A DNA stretch of 64,000 nucleotides from a virus: IMG/VR virus record IMGVR_UViG_3300025108_004281, positions 1 through 64,000 of that record; one strand, 5' to 3'. A program made the position numbers and the translations under genes. The notes below the pieces were generated by a model, which saw nothing but the letters and a program-made list of their open reading frames with translations, did not search any database and was not told the origin of the DNA. Shown here one piece after another: positions 1-64,000 of this stretch. Position 1 is the first letter of the stretch. The number at the start of each line of letters is the position of its first letter.

Positions 1-712
1 AATATAAACTTTTGTGTGGTGGATCTCTCCAATCGTGTTTACTATCTGATATATAATAAAATGCTCTGAAGCCTACTCTAAATTTATCTTCAGGACAGTC
101 AATTGGATTTGGATGTCCATGGAAACCTCGTTTATGATATTTCCACACAACCACATTACCCATCTTAGGAGGGTAACTGACTACTTTTTCTGTTTTTTCA
201 AAATCCCAAAATTGTAAGTCACCGTGCCATGCTTCGTCCCAGTCAGGTGTAAAATATAATATTAAACTTAATGCTCTGTGTGTTTGACATTCTTCATTCC
301 AGTTAAAGTCTGAATGTATTTTCAAACTATCGCCTTTGTAACTTTTCATATACCCAGCACCTACTAAATAAGGATCTGGTAATAAATGTTGTACGTCACA
401 TACTTGACTTAACCATGTGAGAAACTCTCTGCTATGTAAAGCACTCACAACTCCTCTGGCAACTGGTGCCTCAGTTAAGTCTTTGCACTCTTCCATGTAA
501 CTGTCTGCTCTAGTAAATGTTGTCCAATACTTTTTAGGTATTGTTTGACTTTCTTCGTAAAGCAGTTTTGCCACATTGTATGGTATAAAATCTTCTAAAG
601 CCAAAGTAGGGTAGGGAGGGGTATAGCGATATTGCTCATTCAAAGCAAGTTTTTCACTGTCACTACCCCACTTATGGAATATGTGATCAAGTATTTGTTG
701 ATCTATGTTCAT
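1..712 (-). CDS. 2OG-Fe(II) oxygenase (prolyl 4-hydroxylase-like), runs off window start
   Basis: Manual translation from ATG at 712: MNIDQQ...LPDPYLVGAG...LKIHSDFN...LILYFTPDWDEAWHGDLQFW...HGHP. HxD...H metal triad; absent from ORF track because truncated. Confidence 0.8.
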   Translation of the reverse strand, partial: MNIDQQILDHIFHKWGSDSEKLALNEQYRYTPPYPTLALEDFIPYNVAKLLYEESQTIPKKYWTTFTRADSYMEECKDLTEAPVARGVVSALHSREFLTWLSQVCDVQHLLPDPYLVGAGYMKSYKGDSLKIHSDFNWNEECQTHRALSLILYFTPDWDEAWHGDLQFWDFEKTEKVVSYPPKMGNVVVWKYHKRGFHGHPNPIDCPEDKFRVGFRAFYYISDSKHDWRDPPHKSLY

Positions 713-2031
713 TTTGCTCCTCTAGTATTCCCGTAGTGGATAACAGTAACACCGTCTATGTCAGGTGTTTTTCTCCATGGGTCTACTACTGTACTATTAA
801 TAGCAAAACTAAGTTCTGAACCATTACCTGTTTTTACACTTAATGCTTCGTCGCAATCTGTGACGTTATGCTCACCATACCAACTTGGTACTGTGTCTAA
901 TTGATCGCCATATGTGACTTCTGGGTTATGTGCTAAAAGATAAACAGCAGGACTATCTAATACTTCCTGCGGAGGCATGTCGCCTGTTTGTTCGTCATAG
1001 TAATATAATTCAAATCCTGCTTTTTCAATGTAATGTCCAACAAGCATACTGCTAGAGCCTGTTTCATACGGTACAAGTGGCTTGTATGCTTTACCTACAA
1101 TAATTATAGGCTTGCTTGGTACTAAACCAAATGCTGGGTGTTCATCTCCTGCAAGTTCCATTAGACGTTTTGCCATGTTCTCTGCTTGTACTTCTCTTGA
1201 TAACATTACTGCATCAAACAAGTCATAACCTAAGTCCAAGTCCTCTGCCATCCAACGTAGAGCAATGTTATCTCTAGGGTGACAAGCACCGCCATCGCCC
1301 ATACCTGGTTTCATATAACCTGGTCCCATAATACGTCTATCTGAGTTTGCAAGTGCATCACATACTACTTCTGCATTGATGTTGCCTTGCTTTTCTGCAA
1401 CATCTTGTATCATGTTTACTAAACTTACTTTTGCTGATATAAATGTATTATAAAAAACTTTAATACATTCGCATTCGTCCCATGTACCTATAATGTACTT
1501 AGGATCGTTTTGCATTATTGTTTTGTAGAAGTCCACAAGTTCTTTTGCATCACCTGTTTCACTTCCATCTTCTGTTCCAATCATTACCATTTCTGGATTA
1601 ACCATATCCCATTTCACAGTACCCATAGCAATTAAGTATGGATTATATACAAATCTTGTGTTAGTAATTAATGGAATAAATTCTCTTCTAACAGTACCTG
1701 GAAGTACTGTTGATATAAGGACTATTAATTGTTCTTGGGTCGCTACAGCATTTACTTTTTCAAGAATGTCTTTAACTATTGTGTAATCAAAGTCCTTGTT
1801 AGGTAAATGGCTGGTAGGTGCCTTTCCATCATACTGCGGGTCATGTGGAGTAGGTACTGCGATAAAAACAATGTCTTGTCCTTTTACAGCATCTTCCATA
1901 TTGTCAACCATTGTAAAGTTTTCAGGCTCTACTGGATTGACATCATAACCAACAACATCATGGACCTCGGCGACCATCTCGGCGCAGGCTTGTCCTAACT
2001 TGCCTACCCCAATGAATCCGATTGAGGCCAT
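709..2031 (-). CDS. ugd: UDP-glucose/GDP-mannose 6-dehydrogenase
   Basis: GxGxxG (GVGKLG), IAVPTP, catalytic GGACHPRD, C-terminal GKAYK. Confidence 0.85.
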   Translation of the reverse strand: MASIGFIGVGKLGQACAEMVAEVHDVVGYDVNPVEPENFTMVDNMEDAVKGQDIVFIAVPTPHDPQYDGKAPTSHLPNKDFDYTIVKDILEKVNAVATQEQLIVLISTVLPGTVRREFIPLITNTRFVYNPYLIAMGTVKWDMVNPEMVMIGTEDGSETGDAKELVDFYKTIMQNDPKYIIGTWDECECIKVFYNTFISAKVSLVNMIQDVAEKQGNINAEVVCDALANSDRRIMGPGYMKPGMGDGGACHPRDNIALRWMAEDLDLGYDLFDAVMLSREVQAENMAKRLMELAGDEHPAFGLVPSKPIIIVGKAYKPLVPYETGSSSMLVGHYIEKAGFELYYYDEQTGDMPPQEVLDSPAVYLLAHNPEVTYGDQLDTVPSWYGEHNVTDCDEALSVKTGNGSELSFAINSTVVDPWRKTPDIDGVTVIHYGNTRGAK

Positions 2032-2076
2032 TTTGTTCTCCTGTTTATGTCTCTGTACTAATTTCTAGTACACTCA

Positions 2077-2084
2077 TATTTATC
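2077..2084 (-). promoter_or_regulatory. Late-type promoter GATAAATA followed by a 5' leader hairpin (2054-2072)
   Basis: tatttatc on plus; tgtacta-atttc-tagtaca inverted repeat; AGGAG RBS before ugd. Confidence 0.55.
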
Positions 2085-2102
2085 AGAGATTTGTTTTGAT
2101 TT

Positions 2103-3344
2103 TTAGGATAGTTGGTATTGTTTGTTAGGCACAAACCATTTGTTGATTGGGCATTCAATTGTGCTCTTGTAAAACAATTCTTTATTATGTTTTAGTTTTT
2201 CTTGTACAGAATCACTGTGGTAAAGTTCATGTATTTCATCTAGATCCATTTGCATAAACTTGTCTAAACTTGCAACAATTTTATTCATTCTAGTATGATG
2301 ATGCTGTTCATTATCATAGTCTTCATCAAAGAATTCAGGAAAAGTTTTGTAACCCATTTCTTTAATCTGTGCAAGTATTCCTGGAAATGCAACTAGCAAC
2401 ATTGGTTGTTCGTATAAAAACGTTTTATAAGTTTTTTCAGTTATCAAACCGTTTGCTGTTCCTATGGGTTTGATATTTATATCTGAATTACCTTGTTCAT
2501 CATTACCATTAAATGCTACAGCAATAGAGTTAGGGTCAAAGAAAGATTCGGTTACAACTTGTACATAAGAATCATTTAATACACTAAATGACGGCTTCAT
2601 CATCCAATCTTCATATTGCCTATCATACATTTCATAAGTTGGAGTAGTACCTGTGTCGCTGTTTACACCAGTCTGTTTTCCTAGTGTTATATTTTTTTCT
2701 ATGTAACTGTAATAACATTTTTCTTTATATTTGTTCTCAATGTGATTGACAATATAATCCCTGTGCCAGCATACTCTACCATTAAATGCTACAAAATGCT
2801 TATTGCGTTTTTCAACATTAGGCTGAAAATTTAATTCTTCATTATTGCAAAATATTCTATTATAATATACATTGTAAAATTGTATATCTGCTTTTGGTAA
2901 AACTTTTTTATAATCTTTAACAGTTAAAAAATTGTTTATATGAATACTGATATTTTCTTGTTTAATTAATCTAGTTTGATCTACTAACCAATTACGTCTT
3001 GCCTCTTCATCTAAATTATAGATATCCCAACCATTGGCAAATCTCCATTTAACATTATCAAAGTTTTTACATTTAGATAATCTTTCTACAATACCAAATA
3101 ATTTATCACCTGTTTCATAATCTAATTGTGGTCTTAAATGCAACCCAAACTGAATAGTAAGATTGTCATTTCCGGATTCAATGAGTTCTTCCAACTGCTC
3201 TATTGATCTCATGAGAACTATGTTTCTAGTGACATCTTCTGACATTGGGTATTCTAGTGCTTTATTGCAAAGCCTAGCAGGACGAGATTTTCCTAGTATA
3301 TCGTCAAACTCTTCCCAGTAGGGAATTACTAGGATATCTTTCAT
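2103..3344 (-). CDS. Hypothetical protein, possible glycosyltransferase-like fold
   Basis: C-terminal VVTES...ITEKTYK..F..QP...L...GYKTF...DEDYD pattern, common in marine phage glycan islands. Confidence 0.5.
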   Translation of the reverse strand: MKDILVIPYWEEFDDILGKSRPARLCNKALEYPMSEDVTRNIVLMRSIEQLEELIESGNDNLTIQFGLHLRPQLDYETGDKLFGIVERLSKCKNFDNVKWRFANGWDIYNLDEEARRNWLVDQTRLIKQENISIHINNFLTVKDYKKVLPKADIQFYNVYYNRIFCNNEELNFQPNVEKRNKHFVAFNGRVCWHRDYIVNHIENKYKEKCYYSYIEKNITLGKQTGVNSDTGTTPTYEMYDRQYEDWMMKPSFSVLNDSYVQVVTESFFDPNSIAVAFNGNDEQGNSDINIKPIGTANGLITEKTYKTFLYEQPMLLVAFPGILAQIKEMGYKTFPEFFDEDYDNEQHHHTRMNKIVASLDKFMQMDLDEIHELYHSDSVQEKLKHNKELFYKSTIECPINKWFVPNKQYQLS

Positions 3345-3613
3345 GCAGAGTTTCTTTGAAACTCTTGTATTAGGTCATCACCTTTAAGTTCTTTACCAAA
3401 GTAGACTGTATAACCATCGCTTGTTTGTCTTTCAATAAGTCCACTATTGTATTGTATATCCATCACAGAATTTCCGTCTTGGGTATCTTGAGGCCTAGTA
3501 TCATACCACATGGAACCAAGTGAATGTGCATGAACTGATTTAACACCTTTTGCCCAATCTTCAGCGGCAAGTAATACTCGTTGTCTTTCTACTGTATCGT
3601 CGTATTGCGTCAT
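3341..3613 (-). CDS. Hypothetical protein (leaderless, TATAAATA 6 nt upstream)
   Basis: ORF track; tatttata at 3620-3627. Confidence 0.6.
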   Translation of the reverse strand: MTQYDDTVERQRVLLAAEDWAKGVKSVHAHSLGSMWYDTRPQDTQDGNSVMDIQYNSGLIERQTSDGYTVYFGKELKGDDLIQEFQRNSA

Positions 3614-3622
3614 AATAATTAT

Positions 3623-3760
3623 TTATAAAGAGGGTCCTCCGTTATGCCCTATTAAAGAATTTTTCTTTTGTTGCTCTCTCCACTTTAAAAAGTGTAGTGC
3701 TACTTCCTTTGTGCTGTGAGTTAAAGTGCTCACAGGTCTTTTTATTTTTTTAGTGCCCAA
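3623..3760 (-). CDS. Small protein, 45 aa, TTG start, C-terminal GHNGGP motif
   Basis: Manual: MGTKKIKRPVSTLTHSTKEVALHFLKWREQQKKNSLIGHNGGPSL; AGGAG 6 nt upstream. Confidence 0.55.
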   Translation of the reverse strand: MGTKKIKRPVSTLTHSTKEVALHFLKWREQQKKNSLIGHNGGPSL

Positions 3761-3890
3761 TGTGTACTCCTATTAGTATACCAATTAACAATATAAAACC
3801 ATCAAATACAAAGTGCATAATAAAGGAGATAGCAAATATCTCTTTCCAATGAACTTTACAAATTTCTAACCATTCTGCTATTTTTTTCAT
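3750..3890 (-). CDS. Small membrane protein, 46 aa
   Basis: Manual: MKKIAEWLEICKVHWKEIFAISFIMHFVFDGFILLIGILIGVHIGH; ATGA overlap with upstream gene. Confidence 0.55.
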   Translation of the reverse strand: MKKIAEWLEICKVHWKEIFAISFIMHFVFDGFILLIGILIGVHIGH

Positions 3891-4201
3891 AATCTACTTA
3901 TTTTCCCTAACACATTATCTACATCTGGGTCACATTGATTTCTCAATACATCATCTGTTATGTCTGTGTCATAACATAACTCTCCGAAAGAATCTAATAC
4001 TGCAATCTCCCACCAACCTTTTTTAGGTTTCATTTTATTATTATCCTCAGGATTAAGGTGCTCATCATATTGCTCATCGTCTGTGATTATATATTCTGGT
4101 ATTACACTAGCACCAAAACCATTTGGAAATTTGTATATACGTTGTCGACCACCAAAATGATGTTTGGTATCGCTTACTAAAAATTCTTCCCAAGCCTTCA
4201 T
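3887..4201 (-). CDS. Conserved phage hypothetical (FPNG[F/Y]GASV family)
   Basis: YKFPNGFGASV...WEIAVL...YDTDITDDV. Confidence 0.65.
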   Translation of the reverse strand: MKAWEEFLVSDTKHHFGGRQRIYKFPNGFGASVIPEYIITDDEQYDEHLNPEDNNKMKPKKGWWEIAVLDSFGELCYDTDITDDVLRNQCDPDVDNVLGKISRL

Positions 4202-4734
4202 TCGGGTAATTTCTCCGGATCAACTAGTGTGTCATCATCTAGGTGCTGATCTTCTAATTCGTCTTGATACTCGTCAAGCATTTCCGTGACATAAAAAGTA
4301 TTATCTAAATCTTGTCCTGCTGGATCTGTTTCCCAAAAACTTCTTGGCTGATCAGTAATAGAGAAATCACCATAGTGATTAGAACCAACAAAGTCATTTG
4401 CAGGTTCATAATACATACAGTGAATATCAACATCTGGGTTTGCCTCCTCGTAATGCATAATAGCATTTAACGGTGGTGACCAGGCACTTTCAAAATAACC
4501 AACAATAGCAGATGTGCTCTCATTAATCATTTCTAATTCTAAATTACTGTCAGTTAAAGGTACGTCCCATTTAGTTCCCCATTCATCTACTGCTTTGTGA
4601 TAATCCCATTCGCCGATTGGGTGTAAGGCACTTAACAATCCTTCATCGGATTCGTCACTTGCTTTACTCCATATTGCTTCAACCTTATCAGTAGGTCCTT
4701 CGATTACAATATGATTATTACACCAATTTGGCAT
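4198..4734 (-). CDS. DUF1281/YubB ferredoxin-like domain protein
   Basis: MPNWCNN start (4734, not the 4773 of the track), WGTKWD, FESAWSPP, YYEP. Confidence 0.7.
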   Translation of the reverse strand: MPNWCNNHIVIEGPTDKVEAIWSKASDESDEGLLSALHPIGEWDYHKAVDEWGTKWDVPLTDSNLELEMINESTSAIVGYFESAWSPPLNAIMHYEEANPDVDIHCMYYEPANDFVGSNHYGDFSITDQPRSFWETDPAGQDLDNTFYVTEMLDEYQDELEDQHLDDDTLVDPEKLPE

Positions 4735-4738
4735 TTTT

Positions 4739-4828
4739 CTATAACTTCTCCCAAATAATAACACTAGTACCAATGCTTAATAGAGCAAGATAACCAAAGT
4801 AAATAAATCCAAAAATTAATTCAGCCAT
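4739..4828 (-). CDS. Small membrane peptide, 29 aa
   Basis: Manual: MAELIFGFIYFGYLALLSIGTSVIIWEKL; TAATG overlap with ligase stop. Confidence 0.45.
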   Translation of the reverse strand: MAELIFGFIYFGYLALLSIGTSVIIWEKL

Positions 4829-6099
4829 TACAGTTTCTCCCCTAATTCAAAGCCACGGAATGTTTTAAATCTTGGAAACCTAAGGCTCCAAGTATCTTCT
4901 GCGTCCTGACTTTGCGTTGCCGCATCGGCTCTAATCTCAACTAACTGCCCAATAACAGCATCTTGGTTTGCCCAAATTTGCTCTCTGTTTTCATCAGTTA
5001 GTCCACTACCAACGTTAAGTCTAAAAAACTTACCATCGTCTTCGCCTTCTACAACAAGAGCACCAAGTAATCCTTCATTCTTGCCTGTGCCTTCTTCTAG
5101 TGCTACAACACTTAAGGTTACTTCAATAAAAGGTTTGATCTTTAACCAAGCATGTGAACGTTTACACTTGTAGCCTTCGTTAACAGGCTTAATCATTAAG
5201 CCTTCGTAGCCTTCTTCTAGTGCCTGTTTGTTCATTGCTTTAAAACTTGCTTGGCCTTGCTCACTGTCTAAATCTAAATTGATTGCTTGAACAAGTGTAA
5301 TTCTGTTATTAAAATTAGCCTGTTTACTAATTAAACGTTCACGTCTTTCGAATGCAGTCATATCAGTACCACCTGCATTAAACTCTTCAAGTGTAAGCAT
5401 ATCAAATACTGCTAAATATGAATCCTCAGTCTGAGCACCTTCTTTTCTGTGTACTTGCTTCATTAAACTTTGAAAGTCTTCACTCATTACTTCGCCATCA
5501 AACACTAAGCCTTCGAACTCAGGCTTGCTCAATGTTTCTTCAATGTGTGGAAAATTAGCAAGTAGTTTACCATTACGTGAGTATAATGTAGCACTACCGT
5601 TTTGCACGATAGCAATAACTCTGACACCATCATACTTGTATTCGATAAAGCATTCGCCTGTAATCTTCTTAGGATGTTTAGCACCATCATGTGCTAACAT
5701 ACAACCAAATAGTGGAATAGTATCCTTTTGTACTTTGTTAATAAGTTTAGCACCAGTACCACAACGTAGGTCTTTAATTAAGATACGTCTGTACCAATCG
5801 TTCCATTGCTCGTTAGTTGCTAAATCACATAGTTCTTGAATAGCATCTCTGGCCGCATGTCCAGTAAGTTCTCTTGCAACTAGCATATCAGCAATTTTAT
5901 AAAACTCTTCTGGAAGTATGCCTTTGCCATCTGCTTCACTGAATGGTACTTGTTGTACACCAAAGGTAACTAATGGATCTAAGGCATACTGAATACCAGT
6001 AACAAATTCACTGTTATCAATGTTTTGCTTGATAACGTCTTGCTTGAATAGAGAACTATTGTTGCTCTCTAATTCTTGAATTATATTCCATGTATTCAT
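4828..6099 (-). CDS. lig: ATP-dependent DNA ligase
   Basis: EYKYDGVR (motif I), FDGEV, EGLMIK, WLKIK, SLRFPRF. Confidence 0.95.
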   Translation of the reverse strand: MNTWNIIQELESNNSSLFKQDVIKQNIDNSEFVTGIQYALDPLVTFGVQQVPFSEADGKGILPEEFYKIADMLVARELTGHAARDAIQELCDLATNEQWNDWYRRILIKDLRCGTGAKLINKVQKDTIPLFGCMLAHDGAKHPKKITGECFIEYKYDGVRVIAIVQNGSATLYSRNGKLLANFPHIEETLSKPEFEGLVFDGEVMSEDFQSLMKQVHRKEGAQTEDSYLAVFDMLTLEEFNAGGTDMTAFERRERLISKQANFNNRITLVQAINLDLDSEQGQASFKAMNKQALEEGYEGLMIKPVNEGYKCKRSHAWLKIKPFIEVTLSVVALEEGTGKNEGLLGALVVEGEDDGKFFRLNVGSGLTDENREQIWANQDAVIGQLVEIRADAATQSQDAEDTWSLRFPRFKTFRGFELGEKL

Positions 6100-6104
6100 A
6101 AAAA

Positions 6105-6159
6105 CTCCTACCTTTTTAATTTATACAACTATTATACTAAAAATGGCACTTATGGTCAA
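6105..6159 (-). promoter_or_regulatory. Early sigma70-type promoter (TTGACC-17-TATAAT) with GTAGGAG leader
   Basis: -35 6154-6159, -10 6131-6136, GTAGGAG 6105-6111. Confidence 0.85.
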
Positions 6160-6160
6160 C

Positions 6161-6523
6161 CTATTTTACCAAATTTTCTGGCCTTGTTTTCCTATACTCA
6201 GCCATTGTTTCTTTGATCATTGTTCTGTATTCACCCATTAACTGCCAACCATTTAGGTCCCCAGTTGTTTGAATATCAAAACCATAGCCTGATTTCTCAC
6301 TTCTGTTTGGTCTGTAAGAAACTTGGGTGACTGGGCCAAATACTATTTTGTAATACTTTTGCTCGTAGTAGTCGCCTCTTTTATCACCCGATACCCAAAA
6401 TGCATTTTCCTTACCTTTCACTGGTGTCATTTTAGCACCAGTACAATGCTTAACAAATTTTTTAAGTTGCTCAGTGCTTTGATAGTCACTTGCAAGAACA
6501 GTTGTATTTCTTTGTTTAATCAT
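6161..6523 (-). CDS. Hypothetical protein
   Basis: ORF track; coupled to upstream gene, GGAGG RBS. Confidence 0.6.
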   Translation of the reverse strand: MIKQRNTTVLASDYQSTEQLKKFVKHCTGAKMTPVKGKENAFWVSGDKRGDYYEQKYYKIVFGPVTQVSYRPNRSEKSGYGFDIQTTGDLNGWQLMGEYRTMIKETMAEYRKTRPENLVK

Positions 6524-7041
6524 TACGCCGCCTCCTGAACTTCTTTTTTCAGTTGGGCATCTTTTTGATCAAACCAACCATTCTTGGTCTTGTACTGACA
6601 TTTGTAGTCTGATCTACCTTGCTCCTCTAAAGGAATCCATTGTTCAGCCTTGCCTATGATAGCACGGTTCCAGTGGCTATATTCAGGATTGGGAGTGTGA
6701 TGGGTACGACATAACCAACGGTCTCCGCCCCAGTAAAATTCTACTGGAGTTTCCCATGGTTCGCAAATTGGACCTTTGCCGTCGCCATTTTTACCAAGGT
6801 CACGGATCTCCCAATCCAGGATATATTCTTCTGAAGCCTCATTCGAGTATTCGATCAATTTGGATAAGGTAGGGATACCTTTATGAGCAATCTTGTTGAT
6901 TTGCTCAGAAGTAAGATCAGTAACAAAATAAGTGCTACCACCCTTATACTTCCAGTGAGCCTCACTTACACCATGCTCATAATTATCATCATGAGCGGCA
7001 TAGTTCTCTCTGTATTGGGTGTTTATTACTAAAGTTTGCAT
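6523..7041 (-). CDS. Hypothetical early protein
   Basis: Own promoter and RBS; TQYRENY...HWKYKGG phage-type motif. Confidence 0.65.
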   Translation of the reverse strand: MQTLVINTQYRENYAAHDDNYEHGVSEAHWKYKGGSTYFVTDLTSEQINKIAHKGIPTLSKLIEYSNEASEEYILDWEIRDLGKNGDGKGPICEPWETPVEFYWGGDRWLCRTHHTPNPEYSHWNRAIIGKAEQWIPLEEQGRSDYKCQYKTKNGWFDQKDAQLKKEVQEAA

Positions 7042-7050
7042 AATTAAAAT

Positions 7051-7105
7051 CTCCTACCTTTTTAATTTATACAACTATTATACTAAAATAATGGGTCGAG
7101 GTCAA
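7051..7105 (-). promoter_or_regulatory. Early promoter TTGACC-17-TATAAT with GTAGGAG leader
   Basis: -35 7100-7105, -10 7077-7082, GTAGGAG 7051-7057. Confidence 0.85.
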
Positions 7106-7111
7106 CCTTTT

Positions 7112-7354
7112 TTACCGGTTTTTTTGGCCTAATTTGTCTTTAATTACACCATTTATATCGGTGTATTGTGTATTAAAATACTTTTTGGCAGGATATGTAG
7201 GTGGCATCCAGTCAATGATTATAGTTCTTTTATATATGAATTTAAGCCAAACTTTTTTGCCATTTGTTAATGTGCGAGGCTTCCATGCAAATACTTTGTA
7301 CCAGTTTGAATATCTTGGTTGGGTTGGGTCATGGGCACTCTGATCTAGTGGCAC
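7112..7354 (-). CDS. Hypothetical protein
   Basis: W..FAWKP...GKKVWL motif; coupled to upstream stop. Confidence 0.55.
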   Translation of the reverse strand: MPLDQSAHDPTQPRYSNWYKVFAWKPRTLTNGKKVWLKFIYKRTIIIDWMPPTYPAKKYFNTQYTDINGVIKDKLGQKNR

Positions 7355-8256
7355 TAGTCCTCTCTTAGTGTAACATCACCTATCTTAAGACCGATAGTGT
7401 TTTGTAAGAATACACCTCTATTTTTGCCTTCTGGCATGAATCTATAACTTAATGCATCAGCAAGTAATATTCTTCGATCACCATAAAATTGTTTAAGTGG
7501 CCAATCTGACATCATATCTATATAAGGATCTGAACTAGGCTTTGGCATTTCACCTATATTACGACTTGGGGAATCATCTTCATTCATCCAGTCTTTGTTG
7601 TAACCAAATGTTTCAAAGTCCCAATCATAAAACTCATACACCATATCTAATACTTCTTGTGTATTTTCTTGTTGTTCATAAATTAGACGCCAATCCATTT
7701 CGCTTTGATTTAGTTTCCTTGTCCATGGAGTTCCATTTTGCATTGCAACATGTTTTACATATCCGTAATCCTCGTGGAACTTCTTTCTAGTGAAATCATA
7801 AATTTCTTCATAACGTTCAAAACAGCCTATGTAGTCTACTCGTAATTTTGCATCTTCATCAACTAAGTAAAGTATCTGTGGTGTTTTATGCATACCCCAT
7901 AAAGCAGTTACAGTTACAGGATCTAAGTATGTGAGTAAGTTAGATGCATCTTTAGGTCTGCCTTGGAACCTCCAACGACACCAATACTCGAATGTCATAT
8001 CAGAAGCCGCTAATGCACCTGCTCTACCAAATCTCCATAAACTTACTTCTCTAGCATAAGGATTTCTAACAATGGATAGTTTAGTATTTGCATCTGCATT
8101 GTCTAAAAAATAACATGCAGTTTGCACAGGACTGTGATTGTCAAACAATTCTATGTCTGTGTTAGTGCCGTAATTTTCTAAAAATCTTTTGTAAGACGTT
8201 CCGCCTGTTCTAGGTATGTGTATAAAAAGTAAATCTTGTTCAGGTAGGTAAAACAT
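7354..8256 (-). CDS. Sulfotransferase family 2 protein
   Basis: FIHIPRTGGTS (5'-PSB), IVRNPY.R.VS (3'-PB), C-terminal DFETFGY. Confidence 0.8.
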   Translation of the reverse strand: MFYLPEQDLLFIHIPRTGGTSYKRFLENYGTNTDIELFDNHSPVQTACYFLDNADANTKLSIVRNPYAREVSLWRFGRAGALAASDMTFEYWCRWRFQGRPKDASNLLTYLDPVTVTALWGMHKTPQILYLVDEDAKLRVDYIGCFERYEEIYDFTRKKFHEDYGYVKHVAMQNGTPWTRKLNQSEMDWRLIYEQQENTQEVLDMVYEFYDWDFETFGYNKDWMNEDDSPSRNIGEMPKPSSDPYIDMMSDWPLKQFYGDRRILLADALSYRFMPEGKNRGVFLQNTIGLKIGDVTLRED

Positions 8257-8573
8257 TATTCGTCAAATTTATCTAATAACTTTTTTGTTTCCATCGTAAC
8301 AAATTTTTCTACCTTTTGAATATTAAGAAAAACTTCTACTGATGTGGTTTCTTGATTCCATATTTTTGAGAGAGGTGAATCTACACTTGGATTTAATGGT
8401 ATAGGGCCATCAATTTCCTTGCCGGTTTTCTTACTAATATTTCCGTTCTTATCAGTCAAAATAATCTCATCGACAAAGACATTAGGTATCTCTGTCGTAA
8501 AAATGTCTTTCAACAGTTGGTCGAAGTTGCTAAGTTGGGAATTGTGAGTAAGGATTATTTTCCTTTGGCCCAT
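8256..8573 (-). CDS. Hypothetical protein
   Basis: ORF track, RBS GGGAG. Confidence 0.55.
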   Translation of the reverse strand: MGQRKIILTHNSQLSNFDQLLKDIFTTEIPNVFVDEIILTDKNGNISKKTGKEIDGPIPLNPSVDSPLSKIWNQETTSVEVFLNIQKVEKFVTMETKKLLDKFDE

Positions 8574-8579
8574 AACTCC

Positions 8580-9215
8580 CTACTTAATTGCTGTCTTCTT
8601 TGGTCTGCCTGGTTTTGGCTTTGGCTTTAATTCAGGTGCTCTTGCGTATGCTTCTTCTCTTTTACTGTTAGCATCTGCGATCATCTGTTGTTGAACTCTT
8701 TCAATATCTTGTTCAATCATATCCGCTTGTTCCAATAAACCTTTAGCAATTCCTAACTGTTCGTCTGCTTCTCTTTCTGATAACTGTCTAGGTCTTTCAA
8801 CTTGATTAACTGCATCAATTTCCGATGTGTCTGCAAATTGAGGTTTCTCGTTTTCTTTACCTTCTTCAATCTGTGAAATAGACTTATTTAGTTCTGCTAA
8901 AGGAACTTCATCAGTTGGGGTAGGACACATTATAACTTCACTTACTGGTGCCTTTGTAATCATCCCATCACTGTGAATAGCCTGTAGCATAATTCTGCCA
9001 TCACTAAAGTTTCTACCGTTAAGTACCTGTGCTAAGTCACTATTTGCCTGTGCTTCATCGCTGTCTACAACAGACACGATTTCGTCGTGTTGTGTAGTAC
9101 CAAGTTCGCCAGTCATAATTAATAGTGCGTTTTCAGGCTCGCCTGGTACTTCTCTAAAAAGTACTAGACATTTACGGTCATTCCATTTAGCAACGTGTTT
9201 CATTACTTTAGCCAT
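8580..9215 (-). CDS. Conserved large-phage hypothetical protein
   Basis: Likely start MAKVMKHV at 9215 with GGAG RBS; coiled-coil C-terminus ending GRPKK. Confidence 0.6.
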   Translation of the reverse strand: MAKVMKHVAKWNDRKCLVLFREVPGEPENALLIMTGELGTTQHDEIVSVVDSDEAQANSDLAQVLNGRNFSDGRIMLQAIHSDGMITKAPVSEVIMCPTPTDEVPLAELNKSISQIEEGKENEKPQFADTSEIDAVNQVERPRQLSEREADEQLGIAKGLLEQADMIEQDIERVQQQMIADANSKREEAYARAPELKPKPKPGRPKKTAIK

Positions 9216-9216
9216 A

Positions 9217-9507
9217 TTATTCTCCTTCTGCAGGAGCCTCTGCCTCTGCTGGTGCATCTGCTTCTGCTTCTGCTTGTTGACTTTGTGCAACTATGCTAAG
9301 AAAATTATTTAACCTATCAAAAACAGCACCTACTTGTGATGCTTCTGCACCCCTAAATGCTCCTCTGCTTACTGCTAAATCAACGATTTGTAATAATGCA
9401 TTGAGTTCCTCAAGGCTTAGTGAAGCCTGTTGTTGCTCAGGTGCATCTCCTTCTACTGATTGTTCAACTTCTTCGTTTACAATCTCTGTGTTTTCTGTAT
9501 CTGCCAT
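9217..9507 (-). CDS. Conserved large-phage hypothetical protein
   Basis: Start MADTEN at 9507 with GGAGG; IVDLAVSRGAFRGAE motif; AATAAATA at 9537-9544. Confidence 0.6.
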   Translation of the reverse strand: MADTENTEIVNEEVEQSVEGDAPEQQQASLSLEELNALLQIVDLAVSRGAFRGAEASQVGAVFDRLNNFLSIVAQSQQAEAEADAPAEAEAPAEGE

Positions 9508-9555
9508 TTTTTCCTCCAATGGTAATTTACAAGTATTATTTATTAACTGATGTTT

Positions 9556-10326
9556 TTAAGTGAACGATAAAAAGGTCTCAATTCCTAGTTGATTGTAGTT
9601 ATTAAAGGTCATTTTGGCACCACTAAGTGTTCCGCCTTTGCCACTACCTGTATCTAGGAAAACTACTCTTTCTTCTTTTTTTGTCCAATACACTAAAGGC
9701 ATTTTTAAGTTGTCTTCAAAGTTAGGCTCACTTTGTAATGGTGATCTATCGTGTCCAACAAATACTATTTTACCCTTAGGTATTGCTTCTGCCCAGTCGT
9801 AAACTCTATGAGCATACATTTGACCGTTGTATTCAACCTGCTTTGAGTTATCAACTTGACCGTATAAGAATACACTTTCCATAGACTTCTTGGTTATCTT
9901 TTTTGTTTCCCAAAACTCAGGGTGTACACCACCGTGTGTAAAGAAAAAGTCTTTGTAAGTAGCATAAAGCGGTTGCTGAGATGCAACTTCTAATACTAAA
10001 TCTTTAAAAAGATCTATACCAAAGTCTACTCTTGCAAGAGTATCTCTTTGAGGTTTGCCTAATTTAACGTCATTGCCTTTTGCCCAACGATAAAGTTTGT
10101 TATCGTGATTACCTTGTATAATAGTACCGTGTCCAGCATCAAGTATTTCTTTTGCTAGTAACATGGTTTCTAAAGGCTTTGGACCGTAATCTAATATATC
10201 ACCTAATTGCAAGTAATATAAATTGTGTTTACGAGCATATGAATATGAAGTAGCAAAGTCAGAGAATACTGAGTGAACATCGCCCACTACTAGTAAACCT
10301 TTGTAACCTTCTAAATTAAGTTCCAT
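9556..10326 (-). CDS. Calcineurin-like metallophosphoesterase (PPP/ApaH/Pnkp-type)
   Basis: GDVH, GDILDYGP, GNHD, THGG, VGH, LDTG motifs. Confidence 0.85.
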   Translation of the reverse strand: MELNLEGYKGLLVVGDVHSVFSDFATSYSYARKHNLYYLQLGDILDYGPKPLETMLLAKEILDAGHGTIIQGNHDNKLYRWAKGNDVKLGKPQRDTLARVDFGIDLFKDLVLEVASQQPLYATYKDFFFTHGGVHPEFWETKKITKKSMESVFLYGQVDNSKQVEYNGQMYAHRVYDWAEAIPKGKIVFVGHDRSPLQSEPNFEDNLKMPLVYWTKKEERVVFLDTGSGKGGTLSGAKMTFNNYNQLGIETFLSFT

Positions 10327-10328
10327 AA

Positions 10329-10385
10329 CTCCTACTCAACTACTTAATATACTATAATTATACTAAAAATAAGGGGTAAAGTCAA
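10329..10385 (-). promoter_or_regulatory. Early promoter TTGACT-17-TATAAT with GTAGGAG leader
   Basis: -35 10380-10385, -10 10357-10362, GTAGGAG 10329-10335, only 2 nt from ATG. Confidence 0.8.
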
Positions 10386-10388
10386 CTG

Positions 10389-11462
10389 CTATTTCCAGTA
10401 ACTTTCTAGTTTGCCTTCTCTAACTAAGTCCTGGCTCACACAATGTGGACCACCTGCTAGTGTTCTCATATGACGCATTTGAACTGGCACTGGTGTTACA
10501 CCGTGTTTTTCCATTGCCTTCATTAAGTGTATCTCATCACTTGGTACTAATACATGCTGTGGGTCTATGCTGAGTACATTCATACCTATCCAACTACTTG
10601 CTGGAGCATAATCTTCTAAACATGGTTGCCCTACACACATATCTTCGTCATACCAAATAATATCCCAACCTTTGTATATTGCTGGCACCTTGTCTGCATC
10701 AACCCTACTGGCATTTAGAATAACTAGTCCAGGTCTTAGTGGCATAATGGTACTGTCAACATGAGCCCAACTGTATAAGTCATGCATCATGTGTACACGA
10801 AATTCGGGGCCTAGAGCGTTCTGTAACCACCTAGCACCCATTTCATTGCCTGTATTGGATATAAGGTACAGTATATCATAACCCATGCGTATGAGGTTAG
10901 CAGGGTCTAATATAGGCTCATTGTTGTTTACACTTGGGTCTCTGCCTGGCTGTATTTTAAATAAATCATCTTGTAAACGTGGCTTAGGCATCTGTAACCA
11001 ATTGGCACCACCCATCATCTTCTCTTGAAAGAGGTCTCTGAATAGAAAAGTTTCATGGTACCTTGCTCTCAAACTCATAGCACCTTCTATGATTTTGTCA
11101 CCTATCACAGTAACACTATCACGTGGACAGTATGCTTCATATTGGTCTGTGTCCCATAAGCCGTTGCTAACGTTCGCTGTAAAGTCTATAGCATTTAGGT
11201 TAGGCCTATGTACCTTTACACCGAAATCGTTGCTTAGAACGTTACACAATGCGTCTAAGTCCTCTTCTGCTTCGGTATATACATGCTCTGGGTATCTACC
11301 CTTAGGCATTTGTGCATACTGTTCAGCACTTAGGTTGGCATAGTTGGTTGCGTGGTGCGAAAGGTCTCCGTGTGGAATGTTGGCGTCTACGGCCGTTCCT
11401 ATTATTACTTCTTTGAGAGTGTCCCATTCATTACAGGACCATAGATTTTTATTCTGCGTCAT
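10389..11462 (-). CDS. L-arginine-dependent amidinotransferase (glycine/inosamine-phosphate amidinotransferase family)
   Basis: NEWDTLKEVIIG, CPRD, EPILDPAN, HVDST, LAGGPHC (Asp-His-Cys triad). Confidence 0.85.
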   Translation of the reverse strand: MTQNKNLWSCNEWDTLKEVIIGTAVDANIPHGDLSHHATNYANLSAEQYAQMPKGRYPEHVYTEAEEDLDALCNVLSNDFGVKVHRPNLNAIDFTANVSNGLWDTDQYEAYCPRDSVTVIGDKIIEGAMSLRARYHETFLFRDLFQEKMMGGANWLQMPKPRLQDDLFKIQPGRDPSVNNNEPILDPANLIRMGYDILYLISNTGNEMGARWLQNALGPEFRVHMMHDLYSWAHVDSTIMPLRPGLVILNASRVDADKVPAIYKGWDIIWYDEDMCVGQPCLEDYAPASSWIGMNVLSIDPQHVLVPSDEIHLMKAMEKHGVTPVPVQMRHMRTLAGGPHCVSQDLVREGKLESYWK

Positions 11463-11784
11463 GTGTAGTATTTACTACAACTGACTCAATACTGCCTATA
11501 TTATCTGGTTTTTTACTAGGTGCTCTTGCTAACTCTATGAATGTGAGCATGTCGCCTGTATGCTCAAAGTAAATTCTCCATATGTTATCACTACCAAGTG
11601 TAGACATATGAAGTAGACCTTGCCCGTGCTCATCGAAGTGCGACACTAAATCAAATATAGTGTCGTCTTCCATTGTATTAGAATAAATGCAAATTTTGTT
11701 TTTCATTAGGTTCTCATAGGTTAGAGTACCTTTTAAACCTTCTAGTTCACCTACACCTAATTTTTTACTTACGTGAATCTTCAT
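11449..11784 (-). CDS. Hypothetical protein
   Basis: ORF track, coupled overlaps on both sides. Confidence 0.55.
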   Translation of the reverse strand: MKIHVSKKLGVGELEGLKGTLTYENLMKNKICIYSNTMEDDTIFDLVSHFDEHGQGLLHMSTLGSDNIWRIYFEHTGDMLTFIELARAPSKKPDNIGSIESVVVNTTHDAE

Positions 11785-13007
11785 GCTTTATACTTCACTG
11801 ATACGCCATATGGTGCTTCTGGAGTTCTACCACCGTAGCCAGAGCCATGAATAATAAACAATGTATCACAGTAGTCTTCATCACCCCAACTACCCCATGG
11901 GTAACCATCTGTGAATACAATTAACTTCTGCGGAACAATGTCTTCTTCTTTGAGTCGATCAAACATACAATCAAACTCAGTACCACCACCGCCTTCAATT
12001 TCAATGTCATAAATGTCATCAACGTTAGTTGAATCAAACTCATGAATTGTGTATGTAGATGTATCAAAGAAACAAAGTCTAAGTTTAAAGTTAGTGTATT
12101 GCTCCATGCAACCTTTTACTTCGCTTAGAAGGTCTCTTAGCATTTCATCTGACATAGAACCGGAACTATCAATAAAGCAGAACACATCTAAGTCTGTGTC
12201 GTAGTCCATACCTGGTAAGTATACTCTTTCAGCAATACCTTTTCTAGCAGGTCTCATAAATGTAAAATCATTCTTTACAACACTTTGAATATTAGTTGCA
12301 AGTAACTCTCTCCAGTCTAACTCAGGGTTAGTAAGATCTTTAATCATCTTCCTAACACCATTAGGAAGATCTTTATTACCAGCACCTTTGGCCGCATTCA
12401 TTACTGCTTCTTTAACTTCGTCGTTGATCTGCTGTCTTTCTTCCTTAGAATATGCTGGTGGGCCATCTTGCTTATCACCACCATCTACATTACCTTGTGC
12501 ACCTTGACCATCGCCATCTTCCTCGCTATAGTCCAAATGCATATCAAGTGTTTCTTGGGTAACATGCTCAGCATTTTCATACAAGTCATCATAGATCTCA
12601 TCTGAAATCCAGTTCTGATATTTGTAATCAAAACAAATATTAACTTTGGTAATTCTCTTACCAATGTTGTTTTCTACTAAGTCCATATTCACAACATAGT
12701 CATTTGCTATGTTCCAAAGACGAGGATCTCTGTTACCACGTCTGTCCATATGGTCATAAACATTATGTAGAACTTCGTGGCCCATCAAAAAGATCAGTTC
12801 GTCATCATCTAACGAATTGATAAACTCAGTATTATAAAAAAAGTATCTGCCATCTGTTGCGGCAGTTGGGCACCAACTTGATGCTTCTTGTAATTGTAAC
12901 CTAGTTGCTAAGTTACCAAAGAAACCATTCTTAAGAAGCAGTTGCACTCTAGCAGTAATTAATCTGTCCTTTACTGCTTGATCTGTATTTTGTGCTAAAT
13001 TGTTCAT
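11781..13007 (-). CDS. DUF2201-type metallopeptidase + VWA domain protein
   Basis: TAATDG, HEVLH zinc motif, WNIANDY, MIDAS DSSGS, GGGGTEF, VFTDG. Confidence 0.85.
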   Translation of the reverse strand: MNNLAQNTDQAVKDRLITARVQLLLKNGFFGNLATRLQLQEASSWCPTAATDGRYFFYNTEFINSLDDDELIFLMGHEVLHNVYDHMDRRGNRDPRLWNIANDYVVNMDLVENNIGKRITKVNICFDYKYQNWISDEIYDDLYENAEHVTQETLDMHLDYSEEDGDGQGAQGNVDGGDKQDGPPAYSKEERQQINDEVKEAVMNAAKGAGNKDLPNGVRKMIKDLTNPELDWRELLATNIQSVVKNDFTFMRPARKGIAERVYLPGMDYDTDLDVFCFIDSSGSMSDEMLRDLLSEVKGCMEQYTNFKLRLCFFDTSTYTIHEFDSTNVDDIYDIEIEGGGGTEFDCMFDRLKEEDIVPQKLIVFTDGYPWGSWGDEDYCDTLFIIHGSGYGGRTPEAPYGVSVKYKA

Positions 13008-13015
13008 TGTGTGTT

Positions 13016-13064
13016 CTCCTACAAACTATACTTATATTATACTAAAAATTACCTGGGAGGTCAA
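13016..13064 (-). promoter_or_regulatory. Early promoter TTGACC-17-TATAAT with GTAGGAG leader
   Basis: -35 13059-13064, -10 13036-13041, TTGTAGGAG 13016-13024. Confidence 0.85.
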
Positions 13065-13078
13065 CCTATTATTTGGAT

Positions 13079-13110
13079 AAAAAGGATGGGGGGACCTTGT
13101 AGATCCCCCC
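13079..13110 (-). terminator. Intrinsic terminator after AAA ATPase gene
   Basis: GGGGGGAUC-UACAA-GGUCCCCCC stem then AUCCUUUUU; G-U pair favours the minus strand. Confidence 0.75.
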
Positions 13111-13165
13111 TTAGTCTGTGCCGCTTAGTGTAGGTTGTAGGAGTAACTGGCGACACAGAGACTAA
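13111..13165 (-). ncRNA. Putative 3'-UTR stem-loop sRNA with anti-RBS loop
   Basis: UUAGUCU(CU)GUGUCGC / GCGGCACAGACUAA stem; loop CAGUUACUCCUACAACCUACACUAA is complementary to GTAGGAG leaders. Confidence 0.55.
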
Positions 13166-14245
13166 CTAGTCGATGTTCATGTATTTGCCGTATCGATCAA
13201 CCCACTCATCAATACGTTTTACGTCTGCAAAGTCAACATCAATGTCATACTCGCTCAATGCAATTTTACAGCCTAATACACACATCTCAGGTTCGAAGTT
13301 GTCCATTAAGAAGTTAATGAAGTTATTGAAAGCCTCTGTGAGTTCTTTCTCTTCACCATTGTCTTGAATGTTCTTCAACTCATAACTCATACCAACTGTA
13401 AGAGCATACTTAGAAGATATCTCAAGTTTCTTCAACTCCTTGACCTTACCTGAAAGGATTTCAGATGGCTTAGGAAGTTTAGAAGCATTCTTCTTATGGT
13501 TCATAAACTTGATTGCCATACCTTCACCAACCAAACCAGTTACAATGTCCATTTCCTCTTCATGAGTCATGTCACTGTCTTCTAGCATTTGGCTAACGAA
13601 TGCCCAAGACCTAGGAGTAGCAAAACTCCTGCTTGAACTCTTTGGATCAAAGTCAAAAAGGTCTTGTTTAGCAAAAGCCAAGTAACCAACAACATCTGGG
13701 TTGATGTCATTATCAACTGCCCAAGACTGCCAATCGTCATGATTAACTTCAACTTCTAAGTGAAGGAATCTGTTTGCTAAAGGACTTGGCATCCTGTAAG
13801 TAACACCTTTATCAGTGTCTCTATTACCAGCCGCCGCAATTACCACGTTATCTGGTAATACATATTGTCCAACCCTACGGTTAAGGATCAACTGGTAAGC
13901 AGTTGCCTGCACACTTGGAGGTGCAGAGTTAAGTTCGTCTAAGAACAAGAAGACAGTTTCATACTGACTAGCAAGTTCTTCTGATGGTAGTTCGGCAGGT
14001 GCCGCCCACATCATTTTGTTAGTGTCCTCATCTCTGTAAGGATACCCTTTGATATCTGTTGGGTCTAGCAAAGCCATTCTCAAATCAATTAAAAGGTTGT
14101 TACCTTCTTCAGCGATCTGAGCCAGTACGTCGGACTTACCAACTCCTGGAGGACCCCAAATGAATACAGGACGTTTTTTAGAGAAAGCACGTTTGATGTG
14201 GTTCTTTGCCCTGCTTAGTTTTACTGTTCGAATGTTATCTGACAT
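13166..14245 (-). CDS. MoxR-like AAA+ ATPase
   Basis: Walker A GPPGVGKS, Walker B LFLDE, AAGNR, PLANRF; adjacent to VWA gene. Confidence 0.9.
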   Translation of the reverse strand: MSDNIRTVKLSRAKNHIKRAFSKKRPVFIWGPPGVGKSDVLAQIAEEGNNLLIDLRMALLDPTDIKGYPYRDEDTNKMMWAAPAELPSEELASQYETVFLFLDELNSAPPSVQATAYQLILNRRVGQYVLPDNVVIAAAGNRDTDKGVTYRMPSPLANRFLHLEVEVNHDDWQSWAVDNDINPDVVGYLAFAKQDLFDFDPKSSSRSFATPRSWAFVSQMLEDSDMTHEEEMDIVTGLVGEGMAIKFMNHKKNASKLPKPSEILSGKVKELKKLEISSKYALTVGMSYELKNIQDNGEEKELTEAFNNFINFLMDNFEPEMCVLGCKIALSEYDIDVDFADVKRIDEWVDRYGKYMNID

Positions 14246-14249
14246 ATAA

Positions 14250-14309
14250 TTACTCCTACGAAATTATTTAATATGTATATATTATACTAAAAAACCTGAC
14301 CTAGGTCAA
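14250..14309 (-). promoter_or_regulatory. Early promoter TTGACC-17-TATAAT with GTAGGAGTAA leader
   Basis: -35 14304-14309, -10 14281-14286, motif 14250-14259. Confidence 0.85.
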
Positions 14310-14502
14310 CCTTTTCTTTCTTATTTTTTAAATTAAAAGTTAATTCAACCAAGTAGCCTAATGCTTGTAACTCATCTAACCTAAGGAAAACGTCACTATC
14401 AGAATAAGTTTTAGGGTCAGATATCCAATTATGTTTACCTGCCCTAGCACTAAATTTATCTAAGTAACGGATTTTATAATCCAAAGATTCGACGTATTCC
14501 AT
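14287..14502 (-). CDS. Hypothetical protein
   Basis: ORF track; TAATG coupling. Confidence 0.45.
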   Translation of the reverse strand: MEYVESLDYKIRYLDKFSARAGKHNWISDPKTYSDSDVFLRLDELQALGYLVELTFNLKNKKEKVDLGQVF

Positions 14503-14972
14503 TATGCTACTTGTTGAACTCCTGAAAGAACATCAGAAGTGATGTCCTTAAAACCCCAACTATCAACAATGTGATATGAATCATCAACTGAATCAAATAC
14601 AATGTCGCCAACTGAAAGAGAATGCATGTCACGATATGTAACAACCTCACCATCTTTCCTAGTGAACGTCTTCATTTTGAAACCACTTACGAATGTGTCG
14701 AACCACTGATCTAAACCAGTGTCGTCATCATAGTAGTAACCATTCAAAATTTTGAATACTTCTTCTAAGTTGCTGTCTTCAAAGTGAGCAACTTCACAAA
14801 CTTGGGTATAATGATTAAACATTTCTCCCTTGAAACCTTCAGCACCTCGCATCACTTCCATGTGTGCGTTATACTCAGGATATTTTTCAGCGGCACCTGT
14901 GTGTCCTCTGTCGTTAGAATTAACGAAATCTGTAACTTCGTCACTTAACTTGATTTGAAATACTTTGTACAT
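14502..14972 (-). CDS. YodL-like domain protein
   Basis: YKVFQI...LEEVF...MHSLSVGDIV...VDSWGF. Confidence 0.6.
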   Translation of the reverse strand: MYKVFQIKLSDEVTDFVNSNDRGHTGAAEKYPEYNAHMEVMRGAEGFKGEMFNHYTQVCEVAHFEDSNLEEVFKILNGYYYDDDTGLDQWFDTFVSGFKMKTFTRKDGEVVTYRDMHSLSVGDIVFDSVDDSYHIVDSWGFKDITSDVLSGVQQVA

Positions 14973-14977
14973 AAAAA

Positions 14978-15034
14978 CTCCTACCTTTTTACAAATTATG
15001 CATATATTATACTAAATTTTGGGGTACTGGTCAA
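14978..15034 (-). promoter_or_regulatory. Early promoter TTGACC-17-TATAAT with GTAGGAG leader
   Basis: -35 15029-15034, -10 15006-15011, GTAGGAG 14978-14984. Confidence 0.85.
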
Positions 15035-15072
15035 CCTATTTTCAGTAAAAATTGTATGATTTTCGTACAAAT

Positions 15073-15175
15073 GATAAATACTTTTGTAACATAATTGTAA
15101 CATAGAGTTTGGTATTCTGTAACAGAGCCCAATAGGGATGAAGTTACTGCAAACCTACTAGCAGTTATGTTAGAA
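15073..15175 (+). ncRNA. Putative structured leader RNA downstream of GATAAATA promoter
   Basis: Nested stems 15087-15098/15161-15172, 15107-15111/15150-15154, 15119-15123/15143-15147, CCC-AAUA-GGG. Confidence 0.45.
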
Positions 15176-15192
15176 TATCACAGGAGAATAAC

Positions 15193-15318
15193 ATGGCGAA
15201 GTCCTTAGGAATAGTAGCCAGTGCAACTCATCGTTTCGCATTGGTCACTTGGAAAAAATTAGATACACTGATGAAATCAGGTCGTATGGAAAACGTGCAA
15301 GATATAATTGCATCGTAG
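15193..15318 (+). CDS. Unannotated 41-aa protein
   Basis: CAGGAG RBS; MAKSLGIVASATHRFALVTWKKLDTLMKSGRMENVQDIIAS; followed by terminator. Confidence 0.65.
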   Translation: MAKSLGIVASATHRFALVTWKKLDTLMKSGRMENVQDIIAS

Positions 15319-15329
15319 ACACAACCACT

Positions 15330-15356
15330 AAAAAAGGGTCCTAGGACCCTTTTTTT
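15330..15356. terminator. Bidirectional intrinsic terminator
   Basis: Perfect palindrome aaaaaagggtc-ctag-gacccttttttt between convergent genes. Confidence 0.85.
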
Positions 15357-15373
15357 ATACAGTACCTAAATAC

Positions 15374-15586
15374 TTACTTTTCGTTAACGAATGCGTAAAG
15401 TTCTTTGGCTGTATTGATTACTTCCTCCGGAGAGATCCAGATAACCGGTGCTGATTTACCTTCTCTGTGATCTTCTGGGATACTGTAAAATGAATGTACT
15501 TCCTGGTCTCTGTTATTTTCTAACATGCCCATTGCCATTCCTAAGATATCGGTTCGTAGTTCGAACCCACTTTTTCCTTGTGACAT
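15374..15586 (-). CDS. Conserved phage hypothetical protein
   Basis: KSGFELRTDIL.MA...EEVI..AKELY.FV; AAGGAG RBS. Confidence 0.7.
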   Translation of the reverse strand: MSQGKSGFELRTDILGMAMGMLENNRDQEVHSFYSIPEDHREGKSAPVIWISPEEVINTAKELYAFVNEK

Positions 15587-15636
15587 AATTTTCTCCTTGT
15601 GTGTCAGTGTGTATGTACGTTAATGTACATTAATAT

Positions 15637-16059
15637 TTACTCAGAGAGATCGTCTTTGGTAGGATTTTTTGGTTTGCGGAGACCTTGTAACCATTTCTCC
15701 AAGTTCTGACCTTTCAGTTTAAGTATAACAGAATCCTTTTCGCTGAATAGCACTAACTTTTTATTGTCTACAAAGTAAGGCCATTGCATAGTTTGATCTA
15801 GTTTAACTACTGCTTTGTTTGATAATTTAAAGTTATCTAGTTTAAAATTATAGCAAGTAAAACTCTTTTCCATAAGTGTTAAACCGTACTTGGTGAGTCT
15901 AACTCCTATAACCTTGTTACCTCTAATCCTGTGATTTTTAAAAAACAAAGGCATAATGTCAAGTACAGAATACTGACTAATATCTAATTCTTGTTTGATT
16001 TTATCTACTATTTTATATTGTAAACTATTTTGAATTGCCATTTTTGACTTCATCTTCAC
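15637..16059 (-). CDS. Conserved large-phage hypothetical protein
   Basis: GVRLTKYG...LDQTMQWPYF; start may be 16041. Confidence 0.6.
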   Translation of the reverse strand: MKMKSKMAIQNSLQYKIVDKIKQELDISQYSVLDIMPLFFKNHRIRGNKVIGVRLTKYGLTLMEKSFTCYNFKLDNFKLSNKAVVKLDQTMQWPYFVDNKKLVLFSEKDSVILKLKGQNLEKWLQGLRKPKNPTKDDLSE

Positions 16060-16339
16060 TTACAACAGGCCCACTTTCTAATTTAACTACACAAAATTCT
16101 TCTGTGTTAAATTGTTTGTTTAGCCGCTCTGCTAAGTTAAATGCATGTCCAGGATTAGAAAAACTAGTTTTCTTATACTTTGGTCCAGGATAATCTAAGT
16201 AAGAATGCATAGTTCTTAGATTAATTGGCGAACCTTGAAAGAACACACTAAAAACGTTTCCAGCCGCTAGTACCTGCTCTGTTTTATAATTTGTAGTATC
16301 GTGATGCTCTAAAATTACTGTTGGTTTTGGTCTACTCAT
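16025..16339 (-). CDS. Conserved large-phage hypothetical protein
   Basis: MSRPKP...GPKYKKTSFSNPGHAFNLAERLN; GATAAATA at 16358-16365. Confidence 0.7.
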   Translation of the reverse strand: MSRPKPTVILEHHDTTNYKTEQVLAAGNVFSVFFQGSPINLRTMHSYLDYPGPKYKKTSFSNPGHAFNLAERLNKQFNTEEFCVVKLESGPVVSEDEVKNGNSK

Positions 16340-16387
16340 GTATGTCTCCTGTACTTTTATTTATCTAAAATACAGTTAAAACATACT

Positions 16388-16618
16388 TTAATTAATTAGT
16401 TTTGACCTAAGAAGATGTTGAAAACCTCCTATTCTTTCTCCATCTACGAATATTTGTGGTACAGTATTAACGTTATCTCCGCAACTTTCGTAGAATTGTG
16501 TGCGTTTATCGTCATCATCTAATACTGTTTCTGTGAATTCATATCCATTAAGATCTAACACTTGTTTTGCCATAGTGCTATAAGGACATGTAGTTTTTGT
16601 ATATATTTCAATTTTCAT
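16388..16618 (-). CDS. grx: Glutaredoxin (monothiol CPYS)
   Basis: CPYS, TVPQIF, IGG. Confidence 0.9.
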   Translation of the reverse strand: MKIEIYTKTTCPYSTMAKQVLDLNGYEFTETVLDDDDKRTQFYESCGDNVNTVPQIFVDGERIGGFQHLLRSKLIN

Positions 16619-16904
16619 TTTGCTTTAACATATACCAAGTAAATTTAGCATGGTCTTCTTTTGTTTTAAAACTTACAAATGCCCTATCGTCTTTGTGTGG
16701 TTCGGTAATATAAGGCTCAGTTCTTTTAAACCACCAACCAAATCCATTTGTTATATTATCTTCGCACCATTTTAAGTAATGATGATTAATACCATAACTA
16801 GGCATTTTGTAATTGTATTTATATTTGGCGTTGTATGTACCTTTGTTAAAACTCACGAAACCATGTTGCCTTGTTAAAAAACTAGAACTTGCCGCCATCG
16901 GCAT
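16608..16904 (-). CDS. Hypothetical protein (true start probably downstream, ~16856 GTG)
   Basis: WCEDN...GWWF motif; overlaps upstream small ORF. Confidence 0.45.
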   Translation of the reverse strand: MPMAASSSFLTRQHGFVSFNKGTYNAKYKYNYKMPSYGINHHYLKWCEDNITNGFGWWFKRTEPYITEPHKDDRAFVSFKTKEDHAKFTWYMLKQNEN

Positions 16905-17052
16905 TCAACGTTAGGCTTTTCTTTGGTTTTATCTCATCGACTTTTGATACGTCTTGTAATGCTTCAAGTAAATCGTTAATGTCCAATGTTACTTCAGAAC
17001 TTCCGATAGACTTATAGTATTTAAGATTCTCAATCAGAGTTTTTAATTTCAT
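16882..17052 (-). CDS. Small protein, 56 aa, C-terminal DGGKF
   Basis: Manual: MKLKTLIENLKYYKSIGSSEVTLDINDLLEALQDVSKVDEIKPKKSLTLNADGGKF; fills gap. Confidence 0.55.
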   Translation of the reverse strand: MKLKTLIENLKYYKSIGSSEVTLDINDLLEALQDVSKVDEIKPKKSLTLNADGGKF

Positions 17053-17554
17053 TTCTTTTGATCTTATTAAGTTCTTTAAGTCTGAATCTTAATTCATCCT
17101 TGGTTTTAAAAGGGCCTTCGTAGCCATATTGGAATAGTGTACTTGCTTTAGGACAGTAACCATGTTTCCAACCTTTCTCAAAGTTAATAGCATACCAACC
17201 TGCCGCATACAATACATCGCTGTTTGCAGTTTTACTGAATAGTGGTACATCTTTTGTGTACTCAGGGTGGTCAGGTGTAATAAGTTCAGGTGATGGAAAA
17301 GGTATTTCAAATCCTGCAATAAACATTTTATCTGGTTGTATTGCACTTTCAACAGTTTGTTGCTGGAATACTCTAGCACCAAAGTACTTTTCTACTGCTC
17401 GATCGCTTTTAAATTTTTCCTTAATATCACTTGCCAAGTATTCATAATCACCTTGGACATTTTGATATAAGACACCTACGTTCCCACGATGTTGATCTAT
17501 TACTAGCCAACTTGCATCATCAACCTTCTTAATTGTTGCTTTTTTACTCATCAT
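17030..17554 (-). CDS. Conserved large-phage hypothetical protein
   Basis: PLFSKT..S..LYAAGWY.I...W...CPK...L..Y.YEGPFKT. Confidence 0.7.
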   Translation of the reverse strand: MMSKKATIKKVDDASWLVIDQHRGNVGVLYQNVQGDYEYLASDIKEKFKSDRAVEKYFGARVFQQQTVESAIQPDKMFIAGFEIPFPSPELITPDHPEYTKDVPLFSKTANSDVLYAAGWYAINFEKGWKHGYCPKASTLFQYGYEGPFKTKDELRFRLKELNKIKRNEIKNSD

Positions 17555-17723
17555 TATTCTCCTTAATCAACTCTCGTTGTCTTGTTATTTGTCCTGTTCT
17601 TTTATTTGTTGTTGATGTACATTGAAATACTGTTTTACCTTTATCAGGTGATTCAAATGTAACCAACGTTTCCTCTGGACCATACTTAATGGCATCCCAT
17701 ATTTTTCTTATTGTTTCTGACAT
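17544..17723 (-). CDS. Small protein, 59 aa
   Basis: Manual: MSETIRKIW...FESPDKGKTVF...; fills gap. Confidence 0.55.
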   Translation of the reverse strand: MSETIRKIWDAIKYGPEETLVTFESPDKGKTVFQCTSTTNKRTGQITRQRELIKENNDE

Positions 17724-18700
17724 GCGTTAAGTATTTCTCCAAATTCTGTTGCGGCATCTGTAAGTTTAGGCATATTCCACTTGTTACAGAATTTCATAAA
17801 ATGTATTCCTACATTTTGCACTTTGTCTTTGTTAGATGATTCGTTAAATACTTCTCTAATAGCAGTTTTAATTTCATCTGGTTGTTGTGTAAGATCAATA
17901 AGTATTTTATTACGTTCAAAGTCATCTATTACTCTGTGCTCTTGCTCATTGTGATCTACCCAACGTTGTAACATAAAGTTATTGTAGTCAAAGCCTCCAC
18001 GTTCCATATCAGCATAGGCTTCTAGCATACCTGTTTTGTTTTTACTGCCTTTCTTTCTAGCACCTGGAAAAGCAGAGAAGATGTTATCTGATGTATCACC
18101 TCTTACACACTTTTCAAACAGTAACCATTTAGGGTCTGGTACTGCTTTAGGCTCTTGTGTCTTTTTATCAATAGCACGTTTCATAGTCTTTGCTTCGTAT
18201 ATGCCATCTATCTTTACTATTTGGTCTGTTACACCATTATACTGACTGATGTTATTGCTTATAAGTTGATAAAAGTCACTGTCTGTGCTAACAATAACGT
18301 GTTCGTCATTTGGGTGTTCTTGTGTCCACATAGCAATTAAATCATCTGCTTCAGATTGTGGTTGATGTAATACAGTACAATTAGTCTTAGTCTTTAAGTA
18401 ATCAACAAAGTGATCGTATGCTTCAAAAAATATTTCATCTTCTTCTTGTTGACTAGGAGACCTTTGATCCATTGTGACCTTTCTATTCTTCTTGTAAGGT
18501 TCGTAAAAGTCTTTACGCCATGAACGTCCTTCTAAACAGAATATTACATGATCACCATCAAACTCTCTCCACACTTTCTTTACACTATTAAACATGATGT
18601 GCATTGCCATACCAACTTTCATATCAATATCGCTAGTACGAGCAGTCACATGTTTTGCTCTAAAGAACATGTTAAGTGTGTCAACTAAAATGTATTTCAT
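17708..18700 (-). CDS. rnh: RNase H / 5'-3' exonuclease (T4 rnh-like)
   Basis: ILVD, WRKDFY..YK.NR, EADD, STDSDFYQL, GDTSDNI. Confidence 0.9.
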   Translation of the reverse strand: MKYILVDTLNMFFRAKHVTARTSDIDMKVGMAMHIMFNSVKKVWREFDGDHVIFCLEGRSWRKDFYEPYKKNRKVTMDQRSPSQQEEDEIFFEAYDHFVDYLKTKTNCTVLHQPQSEADDLIAMWTQEHPNDEHVIVSTDSDFYQLISNNISQYNGVTDQIVKIDGIYEAKTMKRAIDKKTQEPKAVPDPKWLLFEKCVRGDTSDNIFSAFPGARKKGSKNKTGMLEAYADMERGGFDYNNFMLQRWVDHNEQEHRVIDDFERNKILIDLTQQPDEIKTAIREVFNESSNKDKVQNVGIHFMKFCNKWNMPKLTDAATEFGEILNACQKQ

Positions 18701-19113
18701 TATTCCTTCGCTTCTTTGTCTTCGTCTGTTACTGTTATGACATCATTACTGTTAGGTGCCATATCCTGCATACCAAAGTCCATGTCAGCCATTTCTTGTT
18801 GCAGTATAGTTCTGCACAAATCGTTAAACCATGCATTTACAATGTCGTCATCGCTTTTGCCACTGTAACCGTTTGTCTGTAACATTGTAACAAATTGCTC
18901 GTTAAAGTCAAGTTCAACAAAGCCTTTTTTAGGATTTATTGGATCAACATCCATTTGCAATACGTTTACATAAGGCTTATCTTCAATAGTAGCAAGTTCT
19001 TTTTCTAACTCGCCGCCAGTTAAATCTCTATTAGCAATAGCAATACGTCTATCCTTTTCGCTTTTGAACCATAATTTAGGGTCCATCATATCTTTAAACT
19101 TCATCTTTGCCAT
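18700..19113 (-). CDS. Conserved large-phage hypothetical protein
   Basis: ELDFNEQFV..L...GY.G..DDDIV..WF. Confidence 0.65.
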   Translation of the reverse strand: MAKMKFKDMMDPKLWFKSEKDRRIAIANRDLTGGELEKELATIEDKPYVNVLQMDVDPINPKKGFVELDFNEQFVTMLQTNGYSGKSDDDIVNAWFNDLCRTILQQEMADMDFGMQDMAPNSNDVITVTDEDKEAKE

Positions 19114-19246
19114 CTTCTTTCTCCTTTAATTGTTGATAGTATGTTAGGCTACAACTAGCACCACAAAATATTTTAGTTTTATCTGCTGTATGATATTTTA
19201 TATCTAAATAATTTACGGCCTTGCTACAGATAAAACACTTATACAT
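19094..19246 (-). CDS. Small Cys-rich protein (TRASH/FCS-like zinc finger), 50 aa
   Basis: Manual: MYKCFICSK...KIFCGASCSLTYY; CxxC...FCxxxC. Confidence 0.55.
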   Translation of the reverse strand: MYKCFICSKAVNYLDIKYHTADKTKIFCGASCSLTYYQQLKEKEDGKDEV

Positions 19247-19251
19247 AAATT

Positions 19252-19665
19252 TTATTCTTCCTCAACCGCCAAATACATACTTTTTATTGTACAAGGATAT
19301 TTTCCTTTATTTGTCCAACCTATAGGCGTGATGTTGTCTCCCTTACCAATAAAAGTAGTTCCTGCCCATGAGTTGAATTGCAAGGCTGAAGCATACTGTA
19401 TGTCCCAGCATCTATTATAAAACTCTACATCTATTTTTTTCTTATTTGTAAATCTTAGAGTTAGTATATTTTCCTCATCATTCCATTCCCAACCTCTAAC
19501 TCTTGTGTAATTAAATGTGTTAATTTCTAAAGCATCTTTAGTAACAGGAATACCGTGTTCAGTATACCCTATAACTTTGTCATCTGCAAATGCCCATGCT
19601 ACCCATAAAGGTAATGTGACTATAATTGTAAATTTAATAATATGTTTGTGAAAAAACTCTTCCAT
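19252..19665 (-). CDS. Exported protein, DUF6491-like
   Basis: Signal peptide (WAWAFA); VRGW...C..I.YA..L...GD.I...CTI. Confidence 0.45.
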   Translation of the reverse strand: MEEFFHKHIIKFTIIVTLPLWVAWAFADDKVIGYTEHGIPVTKDALEINTFNYTRVRGWEWNDEENILTLRFTNKKKIDVEFYNRCWDIQYASALQFNSWAGTTFIGKGDNITPIGWTNKGKYPCTIKSMYLAVEEE

Positions 19666-19666
19666 T

Positions 19667-20554
19667 TTATTTTCCTATTGCATTTCCGTATATATGAACG
19701 TGGACTCTGCTTGTATAATTGTATCCACGTTGTATAGCCTCATCGGCAATGGTGGCTTCAGTTTGTACTAAGCCTTCAAATGTGCCGCCAACTCCCATAA
19801 TCCATACAGGGAAATTACAGCCAGCATCTCTAAACAGTTTTACATTGTCTTCCACTTCTTGCCAACTTGCTTCTGAGCCATTAACAACAAACTTCAATTG
19901 TCCTTTAGGACTTACTTCAGCATATCTACCAATTACTTCTGGCTGTATTGCTTTCTTAGGCTTCTCACCAGCAGTACTCCATAACTTAGGCGATAAACTC
20001 CAATACCATTCTCTGCCTATCCAACCTGTATAATTACGATGTACCCAATCAGCAAATTCATCTGTGATAGGCTTGGTGCCGTTAGTTTCCACAGTAACGT
20101 TCATTGGCATATTATCTCTGCGTTTGAACTCTTCTATAATGTTCATCATGCCAGGCTGTGTGTTTTTAAGCATTGGCTCGCCGCCTGTAAAGACCATGTG
20201 TGCGTTTTGTTGTGTAACTGGGTGTACAAACTTACCGTGCGGTAGAAGTGCTGTAAGTTCGTCTACGGCTTCATCTACAGTTTTATCAGTGATAAGATGT
20301 TTATATTTCTTACTCCAAGTGTAACTGCTATCACAACCTTTTTCAAACACAGGTAAATCAAATACATTAGTGATGTCTGTGATATCTAATTTTTCATATG
20401 GTAAATCATATGTGCTAGGGTCTGTTGGGTCTTTTTGTCCAAAGCCATTACATTGTAAATTGCATAGGAAGAATCTCATCCACAGACTAGGGATACCTAC
20501 ATACTGGCCTTCCCCTTGTGCTGAATAAAATGTTTCGCTATACTTTAATGTCAT
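19667..20554 (-). CDS. queE: 7-carboxy-7-deazaguanine synthase QueE (radical SAM)
   Basis: ETFYSAQGEG, R...CNLQC...GCDS, FTGGEP, VETNGT, SLSPK, RVH. Confidence 0.9.
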   Translation of the reverse strand: MTLKYSETFYSAQGEGQYVGIPSLWMRFFLCNLQCNGFGQKDPTDPSTYDLPYEKLDITDITNVFDLPVFEKGCDSSYTWSKKYKHLITDKTVDEAVDELTALLPHGKFVHPVTQQNAHMVFTGGEPMLKNTQPGMMNIIEEFKRRDNMPMNVTVETNGTKPITDEFADWVHRNYTGWIGREWYWSLSPKLWSTAGEKPKKAIQPEVIGRYAEVSPKGQLKFVVNGSEASWQEVEDNVKLFRDAGCNFPVWIMGVGGTFEGLVQTEATIADEAIQRGYNYTSRVHVHIYGNAIGK

Positions 20555-21243
20555 TACTTATCGCAAGAATATTGTTGTTGTAGTTTAATGTTATCCATAA
20601 ACTCTTTCTTTGTACCTGCGTCATTTTTAAATGCGCCTTTTAATACAGTTGTTTGTGTAAGACTACTATGTGCCTTAACACCTCTGTTCTCTACGCAACC
20701 ATGTGTGGCTTGTACATACACACCTAAGTGCTCGGCCCCTGTTGCTTTTTGAATCTCTCTAACAATGTCGTTAGCAAGTTCTTCTTGTAATGTACCTCTA
20801 GCCGCACACCATTGTGCAATCCTAGTGTACTTACTCAAACCAATTAGTTTGTCTGCGGCAATGATACCAATGTATGCCACACCTCTAACAATCTGATGGT
20901 GATGTGAACACATACTTGTGAGTTCACTTCTTACAACCAGCATACCTTCATATCTATCTTCGCTGTCGTTAGGGAAAGCAGTTGCATTAGGCATGTTTTC
21001 GTATCTACCAGCCATTAGTTCATTAATATACATTTTAGCAAGACGCCTACCAGTATCATTACTGTTAGGATCATTTTCAGTATCAATAACCAAGCCTTGT
21101 AATACATCCTCGAACTTAACCGCAAGTTCGTCAATCAGTTGTTGCTTCTCTCCGTCTTCAATAAAGTCAGAGATATTGTCGCCGGCCCAATGTCTTTTGC
21201 CTGCCTCAACTAATCTTTGTTTAATTTTTTTACTTGTTTCCAT
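20554..21243 (-). CDS. folE: GTP cyclohydrolase I
   Basis: SMCSHH, IGLSK..R, LQEEL, HGCVENRG, EF. Confidence 0.95.
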   Translation of the reverse strand: METSKKIKQRLVEAGKRHWAGDNISDFIEDGEKQQLIDELAVKFEDVLQGLVIDTENDPNSNDTGRRLAKMYINELMAGRYENMPNATAFPNDSEDRYEGMLVVRSELTSMCSHHHQIVRGVAYIGIIAADKLIGLSKYTRIAQWCAARGTLQEELANDIVREIQKATGAEHLGVYVQATHGCVENRGVKAHSSLTQTTVLKGAFKNDAGTKKEFMDNIKLQQQYSCDK

Positions 21244-21442
21244 GTTCTTCTTTCTCCTTTATAGAAATTTCATGTTTAAGTTGTTCGATGTCTTGCTTGA
21301 GTTTAAGTTTCTGAAATTTGTGCTTTTTAACAATTTCATCATTATCATAATGATCATACTCCTCGTTAATTGCTTTATCTAACTCTCTGTGCCTTGCTTC
21401 TAAGACACTAAGATGATTTTTCAAACTTCTTGATGTACTCAT
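21230..21442 (-). CDS. DUF465/YdcH-like coiled-coil protein
   Basis: L..RHRELD..I...KLKLKQDI. Confidence 0.7.
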   Translation of the reverse strand: MSTSRSLKNHLSVLEARHRELDKAINEEYDHYDNDEIVKKHKFQKLKLKQDIEQLKHEISIKEKEEHGNK

Positions 21443-21611
21443 TGTCTTCCCTTAAGATACCATTTTCCCAATTCTCTGCAACATCCTGTGCATAGTGTAT
21501 CGACTTATCTCTAACGTCAATTTTACCAAAAGCATCACCGTCTTTTAATAGATGTACTATGTAACCAGTACCATCTACATTTACTATTTCTGCTGTTCTC
21601 ATCTCCACCAC
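21408..21611 (-). CDS. Hypothetical protein
   Basis: KSIHYAQDVAENW..G phage-type motif. Confidence 0.55.
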   Translation of the reverse strand: MVEMRTAEIVNVDGTGYIVHLLKDGDAFGKIDVRDKSIHYAQDVAENWENGILREDNEYIKKFEKSS

Positions 21612-22087
21612 TCCTCATACGGAAACACTATCCAACGTTCTTGATCGGGTAATACATTGTTAGCAGTAAATTCAACTTTGTCAAAACTGCTAGACTCTTT
21701 ATCAAACAATGTAGCATATCTAATATCCTGATGTGCATAAGCCATCTTATTAGTTGTGCTATCTACATAGTCTGTGATTACCTTATCAATACCTTGTAAT
21801 GTTGTTCCAGTATCATTAATATCGTCAACAACTAAAACTGTTTTATCATTGTATTTAGATAAAATATGTCTTAGAGTCTCCGAATCTTCGATATGTGCGT
21901 CTCTAGTTTGCCATCTAAATGCTTCAAATGGCACTTCATAGTAATGACTCATCATTACACCAAAGGCATACGCACCTCTTCCAGGACCAATTATAACTTC
22001 AGGCTTGTAACTTTCATGTGCCATTTCTCGCACAATAATTCTACAATCTCTGTTTAAGTCGTCCCAACTATAATATAGTTTATCCAT
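21599..22087 (-). CDS. Purine phosphoribosyltransferase (Gpt/Hpt-like)
   Basis: PRPP loop VVDDINDTGTT, RG, WIVFPYE. Confidence 0.85.
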   Translation of the reverse strand: MDKLYYSWDDLNRDCRIIVREMAHESYKPEVIIGPGRGAYAFGVMMSHYYEVPFEAFRWQTRDAHIEDSETLRHILSKYNDKTVLVVDDINDTGTTLQGIDKVITDYVDSTTNKMAYAHQDIRYATLFDKESSSFDKVEFTANNVLPDQERWIVFPYEEWWR

Positions 22088-22093
22088 GTTCTT

Positions 22094-22124
22094 ATTATAC
22101 CATTTTTTGTGGCCAATGTCAACC
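22094..22124 (-). promoter_or_regulatory. TTGACA-17-TATAAT promoter, leaderless (6 nt to ATG)
   Basis: -35 22117-22122, -10 22094-22099; 24 bp identical to the promoter at 28581-28604. Confidence 0.8.
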
Positions 22125-22696
22125 TATCTTTCAAAGTCGTTTTCTAATAAAACAAAGTCCACTTTATCAAAATCATCTAAGTTTATTTTAGATGCCTCCT
22201 CTACAATATCTCTGCCAGTAAATTCTAAAAACAATTTAAGTTCTTTATAAAATCCAGCATCTAAAACAGGATTTAACACTTCGCTATCTCCTGATATATT
22301 ATATGTGTCGTCAAGAATCTTGCTACTAAGGTTTAAAACAACACCAAATGTCATTTTAAGACCTTCTGATAGCATATCATCAAAATCAGTTATTTTTTTA
22401 TATTTAAAGATATATCTGTTTAACATTCTTAAGTAGAATTCTGCAGATATTTCGTCAAGTTGTACTGATATTTTATTATCATCAAATTCAACTGCTTTAA
22501 ACACAGACAAATGACTTTGATCAAAATCTACATTATTACAAAAGAAATGTATAACATCTATTATTTCTTTATCAGTTACAGGAAATTTCTTTTTGATTAA
22601 ACTTAAATCATCTCCTTTGCCTATTGCACCGACAACTGACATAACAGGTGTACCTGTTCTATTAATAACGTTTACTGATTTACGTCTTCCTATCAT
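22124..22696 (-). CDS. Protein with DUF433-like N-terminus
   Basis: GTPV..V...I..G.....I...FP.T..EI...I.F. Confidence 0.45.
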   Translation of the reverse strand: MIGRRKSVNVINRTGTPVMSVVGAIGKGDDLSLIKKKFPVTDKEIIDVIHFFCNNVDFDQSHLSVFKAVEFDDNKISVQLDEISAEFYLRMLNRYIFKYKKITDFDDMLSEGLKMTFGVVLNLSSKILDDTYNISGDSEVLNPVLDAGFYKELKLFLEFTGRDIVEEASKINLDDFDKVDFVLLENDFER

Positions 22697-23688
22697 TTAT
22701 TTTTAATTACCTTGTTTTTATTGTCTACCCAAAACTTAGAATGTGCAAACATATCATCTAATGAATATGTTGGTTCCCAATCTAATAAAGTTTTGGCTTT
22801 AGATATATCTCCACATAAGTACGATGGATCTCCTGCTCTTCTAGGACCTACTTCATATTTTAAACTTTTTCCAACAACGTTTTGTGCTGAAATTATTAAA
22901 TCATGAATACTAAATCCTGTACCAGAGCCTAAGTTTACAATACCACTTTCACCGTCATTGCTTAAATGCTCTACTGCTTTTAGTTTAGCATTTGCTATGT
23001 CTTGTATATGACAGTAATCTCTAATGCAAGTACCGTCTTTAGTATCGTAATCATCGCCACAAATATTAAATACCTCGTCATTTGTAATTTTATCAATAAT
23101 GATAGGCATTACATGAGTTGCTGGTTCTTGTGTATAACCATTTTTACCTTCTGGGTCTGCACCAGCGGCATTAAAATATCTTGTACTAATATAATTTAAC
23201 CCATATGCTTTGCTGTAATCTTCTAACATAAGTTCTGTCATGTGCTTACTCATTGCATACGGACTCATTGGTGTTGGTGTAAGAGTTTCTGCAAATGGTT
23301 CTCTGCTATCTCTTTCACCATATACACTACTAGAACCGCTAAAGATAAAGTTTTTAACTCCTGCTTTAACACACATATCTAATAGTGCTTGAGTACCCGA
23401 CACATTATTTTTATAATACTTGCCAGGGTCAATAATACTATCAGGAACAACATGACTGGCCGCTAAATGTATAACCGCTTGTGGTTTAAACATTTCGAGT
23501 ATACCTGCTGTAGTTGTAGCCTGAAATTCATGTGGAAATAAAGTAGCACCTTCTGGTAGTGTCCACTTTCTGCTCGTGTTAGAATCTATAACAATTACGT
23601 CATATCCAGCACCTGCAAAAGTTTTACTTACCTGTGCACCAATAAAACCAAGTCCGCCTGTAATAACTACTGTTGGTTTATCACTCAT
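22693..23688 (-). CDS. galE: UDP-glucose 4-epimerase
   Basis: TGGLGFIG, IHLAA, YAMSK, RYFNAAGA, DGTCIRDY, RRAGDP. Confidence 0.92.
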   Translation of the reverse strand: MSDKPTVVITGGLGFIGAQVSKTFAGAGYDVIVIDSNTSRKWTLPEGATLFPHEFQATTTAGILEMFKPQAVIHLAASHVVPDSIIDPGKYYKNNVSGTQALLDMCVKAGVKNFIFSGSSSVYGERDSREPFAETLTPTPMSPYAMSKHMTELMLEDYSKAYGLNYISTRYFNAAGADPEGKNGYTQEPATHVMPIIIDKITNDEVFNICGDDYDTKDGTCIRDYCHIQDIANAKLKAVEHLSNDGESGIVNLGSGTGFSIHDLIISAQNVVGKSLKYEVGPRRAGDPSYLCGDISKAKTLLDWEPTYSLDDMFAHSKFWVDNKNKVIKNK

Positions 23689-23845
23689 CTTTATTTTCCT
23701 CCTTTGGATCTAAAAGTCCGCCCCAATCCTCAACTTCATCAACAACATCTGTAAGAGATCCTGCTGGTTTAGATTTAGTAGGTTGGACTACTGTCTCCTT
23801 GTTTCCTTTCTTTTCAGTGAAAGGAATACGTTTAATGTTAGGCAT
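23681..23845 (-). CDS. Small hypothetical protein
   Basis: Likely start MPNIKR at 23845; fills gap. Confidence 0.4.
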   Translation of the reverse strand: MPNIKRIPFTEKKGNKETVVQPTKSKPAGSLTDVVDEVEDWGGLLDPKEENKDE

Positions 23846-24020
23846 TATTTTTTGCGTCTTGAATCTCACCTCTTCTAACTTTCGCTAGTTTAGTAATTTC
23901 CATTAATGCCTTCCTTGCTCTTGTTGCCGATGCTTTTACGCCTTGGCCTTCTTTAAATTTTTCGTTTTCACTTACATACTCTTCGAAAAGTGCTTTAATT
24001 TTTAAATGTGTCTCTGTCAT
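23838..24020 (-). CDS. Histone H1-like (Hc1-type) small basic protein
   Basis: KF..G.KASATRARKAL.E..KL.K..R.EIQ. Confidence 0.7.
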   Translation of the reverse strand: MTETHLKIKALFEEYVSENEKFKEGQGVKASATRARKALMEITKLAKVRRGEIQDAKNNA

Positions 24021-24029
24021 AATTATCTC

Positions 24030-24620
24030 CTATGTGTTTTTAAATTGTACAGATTTAATTAAATCGTAATCGGCTCTATAAGCCTGTCTGACTACTGATT
24101 TATTAACGTCATTAACAATGTCTATTGATTGCATCAAACGTTTTGTTGCGTCAATGTTGAAACCATATTCATCATTGATTTGATTATAAATATTTTTGTT
24201 ATAATAAAAATAATCTATGATAGGGTTGGCATTATATTTTTTTATAATATCAAACATATCAATTAAGAAACTTTTTTGTGGCTTAAAATGTGCATCGTTA
24301 GATTCTAAATAAAATCCTTCATCACTAAAATTAAAAGTAACATAGTTTGTATGAGGTTCTACTTCTCTCCAACCTAAGTACATATTAATAGTACTGATAA
24401 ATCGTTCTACTGGATCTCTTAATATCACAATAAACCTACTTGGGCATTTTTCTTCTTCCCATAATGTAATTCTTTTCCAATCGTTATTTGTTTTTTCAAA
24501 ATCTCTAATTACACTTGTAGCACATTTAGGTACTAACAAGAATGCAATGTCCTCTTTTTTGTTGTATACACAATCACCTGGCATACAATTTGTATATTTG
24601 TTATCAATTGATGTTTCCAT
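24030..24620 (-). CDS. Sulfotransferase family 2 protein
   Basis: PKCATS, LRDPVERFIS, HFKPQ, Y..DY.L. Confidence 0.7.
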   Translation of the reverse strand: METSIDNKYTNCMPGDCVYNKKEDIAFLLVPKCATSVIRDFEKTNNDWKRITLWEEEKCPSRFIVILRDPVERFISTINMYLGWREVEPHTNYVTFNFSDEGFYLESNDAHFKPQKSFLIDMFDIIKKYNANPIIDYFYYNKNIYNQINDEYGFNIDATKRLMQSIDIVNDVNKSVVRQAYRADYDLIKSVQFKNT

Positions 24621-25179
24621 TGTCTACCTTATTAACGAACTTAACAGAGTCAATTAACTCATAGTCTTTTACATAAACATCTTTAATAATGTCAATATCA
24701 ACACTTTTTACTATTTTACTAAATCGATTTATATAATTTTGTTCCATATTTAAATTATAAAAATTATTTAAATCATCAATTATATTATTGTTTAACCAAA
24801 AGAAATCAATTTTACTTTTGTCCAAACCCTCAATAAAAGTATTTTGCGAAAAAAAGTGTGCATCGTTGCTTTTAAATATACCGTATTTGTTATCCTCTTT
24901 CCTAATGTCTACATAATTAGATGTAATCTTTCTAGGGTGCAAATACATATTTACAGCACTTATAAATCGTTCTACTGGATCTCTTAATATTACACAAAAT
25001 TTATCTATAGTAAGATCTTTTAAAATTATTTCGGTTTTATCAGTAATTGGTTTTAATGCACGTTTTATTGACGAAGAAGCATTCTTTGGTAAATGTAAAA
25101 TACCAAGATTACTTTTTTCTATATAAGCACCGCTGTATAGCGGATGTATAGAACCATTAATACCAATTACATTGTTCAC
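24604..25179 (-). CDS. Sulfotransferase family 2 protein (tandem paralogue)
   Basis: PKNASS, LRDPVERFIS, DAHF..Q, Y..DY.L. Confidence 0.7.
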   Translation of the reverse strand: MNNVIGINGSIHPLYSGAYIEKSNLGILHLPKNASSSIKRALKPITDKTEIILKDLTIDKFCVILRDPVERFISAVNMYLHPRKITSNYVDIRKEDNKYGIFKSNDAHFFSQNTFIEGLDKSKIDFFWLNNNIIDDLNNFYNLNMEQNYINRFSKIVKSVDIDIIKDVYVKDYELIDSVKFVNKVDNGNIN

Positions 25180-25607
25180 TTTAAACTCTCAAATACATCA
25201 ACTAAGTCTTGATCTGGGCCTTCCTCATGATCCTCAACAAAGTATTCCATTTCGCAACCGTTCTCGTTATCCTCGGCTACCGAAATCTTTATGTAGCGAT
25301 CAGGATACATTGCTTGTATCTCACTCGCTAAATCGTCTGCAATCATTTCACAACTCTTGTAATCTAATTGCAATGTGTCATGTGCATACAGTCTTTCCAT
25401 CCATCTCTTGAACTGTATAAATTCTACGTCTCTGTCATCATGAAACACTTCAAGCCATACCTTAAAGTGAAAGATGTGTCTGTGTGGATATCCTAAAAAG
25501 GATACATCGTCCCAATCGCCTGTTGCTAAATTAGGATCTTCCAAGGCGGCAGGGTACTTGTGAATACCCTCTTTACTGAATGTTACCCAAATACTTCTCA
25601 CTACCAA
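25176..25607 (-). CDS. queD: QueD-like 6-carboxytetrahydropterin synthase (T-fold)
   Basis: EGIH...HRHIFH metal ligands, DRDVEF, SCEMIA, V.ED.ENG; context with folE/queE. Start may be GTG 25601. Confidence 0.7.
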   Translation of the reverse strand: MVVRSIWVTFSKEGIHKYPAALEDPNLATGDWDDVSFLGYPHRHIFHFKVWLEVFHDDRDVEFIQFKRWMERLYAHDTLQLDYKSCEMIADDLASEIQAMYPDRYIKISVAEDNENGCEMEYFVEDHEEGPDQDLVDVFESLK

Positions 25608-25783
25608 CCTCCGTCAATTGTTTCCATTACTTCATTCATATGACCTAACAGTTGTGTGATAGGTTCATCGTAGTCACCAATCTCATAGTCAACGTCATCT
25701 TGTTCTTTGAACATTGCTTTTATTTGATCACCATACTGAACAATCTGTTCTAGTTGTTCTCTCATCTCATCTGATATTGCCAT
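25601..25783 (-). CDS. Small acidic hypothetical protein
   Basis: Start MAISDE with GGAGG RBS. Confidence 0.5.
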   Translation of the reverse strand: MAISDEMREQLEQIVQYGDQIKAMFKEQDDVDYEIGDYDEPITQLLGHMNEVMETIDGGW

Positions 25784-26193
25784 TACGCCTCCTTGCCTGG
25801 ATCCCACATAACTAGGTTTTTCTTTTTCAACCTATTAGTTATTATGGTATATCTATTTTGCTCTTCCTTCCATTCCTTTAACCATTTGTGTCCATCACGT
25901 TCTGCATCAACAAAGATTGCATTAGTAAATGCTAATGGTAGTAAAATAGAAATATGTATAATAATACTAGTAACAGTATTATAATCAAAGAATCCTAAGT
26001 AGTTTGCGGCTAAGAAGCCAAAGAACACACTCCATACAGTAAACAATACCAACATAAAGTATGTTTGTAAACTTGGGTCTTTAATTACTCTTAATGGATT
26101 GTATCTCACATCCATTACACGTCTCCAGCCTTTTACAAGTCCCATTACAGTTCTTCTAAATAAACTAGGTCTCTTTACACTAGGTTCTATCAT
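25783..26193 (-). CDS. Membrane protein (2 TM)
   Basis: VMDVRYNPL...two hydrophobic segments. Confidence 0.6.
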   Translation of the reverse strand: MIEPSVKRPSLFRRTVMGLVKGWRRVMDVRYNPLRVIKDPSLQTYFMLVLFTVWSVFFGFLAANYLGFFDYNTVTSIIIHISILLPLAFTNAIFVDAERDGHKWLKEWKEEQNRYTIITNRLKKKNLVMWDPGKEA

Positions 26194-26202
26194 TTCATTC
26201 TC

Positions 26203-26298
26203 CTATTCTATGTGATTTCTCACAAACTCTTTTATTACATGTAATCCTACTGATGCCCATGTAATTACTATTAAACTCCATATCAGTATCTCAATCAT
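26203..26298 (-). CDS. Small membrane peptide, 31 aa
   Basis: Manual: MIEILIWSLIVITWASVGLHVIKEFVRNHIE. Confidence 0.45.
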   Translation of the reverse strand: MIEILIWSLIVITWASVGLHVIKEFVRNHIE

Positions 26299-26515
26299 CT
26301 ACTTCAGGATCATATGTTTCTTGGCTATCGTCTTTATGCGGGTTACCGCCTTCGTACCAACTGCCCTCTTTTTCTTTATCTTTCCAACCGCTTTCAATGT
26401 GTAATCCTGCTGGGCGACCTTGTTGTTTGATCACTTCTAACTCACGGAGTATTTTAGCAACACCTTCGTCTATTGCTTTTTTAATCTGTGTATTAGTAGG
26501 ATGACCCATTACCAC
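26291..26515 (-). CDS. Hypothetical protein
   Basis: ORF track. Confidence 0.45.
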   Translation of the reverse strand: MVMGHPTNTQIKKAIDEGVAKILRELEVIKQQGRPAGLHIESGWKDKEKEGSWYEGGNPHKDDSQETYDPEVDD

Positions 26516-27171
26516 TTAACTCCTATTGTAACACTTAAAACATTATTGTCAATCGGATCTTCTGTGTAAGTGTTACTAAAACCTAATGATACCTTTTCAT
26601 TTAAACTATAATTAATTGCTGTTTCATTACGCAAATATGTATCTGTGCCTGTTTCATTTAACAACTTGTTAGTAATATTAAGACTGTCATTTAGTTTATA
26701 AAATACCCATAAACTGTTTCTAAGTATTGCTTCGTCTACTTCATCTGTGGTTAAGTATGCAACTGAAGCCTCATGACTTATTTTCCAATTATCATTTCTA
26801 AAAACTTTTATACCAATGCCGCCACCAGTAACTATTCTATCACCTGACAATCTCAATTTATCTCTATCATAACTTGAAACACTAAATGCATAATACTTAG
26901 GTGTAATATCTTTATTTGCTTTGCCTATAATACTAAACTTATCCATTTTGACTACGTCTTCTTGTTCCTTGTAAACATAGTCTGTTTCTACAACATAGTC
27001 AATAAGTGGATTATCCCATTCATGGTCTAGACTTAACTTTAATGTAGTTGTGTCGCTATTAATTTGGGTCCATCCAAATTTAGCATTGCCTGTTGCATTA
27101 GCAGGCATAGTAATTAATACTAATCCTACTATAACTAAAATAAACAATACTGCTTTTTTAATTCTGCTCAT
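26509..27171 (-). CDS. Outer-membrane beta-barrel, DUF481/YdiY-like
   Basis: Signal peptide, alternating beta-strand pattern, Y.RD...GGG.G, terminal aromatic W (VTIGVKW). Confidence 0.7.
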   Translation of the reverse strand: MSRIKKAVLFILVIVGLVLITMPANATGNAKFGWTQINSDTTTLKLSLDHEWDNPLIDYVVETDYVYKEQEDVVKMDKFSIIGKANKDITPKYYAFSVSSYDRDKLRLSGDRIVTGGGIGIKVFRNDNWKISHEASVAYLTTDEVDEAILRNSLWVFYKLNDSLNITNKLLNETGTDTYLRNETAINYSLNEKVSLGFSNTYTEDPIDNNVLSVTIGVKW

Positions 27172-27334
27172 CGTTCTCCTCTATTGGATTATCGTAATAA
27201 TCATGTGTACCTGCTCTATACCTTGCTTTCCTTTCAGAAACAAGTACACTACTCATATAGGCAAAGTATGCCGCTACTATAACAAACACTATACCTATAA
27301 AAAAATTAACAACTGTCATTAATGCTTCAATCAT
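27158..27334 (-). CDS. Small membrane protein, 58 aa
   Basis: Manual: MIEALMTVVNFFIGIVFVIVAAYFAYMSS...AGTHDYYDNPI. Confidence 0.5.
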   Translation of the reverse strand: MIEALMTVVNFFIGIVFVIVAAYFAYMSSVLVSERKARYRAGTHDYYDNPIEENDEQN

Positions 27335-28553
27335 ATTTTGCCTTTGCTACCTTTCTTCTGTAATGCTGTCTGTCTCTTTGTTGTTCAAGACCTAATCCAG
27401 AAAGTACTTTTAATGTTCTTTCGATAGTGCCATTCTGATAGTCACTAATCTTACCGATATTGTATTCGCTTAGGTTATCTGTTTTAATGTCATCAAACAT
27501 ATTAGACAGTTTGCTTACACAATCTTCCATACTCCATGGAACGTATAAGTGTCTACCGTTGTTAGCAAATACTTCTGGGAAACTTCTATATGCTGGATAT
27601 AGTGTAAGTGTACCAAATGTATCGGCTTCACTAACAGTATTGCTTACCCAATCTTGCAATGCACAATTGAATAACACTTTACTGTCTGCTAACAAATTAT
27701 AGTAATCGTTTTTCTTTAAGCCTGTGTAAATTTTAAAGTTTGCAGTATCACCTTCTTGTAATGCTAATGCTCTATCAACATACTCTTGATCTGAACTTTT
27801 AAGTTCTGGGTGTCCACAAAAGATTGCAAACTCAACAGTAGGATCTATTTTGTAATACTCCTCTGCTAAGTCCATATAAAAGTGTGGTTGCTTCTCATCG
27901 TCCCAACGTGCCGCAAAGCCTACTCTGTTACTTCTTTCATTAAGTGGCTTAGGATTAGGAACACGTTCTTGCACTTCTTCCTTACCAAACGGTAAGCCTG
28001 TTACATATATAGGCTTCTTAAATCCTGCTGTTCTTAAGTGTGCTACAAATTCTTCACTTGCTACAATAATACCTGTAACAAACTCATCTACCATTTGTTC
28101 ATATCTACGCATCCAGTCAAACATACCTTCTCTAATAAGGAAGTCATCTGGGTCTGTTGTTTGTGCTAAGAACCTTAGGAATACTTTAGGTCTGTATTCT
28201 TCTGGAGACTGGTCCATTATGTAAGGTAAACATTCTAAGCCTGGTGTAAACATATCTTCATAGAAGATTACGTCATCGCTTGTGATTTCACCGTTCTTCA
28301 TTTTCTGTACTAAGTTCATTGTTTGACTTAGACTGTAATAACTTCTTCCATGTGCATCAAGTACACTACCTGTAACGATTGCTTTACTGTTATCAAGTTC
28401 TTCACCTTTGATTATTTCATAATCAATATCATGCTTTTTAAACTCTCGCTCGTTCCAGTCTTGTAATTGTAATGTGTATCTTGCTTCATAAGACTCAAGA
28501 CCCATGTAGAACAATTTACGCATTTTCATTTTGTACAAATTACCTTCCTCCAT
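27327..28553 (-). CDS. Glycosyltransferase, GT-B (GT4-like)
   Basis: FAARWDDEKQP, YYNLLADSK, LQDWVSNTVSEA, PAYRSFPE. Confidence 0.75.
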   Translation of the reverse strand: MEEGNLYKMKMRKLFYMGLESYEARYTLQLQDWNEREFKKHDIDYEIIKGEELDNSKAIVTGSVLDAHGRSYYSLSQTMNLVQKMKNGEITSDDVIFYEDMFTPGLECLPYIMDQSPEEYRPKVFLRFLAQTTDPDDFLIREGMFDWMRRYEQMVDEFVTGIIVASEEFVAHLRTAGFKKPIYVTGLPFGKEEVQERVPNPKPLNERSNRVGFAARWDDEKQPHFYMDLAEEYYKIDPTVEFAIFCGHPELKSSDQEYVDRALALQEGDTANFKIYTGLKKNDYYNLLADSKVLFNCALQDWVSNTVSEADTFGTLTLYPAYRSFPEVFANNGRHLYVPWSMEDCVSKLSNMFDDIKTDNLSEYNIGKISDYQNGTIERTLKVLSGLGLEQQRDRQHYRRKVAKAKYD

Positions 28554-28573
28554 ATAGATTCTCCATATTAGTT

Positions 28574-28604
28574 ATTATATCATTTTTTGTGGCCAATGTC
28601 AACC
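28574..28604 (-). promoter_or_regulatory. TTGACA-17-TATAAT promoter
   Basis: -35 28597-28602, -10 28574-28579. Confidence 0.8.
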
Positions 28605-29192
28605 GTTTTTCCTTTTAAATGATGTATCGCCATCTGCGTACTTGTGATTAATTTTGCTGTGATGTTGTTCATCTGCTCTAACTTTTTTAATCAAATCACT
28701 TAACTTAGCATCATCCTTCATTTTATAATATTTGATAGCAAGTTTAGGTGCAGGTACATTTGGCACTTCACCACTTTCAACTAATTCTAAATAACTAGTA
28801 TAACTTCTTACTGCCTCTTCTTCAAAGTAAGCAATCATTCTGTGTGCTGTTTTGTAATCTATTATATACAATACAGAGTAAAATAACATAAAAATAAATT
28901 GAGCAAACAAAACCAAATACCTTTCAAACCAATTAGGTTGTGCTATCTCAATAAAGAACATTAAGTGCATTCTTTCATTCTCTGCTTCTGCTAACATCTC
29001 TCTTATGTCAGGCCCATACCCAACTTTCATCTTACGCAGGCTTTTCATGTGTAACCACATACCAGCAACCATGCCAGGAACACCTGCTACTGTTTCTAAT
29101 ACAACTGCTCTATGACCATAACGTTTAGCAAAGAATGTATCTGCTATAAAGCGAAAAAACTTTGTCATGCTCATTGCTAACTTGTCTCGCAT
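28599..29192 (-). CDS. aox: Alternative oxidase (ubiquinol oxidase)
   Basis: LETVAGVPGMV, EAENERMHL, FEEEAV.SY, RADEQHH di-iron motifs. Confidence 0.93.
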   Translation of the reverse strand: MRDKLAMSMTKFFRFIADTFFAKRYGHRAVVLETVAGVPGMVAGMWLHMKSLRKMKVGYGPDIREMLAEAENERMHLMFFIEIAQPNWFERYLVLFAQFIFMLFYSVLYIIDYKTAHRMIAYFEEEAVRSYTSYLELVESGEVPNVPAPKLAIKYYKMKDDAKLSDLIKKVRADEQHHSKINHKYADGDTSFKRKNG

Positions 29193-29698
29193 TAATCAAT
29201 AACCTCGTCTTTGGTATATTTTGTCCAGTCTGTAAATCCTTTTCTATTTTGTAGTTCATGTAAACTATGACACCAAACACCTGGATTAGTTGCTTTAAAG
29301 TCTTTGTCATCTAGTTTAAGTGTAGCATTGTAGTTAAATTGATTAATGTAAGGTAACTTAACACTAATCATTGGTATAAATGTACTATACTCAGTCCAGC
29401 CACATTCTAATACTCTTTCTGCTAAACTAACATCAAAGTCTAACGTAATCCAAATATCATCTTTTAAAAGTCCAGTAATAAGTTCGTCCCAACCCTGCCA
29501 ATCCTTATCAGTTGGAGGGTTGAAACTTTGGTTGGCACCCAAATAGATATGTGGACACCCGCTGTTTAATGCCCTAGCAAGTATTTCTTCCTTAGGCTGA
29601 TAACCAACTACAAATAATGTTTTTTGTCCGTATGCAGGAGATTGCTCTACCTCAGTACCAACAAAAAACTTTACGTCTTCGTGTCCTTCTCTATCCAT
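29192..29698 (-). CDS. Conserved hypothetical protein in the dpdA operon
   Basis: FFVGTEVE.SPAYG.KTLFV, HIY.GAN.SF, KLDD.DF.ATNPGVW. Confidence 0.65.
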   Translation of the reverse strand: MDREGHEDVKFFVGTEVEQSPAYGQKTLFVVGYQPKEEILARALNSGCPHIYLGANQSFNPPTDKDWQGWDELITGLLKDDIWITLDFDVSLAERVLECGWTEYSTFIPMISVKLPYINQFNYNATLKLDDKDFKATNPGVWCHSLHELQNRKGFTDWTKYTKDEVID

Positions 29699-29895
29699 TA
29701 GTAACTAGTGTACCCCCATTTAATTAACTTATCCTGAAAGTCTACACCTTCTTCAAGGTCTACAAGTCTAACAGGCATTGTTTTACCGTCTTTAGTTTCT
29801 ACTATTTCCATTGTTGCACCATTCTCCAACACATGAAATTGTACGTCATGCCCTTCGAATGTGTATGTACCACTGTATGCTTTATTCTCCGTCAT
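29698..29895 (-). CDS. Hypothetical protein
   Basis: ORF track, GGAG RBS. Confidence 0.5.
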   Translation of the reverse strand: MTENKAYSGTYTFEGHDVQFHVLENGATMEIVETKDGKTMPVRLVDLEEGVDFQDKLIKWGYTSY

Positions 29896-31423
29896 AATCG
29901 GCCCTCATTATATCTTCTTGCATGTCTGCTTCACTGTCACCTGACTCGTATTCTTCTGTTTCGAATAACGAACCAAATGTAGTTTGCTCAGCACTACCGT
30001 CTGAGAAACTAATCTCTTTTAAAAATTCTTTGTTATCTTCTAACATTTGTCTTGCATTGGTGTTATTTGGATCTAACACTTCTTCTGCAAAACTATCGAA
30101 CATCAAAATAGTACCTGGTACATAAGGAGAAGTTTCATTGCTCACACTACTGCCTTTTACCTTCTTCCAGTTCTTCCAATGTGTAGGTGTTCTGTGTTTT
30201 TCCATATCAGCAAGTCTGTTTGCTTCTTGCGTTGCTGTAATGTGATTGTAAACACTATGACCCATATAAAGTGCATAACTTAGTGTGTCCCAACTAGTTG
30301 TAGTCTCTTTACCATTCCTATTAACATCACCATGTCCTAAAACACAGATGTCACCAACTGTAAGTCTACTCATTATAGGGGAATGTGCAAAAGGCATAGG
30401 CATCTTTGATCCTTTGAGATCTTTGTTATCGAATGCTCTATCCATAAAGTATCCGAATCGCTTGGCTCTAAACTCATTATGTGTGTAGGTTTGGCCATAT
30501 GCTGTATTAACAAAAGGTGATGCCGCATCAAATGATAGTGTAATATTAGGATTGTCATATTTTCTCAACTGTCTTTGGATACTAGTAAGGTGACATGCCC
30601 AATTAAGGCGTCCAGTACCCAAGAAGTGTATCCAATCCTTACCTTCAAGTAAACCATCTTCTCTAAGATCCAATAGTCTACTTAACACACTATACATGTG
30701 TTTCATATTGATACCAGCGAATGCGTAACCTTCTAAGGTTCTATTCTCATCACCGTATGCTTCTTGCACAAAACTTTTATTGGAAAAATGCTTTACAGCA
30801 TCATACCATTGTTTGCTATTTTCTTCGTTACTACCACTTAACACATTTAAGAACTTGGTAGCACCTGGTGTTCTGTTCCTCATAAAATAGTCTAAATTAA
30901 GTAGACTAATATCTAGTGTGTCTTGAAATTCTGTAAGTCCTGTTCTTTCACTTAGTTTACCAACTGCCGCAAAAGCAGGAACATCTAATGTCATACTCCA
31001 GTCTGCTGTATGCTCTAACCACGTAAGTATCTTATTACAAAACTCTGTTCTAGCAGGGTCATTGGGATCTTTTGCATTACTCCAATCCATTTTAATAACA
31101 CCAGTAGCAAGTTGGAAACCACCTGAGTCTCCTAGTATCATTGTTTTGCTACGGTCTCTGCCTTGTATCATTGGTTCACGTTCGTCACTTTTTACAGGAT
31201 CTAAGTGTGCGTGTCCACCGGAGTATAGACCCCATGGATAATGATAATAACTATTCTCAGGATCAAGGAAGTTCATGCCTTGTGTGCCTTTTTCAAAGCC
31301 TTCAGGACATCTCCATTCACTTGGATTAGCATTCATCTTTTGTAATTGTGTTACATAGAAGCCACTAATAGCAGGCAGGTAAACTGCCCAATCCTGGTGC
31401 TTCTTTCCTAAGTCTTCTGTCAT
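29882..31423 (-). CDS. dpdA: DpdA/TGT-like DNA guanine transglycosylase
   Basis: TGT-fold motifs LGDSGGFQ, MTLDVP, IHFLG, SFDAASP; co-occurs with folE/queD/queE. Confidence 0.75.
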   Translation of the reverse strand: MTEDLGKKHQDWAVYLPAISGFYVTQLQKMNANPSEWRCPEGFEKGTQGMNFLDPENSYYHYPWGLYSGGHAHLDPVKSDEREPMIQGRDRSKTMILGDSGGFQLATGVIKMDWSNAKDPNDPARTEFCNKILTWLEHTADWSMTLDVPAFAAVGKLSERTGLTEFQDTLDISLLNLDYFMRNRTPGATKFLNVLSGSNEENSKQWYDAVKHFSNKSFVQEAYGDENRTLEGYAFAGINMKHMYSVLSRLLDLREDGLLEGKDWIHFLGTGRLNWACHLTSIQRQLRKYDNPNITLSFDAASPFVNTAYGQTYTHNEFRAKRFGYFMDRAFDNKDLKGSKMPMPFAHSPIMSRLTVGDICVLGHGDVNRNGKETTTSWDTLSYALYMGHSVYNHITATQEANRLADMEKHRTPTHWKNWKKVKGSSVSNETSPYVPGTILMFDSFAEEVLDPNNTNARQMLEDNKEFLKEISFSDGSAEQTTFGSLFETEEYESGDSEADMQEDIMRADYDGE

Positions 31424-31425
31424 GT

Positions 31426-32169
31426 TTAACTCTTAGCAGGTAATATGTATTTGTATTCGCCTAAACCACTGTCAATAACAATTTGCATTGCACCTGCATT
31501 AGCAAAACTAACAGTACAATTAGCACTATCGCTTAGTCTTAGAATGCTTAGTGCTTTATCAATTTCCCATTTCCAGTTACCGGATAGTTCGCCATCGACA
31601 TTGTTGTTGATTGGTAATTTACCTTTATCACCGGCACCTTCGCCAATGCTAAAATATAATGCACCATCTTCTGTACTTGGAGAGAACACAGGTTCAAAAC
31701 CACCTAACACACCATTGAAGTAACCTAAGTCTTTTAAGTTCTTCTGTGATGGCACAATAGTAACGTCCCATGGGATCTCTTTCATTGTAACAGATTTTAG
31801 TTGCTGATTAATTACATCTGCTAACATAAATCTGTAACTACCAGTGTGTCCTTCTGCACTTTTAAAACTAATTTGTACAGGTATGTCATCTCCGTTTCTG
31901 CTCTGTGTTTCTACACTTACTTCAGAACCTTCGTCTACAAAACCTGGAAATTTTAAATATCCATCTAGTACACTCATTCTGCTAAGACCTACTGTTTGAT
32001 CTACAAAGTCTGCTACAGGATTATGTAGTTTACCTTGCAGGATAACAGTTTTGTCTGCATCCATGGCTTCAATTGTAGTAGACGACTCATCGCCACTAAT
32101 CTTAACCATTTCAATAAAACCTAAGGCGTGAGTATGCCTTAGTATGTCTTTAAATATATCTTTTATCAT
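31426..32169 (-). CDS. Sliding clamp (gp45/PCNA-like)
   Basis: 247 aa, directly downstream of polymerase, terminal GAMQI..DSGL..Y.YILPA. Confidence 0.7.
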   Translation of the reverse strand: MIKDIFKDILRHTHALGFIEMVKISGDESSTTIEAMDADKTVILQGKLHNPVADFVDQTVGLSRMSVLDGYLKFPGFVDEGSEVSVETQSRNGDDIPVQISFKSAEGHTGSYRFMLADVINQQLKSVTMKEIPWDVTIVPSQKNLKDLGYFNGVLGGFEPVFSPSTEDGALYFSIGEGAGDKGKLPINNNVDGELSGNWKWEIDKALSILRLSDSANCTVSFANAGAMQIVIDSGLGEYKYILPAKS

Positions 32170-32233
32170 ATGTTGTCACCTCTTATATTAAAGTTATTAT
32201 TTAGGCCTTTACACCTAAAAAGTTTATAAATCC

Positions 32234-32258
32234 TGGCCGTTTGATACCTAACGACCAA
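32234..32258 (-). other. Hairpin immediately after polymerase stop
   Basis: UUGGUCGUU-AGGUAUCA-AACGGCCAG on minus strand. Confidence 0.4.
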
Positions 32259-32259
32259 G

Positions 32260-34965
32260 TTAATCATCAAAATCAAATAAACTATGGAATGTATTACTAG
32301 TATCTGTCTGCGACAAATCCCATTTTAGTACATTCAATAAGTTTTCTACTTTCTTATCAACTACTGCCTCTTCCATTGCATCGTCATCAAAAGGCAGTTG
32401 TTTAAACCAATCTGGTATATGCATTTCATCTGTTGGGTATGCAATACTTGTATAACCCATTGCATTACTCTTTAACCTGCACACAATTACTTTCATACCA
32501 TCTGTTATTTGCATACTGTATTGATCACTGTTTGCTTTTAACATGTTATTCCAGTTAATACTTGCTCTAACATGCCCAGGAATCATTACTTTCTTTTCGT
32601 CTTTGAGTTTTTCTAACTTGTAAAGACTAGCACTCTTGTTCATACTGAATGCTTTATTGTATGCTTCTGTGTAATATGTTAAGTTGTTTACCCTTTTAGG
32701 CATACCTTTCTTCCAAGAGTCCATTGCTTTGAACTCCTTCTTAAACTCTCTTACACTTGCAAGTACTTTTGTTTCACCGTCACCGTTTAGTGTCTGCCCT
32801 AGTATGTCACTTAAGAAGTCTTGCACAAACTCAGGTGTGTCTGATCTCTTAAGATCTAGGCCCATTACTTTAAGTTTTCCGCCTTCTGGTTGCCAACCTT
32901 CTAAGTCTAATACATTGATAGCATACCTTTTCTTAGTAATAAAGATACCTGCTCTACCAACAACTTCTCTACCTGCTTTAAGTATATTACCTTGACTAGT
33001 AGAAATGTTAAAGGCCTGTTTAGCAAATGAAGGGAAAGAGTCACTAACTGTATCTGAAATATTATCATATAATGCAATAGCACTATCCATGTCTAACTCA
33101 ATATCTTGCTTTTTACTAATTTCATGAGCACTAAAATATACAGAGTCAGTATCACCATAAACAATAGTATCGCCTGTGTGATCATATTCGCCAGTCAACA
33201 TTTTGTTTGTTTCTGCTCCCATGTGTCTAGTAATTGCTCTACCAGTGAGTGTTGTACTTTGTCCTATTCTATGGTCAAAGAACCTACTACCTGGATTACA
33301 AATAGCACCATATGTACTGTTAAGTAAAATTTTTCTAACTAACTGTCTCTTATCCCAGAATGCTATGTCCTCTGGTGTTGTTGCTTGTTTCTTTTTAGCC
33401 TGTAATTCTTGTCTCTCTGAATACCATTTCTCTAATAGACCGGGTATAATACCTTGTACGTCTGTTCTATATACAGTACCATTTGCACTAATGCACCATG
33501 GCTCCTCGCTATTAAACAGCATGTTATACACGTCAGCACCTTTAACACTAATTTCTCTTTTGTCTTCTAAGTCTAATATAAGTGGCTTGTCAACATCTTT
33601 AGCCATAACCATTTCATATTCATTAGTACCAAACTTACCTGCCCATGCATCTGCAAATGATTTCTTTTCTATTTGCATTTTTTCTGTAATTTCTTTATCT
33701 GTGTACTCTTGCCTTAGTTGTCCTACAATAGTTTCAGGAGCCATATTCAATGCTCTAATGACACTAGGATACAGACTGTTTATGTCCATCGACCCTACCC
33801 ATTCATGCATACCTTTCTTAGGAAATGCCACATAGGCACCTGCTACTGTATGCCCCCATGGGTTATCTGAATCTTTAGTTCTATTTCTATCAGGAACAAC
33901 CATGCCACGTCTGTGTGCTTCATTAACTATTGCTTGGTCAATAGTCTGTACCGCACCCATTGTTACTGGAAGTAATACTGTATTTTGATGTGCAATCTCA
34001 CTGGCAAGACTTATAAACTGCAACTTATCATCTAGTTTCTTAAGTAGCATTGTGTCTTGTATGTTATACTCTAAGAACAGTTCAAAGTCGTGATTGTATA
34101 GTCTGTCTAAACTACCATCATACACAACTTTCTTTTCACCTACTTCCATTTCACCAATGTAGTCTAGTCTGTAACTATGACGCTCTTCATAGTTATACTT
34201 TCTGTACAGTTGCATATAGTCTAAGTGTACACGACCTACTAAGTCATATGTTTGTGTTTCTCTACCGTGATTAACATATTCTCTTTTAATCACGTTTTTG
34301 TCTAGTAAACACAGACGTCTTGTTTCGCTTTTACCTAACACTTTGATAATTCTGTTTACAGTATAAGGAATATCATAACCTTCACTGTTCCAACCACTCA
34401 ATATATCTGCATCATCTATGAGACTAAGAAAAGCATCTAACATTGCTTTTTCATTACCAAACAATATAGTGTCGCCTACATTATCTGCTATCTTTTGTGC
34501 TTGTTCCCAATTAAGTGTCTTAGGCGGAACTGCTAAACAAACAATCTTATCCATCCAGTCTAAGTAAACACTGATACTGGTAATAGGCATAAATGCATCT
34601 TCAGGAGAACTATAACCTCTATCTGGATCAAAGTCTACCTCGATATCAAAAAAGCATTTGTGTAAGTCTGGTGCATCCATGCCCAAGTAATGATCTGCTA
34701 ATACTCTGTTTACAGGTTTTAGATCACTTTCATATGTGCGTTTGTTTTGATACAATGCAACATTACGTTTAAAGTCTTTCCAATTGTTTGCTGTAATCTT
34801 ACTTACTGGGTCGCCATACACACTATGCTGTTTGCCTTTAGGATCATCTACATAAAAGTAGTATCGCATAGGGTGATCAATAATCTTGCGTTCGCCCTCT
34901 TTAGTACGTTCAACGACTCTTACTATGCCTTTGTTCTGTTCAAAAACTGCGTCAACGTAACTCAT
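32260..34965 (-). CDS. DNA polymerase family B (gp43-like)
   Basis: Exo FDIE, GWNSEGYD, YNIQD; Pol DINSLYPS, KILLNSTYG, YGDTDS, KKRY. Confidence 0.97.
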   Translation of the reverse strand: MSYVDAVFEQNKGIVRVVERTKEGERKIIDHPMRYYFYVDDPKGKQHSVYGDPVSKITANNWKDFKRNVALYQNKRTYESDLKPVNRVLADHYLGMDAPDLHKCFFDIEVDFDPDRGYSSPEDAFMPITSISVYLDWMDKIVCLAVPPKTLNWEQAQKIADNVGDTILFGNEKAMLDAFLSLIDDADILSGWNSEGYDIPYTVNRIIKVLGKSETRRLCLLDKNVIKREYVNHGRETQTYDLVGRVHLDYMQLYRKYNYEERHSYRLDYIGEMEVGEKKVVYDGSLDRLYNHDFELFLEYNIQDTMLLKKLDDKLQFISLASEIAHQNTVLLPVTMGAVQTIDQAIVNEAHRRGMVVPDRNRTKDSDNPWGHTVAGAYVAFPKKGMHEWVGSMDINSLYPSVIRALNMAPETIVGQLRQEYTDKEITEKMQIEKKSFADAWAGKFGTNEYEMVMAKDVDKPLILDLEDKREISVKGADVYNMLFNSEEPWCISANGTVYRTDVQGIIPGLLEKWYSERQELQAKKKQATTPEDIAFWDKRQLVRKILLNSTYGAICNPGSRFFDHRIGQSTTLTGRAITRHMGAETNKMLTGEYDHTGDTIVYGDTDSVYFSAHEISKKQDIELDMDSAIALYDNISDTVSDSFPSFAKQAFNISTSQGNILKAGREVVGRAGIFITKKRYAINVLDLEGWQPEGGKLKVMGLDLKRSDTPEFVQDFLSDILGQTLNGDGETKVLASVREFKKEFKAMDSWKKGMPKRVNNLTYYTEAYNKAFSMNKSASLYKLEKLKDEKKVMIPGHVRASINWNNMLKANSDQYSMQITDGMKVIVCRLKSNAMGYTSIAYPTDEMHIPDWFKQLPFDDDAMEEAVVDKKVENLLNVLKWDLSQTDTSNTFHSLFDFDD

Positions 34966-35212
34966 TTAATTTGTCCGAATATTTTAACATAAATTTATAT
35001 TTGCTTGCCTCTGTTATAAACTTTGCATATATTTTTGCTACTGGTTTATAACTGCTTGTATAGTCTACTTCTCTAGAAAAGGTTGCTTCTTCACCAAATG
35101 CAAAGAAAGGAATCATTGTGTCATGCAGGCGATCTTCGAAGATGTGCTCATAGTCAGCATCATCTGTCCATTGCATGTCAAATAAATATACCTTTTCTAC
35201 AGTCAGACTCAT
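34952..35212 (-). CDS. Hypothetical protein (leaderless)
   Basis: TTGACA(35241-35246)-16-TATACT(35219-35224), 6 nt to ATG. Confidence 0.55.
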   Translation of the reverse strand: MSLTVEKVYLFDMQWTDDADYEHIFEDRLHDTMIPFFAFGEEATFSREVDYTSSYKPVAKIYAKFITEASKYKFMLKYSDKLNELR

Positions 35213-35272
35213 ATTAGTAGTATAACAGATAGAACTATATTGTCAACCTGTTTTTAGTTTATTGGTCCTGTT

Positions 35273-35539
35273 TTATAAGTGATCTTTACCGACTGCGGCT
35301 AGAATAGTTTCTAGTGCATCAAACTTGTCTGTTTCGTCAGTAAATGATGCCTTATGAGCAACTTTAACTGCTTTCATAAGGATTGCAGGTTTAATATCCA
35401 TTTCTTCTGCTATTGCTTTAACAGTTTCTCTTAAACCTACTTGGAGTGATTCTACTTCGTAAAGGACTTGGTCTCCTTCTTGAACTAGTTTTTTAAGTCT
35501 TGCGACTTCTTCTTGATTGAATGTTTTATTGAACGCCAT
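35273..35539 (-). CDS. Small dsDNA-binding protein (T4 DsbA/GapR-like)
   Basis: RLKKLV.EG...E...L...L.ETVKAIAEE..IKP..L.KA.K.AHK. Confidence 0.55.
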   Translation of the reverse strand: MAFNKTFNQEEVARLKKLVQEGDQVLYEVESLQVGLRETVKAIAEEMDIKPAILMKAVKVAHKASFTDETDKFDALETILAAVGKDHL

Positions 35540-35574
35540 AATAATCCTGTGTGTATGTAATTAATTATCTAAGT

Positions 35575-35603
35575 ATTATACTAAAAAAGTAGATTGTGGT
35601 CAA
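35575..35603 (-). promoter_or_regulatory. TTGACC-17-TATAAT promoter
   Basis: -35 35598-35603, -10 35575-35580. Confidence 0.8.
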
Positions 35604-35606
35604 GTA

Positions 35607-35912
35607 CTAATATTCAGTACTGGCCTCAAAGTCCCAATCGACCACATCTAATTCTTCTGCAAGTATATCTGCAATTTTAGTGCCTTCCTCAGCACTAATA
35701 TCTTCTTCAGTTAATACTTCGTACACTTGTACATCATCTGATTCGTAATGGACTACTTCTGCTTTAACTTTATTGCCACTACCATCAAATGATGAAAATA
35801 CTTTGGTAGGAACAACACTTTGAACTATGTCAAAAAAGTCAACAATATCATCACGTGATATTTCCTTTTCAACTACAATCCTTACAAAATGTTTTCTTAC
35901 CTTATCTACCAT
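35607..35912 (-). CDS. Hypothetical acidic protein
   Basis: ORF track. Confidence 0.55.
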   Translation of the reverse strand: MVDKVRKHFVRIVVEKEISRDDIVDFFDIVQSVVPTKVFSSFDGSGNKVKAEVVHYESDDVQVYEVLTEEDISAEEGTKIADILAEELDVVDWDFEASTEY

Positions 35913-35917
35913 AGTAA

Positions 35918-36244
35918 TTACTTACCTTTACTAAATGCTTGAGCACCAAAGAAGGCGGCAACGATACCGGCAACTGCTACAAAGTATGTAGCGGCCATGT
36001 CACCTAGTATTTCACTTGCTTGATTTAAGCCAGCCAATACTGCTATTACTACTGCAAAAGGATACAGTAACATACCACTTAGTGCAAACCAAGCCATGCT
36101 ACGTTGAGCATCTCTCATTGCATCTAGATCTTCAAGTTCTTTTCTTTTGAACTCTAAGTACATTTGCTCTTCTGCTTTTGAAACTTTCCCATCTCCATTT
36201 GTATCAGCCGGATGGTGTACTGCTGTTGTTGTTTCTTCTGCCAT
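35918..36244 (-). CDS. EF-hand-containing 2-TM protein (holin candidate)
   Basis: DTNGDGKVSKAE EF-hand loop; two TM helices, basic C-terminus. Confidence 0.55.
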   Translation of the reverse strand: MAEETTTAVHHPADTNGDGKVSKAEEQMYLEFKRKELEDLDAMRDAQRSMAWFALSGMLLYPFAVVIAVLAGLNQASEILGDMAATYFVAVAGIVAAFFGAQAFSKGK

Positions 36245-36256
36245 TATGTTCTCCTA

Positions 36257-37369
36257 CTAACTTATGACTGCTCTGTCTGTTACTCTTCTCCAGTTAGTGC
36301 CATCGCTAAATGCCATTACTGGACCTCCTGTTTCATTGGTTACATATATCATATGCCCAATGTATGCAGATGCATCAGGTACTGATAATACTGCATATCG
36401 TGGAAACTCAACTGGTCCTCCACTTGTTTCAACAACGCCATAGTCACTGTTGACTAGGGCAACTACTGAATCTGTTAAATTACCATAGTCTAAACTGTCT
36501 GTTACTGAGGCTGTAATTGCACCGTAATCGCTTACAGTTTCAAATAATATTGATGAAACAGAACCACCTACTGATAGTTTTGCTTCTGACTCATCATATG
36601 TAAATGCTGATGAACCATTGAATGTACCTTCATCGTTATATTGAATTTGCGTGTTACTGCCGCCTGGTGTAGCATCTACATTAGCAAAACTTACTGTACC
36701 ACTACCATCTGTAGTTAATACTTGATTAGCACTACCATCTGCTGTTGGCATAGTGTAAGTGCCGTTTACAATAAGTGTATTTGCTCTTACAACGTTAGGT
36801 GCTCCATTGGGTGCTATACTTCCTGTTACATTACCACTTAGGTTACCAACAAAAGCACCAGCACTAAACGTTTGACCATTTACGGTCCATTCGCCTTCTT
36901 CTTCGTCCCAGCGAATATAAACATTACTTTCGTTACCTCTGTTTACTAATATTCCTGCGTTAGCAGTTGCGGGTTGGTTTGATGGAAGGTCGCTGTTTAA
37001 AACTATTTCATTGTCAGCAATATTGAGAGTTTCTGTATTAATGATAGACTGTGTACCGTTTACAGTAAGATTACCTGTTATAGTAATATCATTTGCAAAG
37101 GTATTGTCTGTATCAATTCTAGCAAAACTTGTACTATTAATGCTATCTAATGTGTCAGCATCGCCTACCGTCAGTTTATTCCATGTTACAGAACCACCTG
37201 ATACAGTTGCAATTTTTAATAGTGTATTGCTTGAATCGAACCAAAGATCACCTGTCGAGATATTACTAACGTCACTAGGTGCGTCAGATGTCCCGTAAAT
37301 TCTAGAACCGCGTTTTCCAATTCTAAAACTACTTTGCGAGGTACCTTTGGCGTTCATTATGATTGCCAT
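36257..37369 (-). CDS. Virion structural/fibre protein
   Basis: GDLWFD, ITGNLTVNG, DGSANQVLTTDGSG, GGSNTQIQYN, AFSDGTNWRRV modules. Confidence 0.75.
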   Translation of the reverse strand: MAIIMNAKGTSQSSFRIGKRGSRIYGTSDAPSDVSNISTGDLWFDSSNTLLKIATVSGGSVTWNKLTVGDADTLDSINSTSFARIDTDNTFANDITITGNLTVNGTQSIINTETLNIADNEIVLNSDLPSNQPATANAGILVNRGNESNVYIRWDEEEGEWTVNGQTFSAGAFVGNLSGNVTGSIAPNGAPNVVRANTLIVNGTYTMPTADGSANQVLTTDGSGTVSFANVDATPGGSNTQIQYNDEGTFNGSSAFTYDESEAKLSVGGSVSSILFETVSDYGAITASVTDSLDYGNLTDSVVALVNSDYGVVETSGGPVEFPRYAVLSVPDASAYIGHMIYVTNETGGPVMAFSDGTNWRRVTDRAVIS

Positions 37370-37397
37370 TAGTTACGTCTCTCCAATATGTACTTGT

Positions 37398-37476
37398 CTA
37401 GCATACTGCTAGTCTACATGTAAACATGTAGTCAAATCCTATTAGGACTTAACTATATTTATCTTTTTTATAAATA
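37398..37476. promoter_or_regulatory. Divergent late-type promoters with a three-hairpin leader
   Basis: GATAAATA (-) 37456-37463, TATAAATA (+) 37469-37476; hairpins 37398-37412, 37414-37431, 37434-37450. Confidence 0.65.
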
Positions 37477-37481
37477 TATGT

Positions 37482-38150
37482 ATGAGTACAGAATACACTA
37501 AATGGACTGTAGATAGAATATTAGATACAGCACCAATTGAAACAGATAAACTACACGTTATGGATGTAGAAAATTTTATGCACCCTGATTTGTACGCACA
37601 GGTACAAAATTGTATACCATGGAATCAATGGCAAAACGAGGAACTACCAGGTAGACATGGGTATCATATAGGTCCAGACGACCCACAAGAAGCATTGCAA
37701 ATAGCCACAGAATATGTGTATAGAAACCAAGAGGTTTTAGATGCAATAGGTAATGTAATGAATATGTCAAGTAATGTAAACATCAATCAACCGTTTATGT
37801 GGATGGACACAAACAAAAATTCAGTACATGATGTTCACGTAGATCACCCTTCTTACTATTATACAGTTCAGCATTCATTAGCAGATACAGATGAATTTGC
37901 ACACACAGGTACTATGTTTTGGGAGGTTGATTGTGCTTATGATCAAGCCATAGACGAAGGACTAGATCCTACATTTGGCGAAGATAGTAAATTAGTACGA
38001 ATGGGACACCAAATGCCTTATGTTCCTAATAGGGCATACATATTACCAAGAAGCAGTAAAGGTTGGCATAGTTGCCCGGACCTTACTGTAGAACCGGACA
38101 CTATGCAAAGGGTTATGGTTTATTTAATTGCTACTCTTCAGAAAACTTAA
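37482..38150 (+). CDS. 2OG-Fe(II) oxygenase-like protein
   Basis: HVD, GT.F, PY.PNRAY, WHS, R motifs; leaderless. Confidence 0.6.
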   Translation: MSTEYTKWTVDRILDTAPIETDKLHVMDVENFMHPDLYAQVQNCIPWNQWQNEELPGRHGYHIGPDDPQEALQIATEYVYRNQEVLDAIGNVMNMSSNVNINQPFMWMDTNKNSVHDVHVDHPSYYYTVQHSLADTDEFAHTGTMFWEVDCAYDQAIDEGLDPTFGEDSKLVRMGHQMPYVPNRAYILPRSSKGWHSCPDLTVEPDTMQRVMVYLIATLQKT

Positions 38151-38880
38151 CTCTGTTCAAGTAAGTTTCAGCACCACGTGACATTTTGCCACTTGTATGA
38201 TCTTTGACAAATGCAGTAATAGTAATGCTATCACCTACGTCAGCATTAGACTTTTGTGAAAAGAATTTTACAATATTGGAGTTGCCTTCTTTGGCAACAT
38301 ACAAATAACTGTTACTTCTCCAAATAAATTTCTTGTGAAGTATTTCAACATTAAATGTTTCACGTTCATGTAGTCTTCCAACATGCTGACTTTGTTGTGC
38401 AAGTTCTTTTTCCATTTTGTTAAATGCACGTTGCTTTTGTCCGTTTTCATATACACTAGGCAAACTTGCAATAATACCAATGTCCTTGTATTGAACAAAT
38501 TCCTTATTAATAAGTCCTAGGATCGATTTTTCAAAGTCACTGATGTCACGTTTGATTGCTTTTAGACTTAGGCCTTTGAAATATTTAATCATATGCTCAA
38601 CATTTTCGCTATCGCTTTCAACAACTGAGATATCATTGTAATAGGTATCTAGTGTTTTATCAATACGAGATGTTTTGAATTTTTCAATACCTAAGTGGTT
38701 ATTGATAATAAACAGGTTAGGCAATTTCTTTTGATAACCGTTTTCATCTTCTTCGATGTTGGCATCCTTTTTGATGTAACCACCATTTACTCTGTTTACT
38801 GCTACTGACAATGAAAGAAGATCAGTAAGACTATACTGATCCTCAAACCATTTACCTGTTCTTGCTTTCTTAATATTCAT
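38131..38880 (-). CDS. Hypothetical protein with probable C-terminal OB-fold
   Basis: GIIASLP.VY...S.HVG...VKDH....ETYLNRVK. Confidence 0.55.
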   Translation of the reverse strand: MNIKKARTGKWFEDQYSLTDLLSLSVAVNRVNGGYIKKDANIEEDENGYQKKLPNLFIINNHLGIEKFKTSRIDKTLDTYYNDISVVESDSENVEHMIKYFKGLSLKAIKRDISDFEKSILGLINKEFVQYKDIGIIASLPSVYENGQKQRAFNKMEKELAQQSQHVGRLHERETFNVEILHKKFIWRSNSYLYVAKEGNSNIVKFFSQKSNADVGDSITITAFVKDHTSGKMSRGAETYLNRVKFSEE

Positions 38881-39137
38881 TAAGCGGCCTCTATCATTGA
38901 AAGTGGAACACTATATGAACGGCCTCGCATATCTACAATAGCCTTCTTAACATTCACTTTGGTAATAACACCAGGTGTGCGTTTTGTTTTTTGAACAACA
39001 AATACATTGTCGCCGACACTTAGACTTGCTTTAGCATTAAGTGTTTTAACAGAATTGGTAAATGCACTTAGTTCGTTAAGTTCTGACAAACTAAAGTTAC
39101 CGTTTTTAATTGCTTGTTTAATTTCTAAAAGTTCCAT
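38880..39137 (-). CDS. Hypothetical protein (SH3/KOW-like)
   Basis: LSVGD.V......G.I.KVN.K.A.V......Y.VP.S.I. Confidence 0.55.
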   Translation of the reverse strand: MELLEIKQAIKNGNFSLSELNELSAFTNSVKTLNAKASLSVGDNVFVVQKTKRTPGVITKVNVKKAIVDMRGRSYSVPLSMIEAA

Positions 39138-39511
39138 TACACATTCCTCAAAACATATCTACCTTCAACAACATCATCTCTGAAACTGCCATCTTTGTTT
39201 CTACCAGGTGATGTACTTGCATGAATAACATTTGAATAATCTGCAGGGTTGATACCTGTTCTAGCATAAACACTATCACATACTCTTTTCACCATCACAT
39301 TTCTGTGAGCAGTATTGACACCAGTTGGATATTCGCTACCTTCTGGGTGATCAATGTTTTCTTCGTGATTGTACCACATGCTTTCTAATCCAGTAAGTTG
39401 GATATTGTAACTAGGCAATGCCTTGTCAATCAAAGTAAGCGAACTAATCCAGTAACCTAGTGGTGCTGTAATTTTATCTTTGCTTTGATTTGTTGTATTT
39501 AAGTTTTGCAT
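39137..39511 (-). CDS. Hypothetical early protein
   Basis: Own promoter and RBS. Confidence 0.55.
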   Translation of the reverse strand: MQNLNTTNQSKDKITAPLGYWISSLTLIDKALPSYNIQLTGLESMWYNHEENIDHPEGSEYPTGVNTAHRNVMVKRVCDSVYARTGINPADYSNVIHASTSPGRNKDGSFRDDVVEGRYVLRNV

Positions 39512-39517
39512 AAAGAC

Positions 39518-39580
39518 CTCCTACCGTCTGTTTTTGCTAAATTATGTATATATTATAGCAAATTCTAGGGTCGAGGTCAA
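39518..39580 (-). promoter_or_regulatory. Early promoter TTGACC-17-TATAAT with GTAGGAG leader
   Basis: -35 39575-39580, -10 39552-39557, GTAGGAG 39518-39524. Confidence 0.85.
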
Positions 39581-40173
39581 CCGGTTTTTACAATTAAATT
39601 GTATATTTCTTCCCAGTTTTTACATACACTTGCATCACCTTTGTAATGCATATTGTGTCCATGTTCAACTAAGATACCTTTTAGACCAGCATCTATGCCC
39701 CAATCAACATTCTGTGGCTTGTCTTCAATCCAGTATGCTCCAGGATATTTTTTACCAAACTCTAGTAATATTTCATCCTTGTCTGCACCTGTATCTAAAC
39801 AAATAACTTCTTTAAAACAGTCGTCACCAAACAGTTTATTCAAGTTCTTAGTTCTAAGTTCTTGTGCATAAGGGTCTAAACTCAAACTTGTAATTGCTAC
39901 AAATTGATATTGATGTTGCTCATGTAACTTTTTAACAAAGTATTGAGCATCTCTAAGTGGAGGCAAAAATCCAATTGCCGCACTTTCATTAAAATTTTTA
40001 ATTACTTGATCACCAGTAGAGTCGTTTCTAAGATCAAACTTTTCTCTAATGCTGTAATGTAATCTGTGATTTTCTACTGGGAAGTGTCCTCTGTGTTCCA
40101 TCCAATTATGGAATGCAAACTCCCAATCTAATACCACACCGTCGCAGTCTGTTAATATAACTTTATTTTTCAT
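39577..40173 (-). CDS. HAD-family 5'(3')-deoxyribonucleotidase-like
   Basis: DCDGV, ITS, K, WIEDK; leaderless start MKNKVIL 6 nt after TATAAT (40180-40185). Confidence 0.8.
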   Translation of the reverse strand: MKNKVILTDCDGVVLDWEFAFHNWMEHRGHFPVENHRLHYSIREKFDLRNDSTGDQVIKNFNESAAIGFLPPLRDAQYFVKKLHEQHQYQFVAITSLSLDPYAQELRTKNLNKLFGDDCFKEVICLDTGADKDEILLEFGKKYPGAYWIEDKPQNVDWGIDAGLKGILVEHGHNMHYKGDASVCKNWEEIYNLIVKTG

Positions 40174-40211
40174 ACATGTATTATACATTCTTTTATCCTC
40201 TGTGTCAAGTC

Positions 40212-40239
40212 AAAAGAAAAGCGACCGAAGCCGCTTTTC
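40212..40239 (-). terminator. Intrinsic terminator with UUCG tetraloop
   Basis: GAAAAGCGGC-UUCG-GUCGCUUUUC-UUUU. Confidence 0.85.
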
Positions 40240-40272
40240 CAATGTTTATTTTGATTAGTCTAAACTAAACGA

Positions 40273-42021
40273 TTAAACAACATACTTGTATTCAACAACA
40301 CCTGTTACAACACCTGCTGTAGGTGTAGCACTTGTTGATCCGTCACTTTGAACGAACTCAAGTTGTACTGCCGCATTTTTAGTTAGCGAACTTGCAAAAG
40401 GTAAGTCAATAACATAAGTTCCAACTGCAACGTCGTTAGTTGTATGAGCCGCTAGTACATTACCTGCACCTGCGTTATCTTTAACTAACATACCGTCAAC
40501 TGAACCACCTGCTATCAATGTTGTAACATTAAGAATCACTCTACTTGCGTAATATGTTCTTCCTGATACGTTAGGTACAGTACCTATATCAAAAGAAGAG
40601 TCACTGCTGTTTGCTGTGAAACTTGCTCTTAATGTAAGACCGTCACCACCGTTGTTATCAACATAGTCTTTAACTGCCGCTGATGTTGGTAAAGTAGTAT
40701 CGTTATCGTTACTACTAATTCCGTCTGCTTCATCAACGAACTTAGTTACTGCAATACTTTCACCACTGTCAGTTAATGTACCAAAAGATACAATTCCTGA
40801 AGCAGTTACGTTTACTAGTCCAGTAGCACTACCAGAATTAATAGAAGCAGTTCCGTCTGTTAATGTACCACCTTGTAGTGATCCACTAAATGTACCTGCT
40901 GTCATATCTGATAATGTTTGATCCATTGCAAAAGTAACGTCATCATTTGTGTTACTTGAAGTAATGTTTCTTCCACCTAATAGTTTTAACTTGTCACTTG
41001 CTAATGCAACTACGTTATCAGCCGCATCATCTGACTGGATAGTCAATGATGTTGCAATTGATACTTCTGCCGCCGCTGTTATACGACCTTGTGCATCAAC
41101 TGTAAAAGTTGCTACATTAGAAGCATCACCGTAATCACCTGCTGTAACGGCTGTATTATCTAAACCTAATGTTACACTACTTGCGCCGGAGGCTGAAGTT
41201 ATTCCAGTTCCACCTGCGATAGTTAATGTACCAGTATCTAAGTCTAGAGTTCTTCCTGTACCGTCGTCACCAGTAAATGCTAAGTCATCGTCTCTGTCTA
41301 AGCCATCGACGTATGCTTTCATTTCAGTGTTAGCAGTATTTACATACGTGAGCATGTTACTGTTTGCTGTTGTAATAGTACTGTTTAAAGTAGTAACTTC
41401 GCCATCAACATAAGCCTTCACACTTTGTTGAGTTGGTACAGCAGTAGCACTATCTGAAGACATATTATCTTCATCTAGGAATGCTGTGATTGACGCACCA
41501 CTGGCACCAGTAAAACTAGAACCTGTGATTCCAGCCGCCTGCATGTCAGCCGCAGTATAAGTTAAAGCACCTGTTGAAGAACCTGTGAAAGATCCTGTTC
41601 CAAATACTACTTTATCTGCTGATTCGTCCCAACCTAAAAATACGTTGTCGCTGTCGCCTCTTTCGATAACAAGACCGACGTCGTTTGAAGGTGTACCAGT
41701 TGTGCCTGTTCCTAATTCTAGTAAGGCATCACTGATTGTTGTATTAGTTGAACTAACAGTTGTGGTTGCACCATTAACCGTTAAGTCACCTGTAATGACT
41801 GCGTCACCGTTAACAGTAACACTACTTGATGTTATATCGTCTGAAAGTAATGATCCTTGAACGTCAACGTTGGCGGCTCTAATAGCCTTAAGTGTTGAAC
41901 CATCTGACCCTGTGAATTCGTATCTATCATTAGCACTTACCCACTTAAATCGTCCACCACCTTTGCCAAGTTGTACATCGTTGGATATACCTTTTAGACC
42001 AAAATTCTTTACATCTGCCAT
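40273..42021 (-). CDS. Virion structural/fibre protein
   Basis: Start MADVKNFG (42021) with AAGGAG; ITGDLTVNG, PTQQSVKAYVD, TVDAQGRIT, PTSAAVKDYVD modules. Confidence 0.75.
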   Translation of the reverse strand: MADVKNFGLKGISNDVQLGKGGGRFKWVSANDRYEFTGSDGSTLKAIRAANVDVQGSLLSDDITSSSVTVNGDAVITGDLTVNGATTTVSSTNTTISDALLELGTGTTGTPSNDVGLVIERGDSDNVFLGWDESADKVVFGTGSFTGSSTGALTYTAADMQAAGITGSSFTGASGASITAFLDEDNMSSDSATAVPTQQSVKAYVDGEVTTLNSTITTANSNMLTYVNTANTEMKAYVDGLDRDDDLAFTGDDGTGRTLDLDTGTLTIAGGTGITSASGASSVTLGLDNTAVTAGDYGDASNVATFTVDAQGRITAAAEVSIATSLTIQSDDAADNVVALASDKLKLLGGRNITSSNTNDDVTFAMDQTLSDMTAGTFSGSLQGGTLTDGTASINSGSATGLVNVTASGIVSFGTLTDSGESIAVTKFVDEADGISSNDNDTTLPTSAAVKDYVDNNGGDGLTLRASFTANSSDSSFDIGTVPNVSGRTYYASRVILNVTTLIAGGSVDGMLVKDNAGAGNVLAAHTTNDVAVGTYVIDLPFASSLTKNAAVQLEFVQSDGSTSATPTAGVVTGVVEYKYVV

Positions 42022-42176
42022 TTTGATTTTCTCCTTGGAGTTTTTGAGGGTATTCAACTCCCTCTTTCAATTTTTACATTGTTCCGGAATAATGTGTGTT
42101 GATGTATTGTGTACTACTATTTATCTTTGAACCAGAAAAACTGGCCTTTAAATACCTTAAAATTTCTGTGCTTTTT

Positions 42177-44189
42177 TTAAACGTATGTGACTTTAACAGT
42201 GGCATTACCGGCTGTTGCGCCGTAATGATTGATTCTGAAGTTTACTTCTAATTCATCTGTATTAGAAGAAGGCCATACATACTCTGGATTTGTTATGTAT
42301 CCGCCTGCTGAGCCAGGATCGTTATCGTCCTGTCCATGTAAGAAATCTGTATCTACTGTGGTACCAACTTCCATTGTGGCTTCTTGTGAACCACCTGTGA
42401 ATGCTGTGTGTACTTCGACACTAACACTTTGTATTTTACCACCTGGCGATACATTACCTAAGTCATAATTTTGACTGTTACCAAAGCCTCCTACTGGTGC
42501 TGTTACGTTGTATGTGAGCGTCTGTGCGTCGGTATTAGCACTATCCTGGTCACTTACCTTAGTCCAACTACTACCATCATATAAGTATAATGCCCACTCA
42601 CCAACACCGTTATCTATAACGTATGCTTGGTCACCTGTTGTAGGTGATAGTGAATTTCTAGCACTTATATCTGATACTACTGTTACACTAGCACTTCTAA
42701 TACCTTGTTCTACATTCATTGCTAATGGGAACATTCCATTGTGTACACTGAAAATACCTGCGTTGTTTTCAAAGTTACCTGTGCTATCGTAAATATCAAT
42801 TGGCCCACCATCAGTTCTAGTAAGTTTTAGTTTACTACCTGTACTTGCTGATGTAAAAGAAGGTAACCCAGAAACATTACTACTACCTACAAATGGATTA
42901 CCGTTAGTATCATTAGAATTATTAAAGATGTTTATAGCATTACCGTTTGCTTCTGTGAGTGTTAATGCACTACTAGTAAATGTAGCAGTCAAATTAGGAA
43001 TACTTGCGGCATTAATATCTGTTGCCATGTCTTCTGGAATAGCAACTGCTATACCGTATGCACTTTGTCCTGCGGCATTAGTAGTAAAGTTTACTGTTGT
43101 ATTACCACTACCGCCATTAAAAATAGCACTAAATGTTGTATAACCGCCAACTAGTCCGTATGCTGTTCCACTAGCACTTGAAGTCACAGTTGTTGGTGCC
43201 GGTGATGTATCTGCTGTTATACTTGTACCACTAAGTCCATTTATTTGACTTACAGTTTCTGATAATGTACTACTAAAGCCTGCTCCATTAAATGTGTGAC
43301 TTACACCATTAAATTTAACAACTGTACCATCTGGTATTGTTGGGTTTATTGCTGAACCAGTTGTGCTTGTTTCTACAGCATTAGCAATCTTTAAGAACAT
43401 TATTTTACCTGTATCAGATGTAGTTAAGTCTCCATCTGTATCTGCGTAAATAAAATCTCCTGCTGAACCTGGTATTGCTGGTACAAAGTCTATAATTCTG
43501 TTATTAGGTGACACCATAAATGCGTTAGGTCCTGGGCCATTCTCTACTACAACACCAAAACTCTTACTTACTAGAGCGGCATTTGCCTTAACAAAATCTC
43601 CTGTATCACTGACTGCTATAACATCACCTACACTAAAACCGTGTGCTGTCTTTTCTAATAAGTAATTTAATTGTGGATTTAAGTATTGAAATCTACTGTT
43701 TACGTTTGCGTAAAAGTCCGAACTAACAATACCAGTTGGAAGTGGATCTAACATTGGGTGTCCACTTTCGTTTAGTGTGAACACTACAGCACTACCACTA
43801 TTGAATATACCAAGTCCTGTATTACTTTTAAATGTATTGTAACGTGCTACGTCTTCAACAACACATGTTACTGAACTAGCACTTTTGCTGTCAACTGAAA
43901 TAATTTTTAAACACTTACCGTCAGTTGCTCCTGCTACCCAGTCGCCAACTGCTACATCAAGTCCGTTAAACTCTCTGTCTTTTCTTGTTAAGTGAGAACC
44001 ATGTGATTGAGATGTAACTGAAAACACAATAGTCCATTGATAATTTTTTGGGGAACTACCACCTGAGTACCATCTGTCTGCTGAACCGTTAGCATGTGGC
44101 CATACAGTTTTACCAGTAATGCTAGTTACATTAACACCTAAAACTTTATTTGGTACATTGAGTTCTATTTGACTAGTCTTATAAGACAT
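42177..44189 (-). CDS. Virion structural protein
   Basis: S/T/G/N-rich beta-type sequence, HGFSVGD, ARNSL.PTTGDQAYV..W.LY.YDGSSW. Confidence 0.7.
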   Translation of the reverse strand: MSYKTSQIELNVPNKVLGVNVTSITGKTVWPHANGSADRWYSGGSSPKNYQWTIVFSVTSQSHGSHLTRKDREFNGLDVAVGDWVAGATDGKCLKIISVDSKSASSVTCVVEDVARYNTFKSNTGLGIFNSGSAVVFTLNESGHPMLDPLPTGIVSSDFYANVNSRFQYLNPQLNYLLEKTAHGFSVGDVIAVSDTGDFVKANAALVSKSFGVVVENGPGPNAFMVSPNNRIIDFVPAIPGSAGDFIYADTDGDLTTSDTGKIMFLKIANAVETSTTGSAINPTIPDGTVVKFNGVSHTFNGAGFSSTLSETVSQINGLSGTSITADTSPAPTTVTSSASGTAYGLVGGYTTFSAIFNGGSGNTTVNFTTNAAGQSAYGIAVAIPEDMATDINAASIPNLTATFTSSALTLTEANGNAINIFNNSNDTNGNPFVGSSNVSGLPSFTSASTGSKLKLTRTDGGPIDIYDSTGNFENNAGIFSVHNGMFPLAMNVEQGIRSASVTVVSDISARNSLSPTTGDQAYVIDNGVGEWALYLYDGSSWTKVSDQDSANTDAQTLTYNVTAPVGGFGNSQNYDLGNVSPGGKIQSVSVEVHTAFTGGSQEATMEVGTTVDTDFLHGQDDNDPGSAGGYITNPEYVWPSSNTDELEVNFRINHYGATAGNATVKVTYV

Positions 44190-44193
44190 AGTA

Positions 44194-47100
44194 TTACTCC
44201 GCCATCACAAACGTAATCCAAGCATGGGTGCTTGTTCCAAACGATCTACTTGCTCCTGTTATCGCTTCTGTGACTTTCAAGTCTACGTTAGCATCACTTG
44301 AGAAACTTCCAAATGCTGTTGGAGATCCACTGCTTCCGCCGCCGTCTACTGTTCTTGTTGTCCAGTCACCACTAACAGCATTCATGCTGTATTTGTTTGA
44401 CGCATATTGATAACCATGGGCCATAATTGCTACTGGTGGATAATCAAATCCTGTAAACTGTACTTCAATCTCAGCACCTGTATCGCTGGTAATTGTTGTA
44501 GCATTAATGCCTGCTGTAGTATCTGATATACTTGATAGTGCGCCTGACGTACTGTAATTGAGTTTCATTCTTTCATAAGTGTTACCACGTGTTACGGAAC
44601 CGCCGCCTCCGCCGCCACCTGGCTCACCTTTTTGTCCTTTATCTCCAGCCGCACCATCTGATCCATCTGCTCCATCTGATCCTGCTGGTCCTTGTGGACC
44701 TGCTACTGTACTTGGTTCACCCTTAGCACCTGTTGGTCCTTGTGGACCTGTTGGACCTGCATTACCGTCACTACCTGCTGTACCCTGTGGTCCAGTGTCA
44801 CCTTTTTGTCCTTTATCACCTGTCGGTCCAGTTGGGCCACCTAATTCACCTTTGTCACCCTTACTTCCTGTTGGACCTACTGGTCCTACGTTACCTTGAG
44901 GTCCTGTTGGTCCTGTAGCACCTGCTGAACCCTGTGGACCTACTTCACCTTTAGTACCCTGTCCACCCTGTGGTCCAGTTGCACCTTGTGGTCCTAATTC
45001 TCCTTTTTGTCCTTTGGCTCCATCGTTACCAGCATCTCCCTGAGGACCTGTTGGACCTGCTGGTCCTGTTGCTCCTGCTGGTCCTGTTGGACCTGCTACT
45101 GTACTATCAGCACCTGTGGCTCCCTTCTGTCCTTGAGCACCTTGAGGTCCTGTGGCACCTTGAGCACCAGTTGAACCTTGTGGACCTATATCACCTTTTG
45201 ATCCTTGTGGACCTGTTGGACCTGCTACACCTTGAGCACCAGTTGTACCTTGAGCACCTGTGGCTCCAGTTTCACCTTTTTGTCCAGTATCACCTTTTTG
45301 TCCTTTATCTCCTGCTGATGAGGCCGCTACCCATGAACTATCATAATAAATGTATAGATCACCGTCATCACTTGCCCACCATAAGTCGCCTTCAGAGCCA
45401 CCACTTGGGGAAACATTTGCAACGGCAACTGAGGCATCAACACTATCTAATGCTGAACTTATATCAACATTACTACTACCGCCACTAATTGAAATGACAT
45501 TACCTGTCATACTTAGTGTTTGGTTAGTACCAGCACCTATTTCACCTTTTTGTCCTTGTGGTCCAGTTGCTCCAACTTCACCTTTATCTCCAGCAGTTCC
45601 TTGTGGTCCTGTTGGTCCTGCATCTCCTTGAGGTCCTGTTGCTCCAGTGGCTCCTTTATCTCCGGCAGTTCCTTGTGGTCCTTGTGGGCCAACTTCGCCT
45701 TTTGCTCCATCGTTTCCTGCTGGTCCAGTTGCACCTGCTGGTCCTGTTGGTCCAACATCTCCTTGTGCACCTTTATCTCCAGTTGCACCAGTTGTTCCCT
45801 GGGCACCTTGATCTCCTTTTGAACCTTTGTCTCCATTGGCTCCTGCAGGTCCTGTATTACCTACATTTCCTTGTGGACCTGTGGCTCCTGTTGCGCCAGT
45901 CTCTCCTACTTCACCCTTTTGTCCTTTTGCCCCATCACTACCTGCTGGGCCAGTTGCTCCAGTATCACCTTTGACTCCTGAACCTGAACCGGTAGCATCG
46001 ATTGTAATTGTTTGAGCATTGCTATCTGCTGATATTGTTGCATTAGCACCTGCTATAAATGTTAATTGGTCTGCGGCTACATTTGCTACTACACTATTAC
46101 CACCTTGTACACTTACAGTTTTAAATGCTTCGCCGGCTCCACCGCCTCCGCCACTGCCTGTGTTATTAATTGTAATAGTATCAGTACTTGCATCAGCAGT
46201 AATCGAAATACCGCTACCTGCTACAAAATTTAATGTATCTTGATTATTTTCTGCAATAATTAAGTCTTGTCCAGCAACACTAATATTTTTAAATATACCA
46301 TCATTTAGTTGGGTATTATTAATTGTTACTGTATCGCCTGTAACTGATGTTGTTATACCTGTACCACCAACAATATTAAATGTATCGTCTTTGGCACTAG
46401 CATCTGTTGAACCTGAATCGCCTGTAAAACTCTTATAATATCTTAATGCAGATACATTAGAGGTAATTGCTGTATTAACTTCTGCTTTAGTGTACTTGTC
46501 AATACTACTATCATTTAATGTAGCATCAATTATAATTGAATCTGTTCCTGGATTAGCAGTAAAACTTACATTACTACCGCTAACTAAATTTAATGTATCA
46601 TTATTGTTATCTGCAATAAGAAGTGTGCCATCTACATCGACGTTTTTAAATACGCCTGTGATAGCATCTGTTTTTGAAATCTGTATAGTATTGTTGGCTG
46701 TATATTGATTTACATCAATACCTGTTCCGCCCTCAAATCTAATTGCGTGGGTGGCACTTGTGGCACTGATTGTATTTGCTGAGCCAACACTAGTAACTGT
46801 GCTTATAGCATTTTGTAATTGTGCTGATGCAATATTGGCATCAACTTCTGCTTTGCTGTAAACACCTAAATTTGTTCTTGCTGTTGCGGCATCTGGTAAG
46901 TCACTTAAATTATTTGTTTTGTTGACTGCGTTTGCTAATGTTGCCGCTGTAATAATAGTTGAGCCATCTTCTAATCTAATGGCCGAGTCTGCTGTTCCTC
47001 TAAATCTGTTTGCAAATATATTTAAATATTTGTAATTGCTGTTACCAATGTCATATGACATTGTTGTATCTGGTGCACTTGTGGCACTCTTAGGAATATA

Positions 47101-47871
47101 ATTTGCTAAGTTGGCAGTTAGTTGACTAGCAGTTAAACCACCAGTTTGTAATGTTGTCCAACTAACACCACCTGAACCATTTGTTACAAGTACTTGTCCG
47201 TTAGTACCATCTGATGTTGGTAATGTAAATGCGTTAGCAAATGTTGTACTTCTATTAGAATTTATTTTTAATGCTGGTGTTGTACTACTTGCACTACCTA
47301 CATAAAATACAGTACTGTTTGCACTTCTAACTTCAATATGACCATCTGTGCTTTTTGTTCCTAATATTAAACTATGTTGTGAACTAAGTTCTACATCTGC
47401 GGCATCGTTTGAACTAATAACAAATCTTGTTTTAGCATCAAATCCTGCACTTTGACTGTTAGTAGGATAGTTTGCGTTATTTAATATACCTGCGTATGCT
47501 GTGATATTAGCATTATCACCAAAGTTTCTACCTGAGAAGATATTTGTATTGCCATTCACATTGTGAATGCTTAATGGTGTTGGTAGTGTATATGCTGTTG
47601 AGGAAACAGTAATAACGTTTGCAGATTCAGTTACAGTTGTTGCACCTGAGCCTTGTATCTTTTTAAAGTTTAATTGTGAACCGTCTTTTGCTGAGAATAG
47701 TCCAATGCCTGAAGCACCAACATTAGCACCACCAGTAACGGCGGCATTGGCATCTGAAGACAAACTATCTTGTGCTACAAAAATTCCTTGTGCAGAATCG
47801 TAAACTAGGATCTGATTATCGGTGATCCCGTCTATATTAAAAGTTAAATTATCTCCTGTTACATTTGGCAT
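44194..47871 (-). CDS. Collagen-like tail fibre protein
   Basis: Long Gly-X-Y tracts; repeated F..I.V.G...I.A....DTLN.V.G modules; [15 protein letters not shown]. Confidence 0.85.
44617..45978 (-). repeat. Gly-X-Y collagen repeats, interrupted at ~45310-45535
   Basis: GPQG/GPTG/GDKG/GQKG tandem triplets. Confidence 0.9.
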
Positions 47872-47922
47872 AGTATTCCTATTCTAATTTGCAATTATAA
47901 TGTATTTATCAACTAAGTTGAT

Positions 47923-48282
47923 TTAATTGCTTAATAAAATTTGTGAGATACTACCGTAAGATGACTCGTATGTACTACCATCGCCGACTCCTGTTCTATC
48001 TAGAACGGCTCTTAGGTATACATAATTACCCTTAAATGTGTGAATTTCTGTGCCTGTAGTTGCAGATGCTTTTTCAATTAGTTTAATATCTCCCCAATCG
48101 GCTGATTCAGGGGTTAATGATAGTGTGCCTTGCAGTTTAATCTTGCCTACAAAAGCATTTAACTTTACACTAACGGAGTGAATTCCGTCCGTATAACCGA
48201 AATAACTATCTGCTTTGATTTTGTCGCCGGTTAAACTCATGTTATCGCTTGAGTTTCCTAGCATTTCTAATGTTCTTCTCAT
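47923..48282 (-). CDS. Conserved structural-region protein
   Basis: YFGYTDGIHSV...F.G.I..QGTL...P...DW...F.GNYVYLRA; GATAAATA at 48298-48305. Confidence 0.6.
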   Translation of the reverse strand: MRRTLEMLGNSSDNMSLTGDKIKADSYFGYTDGIHSVSVKLNAFVGKIKLQGTLSLTPESADWGDIKLIEKASATTGTEIHTFKGNYVYLRAVLDRTGVGDGSTYESSYGSISQILLSN

Positions 48283-48331
48283 AAGTAGCCTCAATTGTAT
48301 TTATCTCAATAAGGCACTTATGAGAATGTTG

Positions 48332-48805
48332 TTAAACTTGTTCGAGTCGAGTCATCAGTCTTTCAGCACGGTTAGTTACTTGTTTGTGCCATCTTGAATC
48401 TCTACCTTCCTTTGCGGCTTCTTTCCAATCTTCTTTTAGAATTGCGGCATGCATTTTCTTAAACTTACTAAGTCTTGTACGACCCATGTTAAACATCATA
48501 TTAACCAAGATTTGCTGGACCTCGTCTGGTAAGTCTCCAAACACCCCTTCTTCGTATAATAACTCACACTCAGATATTGCTGTGTCAAGGTCTCTTTCAA
48601 AACATTCTTTAACACGTTCTTCTGATACTGGTGTTCCAACTTCTGCTCCATGCTCTGGATCGGTGTCGAGGACCAAATGCCCCACTCCAAAAGTCGGGTA
48701 TCCCAAGTGGTCGAGGTAGATCTCATTGACTACTCCTTCATCTATTTTAAGTTGCTCAAAAACTGCTTCTCTATCTAATTTTGTGTCTCTTCCAAATAAT
48801 CCCAT
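48332..48805 (-). CDS. Endolysin, T4-type lysozyme (GH24)
   Basis: DEG.....YLD.LG.PT.G.GH catalytic E-D-T; NM.FNMG; SRW..Q...RA. Confidence 0.9.
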   Translation of the reverse strand: MGLFGRDTKLDREAVFEQLKIDEGVVNEIYLDHLGYPTFGVGHLVLDTDPEHGAEVGTPVSEERVKECFERDLDTAISECELLYEEGVFGDLPDEVQQILVNMMFNMGRTRLSKFKKMHAAILKEDWKEAAKEGRDSRWHKQVTNRAERLMTRLEQV

Positions 48806-49354
48806 TTATAATTCCTCTGTGGTAACAACTTTATATATTTCGCTATTACCTACTGTTAATTGTAATTTAGCAACATCTTTTTTATTGGTCATGTAAACTG
48901 TTGATTTCCAACCATCACCAGTGTGTGTTACTTTTGCATCCATACTAAGTTTGCTAACTTTTTTAACCCAATCAATATTTGGCCAATACTTGTATGCTAC
49001 ATATCTATATTTATTAAAAAACAGTTGTCTTCTAAGTATTTGATTATTTGATGTAATAACATCATATTCTTCTTGCGAACGTATACCTTGTACACTAATT
49101 ATACTATCTTTAAATTTTCTAATAAATTTTTTAGCAACTTTGCTATCTGAAAAATACACTGAATAATTTTTGTGCCATGCAAATTTCATTGTGTCCCAGC
49201 AGTACTGATTTTGAAATTTGTATATTTCTTCTAATACCATAGGATCGTGTATAAGCCAATTGCCTTTTACTTCTGCTTTGATATGATACTTATTCCACCA
49301 TAATTTAAATGATGGCCGGATATCTATACCGGAAACAGTATTGCCTAAATTCAT
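48806..49354 (-). CDS. Hypothetical protein
   Basis: ORF track; internal duplication KLWWNKY / QLFFNKY. Confidence 0.55.
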   Translation of the reverse strand: MNLGNTVSGIDIRPSFKLWWNKYHIKAEVKGNWLIHDPMVLEEIYKFQNQYCWDTMKFAWHKNYSVYFSDSKVAKKFIRKFKDSIISVQGIRSQEEYDVITSNNQILRRQLFFNKYRYVAYKYWPNIDWVKKVSKLSMDAKVTHTGDGWKSTVYMTNKKDVAKLQLTVGNSEIYKVVTTEEL

Positions 49355-51528
49355 TTGACAGTGAATTCAAACTGCTCAATATAATCTACAAGTACTACGC
49401 CTTCCTCTATTTTATCAAACAATATTTTTTTACTAATTGGCTTCTTGACAACATCTTCGAACAATCTTTTTAAAGGCCTTGCACCCATGCTAGGTTCAAA
49501 TCCGTTATCTGCAATATATTTCTTAGCCGCTTTGGTAAGTTCAATACTAACTTTACTGTCATTACTAGCAAGTAATTCGTTTGTTTCTCTAACAATTTTA
49601 TCAATAATAAGATTAACTTCTTTCATTCCTAGTTTGTTAAACTTAACATAAGAGTCTATCCTGTTTCTAAACTCTGGTGTGAAGAAACTTTTGACTGCTT
49701 TTATATCTGTGTCTGTATGTGATGTTTCACCAAATCCAATCTTGCTTGTTTCTGCCTTGGCGGCACCTAAGTTACTTGTCATTATAAGTGTAACATTACT
49801 GAAGTCTACTTGCTTGCCTGTTGCACCTGTAAGTCTACCATCGTCCATTACTTGTAGTAACACTTGTAATACTTCTGGTGCGGCTTTCTCTACTTCATCT
49901 AGTAGCAACACACAATTAGGATTCTTATCAATTTCAGAAAGCAACATGCCTTGTCCTAGTTCGCCTTCTGCGTGTCCTACATAACCTGGAGGAGCACCAA
50001 TTAGTTTACTTACACTATGTCTTTCCATATACTCTGACATGTCAAACTTAACAAGTTTAATATCTAATTCGTCTGCTAATGCTCTTGCTGTTTCTGTTTT
50101 ACCTACACCAGTCGGTCCTACAAATAGGAAACTACCAATTGGTTTGTTTGGTTCTCTTAGGCCTGCTTTACTAACAAGTATACTTTCTACTAGTTTATCG
50201 ACTGCTTCGTCTTGTCCAAACACTTTCTTTTTAATCTTTTTATCTAACTTGCTGAAGCCTTTTGTGTCTTTAACATCTACTACTTCTTGTTTAATTTTAG
50301 CAATCTTTGATACCTGTGCTACTACTGAGTCAAGATTTACAACTTTCTTTTCTAATACTTTAGTGACTGCACCTGCGGCATCTACAATGTCTAATGCTTT
50401 GTCTGGAAAGTACTTATTCTTAATATATCTGTCTGCCAATTCACATGCTTTTTCTATAGCACCTTCTTCATACTTGACTTTGTGGAACTCTTCGTAGTAT
50501 GGCTGTAAGCCTTGGCATATTTTAATAGTATCTTTAAGTGTTGTTTCTTCTACGTCTAGTCTTGCAAACCTACGCATCAATGCTCTATCTTTCTCAAACG
50601 TACTTGCAAACTCATCTGGTGTAGTTGCACCAATACACAATAGTTTACCTTTGCCTAACAATGGCTTTAACATGTTTGCCGCATCTACTTGACTGCTACC
50701 AGCACTACCGGCACCCATAATCATATGTATTTCGTCAATAAACAGAATAGCATTTTCGTTCTTTTCTATCTGTTCTAAAACTGTTTTTAGTCTTTCTTCA
50801 AAGTCACCTCTAAACTTTGTACCTGCTAACATTGTACCAACATCTATTTGATAAACAGTTTTATCTTCTAGTGTTTTAGGAACTTGCTTGTTGATAATTT
50901 TCCATGCCATACCTTCTGCAATAGCAGTTTTACCTACTCCGGGTTCACCAACTAAGCATACGTTATTCTTTTTACGTCTAGCAAGTATTTCAACAACATC
51001 ATTTACTTCTTCGCTTCTACCAATGAGAGGATCAATACTTCCGTTCATTGCTTCTTCGTTTAAGTTTTTAATGTAGTCTTGTGTTTCTTCTACTAGTTCG
51101 CCTTCAACGACATCGCCTAATATTTCAATTAAATTTTCTCTATGGCAACCATTAACTGCTAAAAAATATGCACTATGTGAATTTTCTTCATTTGTAATAC
51201 TAACTAGCAAATCAATTGCAGATATTTTATCTCTACCATTAAAGATACTTTGTGCAAATGCTCTTTGAAAGACACGTTCAACTGCTACAGTTTTCTTAGG
51301 CTTGCCTGTGCTACCGCCTTCTGATTTAAGATTGTTGTACTCATCGTCATTAAGATAAGTCACAATGTCTGCTTCTAATTGTTTAATTTCAACATTACAT
51401 TCACCTAATACTTTTTTAATCTCTTTATCTTTAATAAGAGCCAGAGCAACATGCTCTAGAGTCATATACTCATGACTAAATTGATTAGATATTTCGTATG
51501 CTTTTTCTATAATTCCTTCAACATTCAT
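49351..51528 (-). CDS. clpA: ATP-dependent Clp protease ATP-binding subunit ClpA
   Basis: [35 protein letters not shown] loop, GARP. Confidence 0.93.
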
Positions 51529-51536
51529 AATAGTAT

Positions 51537-52346
51537 TTAATTATTTCTCCTACGTTCTTGATTAATTCTTCGTATAAGGTTAACATGATCATGATCTATG
51601 GATTCGGGTGCAGTAACAGACACTTGTAAAAGGAAGTCTCCTACTATACTGCTACGTGGATTTGTAAAACCCTCTCCTCTTAATTTAAGTCTAGAGTTAG
51701 GTTGTGTTAGTGCCGGAATGTTTACTGATAACATCCTGCCATTAACATGCCTAACTTCAATAGTGGTACCAACAATGGCTTCTAGATAATCAATTTCTAC
51801 AATACCAATAAGGTCGTTACCATTTTTAGCAAATTCTCTATGTGGCTGATATCTGACTCTTACAAATAAATTACCTGGCGGTAAGTTAGGATCTTGCTGT
51901 GGGCCTTTGCCATGTAAAGTGAAACGAGTACCTTCTTCTGTGCCTTTTGGTATATTGAGATCTATAACACCTGTACCAACATCTATTCTTTTTGTTACAC
52001 CAAAAAACACATCTTCCAATGATAATAGTATATCTGTTTGAGCATCAAAGTTTTGTTCTCTACGACGTTGACCTCTTTGTCCAAATATATCTCTAAATAT
52101 ATCTCCAAACGGATTGGCGCCACTAAAAGGATCACCACCACCAAAGCCTTCAAAAGGATTAGGATTATCATACTGACTACGTTTTTGTGGATCACTTAGT
52201 GTGTCGTATGCTTCTTGCACTCTTTTGAATTCTTCAGGGTTACCGCCTTTGTCAGGATGATGCTTACTCGCTAATTTGCGATATGCTTTTTTGATAGCGG
52301 AGGCATCAGCATCGCGGCTAACCCCCAATGTTTGGTAGTGATCCAT
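51537..52346 (-). CDS. dnaJ: DnaJ/CbpA-type co-chaperone
   Basis: J-domain HPD, G/F linker, C-terminal domain, no zinc finger. Confidence 0.92.
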
Positions 52347-52354
52347 ATTAACTT

Positions 52355-52383
52355 ATTATAATGTTCTTTGACAGAAATGTCAA
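52355..52383 (-). promoter_or_regulatory. TTGACA-17-TATAAT promoter, near-leaderless
   Basis: -35 52378-52383, -10 52355-52360, 8 nt to ATG. Confidence 0.8.
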
Positions 52384-52386
52384 GTG

Positions 52387-52809
52387 TTAATCGTCTTTTG
52401 TGAGTTTTTTTGGCTCAAAGTCACTAGACTTAATAATACTGCTACTGTCTTCTTTGCCTTGCTGTTCTTCTGGCTCATAGTATTGTTTATATGCTTCTAT
52501 GATTGCTCTGTACTTTATGATTTGATTTCTCATTTGCACATTGTTTTTTTGTAATAGTTCGTAATCTTCGTCAGTAAGACCAAATAATACAGCATCTATG
52601 TTTGCTTTTTTAAGTTCAGCAAATACTTCTTCTTGGTTGCCTTCGTTTATAATCTTCCAATTAATTTGCTCCAATGCTACAACTGGAGGCATATCTAAGT
52701 CTAAAGGCATACGTTCTACTTCTTTAGTAAAGATTTCTAAAGACTTTGTAGATGCACAACCACTAATAAGGAACGTAATTAGGATTGGCAATATTAGTGC
52801 ATTCTGCAT
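52387..52809 (-). CDS. o-spanin (lipoprotein)
   Basis: Start MQNALILP; lipobox ISGC; overlaps upstream i-spanin. Confidence 0.7.
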   Translation of the reverse strand: MQNALILPILITFLISGCASTKSLEIFTKEVERMPLDLDMPPVVALEQINWKIINEGNQEEVFAELKKANIDAVLFGLTDEDYELLQKNNVQMRNQIIKYRAIIEAYKQYYEPEEQQGKEDSSSIIKSSDFEPKKLTKDD

Positions 52810-53248
52810 TAATCTGCGATTTCTTAGTTGCATTTAACTCCTCCTCTGTTAGTGGTGAGCCTTGTGCTATTTCAAAACACCTTGCTCTTTGTTTTTCTCT
52901 TTTGCCTTCTATTCTTTGTATACTTTTAGGCTTTGCTACTGCTAATGCACCAACATCTCTTCTTTCGCCTGATGCATTTACTTTGTTAAACTTTTCATTT
53001 GCAAGATTTAAATCTGCTGTAAGTTTAGCATTGTTTTCATTTAACTGGTTATTGAGTGCGGTCTTAGTTTCTATATCACGTAACTGTTGCTCAATAACTG
53101 CTTGTTGTTGCTCAACAGCATTATTAAGTTTTTCATTGTTTAGTGTAAGGATTTCGTTTTCTGCTTTTAGATGTTGTACATACCATAAGCCTCCTGCGGC
53201 TCCGGACAACATTAGAAAAAAGAAAACTAGTTTAATTTGACCCAACAT
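52763..53248 (-). CDS. i-spanin
   Basis: N-terminal TM, long coiled coil, C-terminal Cys pair. Confidence 0.7.
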   Translation of the reverse strand: MLGQIKLVFFFLMLSGAAGGLWYVQHLKAENEILTLNNEKLNNAVEQQQAVIEQQLRDIETKTALNNQLNENNAKLTADLNLANEKFNKVNASGERRDVGALAVAKPKSIQRIEGKREKQRARCFEIAQGSPLTEEELNATKKSQINAECTNIANPNYVPY

Positions 53249-53462
53249 GTCTCTCTACTACTTCACATAGTGCAGACACAGTCATTATATCAAATGTTTC
53301 TTCTTCTGGTATGGATATACCTAGTTTGGATTCTATCTGAACAAATACATCAACTATGTCAAATTCATCACCGCCTAAGTCGTCCATTATATGACTGTCT
53401 ACAGTAATATCTTTATCTTTGCCAAAATGTCCTTCTAGGACTTCTAAAATTTCTACTCTCAT
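53232..53462 (-). CDS. Acyl-carrier-protein-like, Ppant Ser replaced by Glu
   Basis: DDLGGDEFDIVD...IE..LGI.IP.EE...I.TV aligns to ACP EDLGADSLDTVE...IPDEE..I.TV. Confidence 0.75.
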   Translation of the reverse strand: MRVEILEVLEGHFGKDKDITVDSHIMDDLGGDEFDIVDVFVQIESKLGISIPEEETFDIMTVSALCEVVERHVGSN

Positions 53463-54214
53463 ATTTTTCTCAATAACATAACATCGTCACTGCCTTCTCT
53501 AGAAATTGTAAACCTACCATCGCTAAAGTTATTAATTGCGTATGTTTTACCAATTGCATCAGCAAATGCCAAGTCATCGCTTAACATACTTCTAATAGGT
53601 TCTGATGAAATGTCTTCTAGTATATCTTTTTGACCAAAGTTGACTAATTCAAATTCAAATACTCTTTTACCTCTTTGAAATTGTATTGTATCTCTTTCTG
53701 TGTCTTTATCTAAACTTACGTTTGACATTAAACTGTCAATTAAAAAGTTACCTAAGTTTTCTTTGTAAGCAGATTCTTCTGCTTGTACTTTGTTTTGTTG
53801 GAATGTTTTTTTATCTACATACATATCTGGGTCCACTATTACAAAATCTTTCCATGTATCTTCGTGTAGTTTGAAATCTTGTTCTGCATAGTAAGGCTTT
53901 ACAGTCCATGCTAATTTACCAGACAAGTTCTCTACATCATGTAAAATTTTATCTAATTTCTCAAAGACTTTATCGTCTCTGTCTACTTCAACAAACACCA
54001 TGTAGTGTCCGTCTTCATTTGAGGCAGGTGATGCCTCGCAATCTAATGTTTCGTATGCTCCGGCCTCAATAAAGTTTGATAAGTCTTTAGCAGGATCAAG
54101 ATCATCTACATAAAAGCCTATAACAATAACGTCTTTGTTGTCACCTGTTTTAGGTGCAAATTCGTCTAGGCTTACTTTAGGTATAACTAAGTCTACTAAA
54201 TCTTCGTGCTTCAT
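53459..54214 (-). CDS. Conserved large-phage hypothetical protein
   Basis: DEF.PK.G...DVIV..F...PA.DL..FIE.G. Confidence 0.65.
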   Translation of the reverse strand: MKHEDLVDLVIPKVSLDEFAPKTGDNKDVIVIGFYVDDLDPAKDLSNFIEAGAYETLDCEASPASNEDGHYMVFVEVDRDDKVFEKLDKILHDVENLSGKLAWTVKPYYAEQDFKLHEDTWKDFVIVDPDMYVDKKTFQQNKVQAEESAYKENLGNFLIDSLMSNVSLDKDTERDTIQFQRGKRVFEFELVNFGQKDILEDISSEPIRSMLSDDLAFADAIGKTYAINNFSDGRFTISREGSDDVMLLRKI

Positions 54215-54765
54215 TATATGCCGCCTCCTAGTGGATCTGCTGGTGCAGGTGCTGATGGATCAACTCCTTGTTGTAACATTGCACCTTCGTCTGCATCCTG
54301 TGTAGATATAACATCGTCATTTATTTTAGTTTCTGCTTCATCATAATGTTCTAAATACTTTCTTGGTATTCTTAATTCGACTAACCATACAGGATCTGAT
54401 TCTGTTTTAGTTTTTCTGTACACTCTATTACGTTTGATTTCGACTTCTATATCATCTGGACCCATTATCTTTTTAGGATATTCAAATACATCTTCATTAA
54501 ATTTAACTTTGCAATCTTTGTTAGTTAAACGTAATGCTCCTTCTGGGTCTGGCATATCGTTTTTATCATACATCAATGTTAGGTCAATCCAGTATTTACT
54601 AGGACGTCCTACTTCGACTATCTTGCCCTTCTTCCAGTTCTTAAATGCATAAATACCTAGGTGCTCAAACAGACCATCTAGTTCTAATAGCATATCAAGA
54701 AGTGTACGATCTTGGTTGATTGCTTTAATAGTGTTGTTTATATCTTCAGATGTATATTTTGACAT
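54214..54765 (-). CDS. Conserved large-phage hypothetical protein (leaderless)
   Basis: YAFKNW..G..V......YW....MPDP.GA.RL; GATAAATA at 54771-54778, 5 nt from ATG 54765. Confidence 0.65.
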   Translation of the reverse strand: MSKYTSEDINNTIKAINQDRTLLDMLLELDGLFEHLGIYAFKNWKKGKIVEVGRPSKYWIDLTLMYDKNDMPDPEGALRLTNKDCKVKFNEDVFEYPKKIMGPDDIEVEIKRNRVYRKTKTESDPVWLVELRIPRKYLEHYDEAETKINDDVISTQDADEGAMLQQGVDPSAPAPADPLGGGI

Positions 54766-54882
54766 ACAAGTATTTATCAAAGTTATTAAATGAGTTGTTT
54801 TAACATTGACGTCAAATACTAAATAATATTACATGATGATTAACAACCATTTAAAAAGTTGTAGAAATACATACAGAACCCC

Positions 54883-54913
54883 ACCGTTCATGGAACCCAT
54901 GCACGGTTTTTTT
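54883..54913 (+). terminator. Terminator-like hairpin in phoH leader
   Basis: ACCGU-U-CAUGG-AAC-CCAUG-C-ACGGU followed by U-tract. Confidence 0.55.
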
Positions 54914-54936
54914 ATGGCTCTAATAAGGAGACAACC

Positions 54937-55686
54937 ATGTCAAGAAAAAAACGCAAAGAACGAGAATTCAAGGCGAAAATACGCCAACTACAAACGGAGG
55001 AATTAATATTGAAACTTGATAACAGATATAATACGAAGACGGCTAATTGTACAGTAGTACCTAGAAACATAACCCAAGACAATTTACTTGCATCACTAGA
55101 GCATACAAATACGTCTATTACATTTGCTGTAGGACCAGCAGGTACGGGTAAAACATATATTGCTACAAAGAAGGCCGTACAGTCGTTAATGTCTGGAATG
55201 GTGTCCAAAATAGTTATTACAAGGCCAGCAATAAGTGTTGATGAGCAACACGGCTTCTTACCTGGTACATTACAGGATAAGATGGCTCCATGGACTAGGC
55301 CAATTATAGATATTTTTGAGGAACACTTTACACCCAGTCACATAGAAAATATGATAGACGCAAACATTATTGAGATTGCACCACTGGCATATATGAGAGG
55401 TAGAACATTTAAAAACTCATTTGTTATTGCAGATGAAATGCAAAATGCAACTATTGAACAGATGAAAATGCTTTTAACTAGAATAGGCGTAGGCAGTAAA
55501 ATGGTTATTACTGGTGACTTACGTCAACATGATAGAGGCTTTGGTGACAATGGATTAAAGGATTTCTTAGAAAGACTAGAAGAAAAGGATTACGAATTCA
55601 TTAGAACAATAGAATTTACTAGCAAAGATATAGAAAGGCACCCTGCTGTTGCAGAAATACTAAGTGTCTATAATGATTTAAACTAA
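54937..55686 (+). CDS. phoH: PhoH-like ATPase
   Basis: GPAGTGKT, GFLPG, PLAYMRGRT, DEMQN, TGD..Q.D, RHP. Confidence 0.95.
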   Translation: MSRKKRKEREFKAKIRQLQTEELILKLDNRYNTKTANCTVVPRNITQDNLLASLEHTNTSITFAVGPAGTGKTYIATKKAVQSLMSGMVSKIVITRPAISVDEQHGFLPGTLQDKMAPWTRPIIDIFEEHFTPSHIENMIDANIIEIAPLAYMRGRTFKNSFVIADEMQNATIEQMKMLLTRIGVGSKMVITGDLRQHDRGFGDNGLKDFLERLEEKDYEFIRTIEFTSKDIERHPAVAEILSVYNDLN

Positions 55687-55887
55687 TCTTTGTAAGATAA
55701 TTTCGCTAACTTGGCCGACTTGGTTATGCTCTAAATCATACAAGTCGGTCATCCTATCAACTGCACTTTTAATAGCAACCAGAGGGTCGCTTTTGTTTTG
55801 TTTAATATGCGTGTAGACAAACCCACCTTCTCTAAATTCAGGCTCGTACTTAATCATTTCTTCTGCTACTGTAACCAGGTCGACCAT
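55678..55887 (-). CDS. Hypothetical protein
   Basis: ORF track. Confidence 0.45.
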   Translation of the reverse strand: MVDLVTVAEEMIKYEPEFREGGFVYTHIKQNKSDPLVAIKSAVDRMTDLYDLEHNQVGQVSEIILQRLV

Positions 55888-56405
55888 AATGATAACTCGT
55901 TGATTTCTATTTCTTGTGGTTTATCAATGCACCACTTAATTGCTTCTGCTACTGTTTCAGGTGAAAGTTTATTGTAATCTTTAGCACGTGGCGGTATCAT
56001 ATCAGTATCTACATAGCCTGGATTAATATTAATTACTCTGACTCTTTTATTCATATCGCTGAATACATTAGATTGTGCTATATGATCTAAATGCTTTTTA
56101 TCTGCTCCATACAATGATGTCCTAACACCGTCATACTTGCTTCTACTATTAATATTTACAATAGTTTTAGTATCGTCTGTTCTCCACAAGTTAAACAATT
56201 GATCAAAAAGTTCAGATTGTTTAGTGCCACTGTATGCATTATTAATAAACATATCACAGGAGTTGGCTGTCATTATGATAGGTTTGATTTCATTTATATC
56301 AAAGCCATTGCTTCTACTCATACCAATTACATCATGCTCTTTGCTTAGTAAATCAAAACATGCTTTACCAATGCCTTTGCTATGTCCTGTAATTGCTATT
56401 TTCAA
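55866..56405 (-). CDS. Short-chain dehydrogenase/reductase
   Basis: TGHSKGIG, INNA, YGADK, PGYVDT. Confidence 0.85.
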   Translation of the reverse strand: MKIAITGHSKGIGKACFDLLSKEHDVIGMSRSNGFDINEIKPIIMTANSCDMFINNAYSGTKQSELFDQLFNLWRTDDTKTIVNINSRSKYDGVRTSLYGADKKHLDHIAQSNVFSDMNKRVRVININPGYVDTDMIPPRAKDYNKLSPETVAEAIKWCIDKPQEIEINELSLWSTWLQ

Positions 56406-56650
56406 CTGTTCTTCCTTTTAAAGTACATGTAGATTCCATAGGCACTGATTATAAACCAAAAGAATTCTATTACCAAACTTGCTAGGTTAGGTGTGTAAAC
56501 TAGACTAACTGTTACAAGTATTGCTACAATTAAGTTATTGAAACTGTACCAAAAACCCTTAGGGTCTATGCGTTCTAATTGTAATAATGCGTATGTGACT
56601 ATAAGTAATGCCACACCTGTGAATCCTATTATATCGGGTATTGTAATCAT
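56402..56650 (-). CDS. Small membrane protein (CBU_0592-like)
   Basis: IG..G..L....Y..LQ.......YS..N......IE.FW..IS.YG. Confidence 0.65.
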   Translation of the reverse strand: MITIPDIIGFTGVALLIVTYALLQLERIDPKGFWYSFNNLIVAILVTVSLVYTPNLASLVIEFFWFIISAYGIYMYFKRKNS

Positions 56651-57066
56651 GCTGATGCTGTATATTGTTTTGATATGTATTGCATTTTCCTAAACACACT
56701 CATCATACCAATTTGTCTTTGCATACTAAGTTGAGCACCTAATGGTATCTTTTGTACGGAAGACATGTTAAAATTAAGCATATCATTTGGTTGGTAACCA
56801 CTGAATGCCTCTACTAAAATATGTAATAAACCTTTAACAAGTTTACTGTCTGAATGTGCATAGAATTGCAATGTATTGTTTTCGTCTAGTATGTGTGTTA
56901 ACCACACATCGCTTTGACATCCTGCAACATAGTTTTCGTCATTAATCATTTCTGTAACACCAATACCTGCAAGACTGTCGCCTAATTCAATTAAGTATTC
57001 ATAACGGTCTAAATCAGTTTCTAATGCTTCTAGTGTTTCTACTATGGGTTCTATAGTTGCTATCAT
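56647..57066 (-). CDS. sufE: Fe-S assembly sulfur acceptor SufE
   Basis: RYEYLIELG, V.GCQS.VW, SDS.LVKGL, LS.QR..G. Confidence 0.9.
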   Translation of the reverse strand: MIATIEPIVETLEALETDLDRYEYLIELGDSLAGIGVTEMINDENYVAGCQSDVWLTHILDENNTLQFYAHSDSKLVKGLLHILVEAFSGYQPNDMLNFNMSSVQKIPLGAQLSMQRQIGMMSVFRKMQYISKQYTASA

Positions 57067-57860
57067 CTTATCTTCTTGTTTTTACTAACTGCTTTTTCTA
57101 GCAGTGATAATTTAATGTTTTTACTTTGAGCATAATTGATTAATGCTTCTGTGTCCTTAGGAAAACAATGTCCACCAAAGCCAAACTCGCCATCAGTCCC
57201 GGGCACTTTCATATGACTATTGCCCATGCGTGGATCTCTTGTTAGCATATCTGTAAACTGATCCCAACTAACCATACTGCTACTTGCTTGTTGTAGGTTG
57301 TATAGTTCATTAAAGAAAACAACTTTAGTTGCTAACCAACTATTAATAGTATACTTAATCAAACTTGCAGTACTCAAGTCTACTTTGAATGTCGGAACTA
57401 CTCTCACATTGCTATACCTATTGTATGCTTTTTCAACTGTGTCGCAGTCTTTCCATTTCCCTCCGAGTACTTGCATGTTTGGATTAACAAAGTCCTGTGA
57501 AGCATTTGCTTCAGTGAGAAACTCTGGATTATAAACTATTTTTAATTTGTAGGATTTTTTAAATATATGTAAGTAGTCAGGTATAATTGTGCTTTTAACA
57601 ACAACTATACCTTTATACTCACAATCGTTTAATTCTTGTAGAACTTCAGTAACAATGTCTACATTAACACTACCGTCTTCATTAGGTGGTGTCGGAACAC
57701 AAACGAAAGTAAGTGGTGGATCAAAGTCATTGACAAGTTTATCAATTGTGTTGTCCTCTGAAATTTTAGGATCCACCACGTACTGTTCTATATTAGAAAA
57801 GCCATCACTGACAGCACTTCCTACAAAACCTTTACCTATAATTCCTATTTTATACTTCAT
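57063..57860 (-). CDS. Short UDP-glucose dehydrogenase-like protein (no C-terminal domain)
   Basis: GKGFVG, CVPTP, KST, NPEFL, GFGGHCFPKD. Confidence 0.8.
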   Translation of the reverse strand: MKYKIGIIGKGFVGSAVSDGFSNIEQYVVDPKISEDNTIDKLVNDFDPPLTFVCVPTPPNEDGSVNVDIVTEVLQELNDCEYKGIVVVKSTIIPDYLHIFKKSYKLKIVYNPEFLTEANASQDFVNPNMQVLGGKWKDCDTVEKAYNRYSNVRVVPTFKVDLSTASLIKYTINSWLATKVVFFNELYNLQQASSSMVSWDQFTDMLTRDPRMGNSHMKVPGTDGEFGFGGHCFPKDTEALINYAQSKNIKLSLLEKAVSKNKKIR

Positions 57861-59391
57861 TAAGTAACCAATTTAATTTTTTATTTACATACCTATTTAC
57901 TGTTTGATCTGTAATATAAGTTGCTTTTTGAACAAGACCTAATCCTGACAAGGTTTCTTTTTGTTCATACCAGTCGTTTCTTGATGATGCTATGCCTTGT
58001 GCCATGACACTTTGCCAAGTAAATGCTTCAATATGATTTGTTATGACATTTCTTTTTTGTATTGCTTTTGAGGCTATGTCAGTACGTTCTTTTGCTTCTG
58101 ATTTATTAGTGTATTCGTTTGACCATTCTAATGTATTTTCGTCTATGGTGTAACCAAATCTTTCTGGGTATATATCTATATCAGCAAAGGCGCCTTCGTC
58201 CCATGCTAACCATTCTCCACCAAAGTCTTTGTAGCCAGGATGATTCTTTTTAGGCTCAATGATTAATGTTATAGTACCAGCATTATCAACAAGTAAATTG
58301 TCTTCACAGTATCTTAAATTTTTTTCAAACTCTTCGTAACTGTCGTTTGCTAATCCAAATATAAAACCTGAACTAATCCAAAAGTCATCTATTTCTTTTC
58401 TTAACCTTTGAGAAACATACACAAGATCTTCTATTGTGCTTTTCTTTCTTGTGGCTTTTATTGCGGCATTACCAAAACTTTCTATACCAAAGTTAGCACC
58501 ATTCATTCCAATTTCTTTATACAAATCAATTTGGTGAGGTCTTTTTGCCATAACATCAAGTCTAGCAAAAGATGTTATTCTGGGTTTGAAACTTAATTTA
58601 TTAACAACTTTAGCAAGTAATTCAAGTTTTTCATCTGACTCATTAATTGTATCGTCTGCGGCGTAAAAGTGTGTAATACCGTATGTATCATATGCGTGTT
58701 GCATTGTGTAATAAAGTTGCTCTTCGCAATTCATATATAAAGTCTTAGACGCTCGTAATGGATAATTGCAAAAACTACAATTAAATTTACAGCCTAATGC
58801 AACTTCAAATCCTATTACGTCAGTAGATTCTAAAAAGTCATCATCTTTAAATAAACCGTATGTAATAGGTTTTTCAATGTCATAATTATAATTATGGTTA
58901 GCAAAAATATTTGTAAACTCTGGATTTTGTATAAACTTTGACATGTCTTTACCAGCAACAAAATCTGTTAGCATTTCTGCACATCTACCTAAGAAAATAC
59001 CATCGCAATGTTTCATGTATTCCATGTCGTTACGTTGTACTCTTCTATTGCCTCCATATAATATTTTTGCATTAGGCAATTTACTTTTAATTTTACGAGC
59101 AAGTGCAATATACTCTTGCTCTAGTCCCATAGATAGAGTGGCACTTATACATATAAACTGTACATCTGAATTGCGTAAAAAATTTATTACACCTTTGATT
59201 AAGTCTTCTTCGTCAAAATGAAAACAAAAATCTATAACAGTTGATTCTACACCTAACTTTTCAAATTCGTGTTTGATAACATGAGCACCTAAAGATCTGT
59301 AGTTTGCTGGAAAAGTAGAACGAATTATTTCTTTAGATATTCTTGGCTTTTGTTTGTTAGATTCAGATATAACAACTGCTTTCTTTTTCAT
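57850..59391 (-). CDS. B12-binding-domain radical SAM protein
   Basis: N-terminal Rossmann-like YGG, GCKFNCSFC, DDT, GIES, FIFGL. Confidence 0.8.
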   Translation of the reverse strand: MKKKAVVISESNKQKPRISKEIIRSTFPANYRSLGAHVIKHEFEKLGVESTVIDFCFHFDEEDLIKGVINFLRNSDVQFICISATLSMGLEQEYIALARKIKSKLPNAKILYGGNRRVQRNDMEYMKHCDGIFLGRCAEMLTDFVAGKDMSKFIQNPEFTNIFANHNYNYDIEKPITYGLFKDDDFLESTDVIGFEVALGCKFNCSFCNYPLRASKTLYMNCEEQLYYTMQHAYDTYGITHFYAADDTINESDEKLELLAKVVNKLSFKPRITSFARLDVMAKRPHQIDLYKEIGMNGANFGIESFGNAAIKATRKKSTIEDLVYVSQRLRKEIDDFWISSGFIFGLANDSYEEFEKNLRYCEDNLLVDNAGTITLIIEPKKNHPGYKDFGGEWLAWDEGAFADIDIYPERFGYTIDENTLEWSNEYTNKSEAKERTDIASKAIQKRNVITNHIEAFTWQSVMAQGIASSRNDWYEQKETLSGLGLVQKATYITDQTVNRYVNKKLNWLLNEV

Positions 59392-59402
59392 GCTAATATT
59401 TA

Positions 59403-60329
59403 TTAACCCATAGCATTCATCTCTAGTTCTACTAGAGTTGCACTAAGGTTAATCTCTGGGTCTGCACAAGACACACTCTTCACCATACCGTCTCTTATGA
59501 TAACAATGCTTTGGTCTTGCTTCAGTGGCTCTGCTCCCCATAAATCTAAGTTCCTGTATAAAAACTTAAACACATCTTCGTATTCTTCGGGCCTTGCTTG
59601 GTCACAAATAAGTGTTCTTGCTTCTTTGTATTTGCCTGCTTTGAATAACTCTACCATAGATAGCATCCAGTCGCTTTGTGCGGCATCGCCATCTTGAGGA
59701 CTTTGTAATACACCGTCGACTACATTTTGTTGTACCAAGTTGATGCTCTTACGAAGATCTGGATAACTTGCTTGTACATAAGTGTCAAGGGTTTCTAAAT
59801 CTATCTGTACGCCCTCTTCAACACAGATAGTTGCTATCCTGGCTGTAAATTCATTTATGTCTAGTTTCTCAATATGGAAACCTTGGGACCTAGAATGAAG
59901 AGCCGGGATAATTCTTTGTGGGTAGTTACAGGTTAATATGAACCTAGCAGTTGTATGATACATTTCCATCATACCACGTAACGCCGCCTGCCCATTAGGA
60001 GTAATGTAATCTGCTTCATCTAGCAATACATACTTAAACTCTCCAAACGGCATAGTACTCACAAAGTTTGTGATTCTATCTCTAATAACGTCAATACCAT
60101 TTTCGTTACTAGCATTAATTTCAAGTATATCAAATTGATCTACTTCTAAACTGTGTAGCAATACCTTTGCTAATGTAGTTTTACCTGTACCTGGAGCACC
60201 ACTAAACAGTAAGTGTGGCAATGCACCATCATTAATCCAGCCTTCTATCTGCTTACGTTGATTGATATCTCTAAATACATATCCATCTACTGTGTTAGGT
60301 CTGTATTTTTCTACCCATAATTCTTTCAT
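59403..60329 (-). CDS. Clamp loader ATPase subunit (gp44/RFC-small-like)
   Basis: WVEKYRP, GAPGTGKT, NASNE, LDEAD, Q.ALR, CNY, SRS, DLRK. Confidence 0.93.
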   Translation of the reverse strand: MKELWVEKYRPNTVDGYVFRDINQRKQIEGWINDGALPHLLFSGAPGTGKTTLAKVLLHSLEVDQFDILEINASNENGIDVIRDRITNFVSTMPFGEFKYVLLDEADYITPNGQAALRGMMEMYHTTARFILTCNYPQRIIPALHSRSQGFHIEKLDINEFTARIATICVEEGVQIDLETLDTYVQASYPDLRKSINLVQQNVVDGVLQSPQDGDAAQSDWMLSMVELFKAGKYKEARTLICDQARPEEYEDVFKFLYRNLDLWGAEPLKQDQSIVIIRDGMVKSVSCADPEINLSATLVELEMNAMG

Positions 60330-60562
60330 TTAAAAACCTCAATAGTTGTTGTGTCGTTATGTTCATTAAAAAGAAAGTTTCTAGACTTTGTTACTTTCTT
60401 AACAGCACCTGCAACTCTATAATATGTAACTAGTTCTTGCTTAATAACATCTTCACTTGCTATTGGATACAAACCATTTGCATTTGCATGATTAGTATCA
60501 TCTGTATAATCGTCAGTTTCCTGTGCATCATACAGTTCATCAAATAAGTTACCTTGTTTCAT
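60326..60562 (-). CDS. Small protein with N-terminal QGNLF motif
   Basis: Own TTGACT-17-TATAAT promoter (60580-60608). Confidence 0.55.
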   Translation of the reverse strand: MKQGNLFDELYDAQETDDYTDDTNHANANGLYPIASEDVIKQELVTYYRVAGAVKKVTKSRNFLFNEHNDTTTIEVFK

Positions 60563-60608
60563 ATATATTCCTTTTGTGTATTATAAACTAAATGTAGATA
60601 AAAGTCAA

Positions 60609-61367
60609 CTATTTTTCGTAGCCAAAACATTCAAAATCTTCTTTCCAGTATTCTGCAATTTTGTCTCTATTGTTGTTGTGATCTAATAATTGCATAAAGT
60701 CTGATGTTGTTCTATTATCGCTTGGGTGTCTAGCATGAAAATTATTTGCTTTATGTATTTTTGTTTCCTTGCCTATGATTAATTTAGACACTTCAGGCCA
60801 ACGTTCTTGTAGTTCTTCTTGTTTTAAAACAAAATCAAAAAATTCTATATTGGATGGTTCATTGTCTAGTATTGTATGTATCAAAGGTTCGTTTACCAAT
60901 GTAACTTGCCACCAATGCCTTGCTTCATTGCCGCTCATGTAATCGCACATCTCATCTAAGAAATATGTAAATGCTTCTATGTGCTTGTCCATATCATCAG
61001 TCATTTTATATAGAGACATATCAATTTGTGTAGAATGGTCTGCATTGGGTGGTGGTTGGTTAGGGTGATCAGGGTCACTTATGTTTACAGGAAAGTAAGG
61101 AGCATAATGCCAAATGTCTGCTAGATAACCTGCTACTACTCTTGAATATGGATTACGACAAAAAGTTACTTTAGGTGCGGCTAGTATATCGTTTTCTACT
61201 ACATCAAATAAATCATAATTAATAGACCAGTTGTCGCCTGACAAGTCTAAATAATTTTCTCTACCAATGTATGCTTCAAGCCAGACATTTAATGAGTTTG
61301 AACCGCAACGTCTACCTTTAACAAACACAAAAGGGTATGCTTGTTTTTTGCCAATCAGGATTTCCAC
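60609..61367 (-). CDS. Sulfotransferase family 2-like protein
   Basis: FVKGRRCGSNS, CRNPYSR, C-terminal DFECFGY. Confidence 0.65.
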   Translation of the reverse strand: MEILIGKKQAYPFVFVKGRRCGSNSLNVWLEAYIGRENYLDLSGDNWSINYDLFDVVENDILAAPKVTFCRNPYSRVVAGYLADIWHYAPYFPVNISDPDHPNQPPPNADHSTQIDMSLYKMTDDMDKHIEAFTYFLDEMCDYMSGNEARHWWQVTLVNEPLIHTILDNEPSNIEFFDFVLKQEELQERWPEVSKLIIGKETKIHKANNFHARHPSDNRTTSDFMQLLDHNNNRDKIAEYWKEDFECFGYEK

Positions 61368-61609
61368 TATCTTTTTCTTTTAAGTTGATGTTCTATTTCT
61401 TTTTTTCTATGCTCGTGTAAGAATATATCTTCATCTACATAAGTAGGTGCATTGTCTAATGCCTTTTTGGCTTGGAAGTAAACTTCATAAATCTTTTTCT
61501 TACAACCCCAACCATTAAAGCCATCTATGTTTGGGTCGTGCATTACTCCTTCCCATTGCCATAGTTGTTCTGCTATTGCTCTGTTACCTGTCTTTTCAAT
61601 GTACGGCAT
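61367..61609 (-). CDS. Hypothetical protein
   Basis: DP.IDGF..WGCKK phage-type motif. Confidence 0.55.
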   Translation of the reverse strand: MPYIEKTGNRAIAEQLWQWEGVMHDPNIDGFNGWGCKKKIYEVYFQAKKALDNAPTYVDEDIFLHEHRKKEIEHQLKRKR

Positions 61610-61856
61610 GTGCTTTCCTCAATTCTTTATTCTTAAACCAAACCCTTACAAAATATTTTCTTGTAATGGCAACTAAAGTAAACCAAAATGTTAGGAATAC
61701 CGAAGTCCAAAAGATTATATCTCCTTCGCTATCTAAATTAGGTATGAATGTTCTATTGGCAATGTACAATAGCAACATGTTCAGCGGAAAGTTAATAACT
61801 AATGCTAATGCTGTATCGCCTAGTGATTCTTTTAAGGACTGTGTATCTATACTCAC
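61596..61856 (-). CDS. Small membrane protein
   Basis: SLKES..DT...2 TM...RKY.VR.WF. Confidence 0.6.
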   Translation of the reverse strand: MSIDTQSLKESLGDTALALVINFPLNMLLLYIANRTFIPNLDSEGDIIFWTSVFLTFWFTLVAITRKYFVRVWFKNKELRKAHAVH

Positions 61857-62371
61857 ACTTCACCAGATTCAGTATAAATTTCTTGTTTAGCAGTCTGTTT
61901 AGCAGTATAAACTCTTTGATCATCTCTTAGTGAAGATGTGACTTGCTGGCTTTCATAGTATTCTGTTGGCAGTACACTTCCTGGGAAATACCCTAGTACA
62001 CCGTCATGATAGTCTACTTTCCAAAACATAAATTTATCATTGTATCTGGCTCCTGAAGAAACATGTTTGTCTACATCTTCAGGCATCACACCAATCGTTT
62101 CTGAGAGTTGCTCTCTGTATTCATCAATTGGTAATTGTATATTAGGAGTCCATCTACCGTGTTTAACTACTACCCAGTAGCCTGGTTTAAGTTCGTCGCC
62201 AAACTTTTCTCTGATAGTTGGACCTACACTAAAAACTTGGAACCATCTGCTTCTAACACCTGATTCCTTGCTGTCATCGTTTGGTATAATAATACCACTG
62301 GCTAATTTCTTCTCACCGAAGTCGCCATTTATACATAAAAGGTTGTCACCTATTGCTTTTAATCTATGCAT
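61853..62371 (-). CDS. GroES-like co-chaperonin
   Basis: LKAIGD.L...E.K.ASGIIIP mobile loop, V.SVGP, G.WV.V.HGRW; likely start MHRL at 62371. Confidence 0.65.
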   Translation of the reverse strand: MHRLKAIGDNLLCINGDFGEKKLASGIIIPNDDSKESGVRSRWFQVFSVGPTIREKFGDELKPGYWVVVKHGRWTPNIQLPIDEYREQLSETIGVMPEDVDKHVSSGARYNDKFMFWKVDYHDGVLGYFPGSVLPTEYYESQQVTSSLRDDQRVYTAKQTAKQEIYTESGEV

Positions 62372-62885
62372 CGTCTTCCCAGTCGTCCTCAAATATTGGC
62401 ACCATTTCTATATCTCCATTGGGCAGTTCCACCTCCTTATACCCTATTGGTTCTTTGCTTTGTGCCTGTGCTTTTGATTTTGCAACCTGTGTTTTAGTAA
62501 GTTCTTCTACATCTTTTTCTTCTTGCATTTTAACTTCTTGTTTTACAGGTTCTTCTTTAACTACTGGGTCCGGCTGTATTTTAGCCTCTGACTTGCCTGT
62601 TGCGGCAGTTTTGACTTCTGGTGATAAATCAGAAGGTTCTGCATTTACACCACTAAAGGATGGTTGTGCATTTTTAATACTAACTTGGCCAGACTCAGAA
62701 CCATCAACATTCTTATAATGATCTCTTGCTCTTTGATCTGCTGTTTTGATAATTTGGCCACCTGGTCCGATGAGGTCACCTTTACCATTTACGGGCATGT
62801 TGCCAATAGCAGGAGCATCGCCTTGCTGAGCAATAATAGATTCCATATCTATGACTTTGCCTTTGCTTGTTAAATGTTTACTCAT
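62364..62885 (-). CDS. Conserved large-phage hypothetical protein
   Basis: T.KGK.IDM......A.GNM.VN.KGD.IG.GG.I. Confidence 0.65.
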   Translation of the reverse strand: MSKHLTSKGKVIDMESIIAQQGDAPAIGNMPVNGKGDLIGPGGQIIKTADQRARDHYKNVDGSESGQVSIKNAQPSFSGVNAEPSDLSPEVKTAATGKSEAKIQPDPVVKEEPVKQEVKMQEEKDVEELTKTQVAKSKAQAQSKEPIGYKEVELPNGDIEMVPIFEDDWEDDA

Positions 62886-63414
62886 CTTTTAAAAATTCCT
62901 TAATGTCTAAATTGTATTTAAGGCTATCAACTTTGTGTATGCCTATTAAGTATAATACATAACTTGCAACACTACTACCTCTACCAACACCCCAAACAAT
63001 CTCATGTTTTCGCATGGTATCAATAATATATATCAATGCCCTTAGAATAGGATATAGGTTCCTGGCCCTATACAGTTCTAATTCATCTACTACTCTATTT
63101 ATTTGATCTTGGGTGGGTTCGGGTGGTAGTTTATGGACAACATATTGATCGATATCTATATCTTTATAGTGATCTGGAATCATCCATTGTGATTGCATAC
63201 TGGTATGATATGTATCTACGTCGATGCCCATGTTGGCTAACAGTTGTAATGGATTTATTTCCAGTTCATTGCAATTACTATTAAAAGTGTTTACGTCTTC
63301 AGTAGATATAAAGTCAATGCCTTCTAGCACTTTGTTGTTATACAGCAACTCAATGCCAACGTTTTCGCAGTTTTGACTTCTACTGAACTTATCTAAACGA
63401 TCTTTGGTTTCCAT
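62878..63414 (-). CDS. DNA polymerase III alpha (DnaE)-like fragment
   Basis: R...EL........L..IID.......WGVGRGSSVASYVLY.IGI..VD.LKY.L...EFL. Confidence 0.8.
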   Translation of the reverse strand: METKDRLDKFSRSQNCENVGIELLYNNKVLEGIDFISTEDVNTFNSNCNELEINPLQLLANMGIDVDTYHTSMQSQWMIPDHYKDIDIDQYVVHKLPPEPTQDQINRVVDELELYRARNLYPILRALIYIIDTMRKHEIVWGVGRGSSVASYVLYLIGIHKVDSLKYNLDIKEFLKDE

Positions 63415-64000
63415 GATTTCTTTTTGTATTCATCTAAATTAATAATTTCGCCTGTGTCTTTTGATTCTGGATTAAGTATTGTTCTAACTTTGTTTTCAAT
63501 TGTGTCAAACGGTTCTGTTACATGATGTTGCGTGTTTTCAAAATGGTTTGCCATAAAGTTATCATATTCTTCTTGATCTTTTGCACTACCATCGTATGTG
63601 GATATGTCATTTCTAAACCACCATGGTATTTCATTGAACTTTATACCATCTATCATTGTGTCCATGCTAGGCAAATACTCATAATTTAACTCATCATCTG
63701 TATAAGTATAACTGGTTTTTGTTCGTAAGTCAATGATTTCTACATTACCTATGTAACAATGCTCTGTGATTGCATTAAACTTAGAGTGTAAAACTATATT
63801 TAAACATGCATCGCCAGTGTTAGGAACATAAACTAAAGGATTATCTAAGTCCATACAATTCTTTAAAACAAAATTAGCACCTCCTGGATCAAATACTAAT
63901 GAATTATCAAATACTGCTTCTAGCATAAAATTCATTTTGTGATAGTTTAGTGAATGATAGTATGAAACATCTTTTTCTTTAAAGCCATCTTCTGGTAGTA
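63393..64000 (-). CDS. Hypothetical protein, open to window end
   Basis: Frame stays open upstream of 63935 (...LPEDGFKEKDVSYYHSLNYHK-MNFML). Confidence 0.55.
   Translation of the reverse strand, partial: LPEDGFKEKDVSYYHSLNYHKMNFMLEAVFDNSLVFDPGGANFVLKNCMDLDNPLVYVPNTGDACLNIVLHSKFNAITEHCYIGNVEIIDLRTKTSYTYTDDELNYEYLPSMDTMIDGIKFNEIPWWFRNDISTYDGSAKDQEEYDNFMANHFENTQHHVTEPFDTIENKVRTILNPESKDTGEIINLDEYKKKSWKPKIV

Follow-up and report, generated by a model that had tools for sequence, protein, structure and literature searches.

Why should an uncultured marine phage keep an elaborate stem-loop behind the gene for a MoxR-like AAA+ ATPase, and upon what would such a structure act? The stretch of DNA analysed here (the window) is the first 64 kb of one 92,049-bp contig, 36% G+C, on which almost every gene lies on the minus strand. 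The genome encodes a T4-family PolB; judged by ATPase and PolB protein, its closest isolates are distant jumbo phages (41–51% identity), a nucleotide search of isolated phages returned one short unrelated match only, and its close relatives are all IMG/VR viral contigs. The ATPase gene (13166..14245, minus strand; an ORF of 359 aa with a Pfam AAA_5 match) is preceded by a promoter, TTGACC-N17-TATAAT (14309-14281), which together with the leader occupies 14246..14309. Its partner, a DUF2201_N metallopeptidase-like and VWA-like gene (11781..13007, minus strand; Pfam PF13203 and PF09967), follows after a 158-nt gap that houses the hairpin, so that the hairpin forms the 3′UTR of the ATPase gene. 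The VWA promoter, again TTGACC-N17-TATAAT (13064-13036), and the VWA leader UAUAGUUUGUAGGAGAACACACAAUG (together 13008..13064, minus strand) come directly after the terminator that closes this 3′UTR. A 40-aa GTG ORF antisense to the intergenic region (13011-13133, plus strand) has no support and is probably spurious.

On the minus strand, the minimum-free-energy fold of the RNA from 13070-13170 contains a stem-loop at 13111..13165, with its 5′ arm at 13165-13150, its loop at 13149-13125 and its 3′ arm at 13124-13111. The stem comprises 14 bp, of which one is U-G (13153/13121), and is broken by a 2-nt bulge (13158-13157); the fold energy of the region (−36 kcal/mol, z = −4.9) was equalled by none of 200 shuffles. 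A 14-bp minus-strand stem with a single G-U pair, followed by an intrinsic terminator, had been reported in the preliminary description of this locus, and RNA folding reproduced it to the base: the terminator (13079..13110, minus strand), recognised both by fold and by consensus scan, has the makeup expected of an intrinsic one, with a 10-bp G+C-rich stem (13110-13088) holding 7 G-C pairs, a 3-nt loop and UUUUU. The 25-nt hairpin loop, CAGUUACUCCUACAACCUACACUAA, is almost free of G and contains an 18-nt core, GUUACUCCUACAACCUAC (13130..13147, minus strand), which recurs exactly in other viral contigs and is the proposed anti-leader, or anti-Shine-Dalgarno (anti-SD), segment. When 12000-14500 of the window was compared with Rfam 15, which includes C4 antisense RNA and known sRNAs, the element was unmatched even at E ≤ 10, and four loci from the two other lineages described below gave no match at gathering score. 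The hairpin is thus a conserved RNA motif that is new relative to Rfam 15 and widespread in uncultured marine phages.

When viral sequences were searched for the ATPase protein and for the loop core, the element turned up in more than 60 marine viral contigs, obtained from North Sea, Tara-type and estuarine samples, in about 50 distinct versions. These fall into three lineages, and the loop core, GUUACUCC(C)UAC, is kept even between ATPases that are only 52% identical; the exact 18-nt core is present in 13 viral contigs of two lineages that are separated by this distance. Lineage A consists of the window and 11 contigs whose ATPases are 90–99% identical; among them the loop core is invariant, the terminator loop and promoter spacer vary, and in two members the G-U pair has shifted within the stem. 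In lineage B, where the ATPase and VWA proteins are 52–53% identical to those of the window, the stems and terminators are wholly different and the core, GUUACUCCUACAACCUA, is the same. In some lineage B members (L052/L053:4120-4150; L056-L058:4110-4165) the 5′ half of the loop is interrupted by an additional small hairpin, which varies, and the core remains single-stranded. In lineage C the loop reads CCUACCUAU-GUUACUCCCUACCUA, the latter being a variant of the core, and is borne on at least a dozen unrelated stems. Because the 18-nt core remains identical at 52–53% protein identity while stems, terminator loops and promoter spacers are scrambled, we conclude that the loop is under selection.

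The helix is likewise maintained. The core lay inside a hairpin loop in 25 of 25 variants folded, and among 22 distinct lineage C sequences all nine stem pairs show compensatory changes, with 91% of cells able to pair as compared to 30–55% in slid controls; in a smaller set, eight of the nine stem pairs have changes on both sides. These counts were made on covariance-model alignments, since a cross-lineage MAFFT alignment misaligned the 3′ arms. The two lineage C covariance models (R1 and R2) fail to detect lineages A and B, and no single model joins the three, so their unity rests on the shared core, position and architecture. Both stem covariation and loop conservation, for which the preliminary description had advised looking in relatives, are therefore present, and the hairpin is not a product of chance but a conserved structured RNA with a covarying helix.

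The position of the element is as constant as its loop. In all 27 loci with upstream sequence it starts 20–45 nt past the end of the ATPase homologue, and although the downstream gene varies between lineages, this placement does not. The hairpin is followed at once by a terminator, both in the window and in all relatives; the terminator's sequence changes from one relative to the next, and its presence, together with the G-U pairs, fixes the strand. Readings at the level of DNA, such as an inverted repeat serving inversion or a double-stranded operator, were rejected on the grounds that the stems covary with G-U pairs of the transcribed strand and that the orientation is the same in every contig. 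In cellular genomes the lineage C core had no matches and the 17-mer of lineages A and B had five, none of them in a hairpin or terminator context, for which reason we read these five as chance. A second occurrence of GTTACTCCTACAA in L044/L045 falls within a coding region and was likewise attributed to chance. In one sublineage (L061-L064, L075 and L077) the stop codon of the ATPase gene lies within a small hairpin, GCCUAAGGGAGAGGC, about 25–45 nt upstream of the element (e.g., L062:4096-4125). This small hairpin has an SD-like loop, AAGGGAG, which complements CUCCCU of the large loop, and it could be a built-in competitor or an alternative pairing partner.

If the loop is selected, with what might it interact? 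Its reverse complement is UAGGUUG-UAGGAGUAAC. The preliminary description had noted a 10-nt match to the ATPase leader and a 9-nt match to the VWA leader; both are real and longer than first reported. The ATPase match (predicted target GUAGGAGUAAUU at 14259-14248) extends to 12 bp with one G-U pair, at −17.5 kcal/mol and z = −5.2 against shuffled loops, and the VWA match (predicted target UAUAGUUUGUAGGAG at 13030-13016) covers 14 of 16 positions, with a duplex energy of −17.8 to −20.6 kcal/mol (the latter with 30-nt windows) and z = −4.0 against shuffled loops. In the window itself the VWA leader is the best predicted target: a duplex scan of the whole 92-kb genome ranked it third, and the ATPase leader about twentieth, among the sites on that strand. 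The VWA leader is invariant in the 11 lineage A relatives despite a varying promoter spacer. The ATPase gene thus has, in its 3′UTR, an anti-SD motif that complements the SD region of its own mRNA, as icaR has in Staphylococcus aureus.

Both leaders belong to a larger set. GTAGGAG occurs on the minus strand at 6105, 7051, 10329, 13016, 14253, 14978 and 39518, that is, at all seven sites first listed for it, each behind a near-consensus promoter of a single type, (G)GTTGACY-N17-TATAAT; the copy at 10329 is separated from its ATG by 2 nt, as had been observed. Further copies are found elsewhere in the 92-kb genome, at 77867, 70839 and 70886. As had been suspected, the motif is nearly specific to early leaders: in the window genome it is present at 8 of about 12 GGAG-bearing promoter-proximal early leaders as compared to 1–3 of about 36 other sites, and genes outside the promoter-proximal early set mostly use AAGGAG or AUAGGAG. 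The early-promoter cassettes (6131-6159, 7077-7105, 10357-10385, 13036-13064, 14281-14309, 15006-15034 and 39552-39580) each combine (G)GTTGACY-N17-TATAAT, an ATATRYATA-like initial transcribed sequence and GUAGGAG, often with a terminator just upstream, and we take them to resemble the promoter-early-stem-loop cassettes of T4-type phages. The ribosome-binding sites at 6105 (6105..6111, minus strand), 7051, 10329, 14978 and 39518 pair with the loop at z −1.4 to −3.0 and would be weaker targets in trans. Early leaders other than those of the ATPase and VWA genes are in general graded in their fit to the loop (z about 0 to −3.5), so that complementarity is strong for these two and a few others and weak or absent for many.

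The relatives bear out the same relationship with different letters. Throughout lineages A and B, the ribosome-binding site of the ATPase leader is formed by an invariant (C)GUAGGAGUAAU, which would make 11–12 bp with the loop, and lineage C leaders have GGAGUAAC, a perfect 8-mer complement of the loop. Transcripts of lineages B and C start with AUAGGUUGA or AUAGGUUAA, the complement of the 3′ part of the loop; since the loop complements both the start of the leader and the SD block, a single loop can pair with both leader ends in these two lineages, with 8–25 nt looped out. Across 30 loop-ATPase leader pairs from 30 lineages, the mean duplex energy was −17.4 kcal/mol and the mean z was −4.1 against composition-matched shuffled loops; non-cognate pairs averaged −15.9 kcal/mol, a difference reached in 0 of 20000 permutations, in a test that is inflated by relatedness. 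Changes in the loop are in several cases matched in the leader: UACCUAC faces GUAGGUA in L188, UACCUAA faces UUAGGUA in L110, and in L088 and L152 an altered 5′ loop segment, ACCUACCUU, fits the SD block AAGGUAGGU. Locus by locus, the promoter-proximal early leader that best fits the loop is almost always that of the ATPase gene, followed by that of VWA or another downstream gene. Against pairing must be set the ATPase leaders of L010 and L011, which have a U-to-C change (GUAGGAGCAAU) without a compensating change in the loop, and the fact that duplexes of −15 to −20 kcal/mol are not rare genome-wide. CUCC-type words in sense transcripts were not depleted below the expectation from composition. 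Judged from the window genome alone, loop-leader pairing is suggestive; once the comparative data are added, we find it convincing as a prediction.

A further line of evidence comes from ATPase homologues, at 43–57% identity, that do not have this hairpin. For these we compared the ATPase leader with the stretch at or just past the ATPase stop, looking for perfect complements. In L020, leader AGGAGCGCAA and 3′ segment UUGCGCUCCU share 10 nt, a length found in 0 of 426 control windows; in L023, GGAGCGCAA and UUGCGCUCC share 9 nt (0 of 425 control windows at least as long), in L036, AGGAGCAAC and GUUGCUCCU also share 9 nt (4 of 425), and in L021, AGGAGCAA and UUGCUCCU share 8 nt (20 of 425). In L017-19 the match is of 9–11 nt, between a leader core of GAGUUAGGC and a 3′ core of GCCUAACUC that overlaps the stop codon (0–4 control windows), and in L025-27 it is of 9 nt, between leader UCCACAACA and UGUUGUGGA in the terminator hairpin (3–8 control windows). 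In three hairpin-less clades the 5′UTR of the ATPase gene thus complements its 3′UTR over 9–11 nt, by means of different sequences, and a GC indel that separates L020/L023 from L021/L036 is matched in both UTRs. Significant 5′–3′ complementarity was absent from L013-16, L037, L038 and L029. Because several clades without the hairpin keep the complementarity, the recurring feature would seem to be 5′–3′ UTR pairing of the ATPase gene, of which the hairpin in the window is the most elaborate predicted form.

Taking these observations together, we favour an anti-leader 3′UTR element that gives feedback on the ATPase-VWA module in the manner of S. aureus icaR, a reading to which we give about an even chance of being correct. 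Under such a mechanism, the variable stem would present a loop of about 25 nt, poor in G, immediately before the intrinsic terminator of the transcript. The loop would pair with the SD region of the ATPase's own leader and with the VWA partner's leader; in many lineages it would additionally engage a UAGGU block at the start of the ATPase leader. Pairing would occlude the ribosome-binding site and so limit translation of the module, as negative feedback or dosage control, and would probably also affect mRNA stability. Of the interpretation put forward in the preliminary description, the anti-SD pairing role is the best supported part, because the stem covaries around a conserved loop and GUAGGAG is nearly specific for promoter-proximal early leaders; the silencing of a whole class of early genes is not supported as stated, given that the match is strongest for the ATPase and VWA leaders and graded for the others, and that two of the best-matched sites, 70839 and 70886, stand behind late-type promoters. 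From the demonstrated structure, conservation, fixed position and complementarity of the element, we infer that pairing takes place in vivo and is repressive, whether in cis, between mRNAs or by way of a processed RNA of about 85 nt. Action within the full-length mRNA appears at least as likely as action by a 3′UTR-derived sRNA, because the clades without the hairpin keep their 5′UTR–3′UTR complementarity within the same gene. Binding of a CsrA-type protein to the leaders was considered and dropped, as most UAGGU blocks have no GGA core.

Alternatively, one could envision a stable 3′UTR-derived sRNA of about 85 nt that accumulates early and, working in trans, shuts off translation from every leader with GUAGGAG or GGAGUAAC in the switch to late expression. 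The near-confinement of GUAGGAG to promoter-proximal early leaders would accord with such a regulon, as would the repetition of the 8-mer complement GGAGUAAC at several early leaders in lineage C, the invariance of the loop while its targets vary (as for the seed of a many-target regulator) and the terminator common to element and mRNA, which is usual in 3′UTR-derived sRNAs, candidates for which are known from virulent phages (PMC10914365). However, for many early leaders the loop is no better a partner than its shuffled versions (z 0 to −2). The sites at 70839 and 70886, which hold the best contiguous matches of the whole genome, stand behind late-type promoters, and in the hairpin-less clades the complementarity is to the gene's own leader only. 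Nor is an internal promoter or processing signal visible (by eye, the last 60 nt of the ATPase gene hold no sigma-70-like promoter), and GUAGGAG itself could simply come along with duplicated promoter-leader cassettes. We regard regulon-wide action as unlikely. It is to a similar degree doubtful that the element is an RNA mimic of the ribosomal anti-SD, with flanks (GUA...UAAC) matching the phage's own early leaders, whose accumulating 3′ hairpin would titrate those leaders away from ribosomes, as an early-to-late timer made of RNA alone in a widely distributed clade of uncultured marine phages. A further variant, no more probable, is a closed-loop mRNA, where the pairing of 3′UTR and SD would be melted by the terminating ribosome, which would then be passed on to the start site of the same gene.

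The loop could instead be a binding site or decoy for a phage or host RNA-binding protein that recognises CCUAC repeats, its complementarity to leaders being secondary. Two to three such repeats are present in the loop of every lineage, a stem displaying a single-stranded loop is a common protein-binding form, and no single predicted RNA target is as well conserved as the loop, a pattern compatible with a protein site as well. Such a site leaves unexplained why unrelated 3′UTR sequences in other clades complement their own leaders and why loop and leader change in compensation; the near-absence of G is what would be expected of a partner of purine-rich ribosome-binding sites, and the analysis yielded no candidate protein. 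We therefore consider a protein site distinctly improbable. The same matched changes bear on the view that the hairpin is a mere 3′-end stabiliser or processing site and the complementarity a relic of an inverted, partial copy of a promoter-leader cassette. The intergenic regions are indeed built of repeated terminator and early-promoter cassettes, and the reverse complement of the loop resembles a leader with an internal deletion. However, a relic would neither stay identical over 18 nt when the flanking proteins have fallen to 52% identity nor change in step with the leaders, and a stabiliser requires a stem, not a conserved loop, making this account very unlikely.

Post-transcriptional control in lytic phages has been little explored, and almost nothing is known of it for uncultured marine phages. 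Anti-SD sequences in apical loops are a feature of the C-rich-loop regulators of Firmicutes, such as RsaE/RoxS and the hairpins of RNAIII, and phages P1 and P7 have a c4 antisense RNA that pairs, through two loop segments, with two regions around a ribosome-binding site on a transcript of the same operon. The element described here is like these in its anti-SD apical loop and differs from them in sequence, structure and location; Rfam holds those families, and the element matched none of them. T4 RegB is a protein endoribonuclease aimed at the GGAG SD sequences of early mRNAs. The phage element, in contrast, is an RNA that would act by pairing, and the analogy is valid only if the regulon-wide reading is right.

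It had been suggested that nothing equivalent to this arrangement has been described, but pairing in icaR (PMC3868564), intra-mRNA anti-SD sequences (PMC12697547) and 3′UTR-derived sRNAs are close precedents. In S. aureus icaR, an anti-SD-like motif in the 3′UTR represses the gene's own ribosome-binding site by 5′–3′ UTR pairing (PMC3868564), and the hbs mRNA of Bacillus subtilis is a related case (PMC5737220). As in icaR, a pyrimidine-rich anti-SD motif in the phage 3′UTR complements the SD of the same mRNA, and lower translation and altered decay would be expected. Unlike icaR, to which it has no sequence relationship, the element serves a phage gene and places the motif in the large loop of a covarying hairpin adjoining the terminator; its predicted pairing is often bipartite, with a 5′-end block and an SD block, and also fits the leader of the neighbouring gene. 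More generally, far-downstream anti-SD-like sequences in B. subtilis mRNAs pair with ribosome-binding sites, hindering initiation and favouring decay (Gill et al. 2025, PMC12697547). The phage loop resembles these in being an anti-SD-like pyrimidine stretch hundreds of nucleotides from the ribosome-binding site; whereas they are depleted by selection, the phage element is conserved and structurally exposed, which implies purposeful use. With 3′UTR-derived sRNAs (NarS, PMC7038943; phage candidates, PMC10914365) it has in common a terminator shared with the parental mRNA and a conserved single-stranded segment complementary to translation-initiation regions. It differs from NarS-type sRNAs in that its seed lies in a hairpin loop and its best predicted target is the parental mRNA.

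The element is a concrete and widespread case with good covariation support. It suggests that the two UTRs in this phage gene module have co-evolved towards pairing, an arrangement that several clades reach with different sequences. If pairing does occur, control by 3′UTR anti-SD sequences, known from a few bacterial mRNAs, would extend to viruses, and the element would constitute a compact, portable part for translational feedback. It would also offer a handle on the role and dosage sensitivity of the MoxR-like ATPase/VWA pair, which many large phages carry.

Two observations on the same contig past the window concern further matches to the loop or motif. At 70836-70900, a palindromic late-promoter-like sequence, TTATTTATCGATAAATA, lies between two divergent leaders, both GUAGGAGUAAUU, which are the longest contiguous complements of the loop in the genome (12–13 bp); a 33-aa hydrophobic peptide (MVTELVPYSF...) is encoded behind the plus-strand leader, and a 271-aa ORF stands behind the minus-strand one. 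Sequences resembling tRNA (T-arm GGTTCGAGTCC), at about 85570-85600 and 77383-77420 (minus and plus strand), appeared among the top duplex matches and as a GTAGGAG match, and the phage thus appears to carry tRNA genes outside the window.

Follow-up and report, generated by a model that had tools for sequence, protein, structure and literature searches.

In a large uncultured phage, an enzyme expected to exchange guanine in DNA is probably tethered to the phage's own sliding clamp. We propose that a 513-aa protein is a DpdA-like DNA transglycosylase held on the clamp by a tail peptide of the type that ends the phage DNA polymerase, and in the absence of binding data we assign this reading a probability of about 0.68. 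The initial annotation had already interpreted the enzyme as riding the clamp. This interpretation is supported here by a three-way covariation of both peptides and the clamp, which is new evidence beyond the earlier sequence observation; physical binding, the DNA substrate and coupling to replication stay inferred. The following features lie in the analysed window, i.e. the whole stretch of 64,000 nucleotides:

32260..34965, minus strand: family B DNA polymerase of the T4/RB69 gp43 type (PolB), 901 aa, from Pfam, PHROG and colinearity with RB69
32263..32292, minus strand: C-terminal clamp-interaction-type peptide of PolB, TFHSLFDFDD, residues 892-901, from translation and codon coordinates
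31426..32169, minus strand: PCNA-like sliding clamp, 247 aa, from its predicted fold
31768..31770, minus strand: clamp W134, in the interdomain linker loop (modelled as coil 125-135), at its end
31489..31491, minus strand: clamp A227, where the penultimate beta strand begins
29882..31423, minus strand: DpdA-like transglycosylase of the TGT superfamily, 513 aa, unnamed viral subfamily, from fold and catalytic residues
29885..29995, minus strand: C-terminal tail of the enzyme, residues 477-513, predicted to be disordered from low model confidence
29963..29980, minus strand: tail motif TFGSLF, residues 482-487, polymerase-like putative clamp-docking peptide, from translation, PSSM and conservation
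29903..29929, minus strand: second tail element, predicted acidic helix, residues 499-507, partner unknown (model, low confidence)
59403..60329, minus strand: clamp loader subunit (phrog_168 'clamp loader of DNA polymerase', E 1.1e-76)
19667-20554, minus strand: QueE-like radical SAM gene, from weak Fer4_12 and Radical_SAM matches
20554-21243, minus strand: FolE, GTP cyclohydrolase I gene (Pfam GTP_cyclohydroI, E 6.3e-38)
49351-51528: Lon-like protease (phrog_4871)

PolB, the clamp and the enzyme are encoded in this order on the minus strand. The arrangement described previously was confirmed: the PolB and 513-aa genes flank the clamp gene, and the 513-aa gene starts 2 nt past the clamp stop (junction TAA-AC-ATG). 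Among ~150 viral loci, counting only those with enough flanking sequence, nearly all keep the order PolB-clamp-enzyme. PolB matches Pfam DNA_pol_B (E 1.7e-38) and phrog_262 (E 6e-203), and its residues 32-855 are colinear with residues 35-859 of RB69 gp43 (1clq; E 8e-65). It ends in ...SNTFHSLFDFDD, and translation and codon coordinates place TFHSLF at residues 892-897 (32275-32292), as initially annotated. This position is equivalent to the C-terminal peptide 892-SLDFLF-897 of T4 gp43, which occupies the gp45 pocket (PMC12746103). PolB is RB69 gp43-like, and the premise that the C-terminal peptide of gp43 is a gp45 ligand proved sound. In relatives, each of the 38 distinct PolB tails has [LF]F, then a polar/acidic and next an aromatic/hydrophobic residue, with the motif located 2-5 residues from the end.

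The clamp gene has no Pfam match, and its PHROG match, phrog_12062, is of 'unknown function'. The assignment of the middle gene as a sliding clamp was nonetheless borne out by the fold. An AlphaFold model of the monomer (pLDDT 92.7) matched PCNA in Foldseek (E 5.9e-11, TM ~0.7) and in VIA-align (Z 18.5, rmsd 3.1 Å, 227 of 247 residues aligned), and the protein has the two-domain clamp fold required of the PCNA/gp45 class. The cognate partners expected of such a clamp are encoded in the same genome, namely the clamp loader and, directly upstream of the clamp, the gp43-type PolB. Mass spectrometry led to a virion-protein annotation for the clamp homologue of phage PA5oct, an observation that was counted against tethering to the clamp.

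Comparison of related genomes revealed that the two peptides and the clamp vary together. Where PolB carries FF instead of LF, the enzyme motif also reads FF in 21 of 22 genomes. Clamp position 134 is W in 93 of the 95 genomes with an LF-type PolB and F or Y in all 22 of the FF type. Position 227 is A or V in 95/95 LF-type genomes, never L (0/95), and L or V in 22/22 FF-type genomes. The triple of LF in PolB, LF in the enzyme and W134/A227 in the clamp was seen 76 times, and FF, FF and F134/L227 was seen 21 times. Some genomes break this pattern: L030 combines an FF PolB with an LF enzyme and clamp Y/V, while L047 and L244 have an LF PolB, an FF enzyme and clamp W/A. As far as sequences can tell, both peptides meet the expectation that clamp ligands co-evolve with clamp residues.

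The switch from LF to FF occurred in at least two separate lineages, with that of L109 being independent. The L109 clamp is of the F/Y type at position 134 and has L at 227, where all 29 nearest relatives have A. It shares 69% identity with its LF neighbours and 36% with the FF clade; the corresponding values for its PolB are 82% and 60%. This second switch is represented by a single contig, from which both L109 and L179 derive. Judged by the clamp columns alone, the overlap between L109-specific and FF-clade-specific positions was not significant (hypergeometric P 0.16). It is telling only because the same residues recur and are otherwise almost never seen. The pocket of the T4 clamp is formed by the linker loop together with the gap between the domains (PMC12746103), and W134 sits in the linker loop of the clamp described here. 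Superposition could not place residues 134 and 227 in the presumed pocket.

There is some slight plausibility in the idea that the shared peptide binds not the phage clamp but another common partner of polymerase and enzyme, such as the single-strand-binding protein, a helicase, the clamp loader or the host beta clamp. Hydrophobic-acidic C-terminal tips are known to serve several replisome hubs, and SLF is similar to the bacterial beta-clamp motif of the QL[SD]LF type. Moreover, TLFG or SSLFA is present in more remote TGT-like proteins from phages GR7B and Peetri, for which searches gave no T4-type PolB. Yet the phage encodes its own clamp and clamp loader, and PolB resembles gp43, whose tail is a clamp ligand (PMC12746103). 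A host or other partner is disfavoured because it would leave unexplained why, in two lineages, the peptides switch in concert with two clamp residues, one belonging to the linker loop.

The 513-aa protein belongs to the TGT superfamily but has diverged strongly, and it matches no Pfam, PHROG or NCBIfam model, including the curated models PF01702 and TIGR00449. Its family comprises 819 representative clusters. Among 63 members, one reached PF01702 (E 0.006) and two short ones reached TgtA (E 2.7e-5 and 0.001), all far below the cut-offs. Evidence for the assignment comes from the predicted structure (pLDDT 91.6), whose top Foldseek matches are all TGTs (E 1.5e-6), with the DpdA structure 7ui4 at rank 34. 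VIA-align superimposed 305 residues on the TIM-barrel fold of TGT (Z 19.2, rmsd 4.3 Å), and hhalign gave 88% probability (E 2.9e-6) against E. coli TGT. In the latter alignment D99, D147 and D299 (codons 31127-31129, 30983-30985 and 30527-30529) correspond to D89, D143 and D264 of E. coli TGT. D99 and D299 are invariant and D147 is nearly invariant among the 63 members, and the DSGGFQ motif of TGT is retained. The zinc motif CxCxxC...H of TGT is absent from the enzyme, whose four cysteines are scattered (39, 129, 277, 360), as well as from the family consensus. Fold and catalytic residues thus uphold the earlier TGT/DpdA-like call. Identity with DpdA3, a tail-less protein of 259 aa, was rejected, as only 83 columns could be aligned (hhalign 70% probability); tblastn with the 513-aa protein up to E 10 did not reach phiST or the Campylobacter phages.

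Activity has not been tested, and we infer that the protein most likely acts as a DpdA-like transglycosylase on phage DNA. The precursor genes expected to accompany a DpdA are present, as FolE and the QueE-like gene are located 9-12 kb downstream of the enzyme gene inside the window. The enzyme homologue of PA5oct is adjoined by queE, and that of Vibrio phage 2.275.O by queF, a queC-like gene and folE. PA5oct DNA resists restriction enzymes that cut at G sites, and no DpdA has been named for this phage (PMC12191111). Its G-modified DNA is the only evidence, and an indirect one, that the enzyme family inserts 7-deazaguanine.

Alternatively, the enzyme could be a tRNA-guanine transglycosylase acting on host or phage tRNA, its tail being unrelated to catalysis or merely localising. 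Its best structural matches are indeed tRNA enzymes, no DNA-specific feature has been tested and no named DpdA model covers the family. We regard this as improbable, since the gene is fixed beside the replication genes for PolB and the clamp in ~150 loci, the protein bears a docking peptide of the replisome type and the cultured relative PA5oct has G-modified DNA with no other DpdA candidate reported. Furthermore, in every phage with 7-deazaguanine DNA examined to date, the base is inserted by a TGT-like DpdA (PMC10516641).

The tail that would dock the transglycosylase on the clamp has model confidence below 50 (pLDDT) at residues 477-482 and 484-513. Translation and codon coordinates confirmed TFGSLF at the annotated position within ...EQTTFGSLFETEE. 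It fits the hydrophobic/aromatic peptide in a flexible tail that characterizes clients of T4-type clamps. The initial annotation had called the motif C-terminal in both proteins; this holds for PolB but is inexact for the enzyme, because the motif lies within the tail, with 26 mostly acidic residues between it and the stop. Known T4 clamp-binding peptides are terminal, and the internal position was counted against tethering. Behind the motif, relatives have a conserved acidic helix, in forms such as D-D-D-E-L-R-A-L-E-E or D-M-N-D-E-K-L-x-x-L-E; it is missing where the motif forms the extreme C-terminus.

A PSSM made from PolB C-termini only scored TFGSLF at 13.9 bits, the best match outside PolB among 28,077 windows of the whole proteome of the 92-kb contig. 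Ranked by the C-terminal tails of 114 genes, the enzyme was second only to PolB, with the next best at 8.0. The resemblance between the peptides hence exceeds chance. The scan detected the peptide in no other contig protein; ligase and the 5'-3' exonuclease lack it, which was counted against tethering. Had the motif not been conserved in homologues, the earlier proposal would have been refuted, but the strict pattern is present in 103 of 117 non-redundant tails. In most of the other 14 the replacement is conservative (IF, VF, HF, NF or MW), and only in L051 does nothing resemble the motif. Scores of at least 6 bits were reached by 83 of the 117 tails, compared with 12.5 in shuffles (maximum 23), and scores of at least 8 bits by 16 of 62 distant family representatives, compared with 1.3 in shuffles. 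The motif is retained down to ~30% core identity. Residues identical between the two peptides share a codon only about half the time, which indicates selection on the peptide rather than copied DNA.

It is very improbable that the peptide is a shared signal for regulation or turnover, or just a generic acidic tail. Exposed hydrophobic tails can work as degrons, and the gene for a Lon-like protease in the window offers a candidate reader. Such a signal would account neither for the correlated clamp substitutions nor for the PolB tail being homologous to a clamp ligand of solved structure, and the peptide occurs in no other contig protein. Chance resemblance or recent DNA copying between the two gene ends is hardly credible: a motif this short has just five fixed positions, but its rank in the proteome, its conservation, the shuffle controls far below the observed counts and the differing codons all contradict this view.

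According to our model of clamp tethering, the enzyme would consist of a catalytic core (residues 1 to ~470) followed by a disordered tail with T-F-x-S-L-F and acidic residues. It would replace guanines of the phage DNA with a 7-deazaguanine derivative supplied by the FolE/QueE pathway. The PolB peptide would dock in a hydrophobic pocket to which the clamp contributes its linker loop and the interdomain gap, and the enzyme peptide is inferred to enter the same pocket of the phage's PCNA-like clamp, itself inferred to be a trimer. The putative specificity rule pairs L at ligand position -1 with W134/A227, and F with F134/L227. As each clamp would offer three pockets and persist on fresh duplex, it could keep the transglycosylase on newly made DNA, next to the polymerase or behind it, where base exchange may be faster and more complete; this benefit is inferred. 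Since the two peptides and the presumed pocket of the clamp change together, the protective modification of DNA is probably linked to replication, binding being unmeasured. It is also rather likely that an entire group of large, mostly uncultured phages (at least 597 viral contigs) physically couples base exchange to replication via the clamp, with a readable peptide-pocket rule.

Phage 7-deazaguanine modification by DpdA enzymes is thought to be post-replicative, and it is an open question how certain phages manage to substitute a large part or all of their guanine fast enough to evade host nucleases (PMC10516641). If our proposal is true, a clamp-riding transglycosylase provides a concrete, testable answer for dense and fast genome modification, and clamp-client networks become readable from sequence alone. 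The enzyme is a candidate for the missing transglycosylase of PA5oct-like therapeutic jumbo phages, which have G-modified DNA but no reported DpdA (PMC12191111). Ready-made mutant pairs are available in the matched substitutions of the clamp and its two putative ligands.

The closest precedent for the docking mode is the T4/RB69 clamp gp45, whose clients gp43, gp33 and gp55 likewise use a short hydrophobic/aromatic peptide in a flexible C-terminal tail (RB69 peptide complex PDB 1b8h). Here, too, the polymerase is of the gp43 type, and clamp, loader and polymerase are all phage-encoded. In contrast, the second client is a base-exchange enzyme rather than a polymerase or transcription factor, its motif lies inside the tail, ahead of an acidic helix, and the clamp is nearest to PCNA by fold rank.

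With DpdA (bDpdA, PDB 7ui4; phage DpdA1-DpdA4; PMC10516641) the enzyme shares the TGT-superfamily fold, the conserved catalytic Asp, the company of 7-deazaguanine synthesis genes in a phage and the expected role in exchanging guanine in DNA. It differs in that neither Pfam nor NCBIfam has a model that recognises it. Only a partial, weak profile match was obtained with DpdA3 of Cellulophaga phage phiST (CGPG_00065 type); our enzyme is about twice as long, carries an additional helical extension as well as the docking tail, and is devoid of the CxCxxC zinc motif. No published description of a clamp link for any DpdA was found in the literature searched.

In eukaryotes, the maintenance methyltransferase DNMT1 and the uracil glycosylase UNG2 are DNA-modifying enzymes tethered to PCNA. 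If true, our proposal describes their counterpart in a prokaryotic virus, i.e. a base-flipping enzyme of duplex DNA recruited to new DNA via a short clamp-binding peptide in a disordered region. These enzymes have other folds, catalyse methyl transfer or excision instead of base exchange, use a PIP box and belong to another domain of life. Bacterial TGT and archaeal ArcTGT share with the phage enzyme the TIM barrel (Z 18-19), DSGGFQ and the Asp equivalents of D89, D143 and D264. The phage enzyme is set apart from them by the lack of the zinc motif, sequence similarity under family thresholds, a replication-gene context, a clamp-type tail and a probable DNA substrate.

Three consecutive genes on the minus strand of the window encode the polymerase PolB, a PCNA-like clamp and the TGT/DpdA-like enzyme, and a clamp loader is encoded in the same window:

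32260-34965, minus strand: PolB, 901 aa
31426-32169, minus strand: clamp, 247 aa
29882-31423, minus strand: enzyme, 513 aa
59403-60329: clamp loader

In translation, PolB ends in ...SNTFHSLFDFDD and the enzyme tail reads ...EQTTFGSLFETEE, with 26 more, mostly acidic residues after the F of the motif. The positions that the initial annotation had assigned to both motifs agree exactly with the codon coordinates, and the enzyme gene indeed begins 2 nt past the clamp stop, the junction being TAA-AC-ATG. No convincing promoter or terminator was seen between the three genes. The sole near-consensus promoter-like site lies ahead of them, at 35246-35219.

By sequence comparison, PolB is a family B polymerase of the T4/RB69 gp43 type, colinear with RB69 gp43 across residues 32-855 (E 8e-65). 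The clamp had no Pfam match and no PDB match by sequence search. Its model (pLDDT 92.7) has two domains and is PCNA-like (Foldseek E 5.9e-11; VIA-align Z 18.5, rmsd 3.1 Å, 227 residues aligned against PCNA), so that its predicted identity comes from fold comparison only. The homologue of phage PA5oct (EST35_0314, L001 4921-5667) is annotated as 'structural protein (ESI-MS/MS)' and that of phage Phosso (L002 5202-5924) as 'virion structural protein'. As both are PCNA-like by fold, their labels seem to be mistaken or else to stem from material carried over into virion preparations. The PA5oct PolB gene (L001 1-4840) is interrupted by a Hef-like homing endonuclease gene. Phosso PolB (L071/L072) is one 1013-aa open frame whose match has a break from query residue 525 to 534, suggestive of an insert, and several IMG/VR relatives have polymerases of ~985 aa with a single-piece match only from about residue 525 on.

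The enzyme had no match in Pfam, PHROG or NCBIfam and belongs to a large, mostly viral family of 819 representative clusters. The top structural matches of its model (pLDDT 91.6) are exclusively tRNA-guanine transglycosylases (Z 19.2, rmsd 4.3 Å, 305 aligned against TGT); the DpdA structure 7ui4 is in its Foldseek list, lower than the TGT entries. Profile comparison with E. coli TGT aligned GDSGGFQ and placed D99, D147 and D299 of the enzyme on D89, D143 and D264. The TGT zinc motif is absent from the enzyme. Assignment to DpdA3 was rejected, as profile comparison with CGPG_00065 of phage phiST gave a partial, weak match; that protein has 259 aa and no tail, in contrast to the 513-aa enzyme with its tail. 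The enzyme would work like DpdA, yet belongs to no described subfamily. A scan of viral contigs with a distant family representative (P0044) gave no matches. More distant TGT-like proteins (~21% identity) occur in Vibrio phage GR7B (L069 4656-6272) and Pseudomonas phage Peetri (L070 4932-6302), 200-kb phages in which no T4-type PolB was found. Their tails contain ...NKTLFGKEEED and ...KASSLFASV, respectively, and the motif is followed by a long Lys-rich tail, not an acidic one.

With a scoring matrix (PSSM) built from PolB C-termini alone, the enzyme site was the best of all non-PolB windows in the whole 92-kb contig (13.9 bits). It lies inside a tail modelled with pLDDT <50. Conservation was assessed by a 6-position score and simple patterns in the enzyme tails of 117 non-redundant PolB/clamp/enzyme trios from viral contigs. 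At least 6 bits were reached by 83 of the 117 tails, compared with a mean of 12.5 and a maximum of 23 for shuffled tails. The initial annotation would have been refuted by a motif not conserved among enzyme homologues, and it survives: the strict pattern ([LM]F or FF) is present in 103/117 tails, and most of the remaining 14 have IF, VF, HF, NF or MW in its place. The motif is retained down to ~30% core identity, as in Phosso (PolB ...TTFNDLFTF, enzyme ...IVEGLF) and Vibrio phage 2.275.O (PolB ...NNTDLFDW, enzyme ...NNNDLFGW). Among 62 long representatives (50% clustering), 16 scored at least 8 bits versus 1.3 in shuffles. Gene conversion between the PolB and enzyme 3′ ends was ruled out by codon comparison, since residues identical between the two peptides share a codon only about half the time and the peptide is thus not copied DNA.

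The LF motif of most homologues is followed by another conserved element, an amphipathic helix rich in acidic residues (here residues 499-507, window 29903-29929). Its types are DDDELRALEE, DDREDxELDKLE and DMNDEKLxxLE, with relatives in L001, L037, L055, L061 and L100-L160. Homologues whose motif forms the extreme C-terminus (FFEF clade, 2.275.O lineage) lack this helix, although in some lineages its conservation exceeds that of the LF motif.

No further motif carrier was found in the 92-kb contig or in the ORFs flanking 63 loci, and the complete PA5oct genome held one further candidate only. This 99-aa ORF (MK797984.1 1838-2137, locus L163) ends in ...HWETLFDTDEYV and scores 9.1 bits on the PolB-derived PSSM, equal to the PA5oct enzyme tail. 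It is possibly a further small client of the clamp, T4 gp33-like in size.

In T4, the polymerase peptide 892-SLDFLF-897 occupies a clamp pocket formed from the linker loop and the interdomain gap (PMC12746103). In one large clade of relatives, positions -1 and 0 of the PolB motif are FF rather than LF (...FFEF). The enzyme motif is likewise FF in 21 of the 22 genomes with FF-type PolB, often with an identical C-terminus. Alignment of the clamps from the same loci revealed that residue 134 is F or Y, and residue 227 is L or V, in all FF-type genomes (22/22), whereas W134 is found in 93/95 and L227 in 0/95 LF-type genomes. W134 marks the end of the clamp linker loop, modelled as coil 125-135. 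Both W134 and A227 are only presumed, without a superposition on a clamp-peptide complex, to belong to the peptide pocket. A second FF lineage, locus L109, lies deep among LF-type relatives on the enzyme tree, and its clamp (69% versus 36% identity) and PolB (82% versus 60%) are closer to LF relatives than to the FF clade. Its peptides are ...GKFFSFD in PolB and ...TKFFEDE in the enzyme, and its clamp carries F134 and L227, compared with W and A in 29/29 nearest relatives; 73 further loci around it have W at 134 and A, or C in two, at 227. The L109 switch rests on a single contig. A third independent switch in L085 was rejected because its clamp and PolB fall in the FF clade. Counting columns alone, the overlap of convergent clamp changes was not significant (P 0.16), and three genomes (L030, L047, L244) are discordant.

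These clamp substitutions bear on the alternatives. The peptide might bind another partner common to PolB and the enzyme, a reading under which changes at clamp positions 134 and 227 are poorly accounted for. Nor are they readily understood if the enzyme acts on tRNA. A degron function of the peptide explains the substitutions poorly, and so does chance resemblance. The peptide in the enzyme tail is real and conserved; that it docks on the clamp and that the enzyme is a DNA transglycosylase are inferred.

The window contains FolE and a QueE-like gene. In Vibrio phage 2.275.O the enzyme homologue adjoins queF, a queC-like gene and folE, and the PA5oct homologue, EST35_0316, is near queE. PA5oct DNA behaves as G-modified, and DpdA has never been named for this phage (PMC12191111). 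Upstream of FolE, with a gap of ~350 nt, is a phosphoribosyltransferase gene (21599-22087, minus strand; Pfam Pribosyltran E 1.4e-11); its product might turn a free 7-deazapurine base into the nucleotide, a route parallel to base exchange. Between the enzyme and FolE (22693-28553) are a GalE-type epimerase, two weak sulfotransferase-like ORFs and a GT1-like glycosyltransferase. Such genes would fit additional decoration, either of the inserted base or of some other target. An alternative oxidase gene (28599-29192; Pfam AOX E 8.7e-69) is located three genes downstream of the enzyme, and a Lon-like ATP-dependent protease (49351-51528; phrog_4871 E 1.9e-240) further upstream.

Full-text literature searches returned no paper in which a sliding clamp is tied to DpdA or to 7-deazaguanine insertion, and a clamp goes unmentioned in a 2023 survey of the DpdA subfamilies. 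Beyond the observed folds, catalytic residues, synteny, conservation and three-way covariation, we propose that the tail peptide docks the enzyme on the phage clamp in the same pocket as PolB, where it would swap guanine for a 7-deazaguanine base on the newly replicated duplex. Binding, DNA substrate and a kinetic benefit of docking are inferred, and we put the full mechanism at roughly two chances in three. DNMT1 and UNG2 are PCNA-tethered enzymes. With binding inferred, the arrangement described here would work like theirs and like that of the T4 clamp clients.
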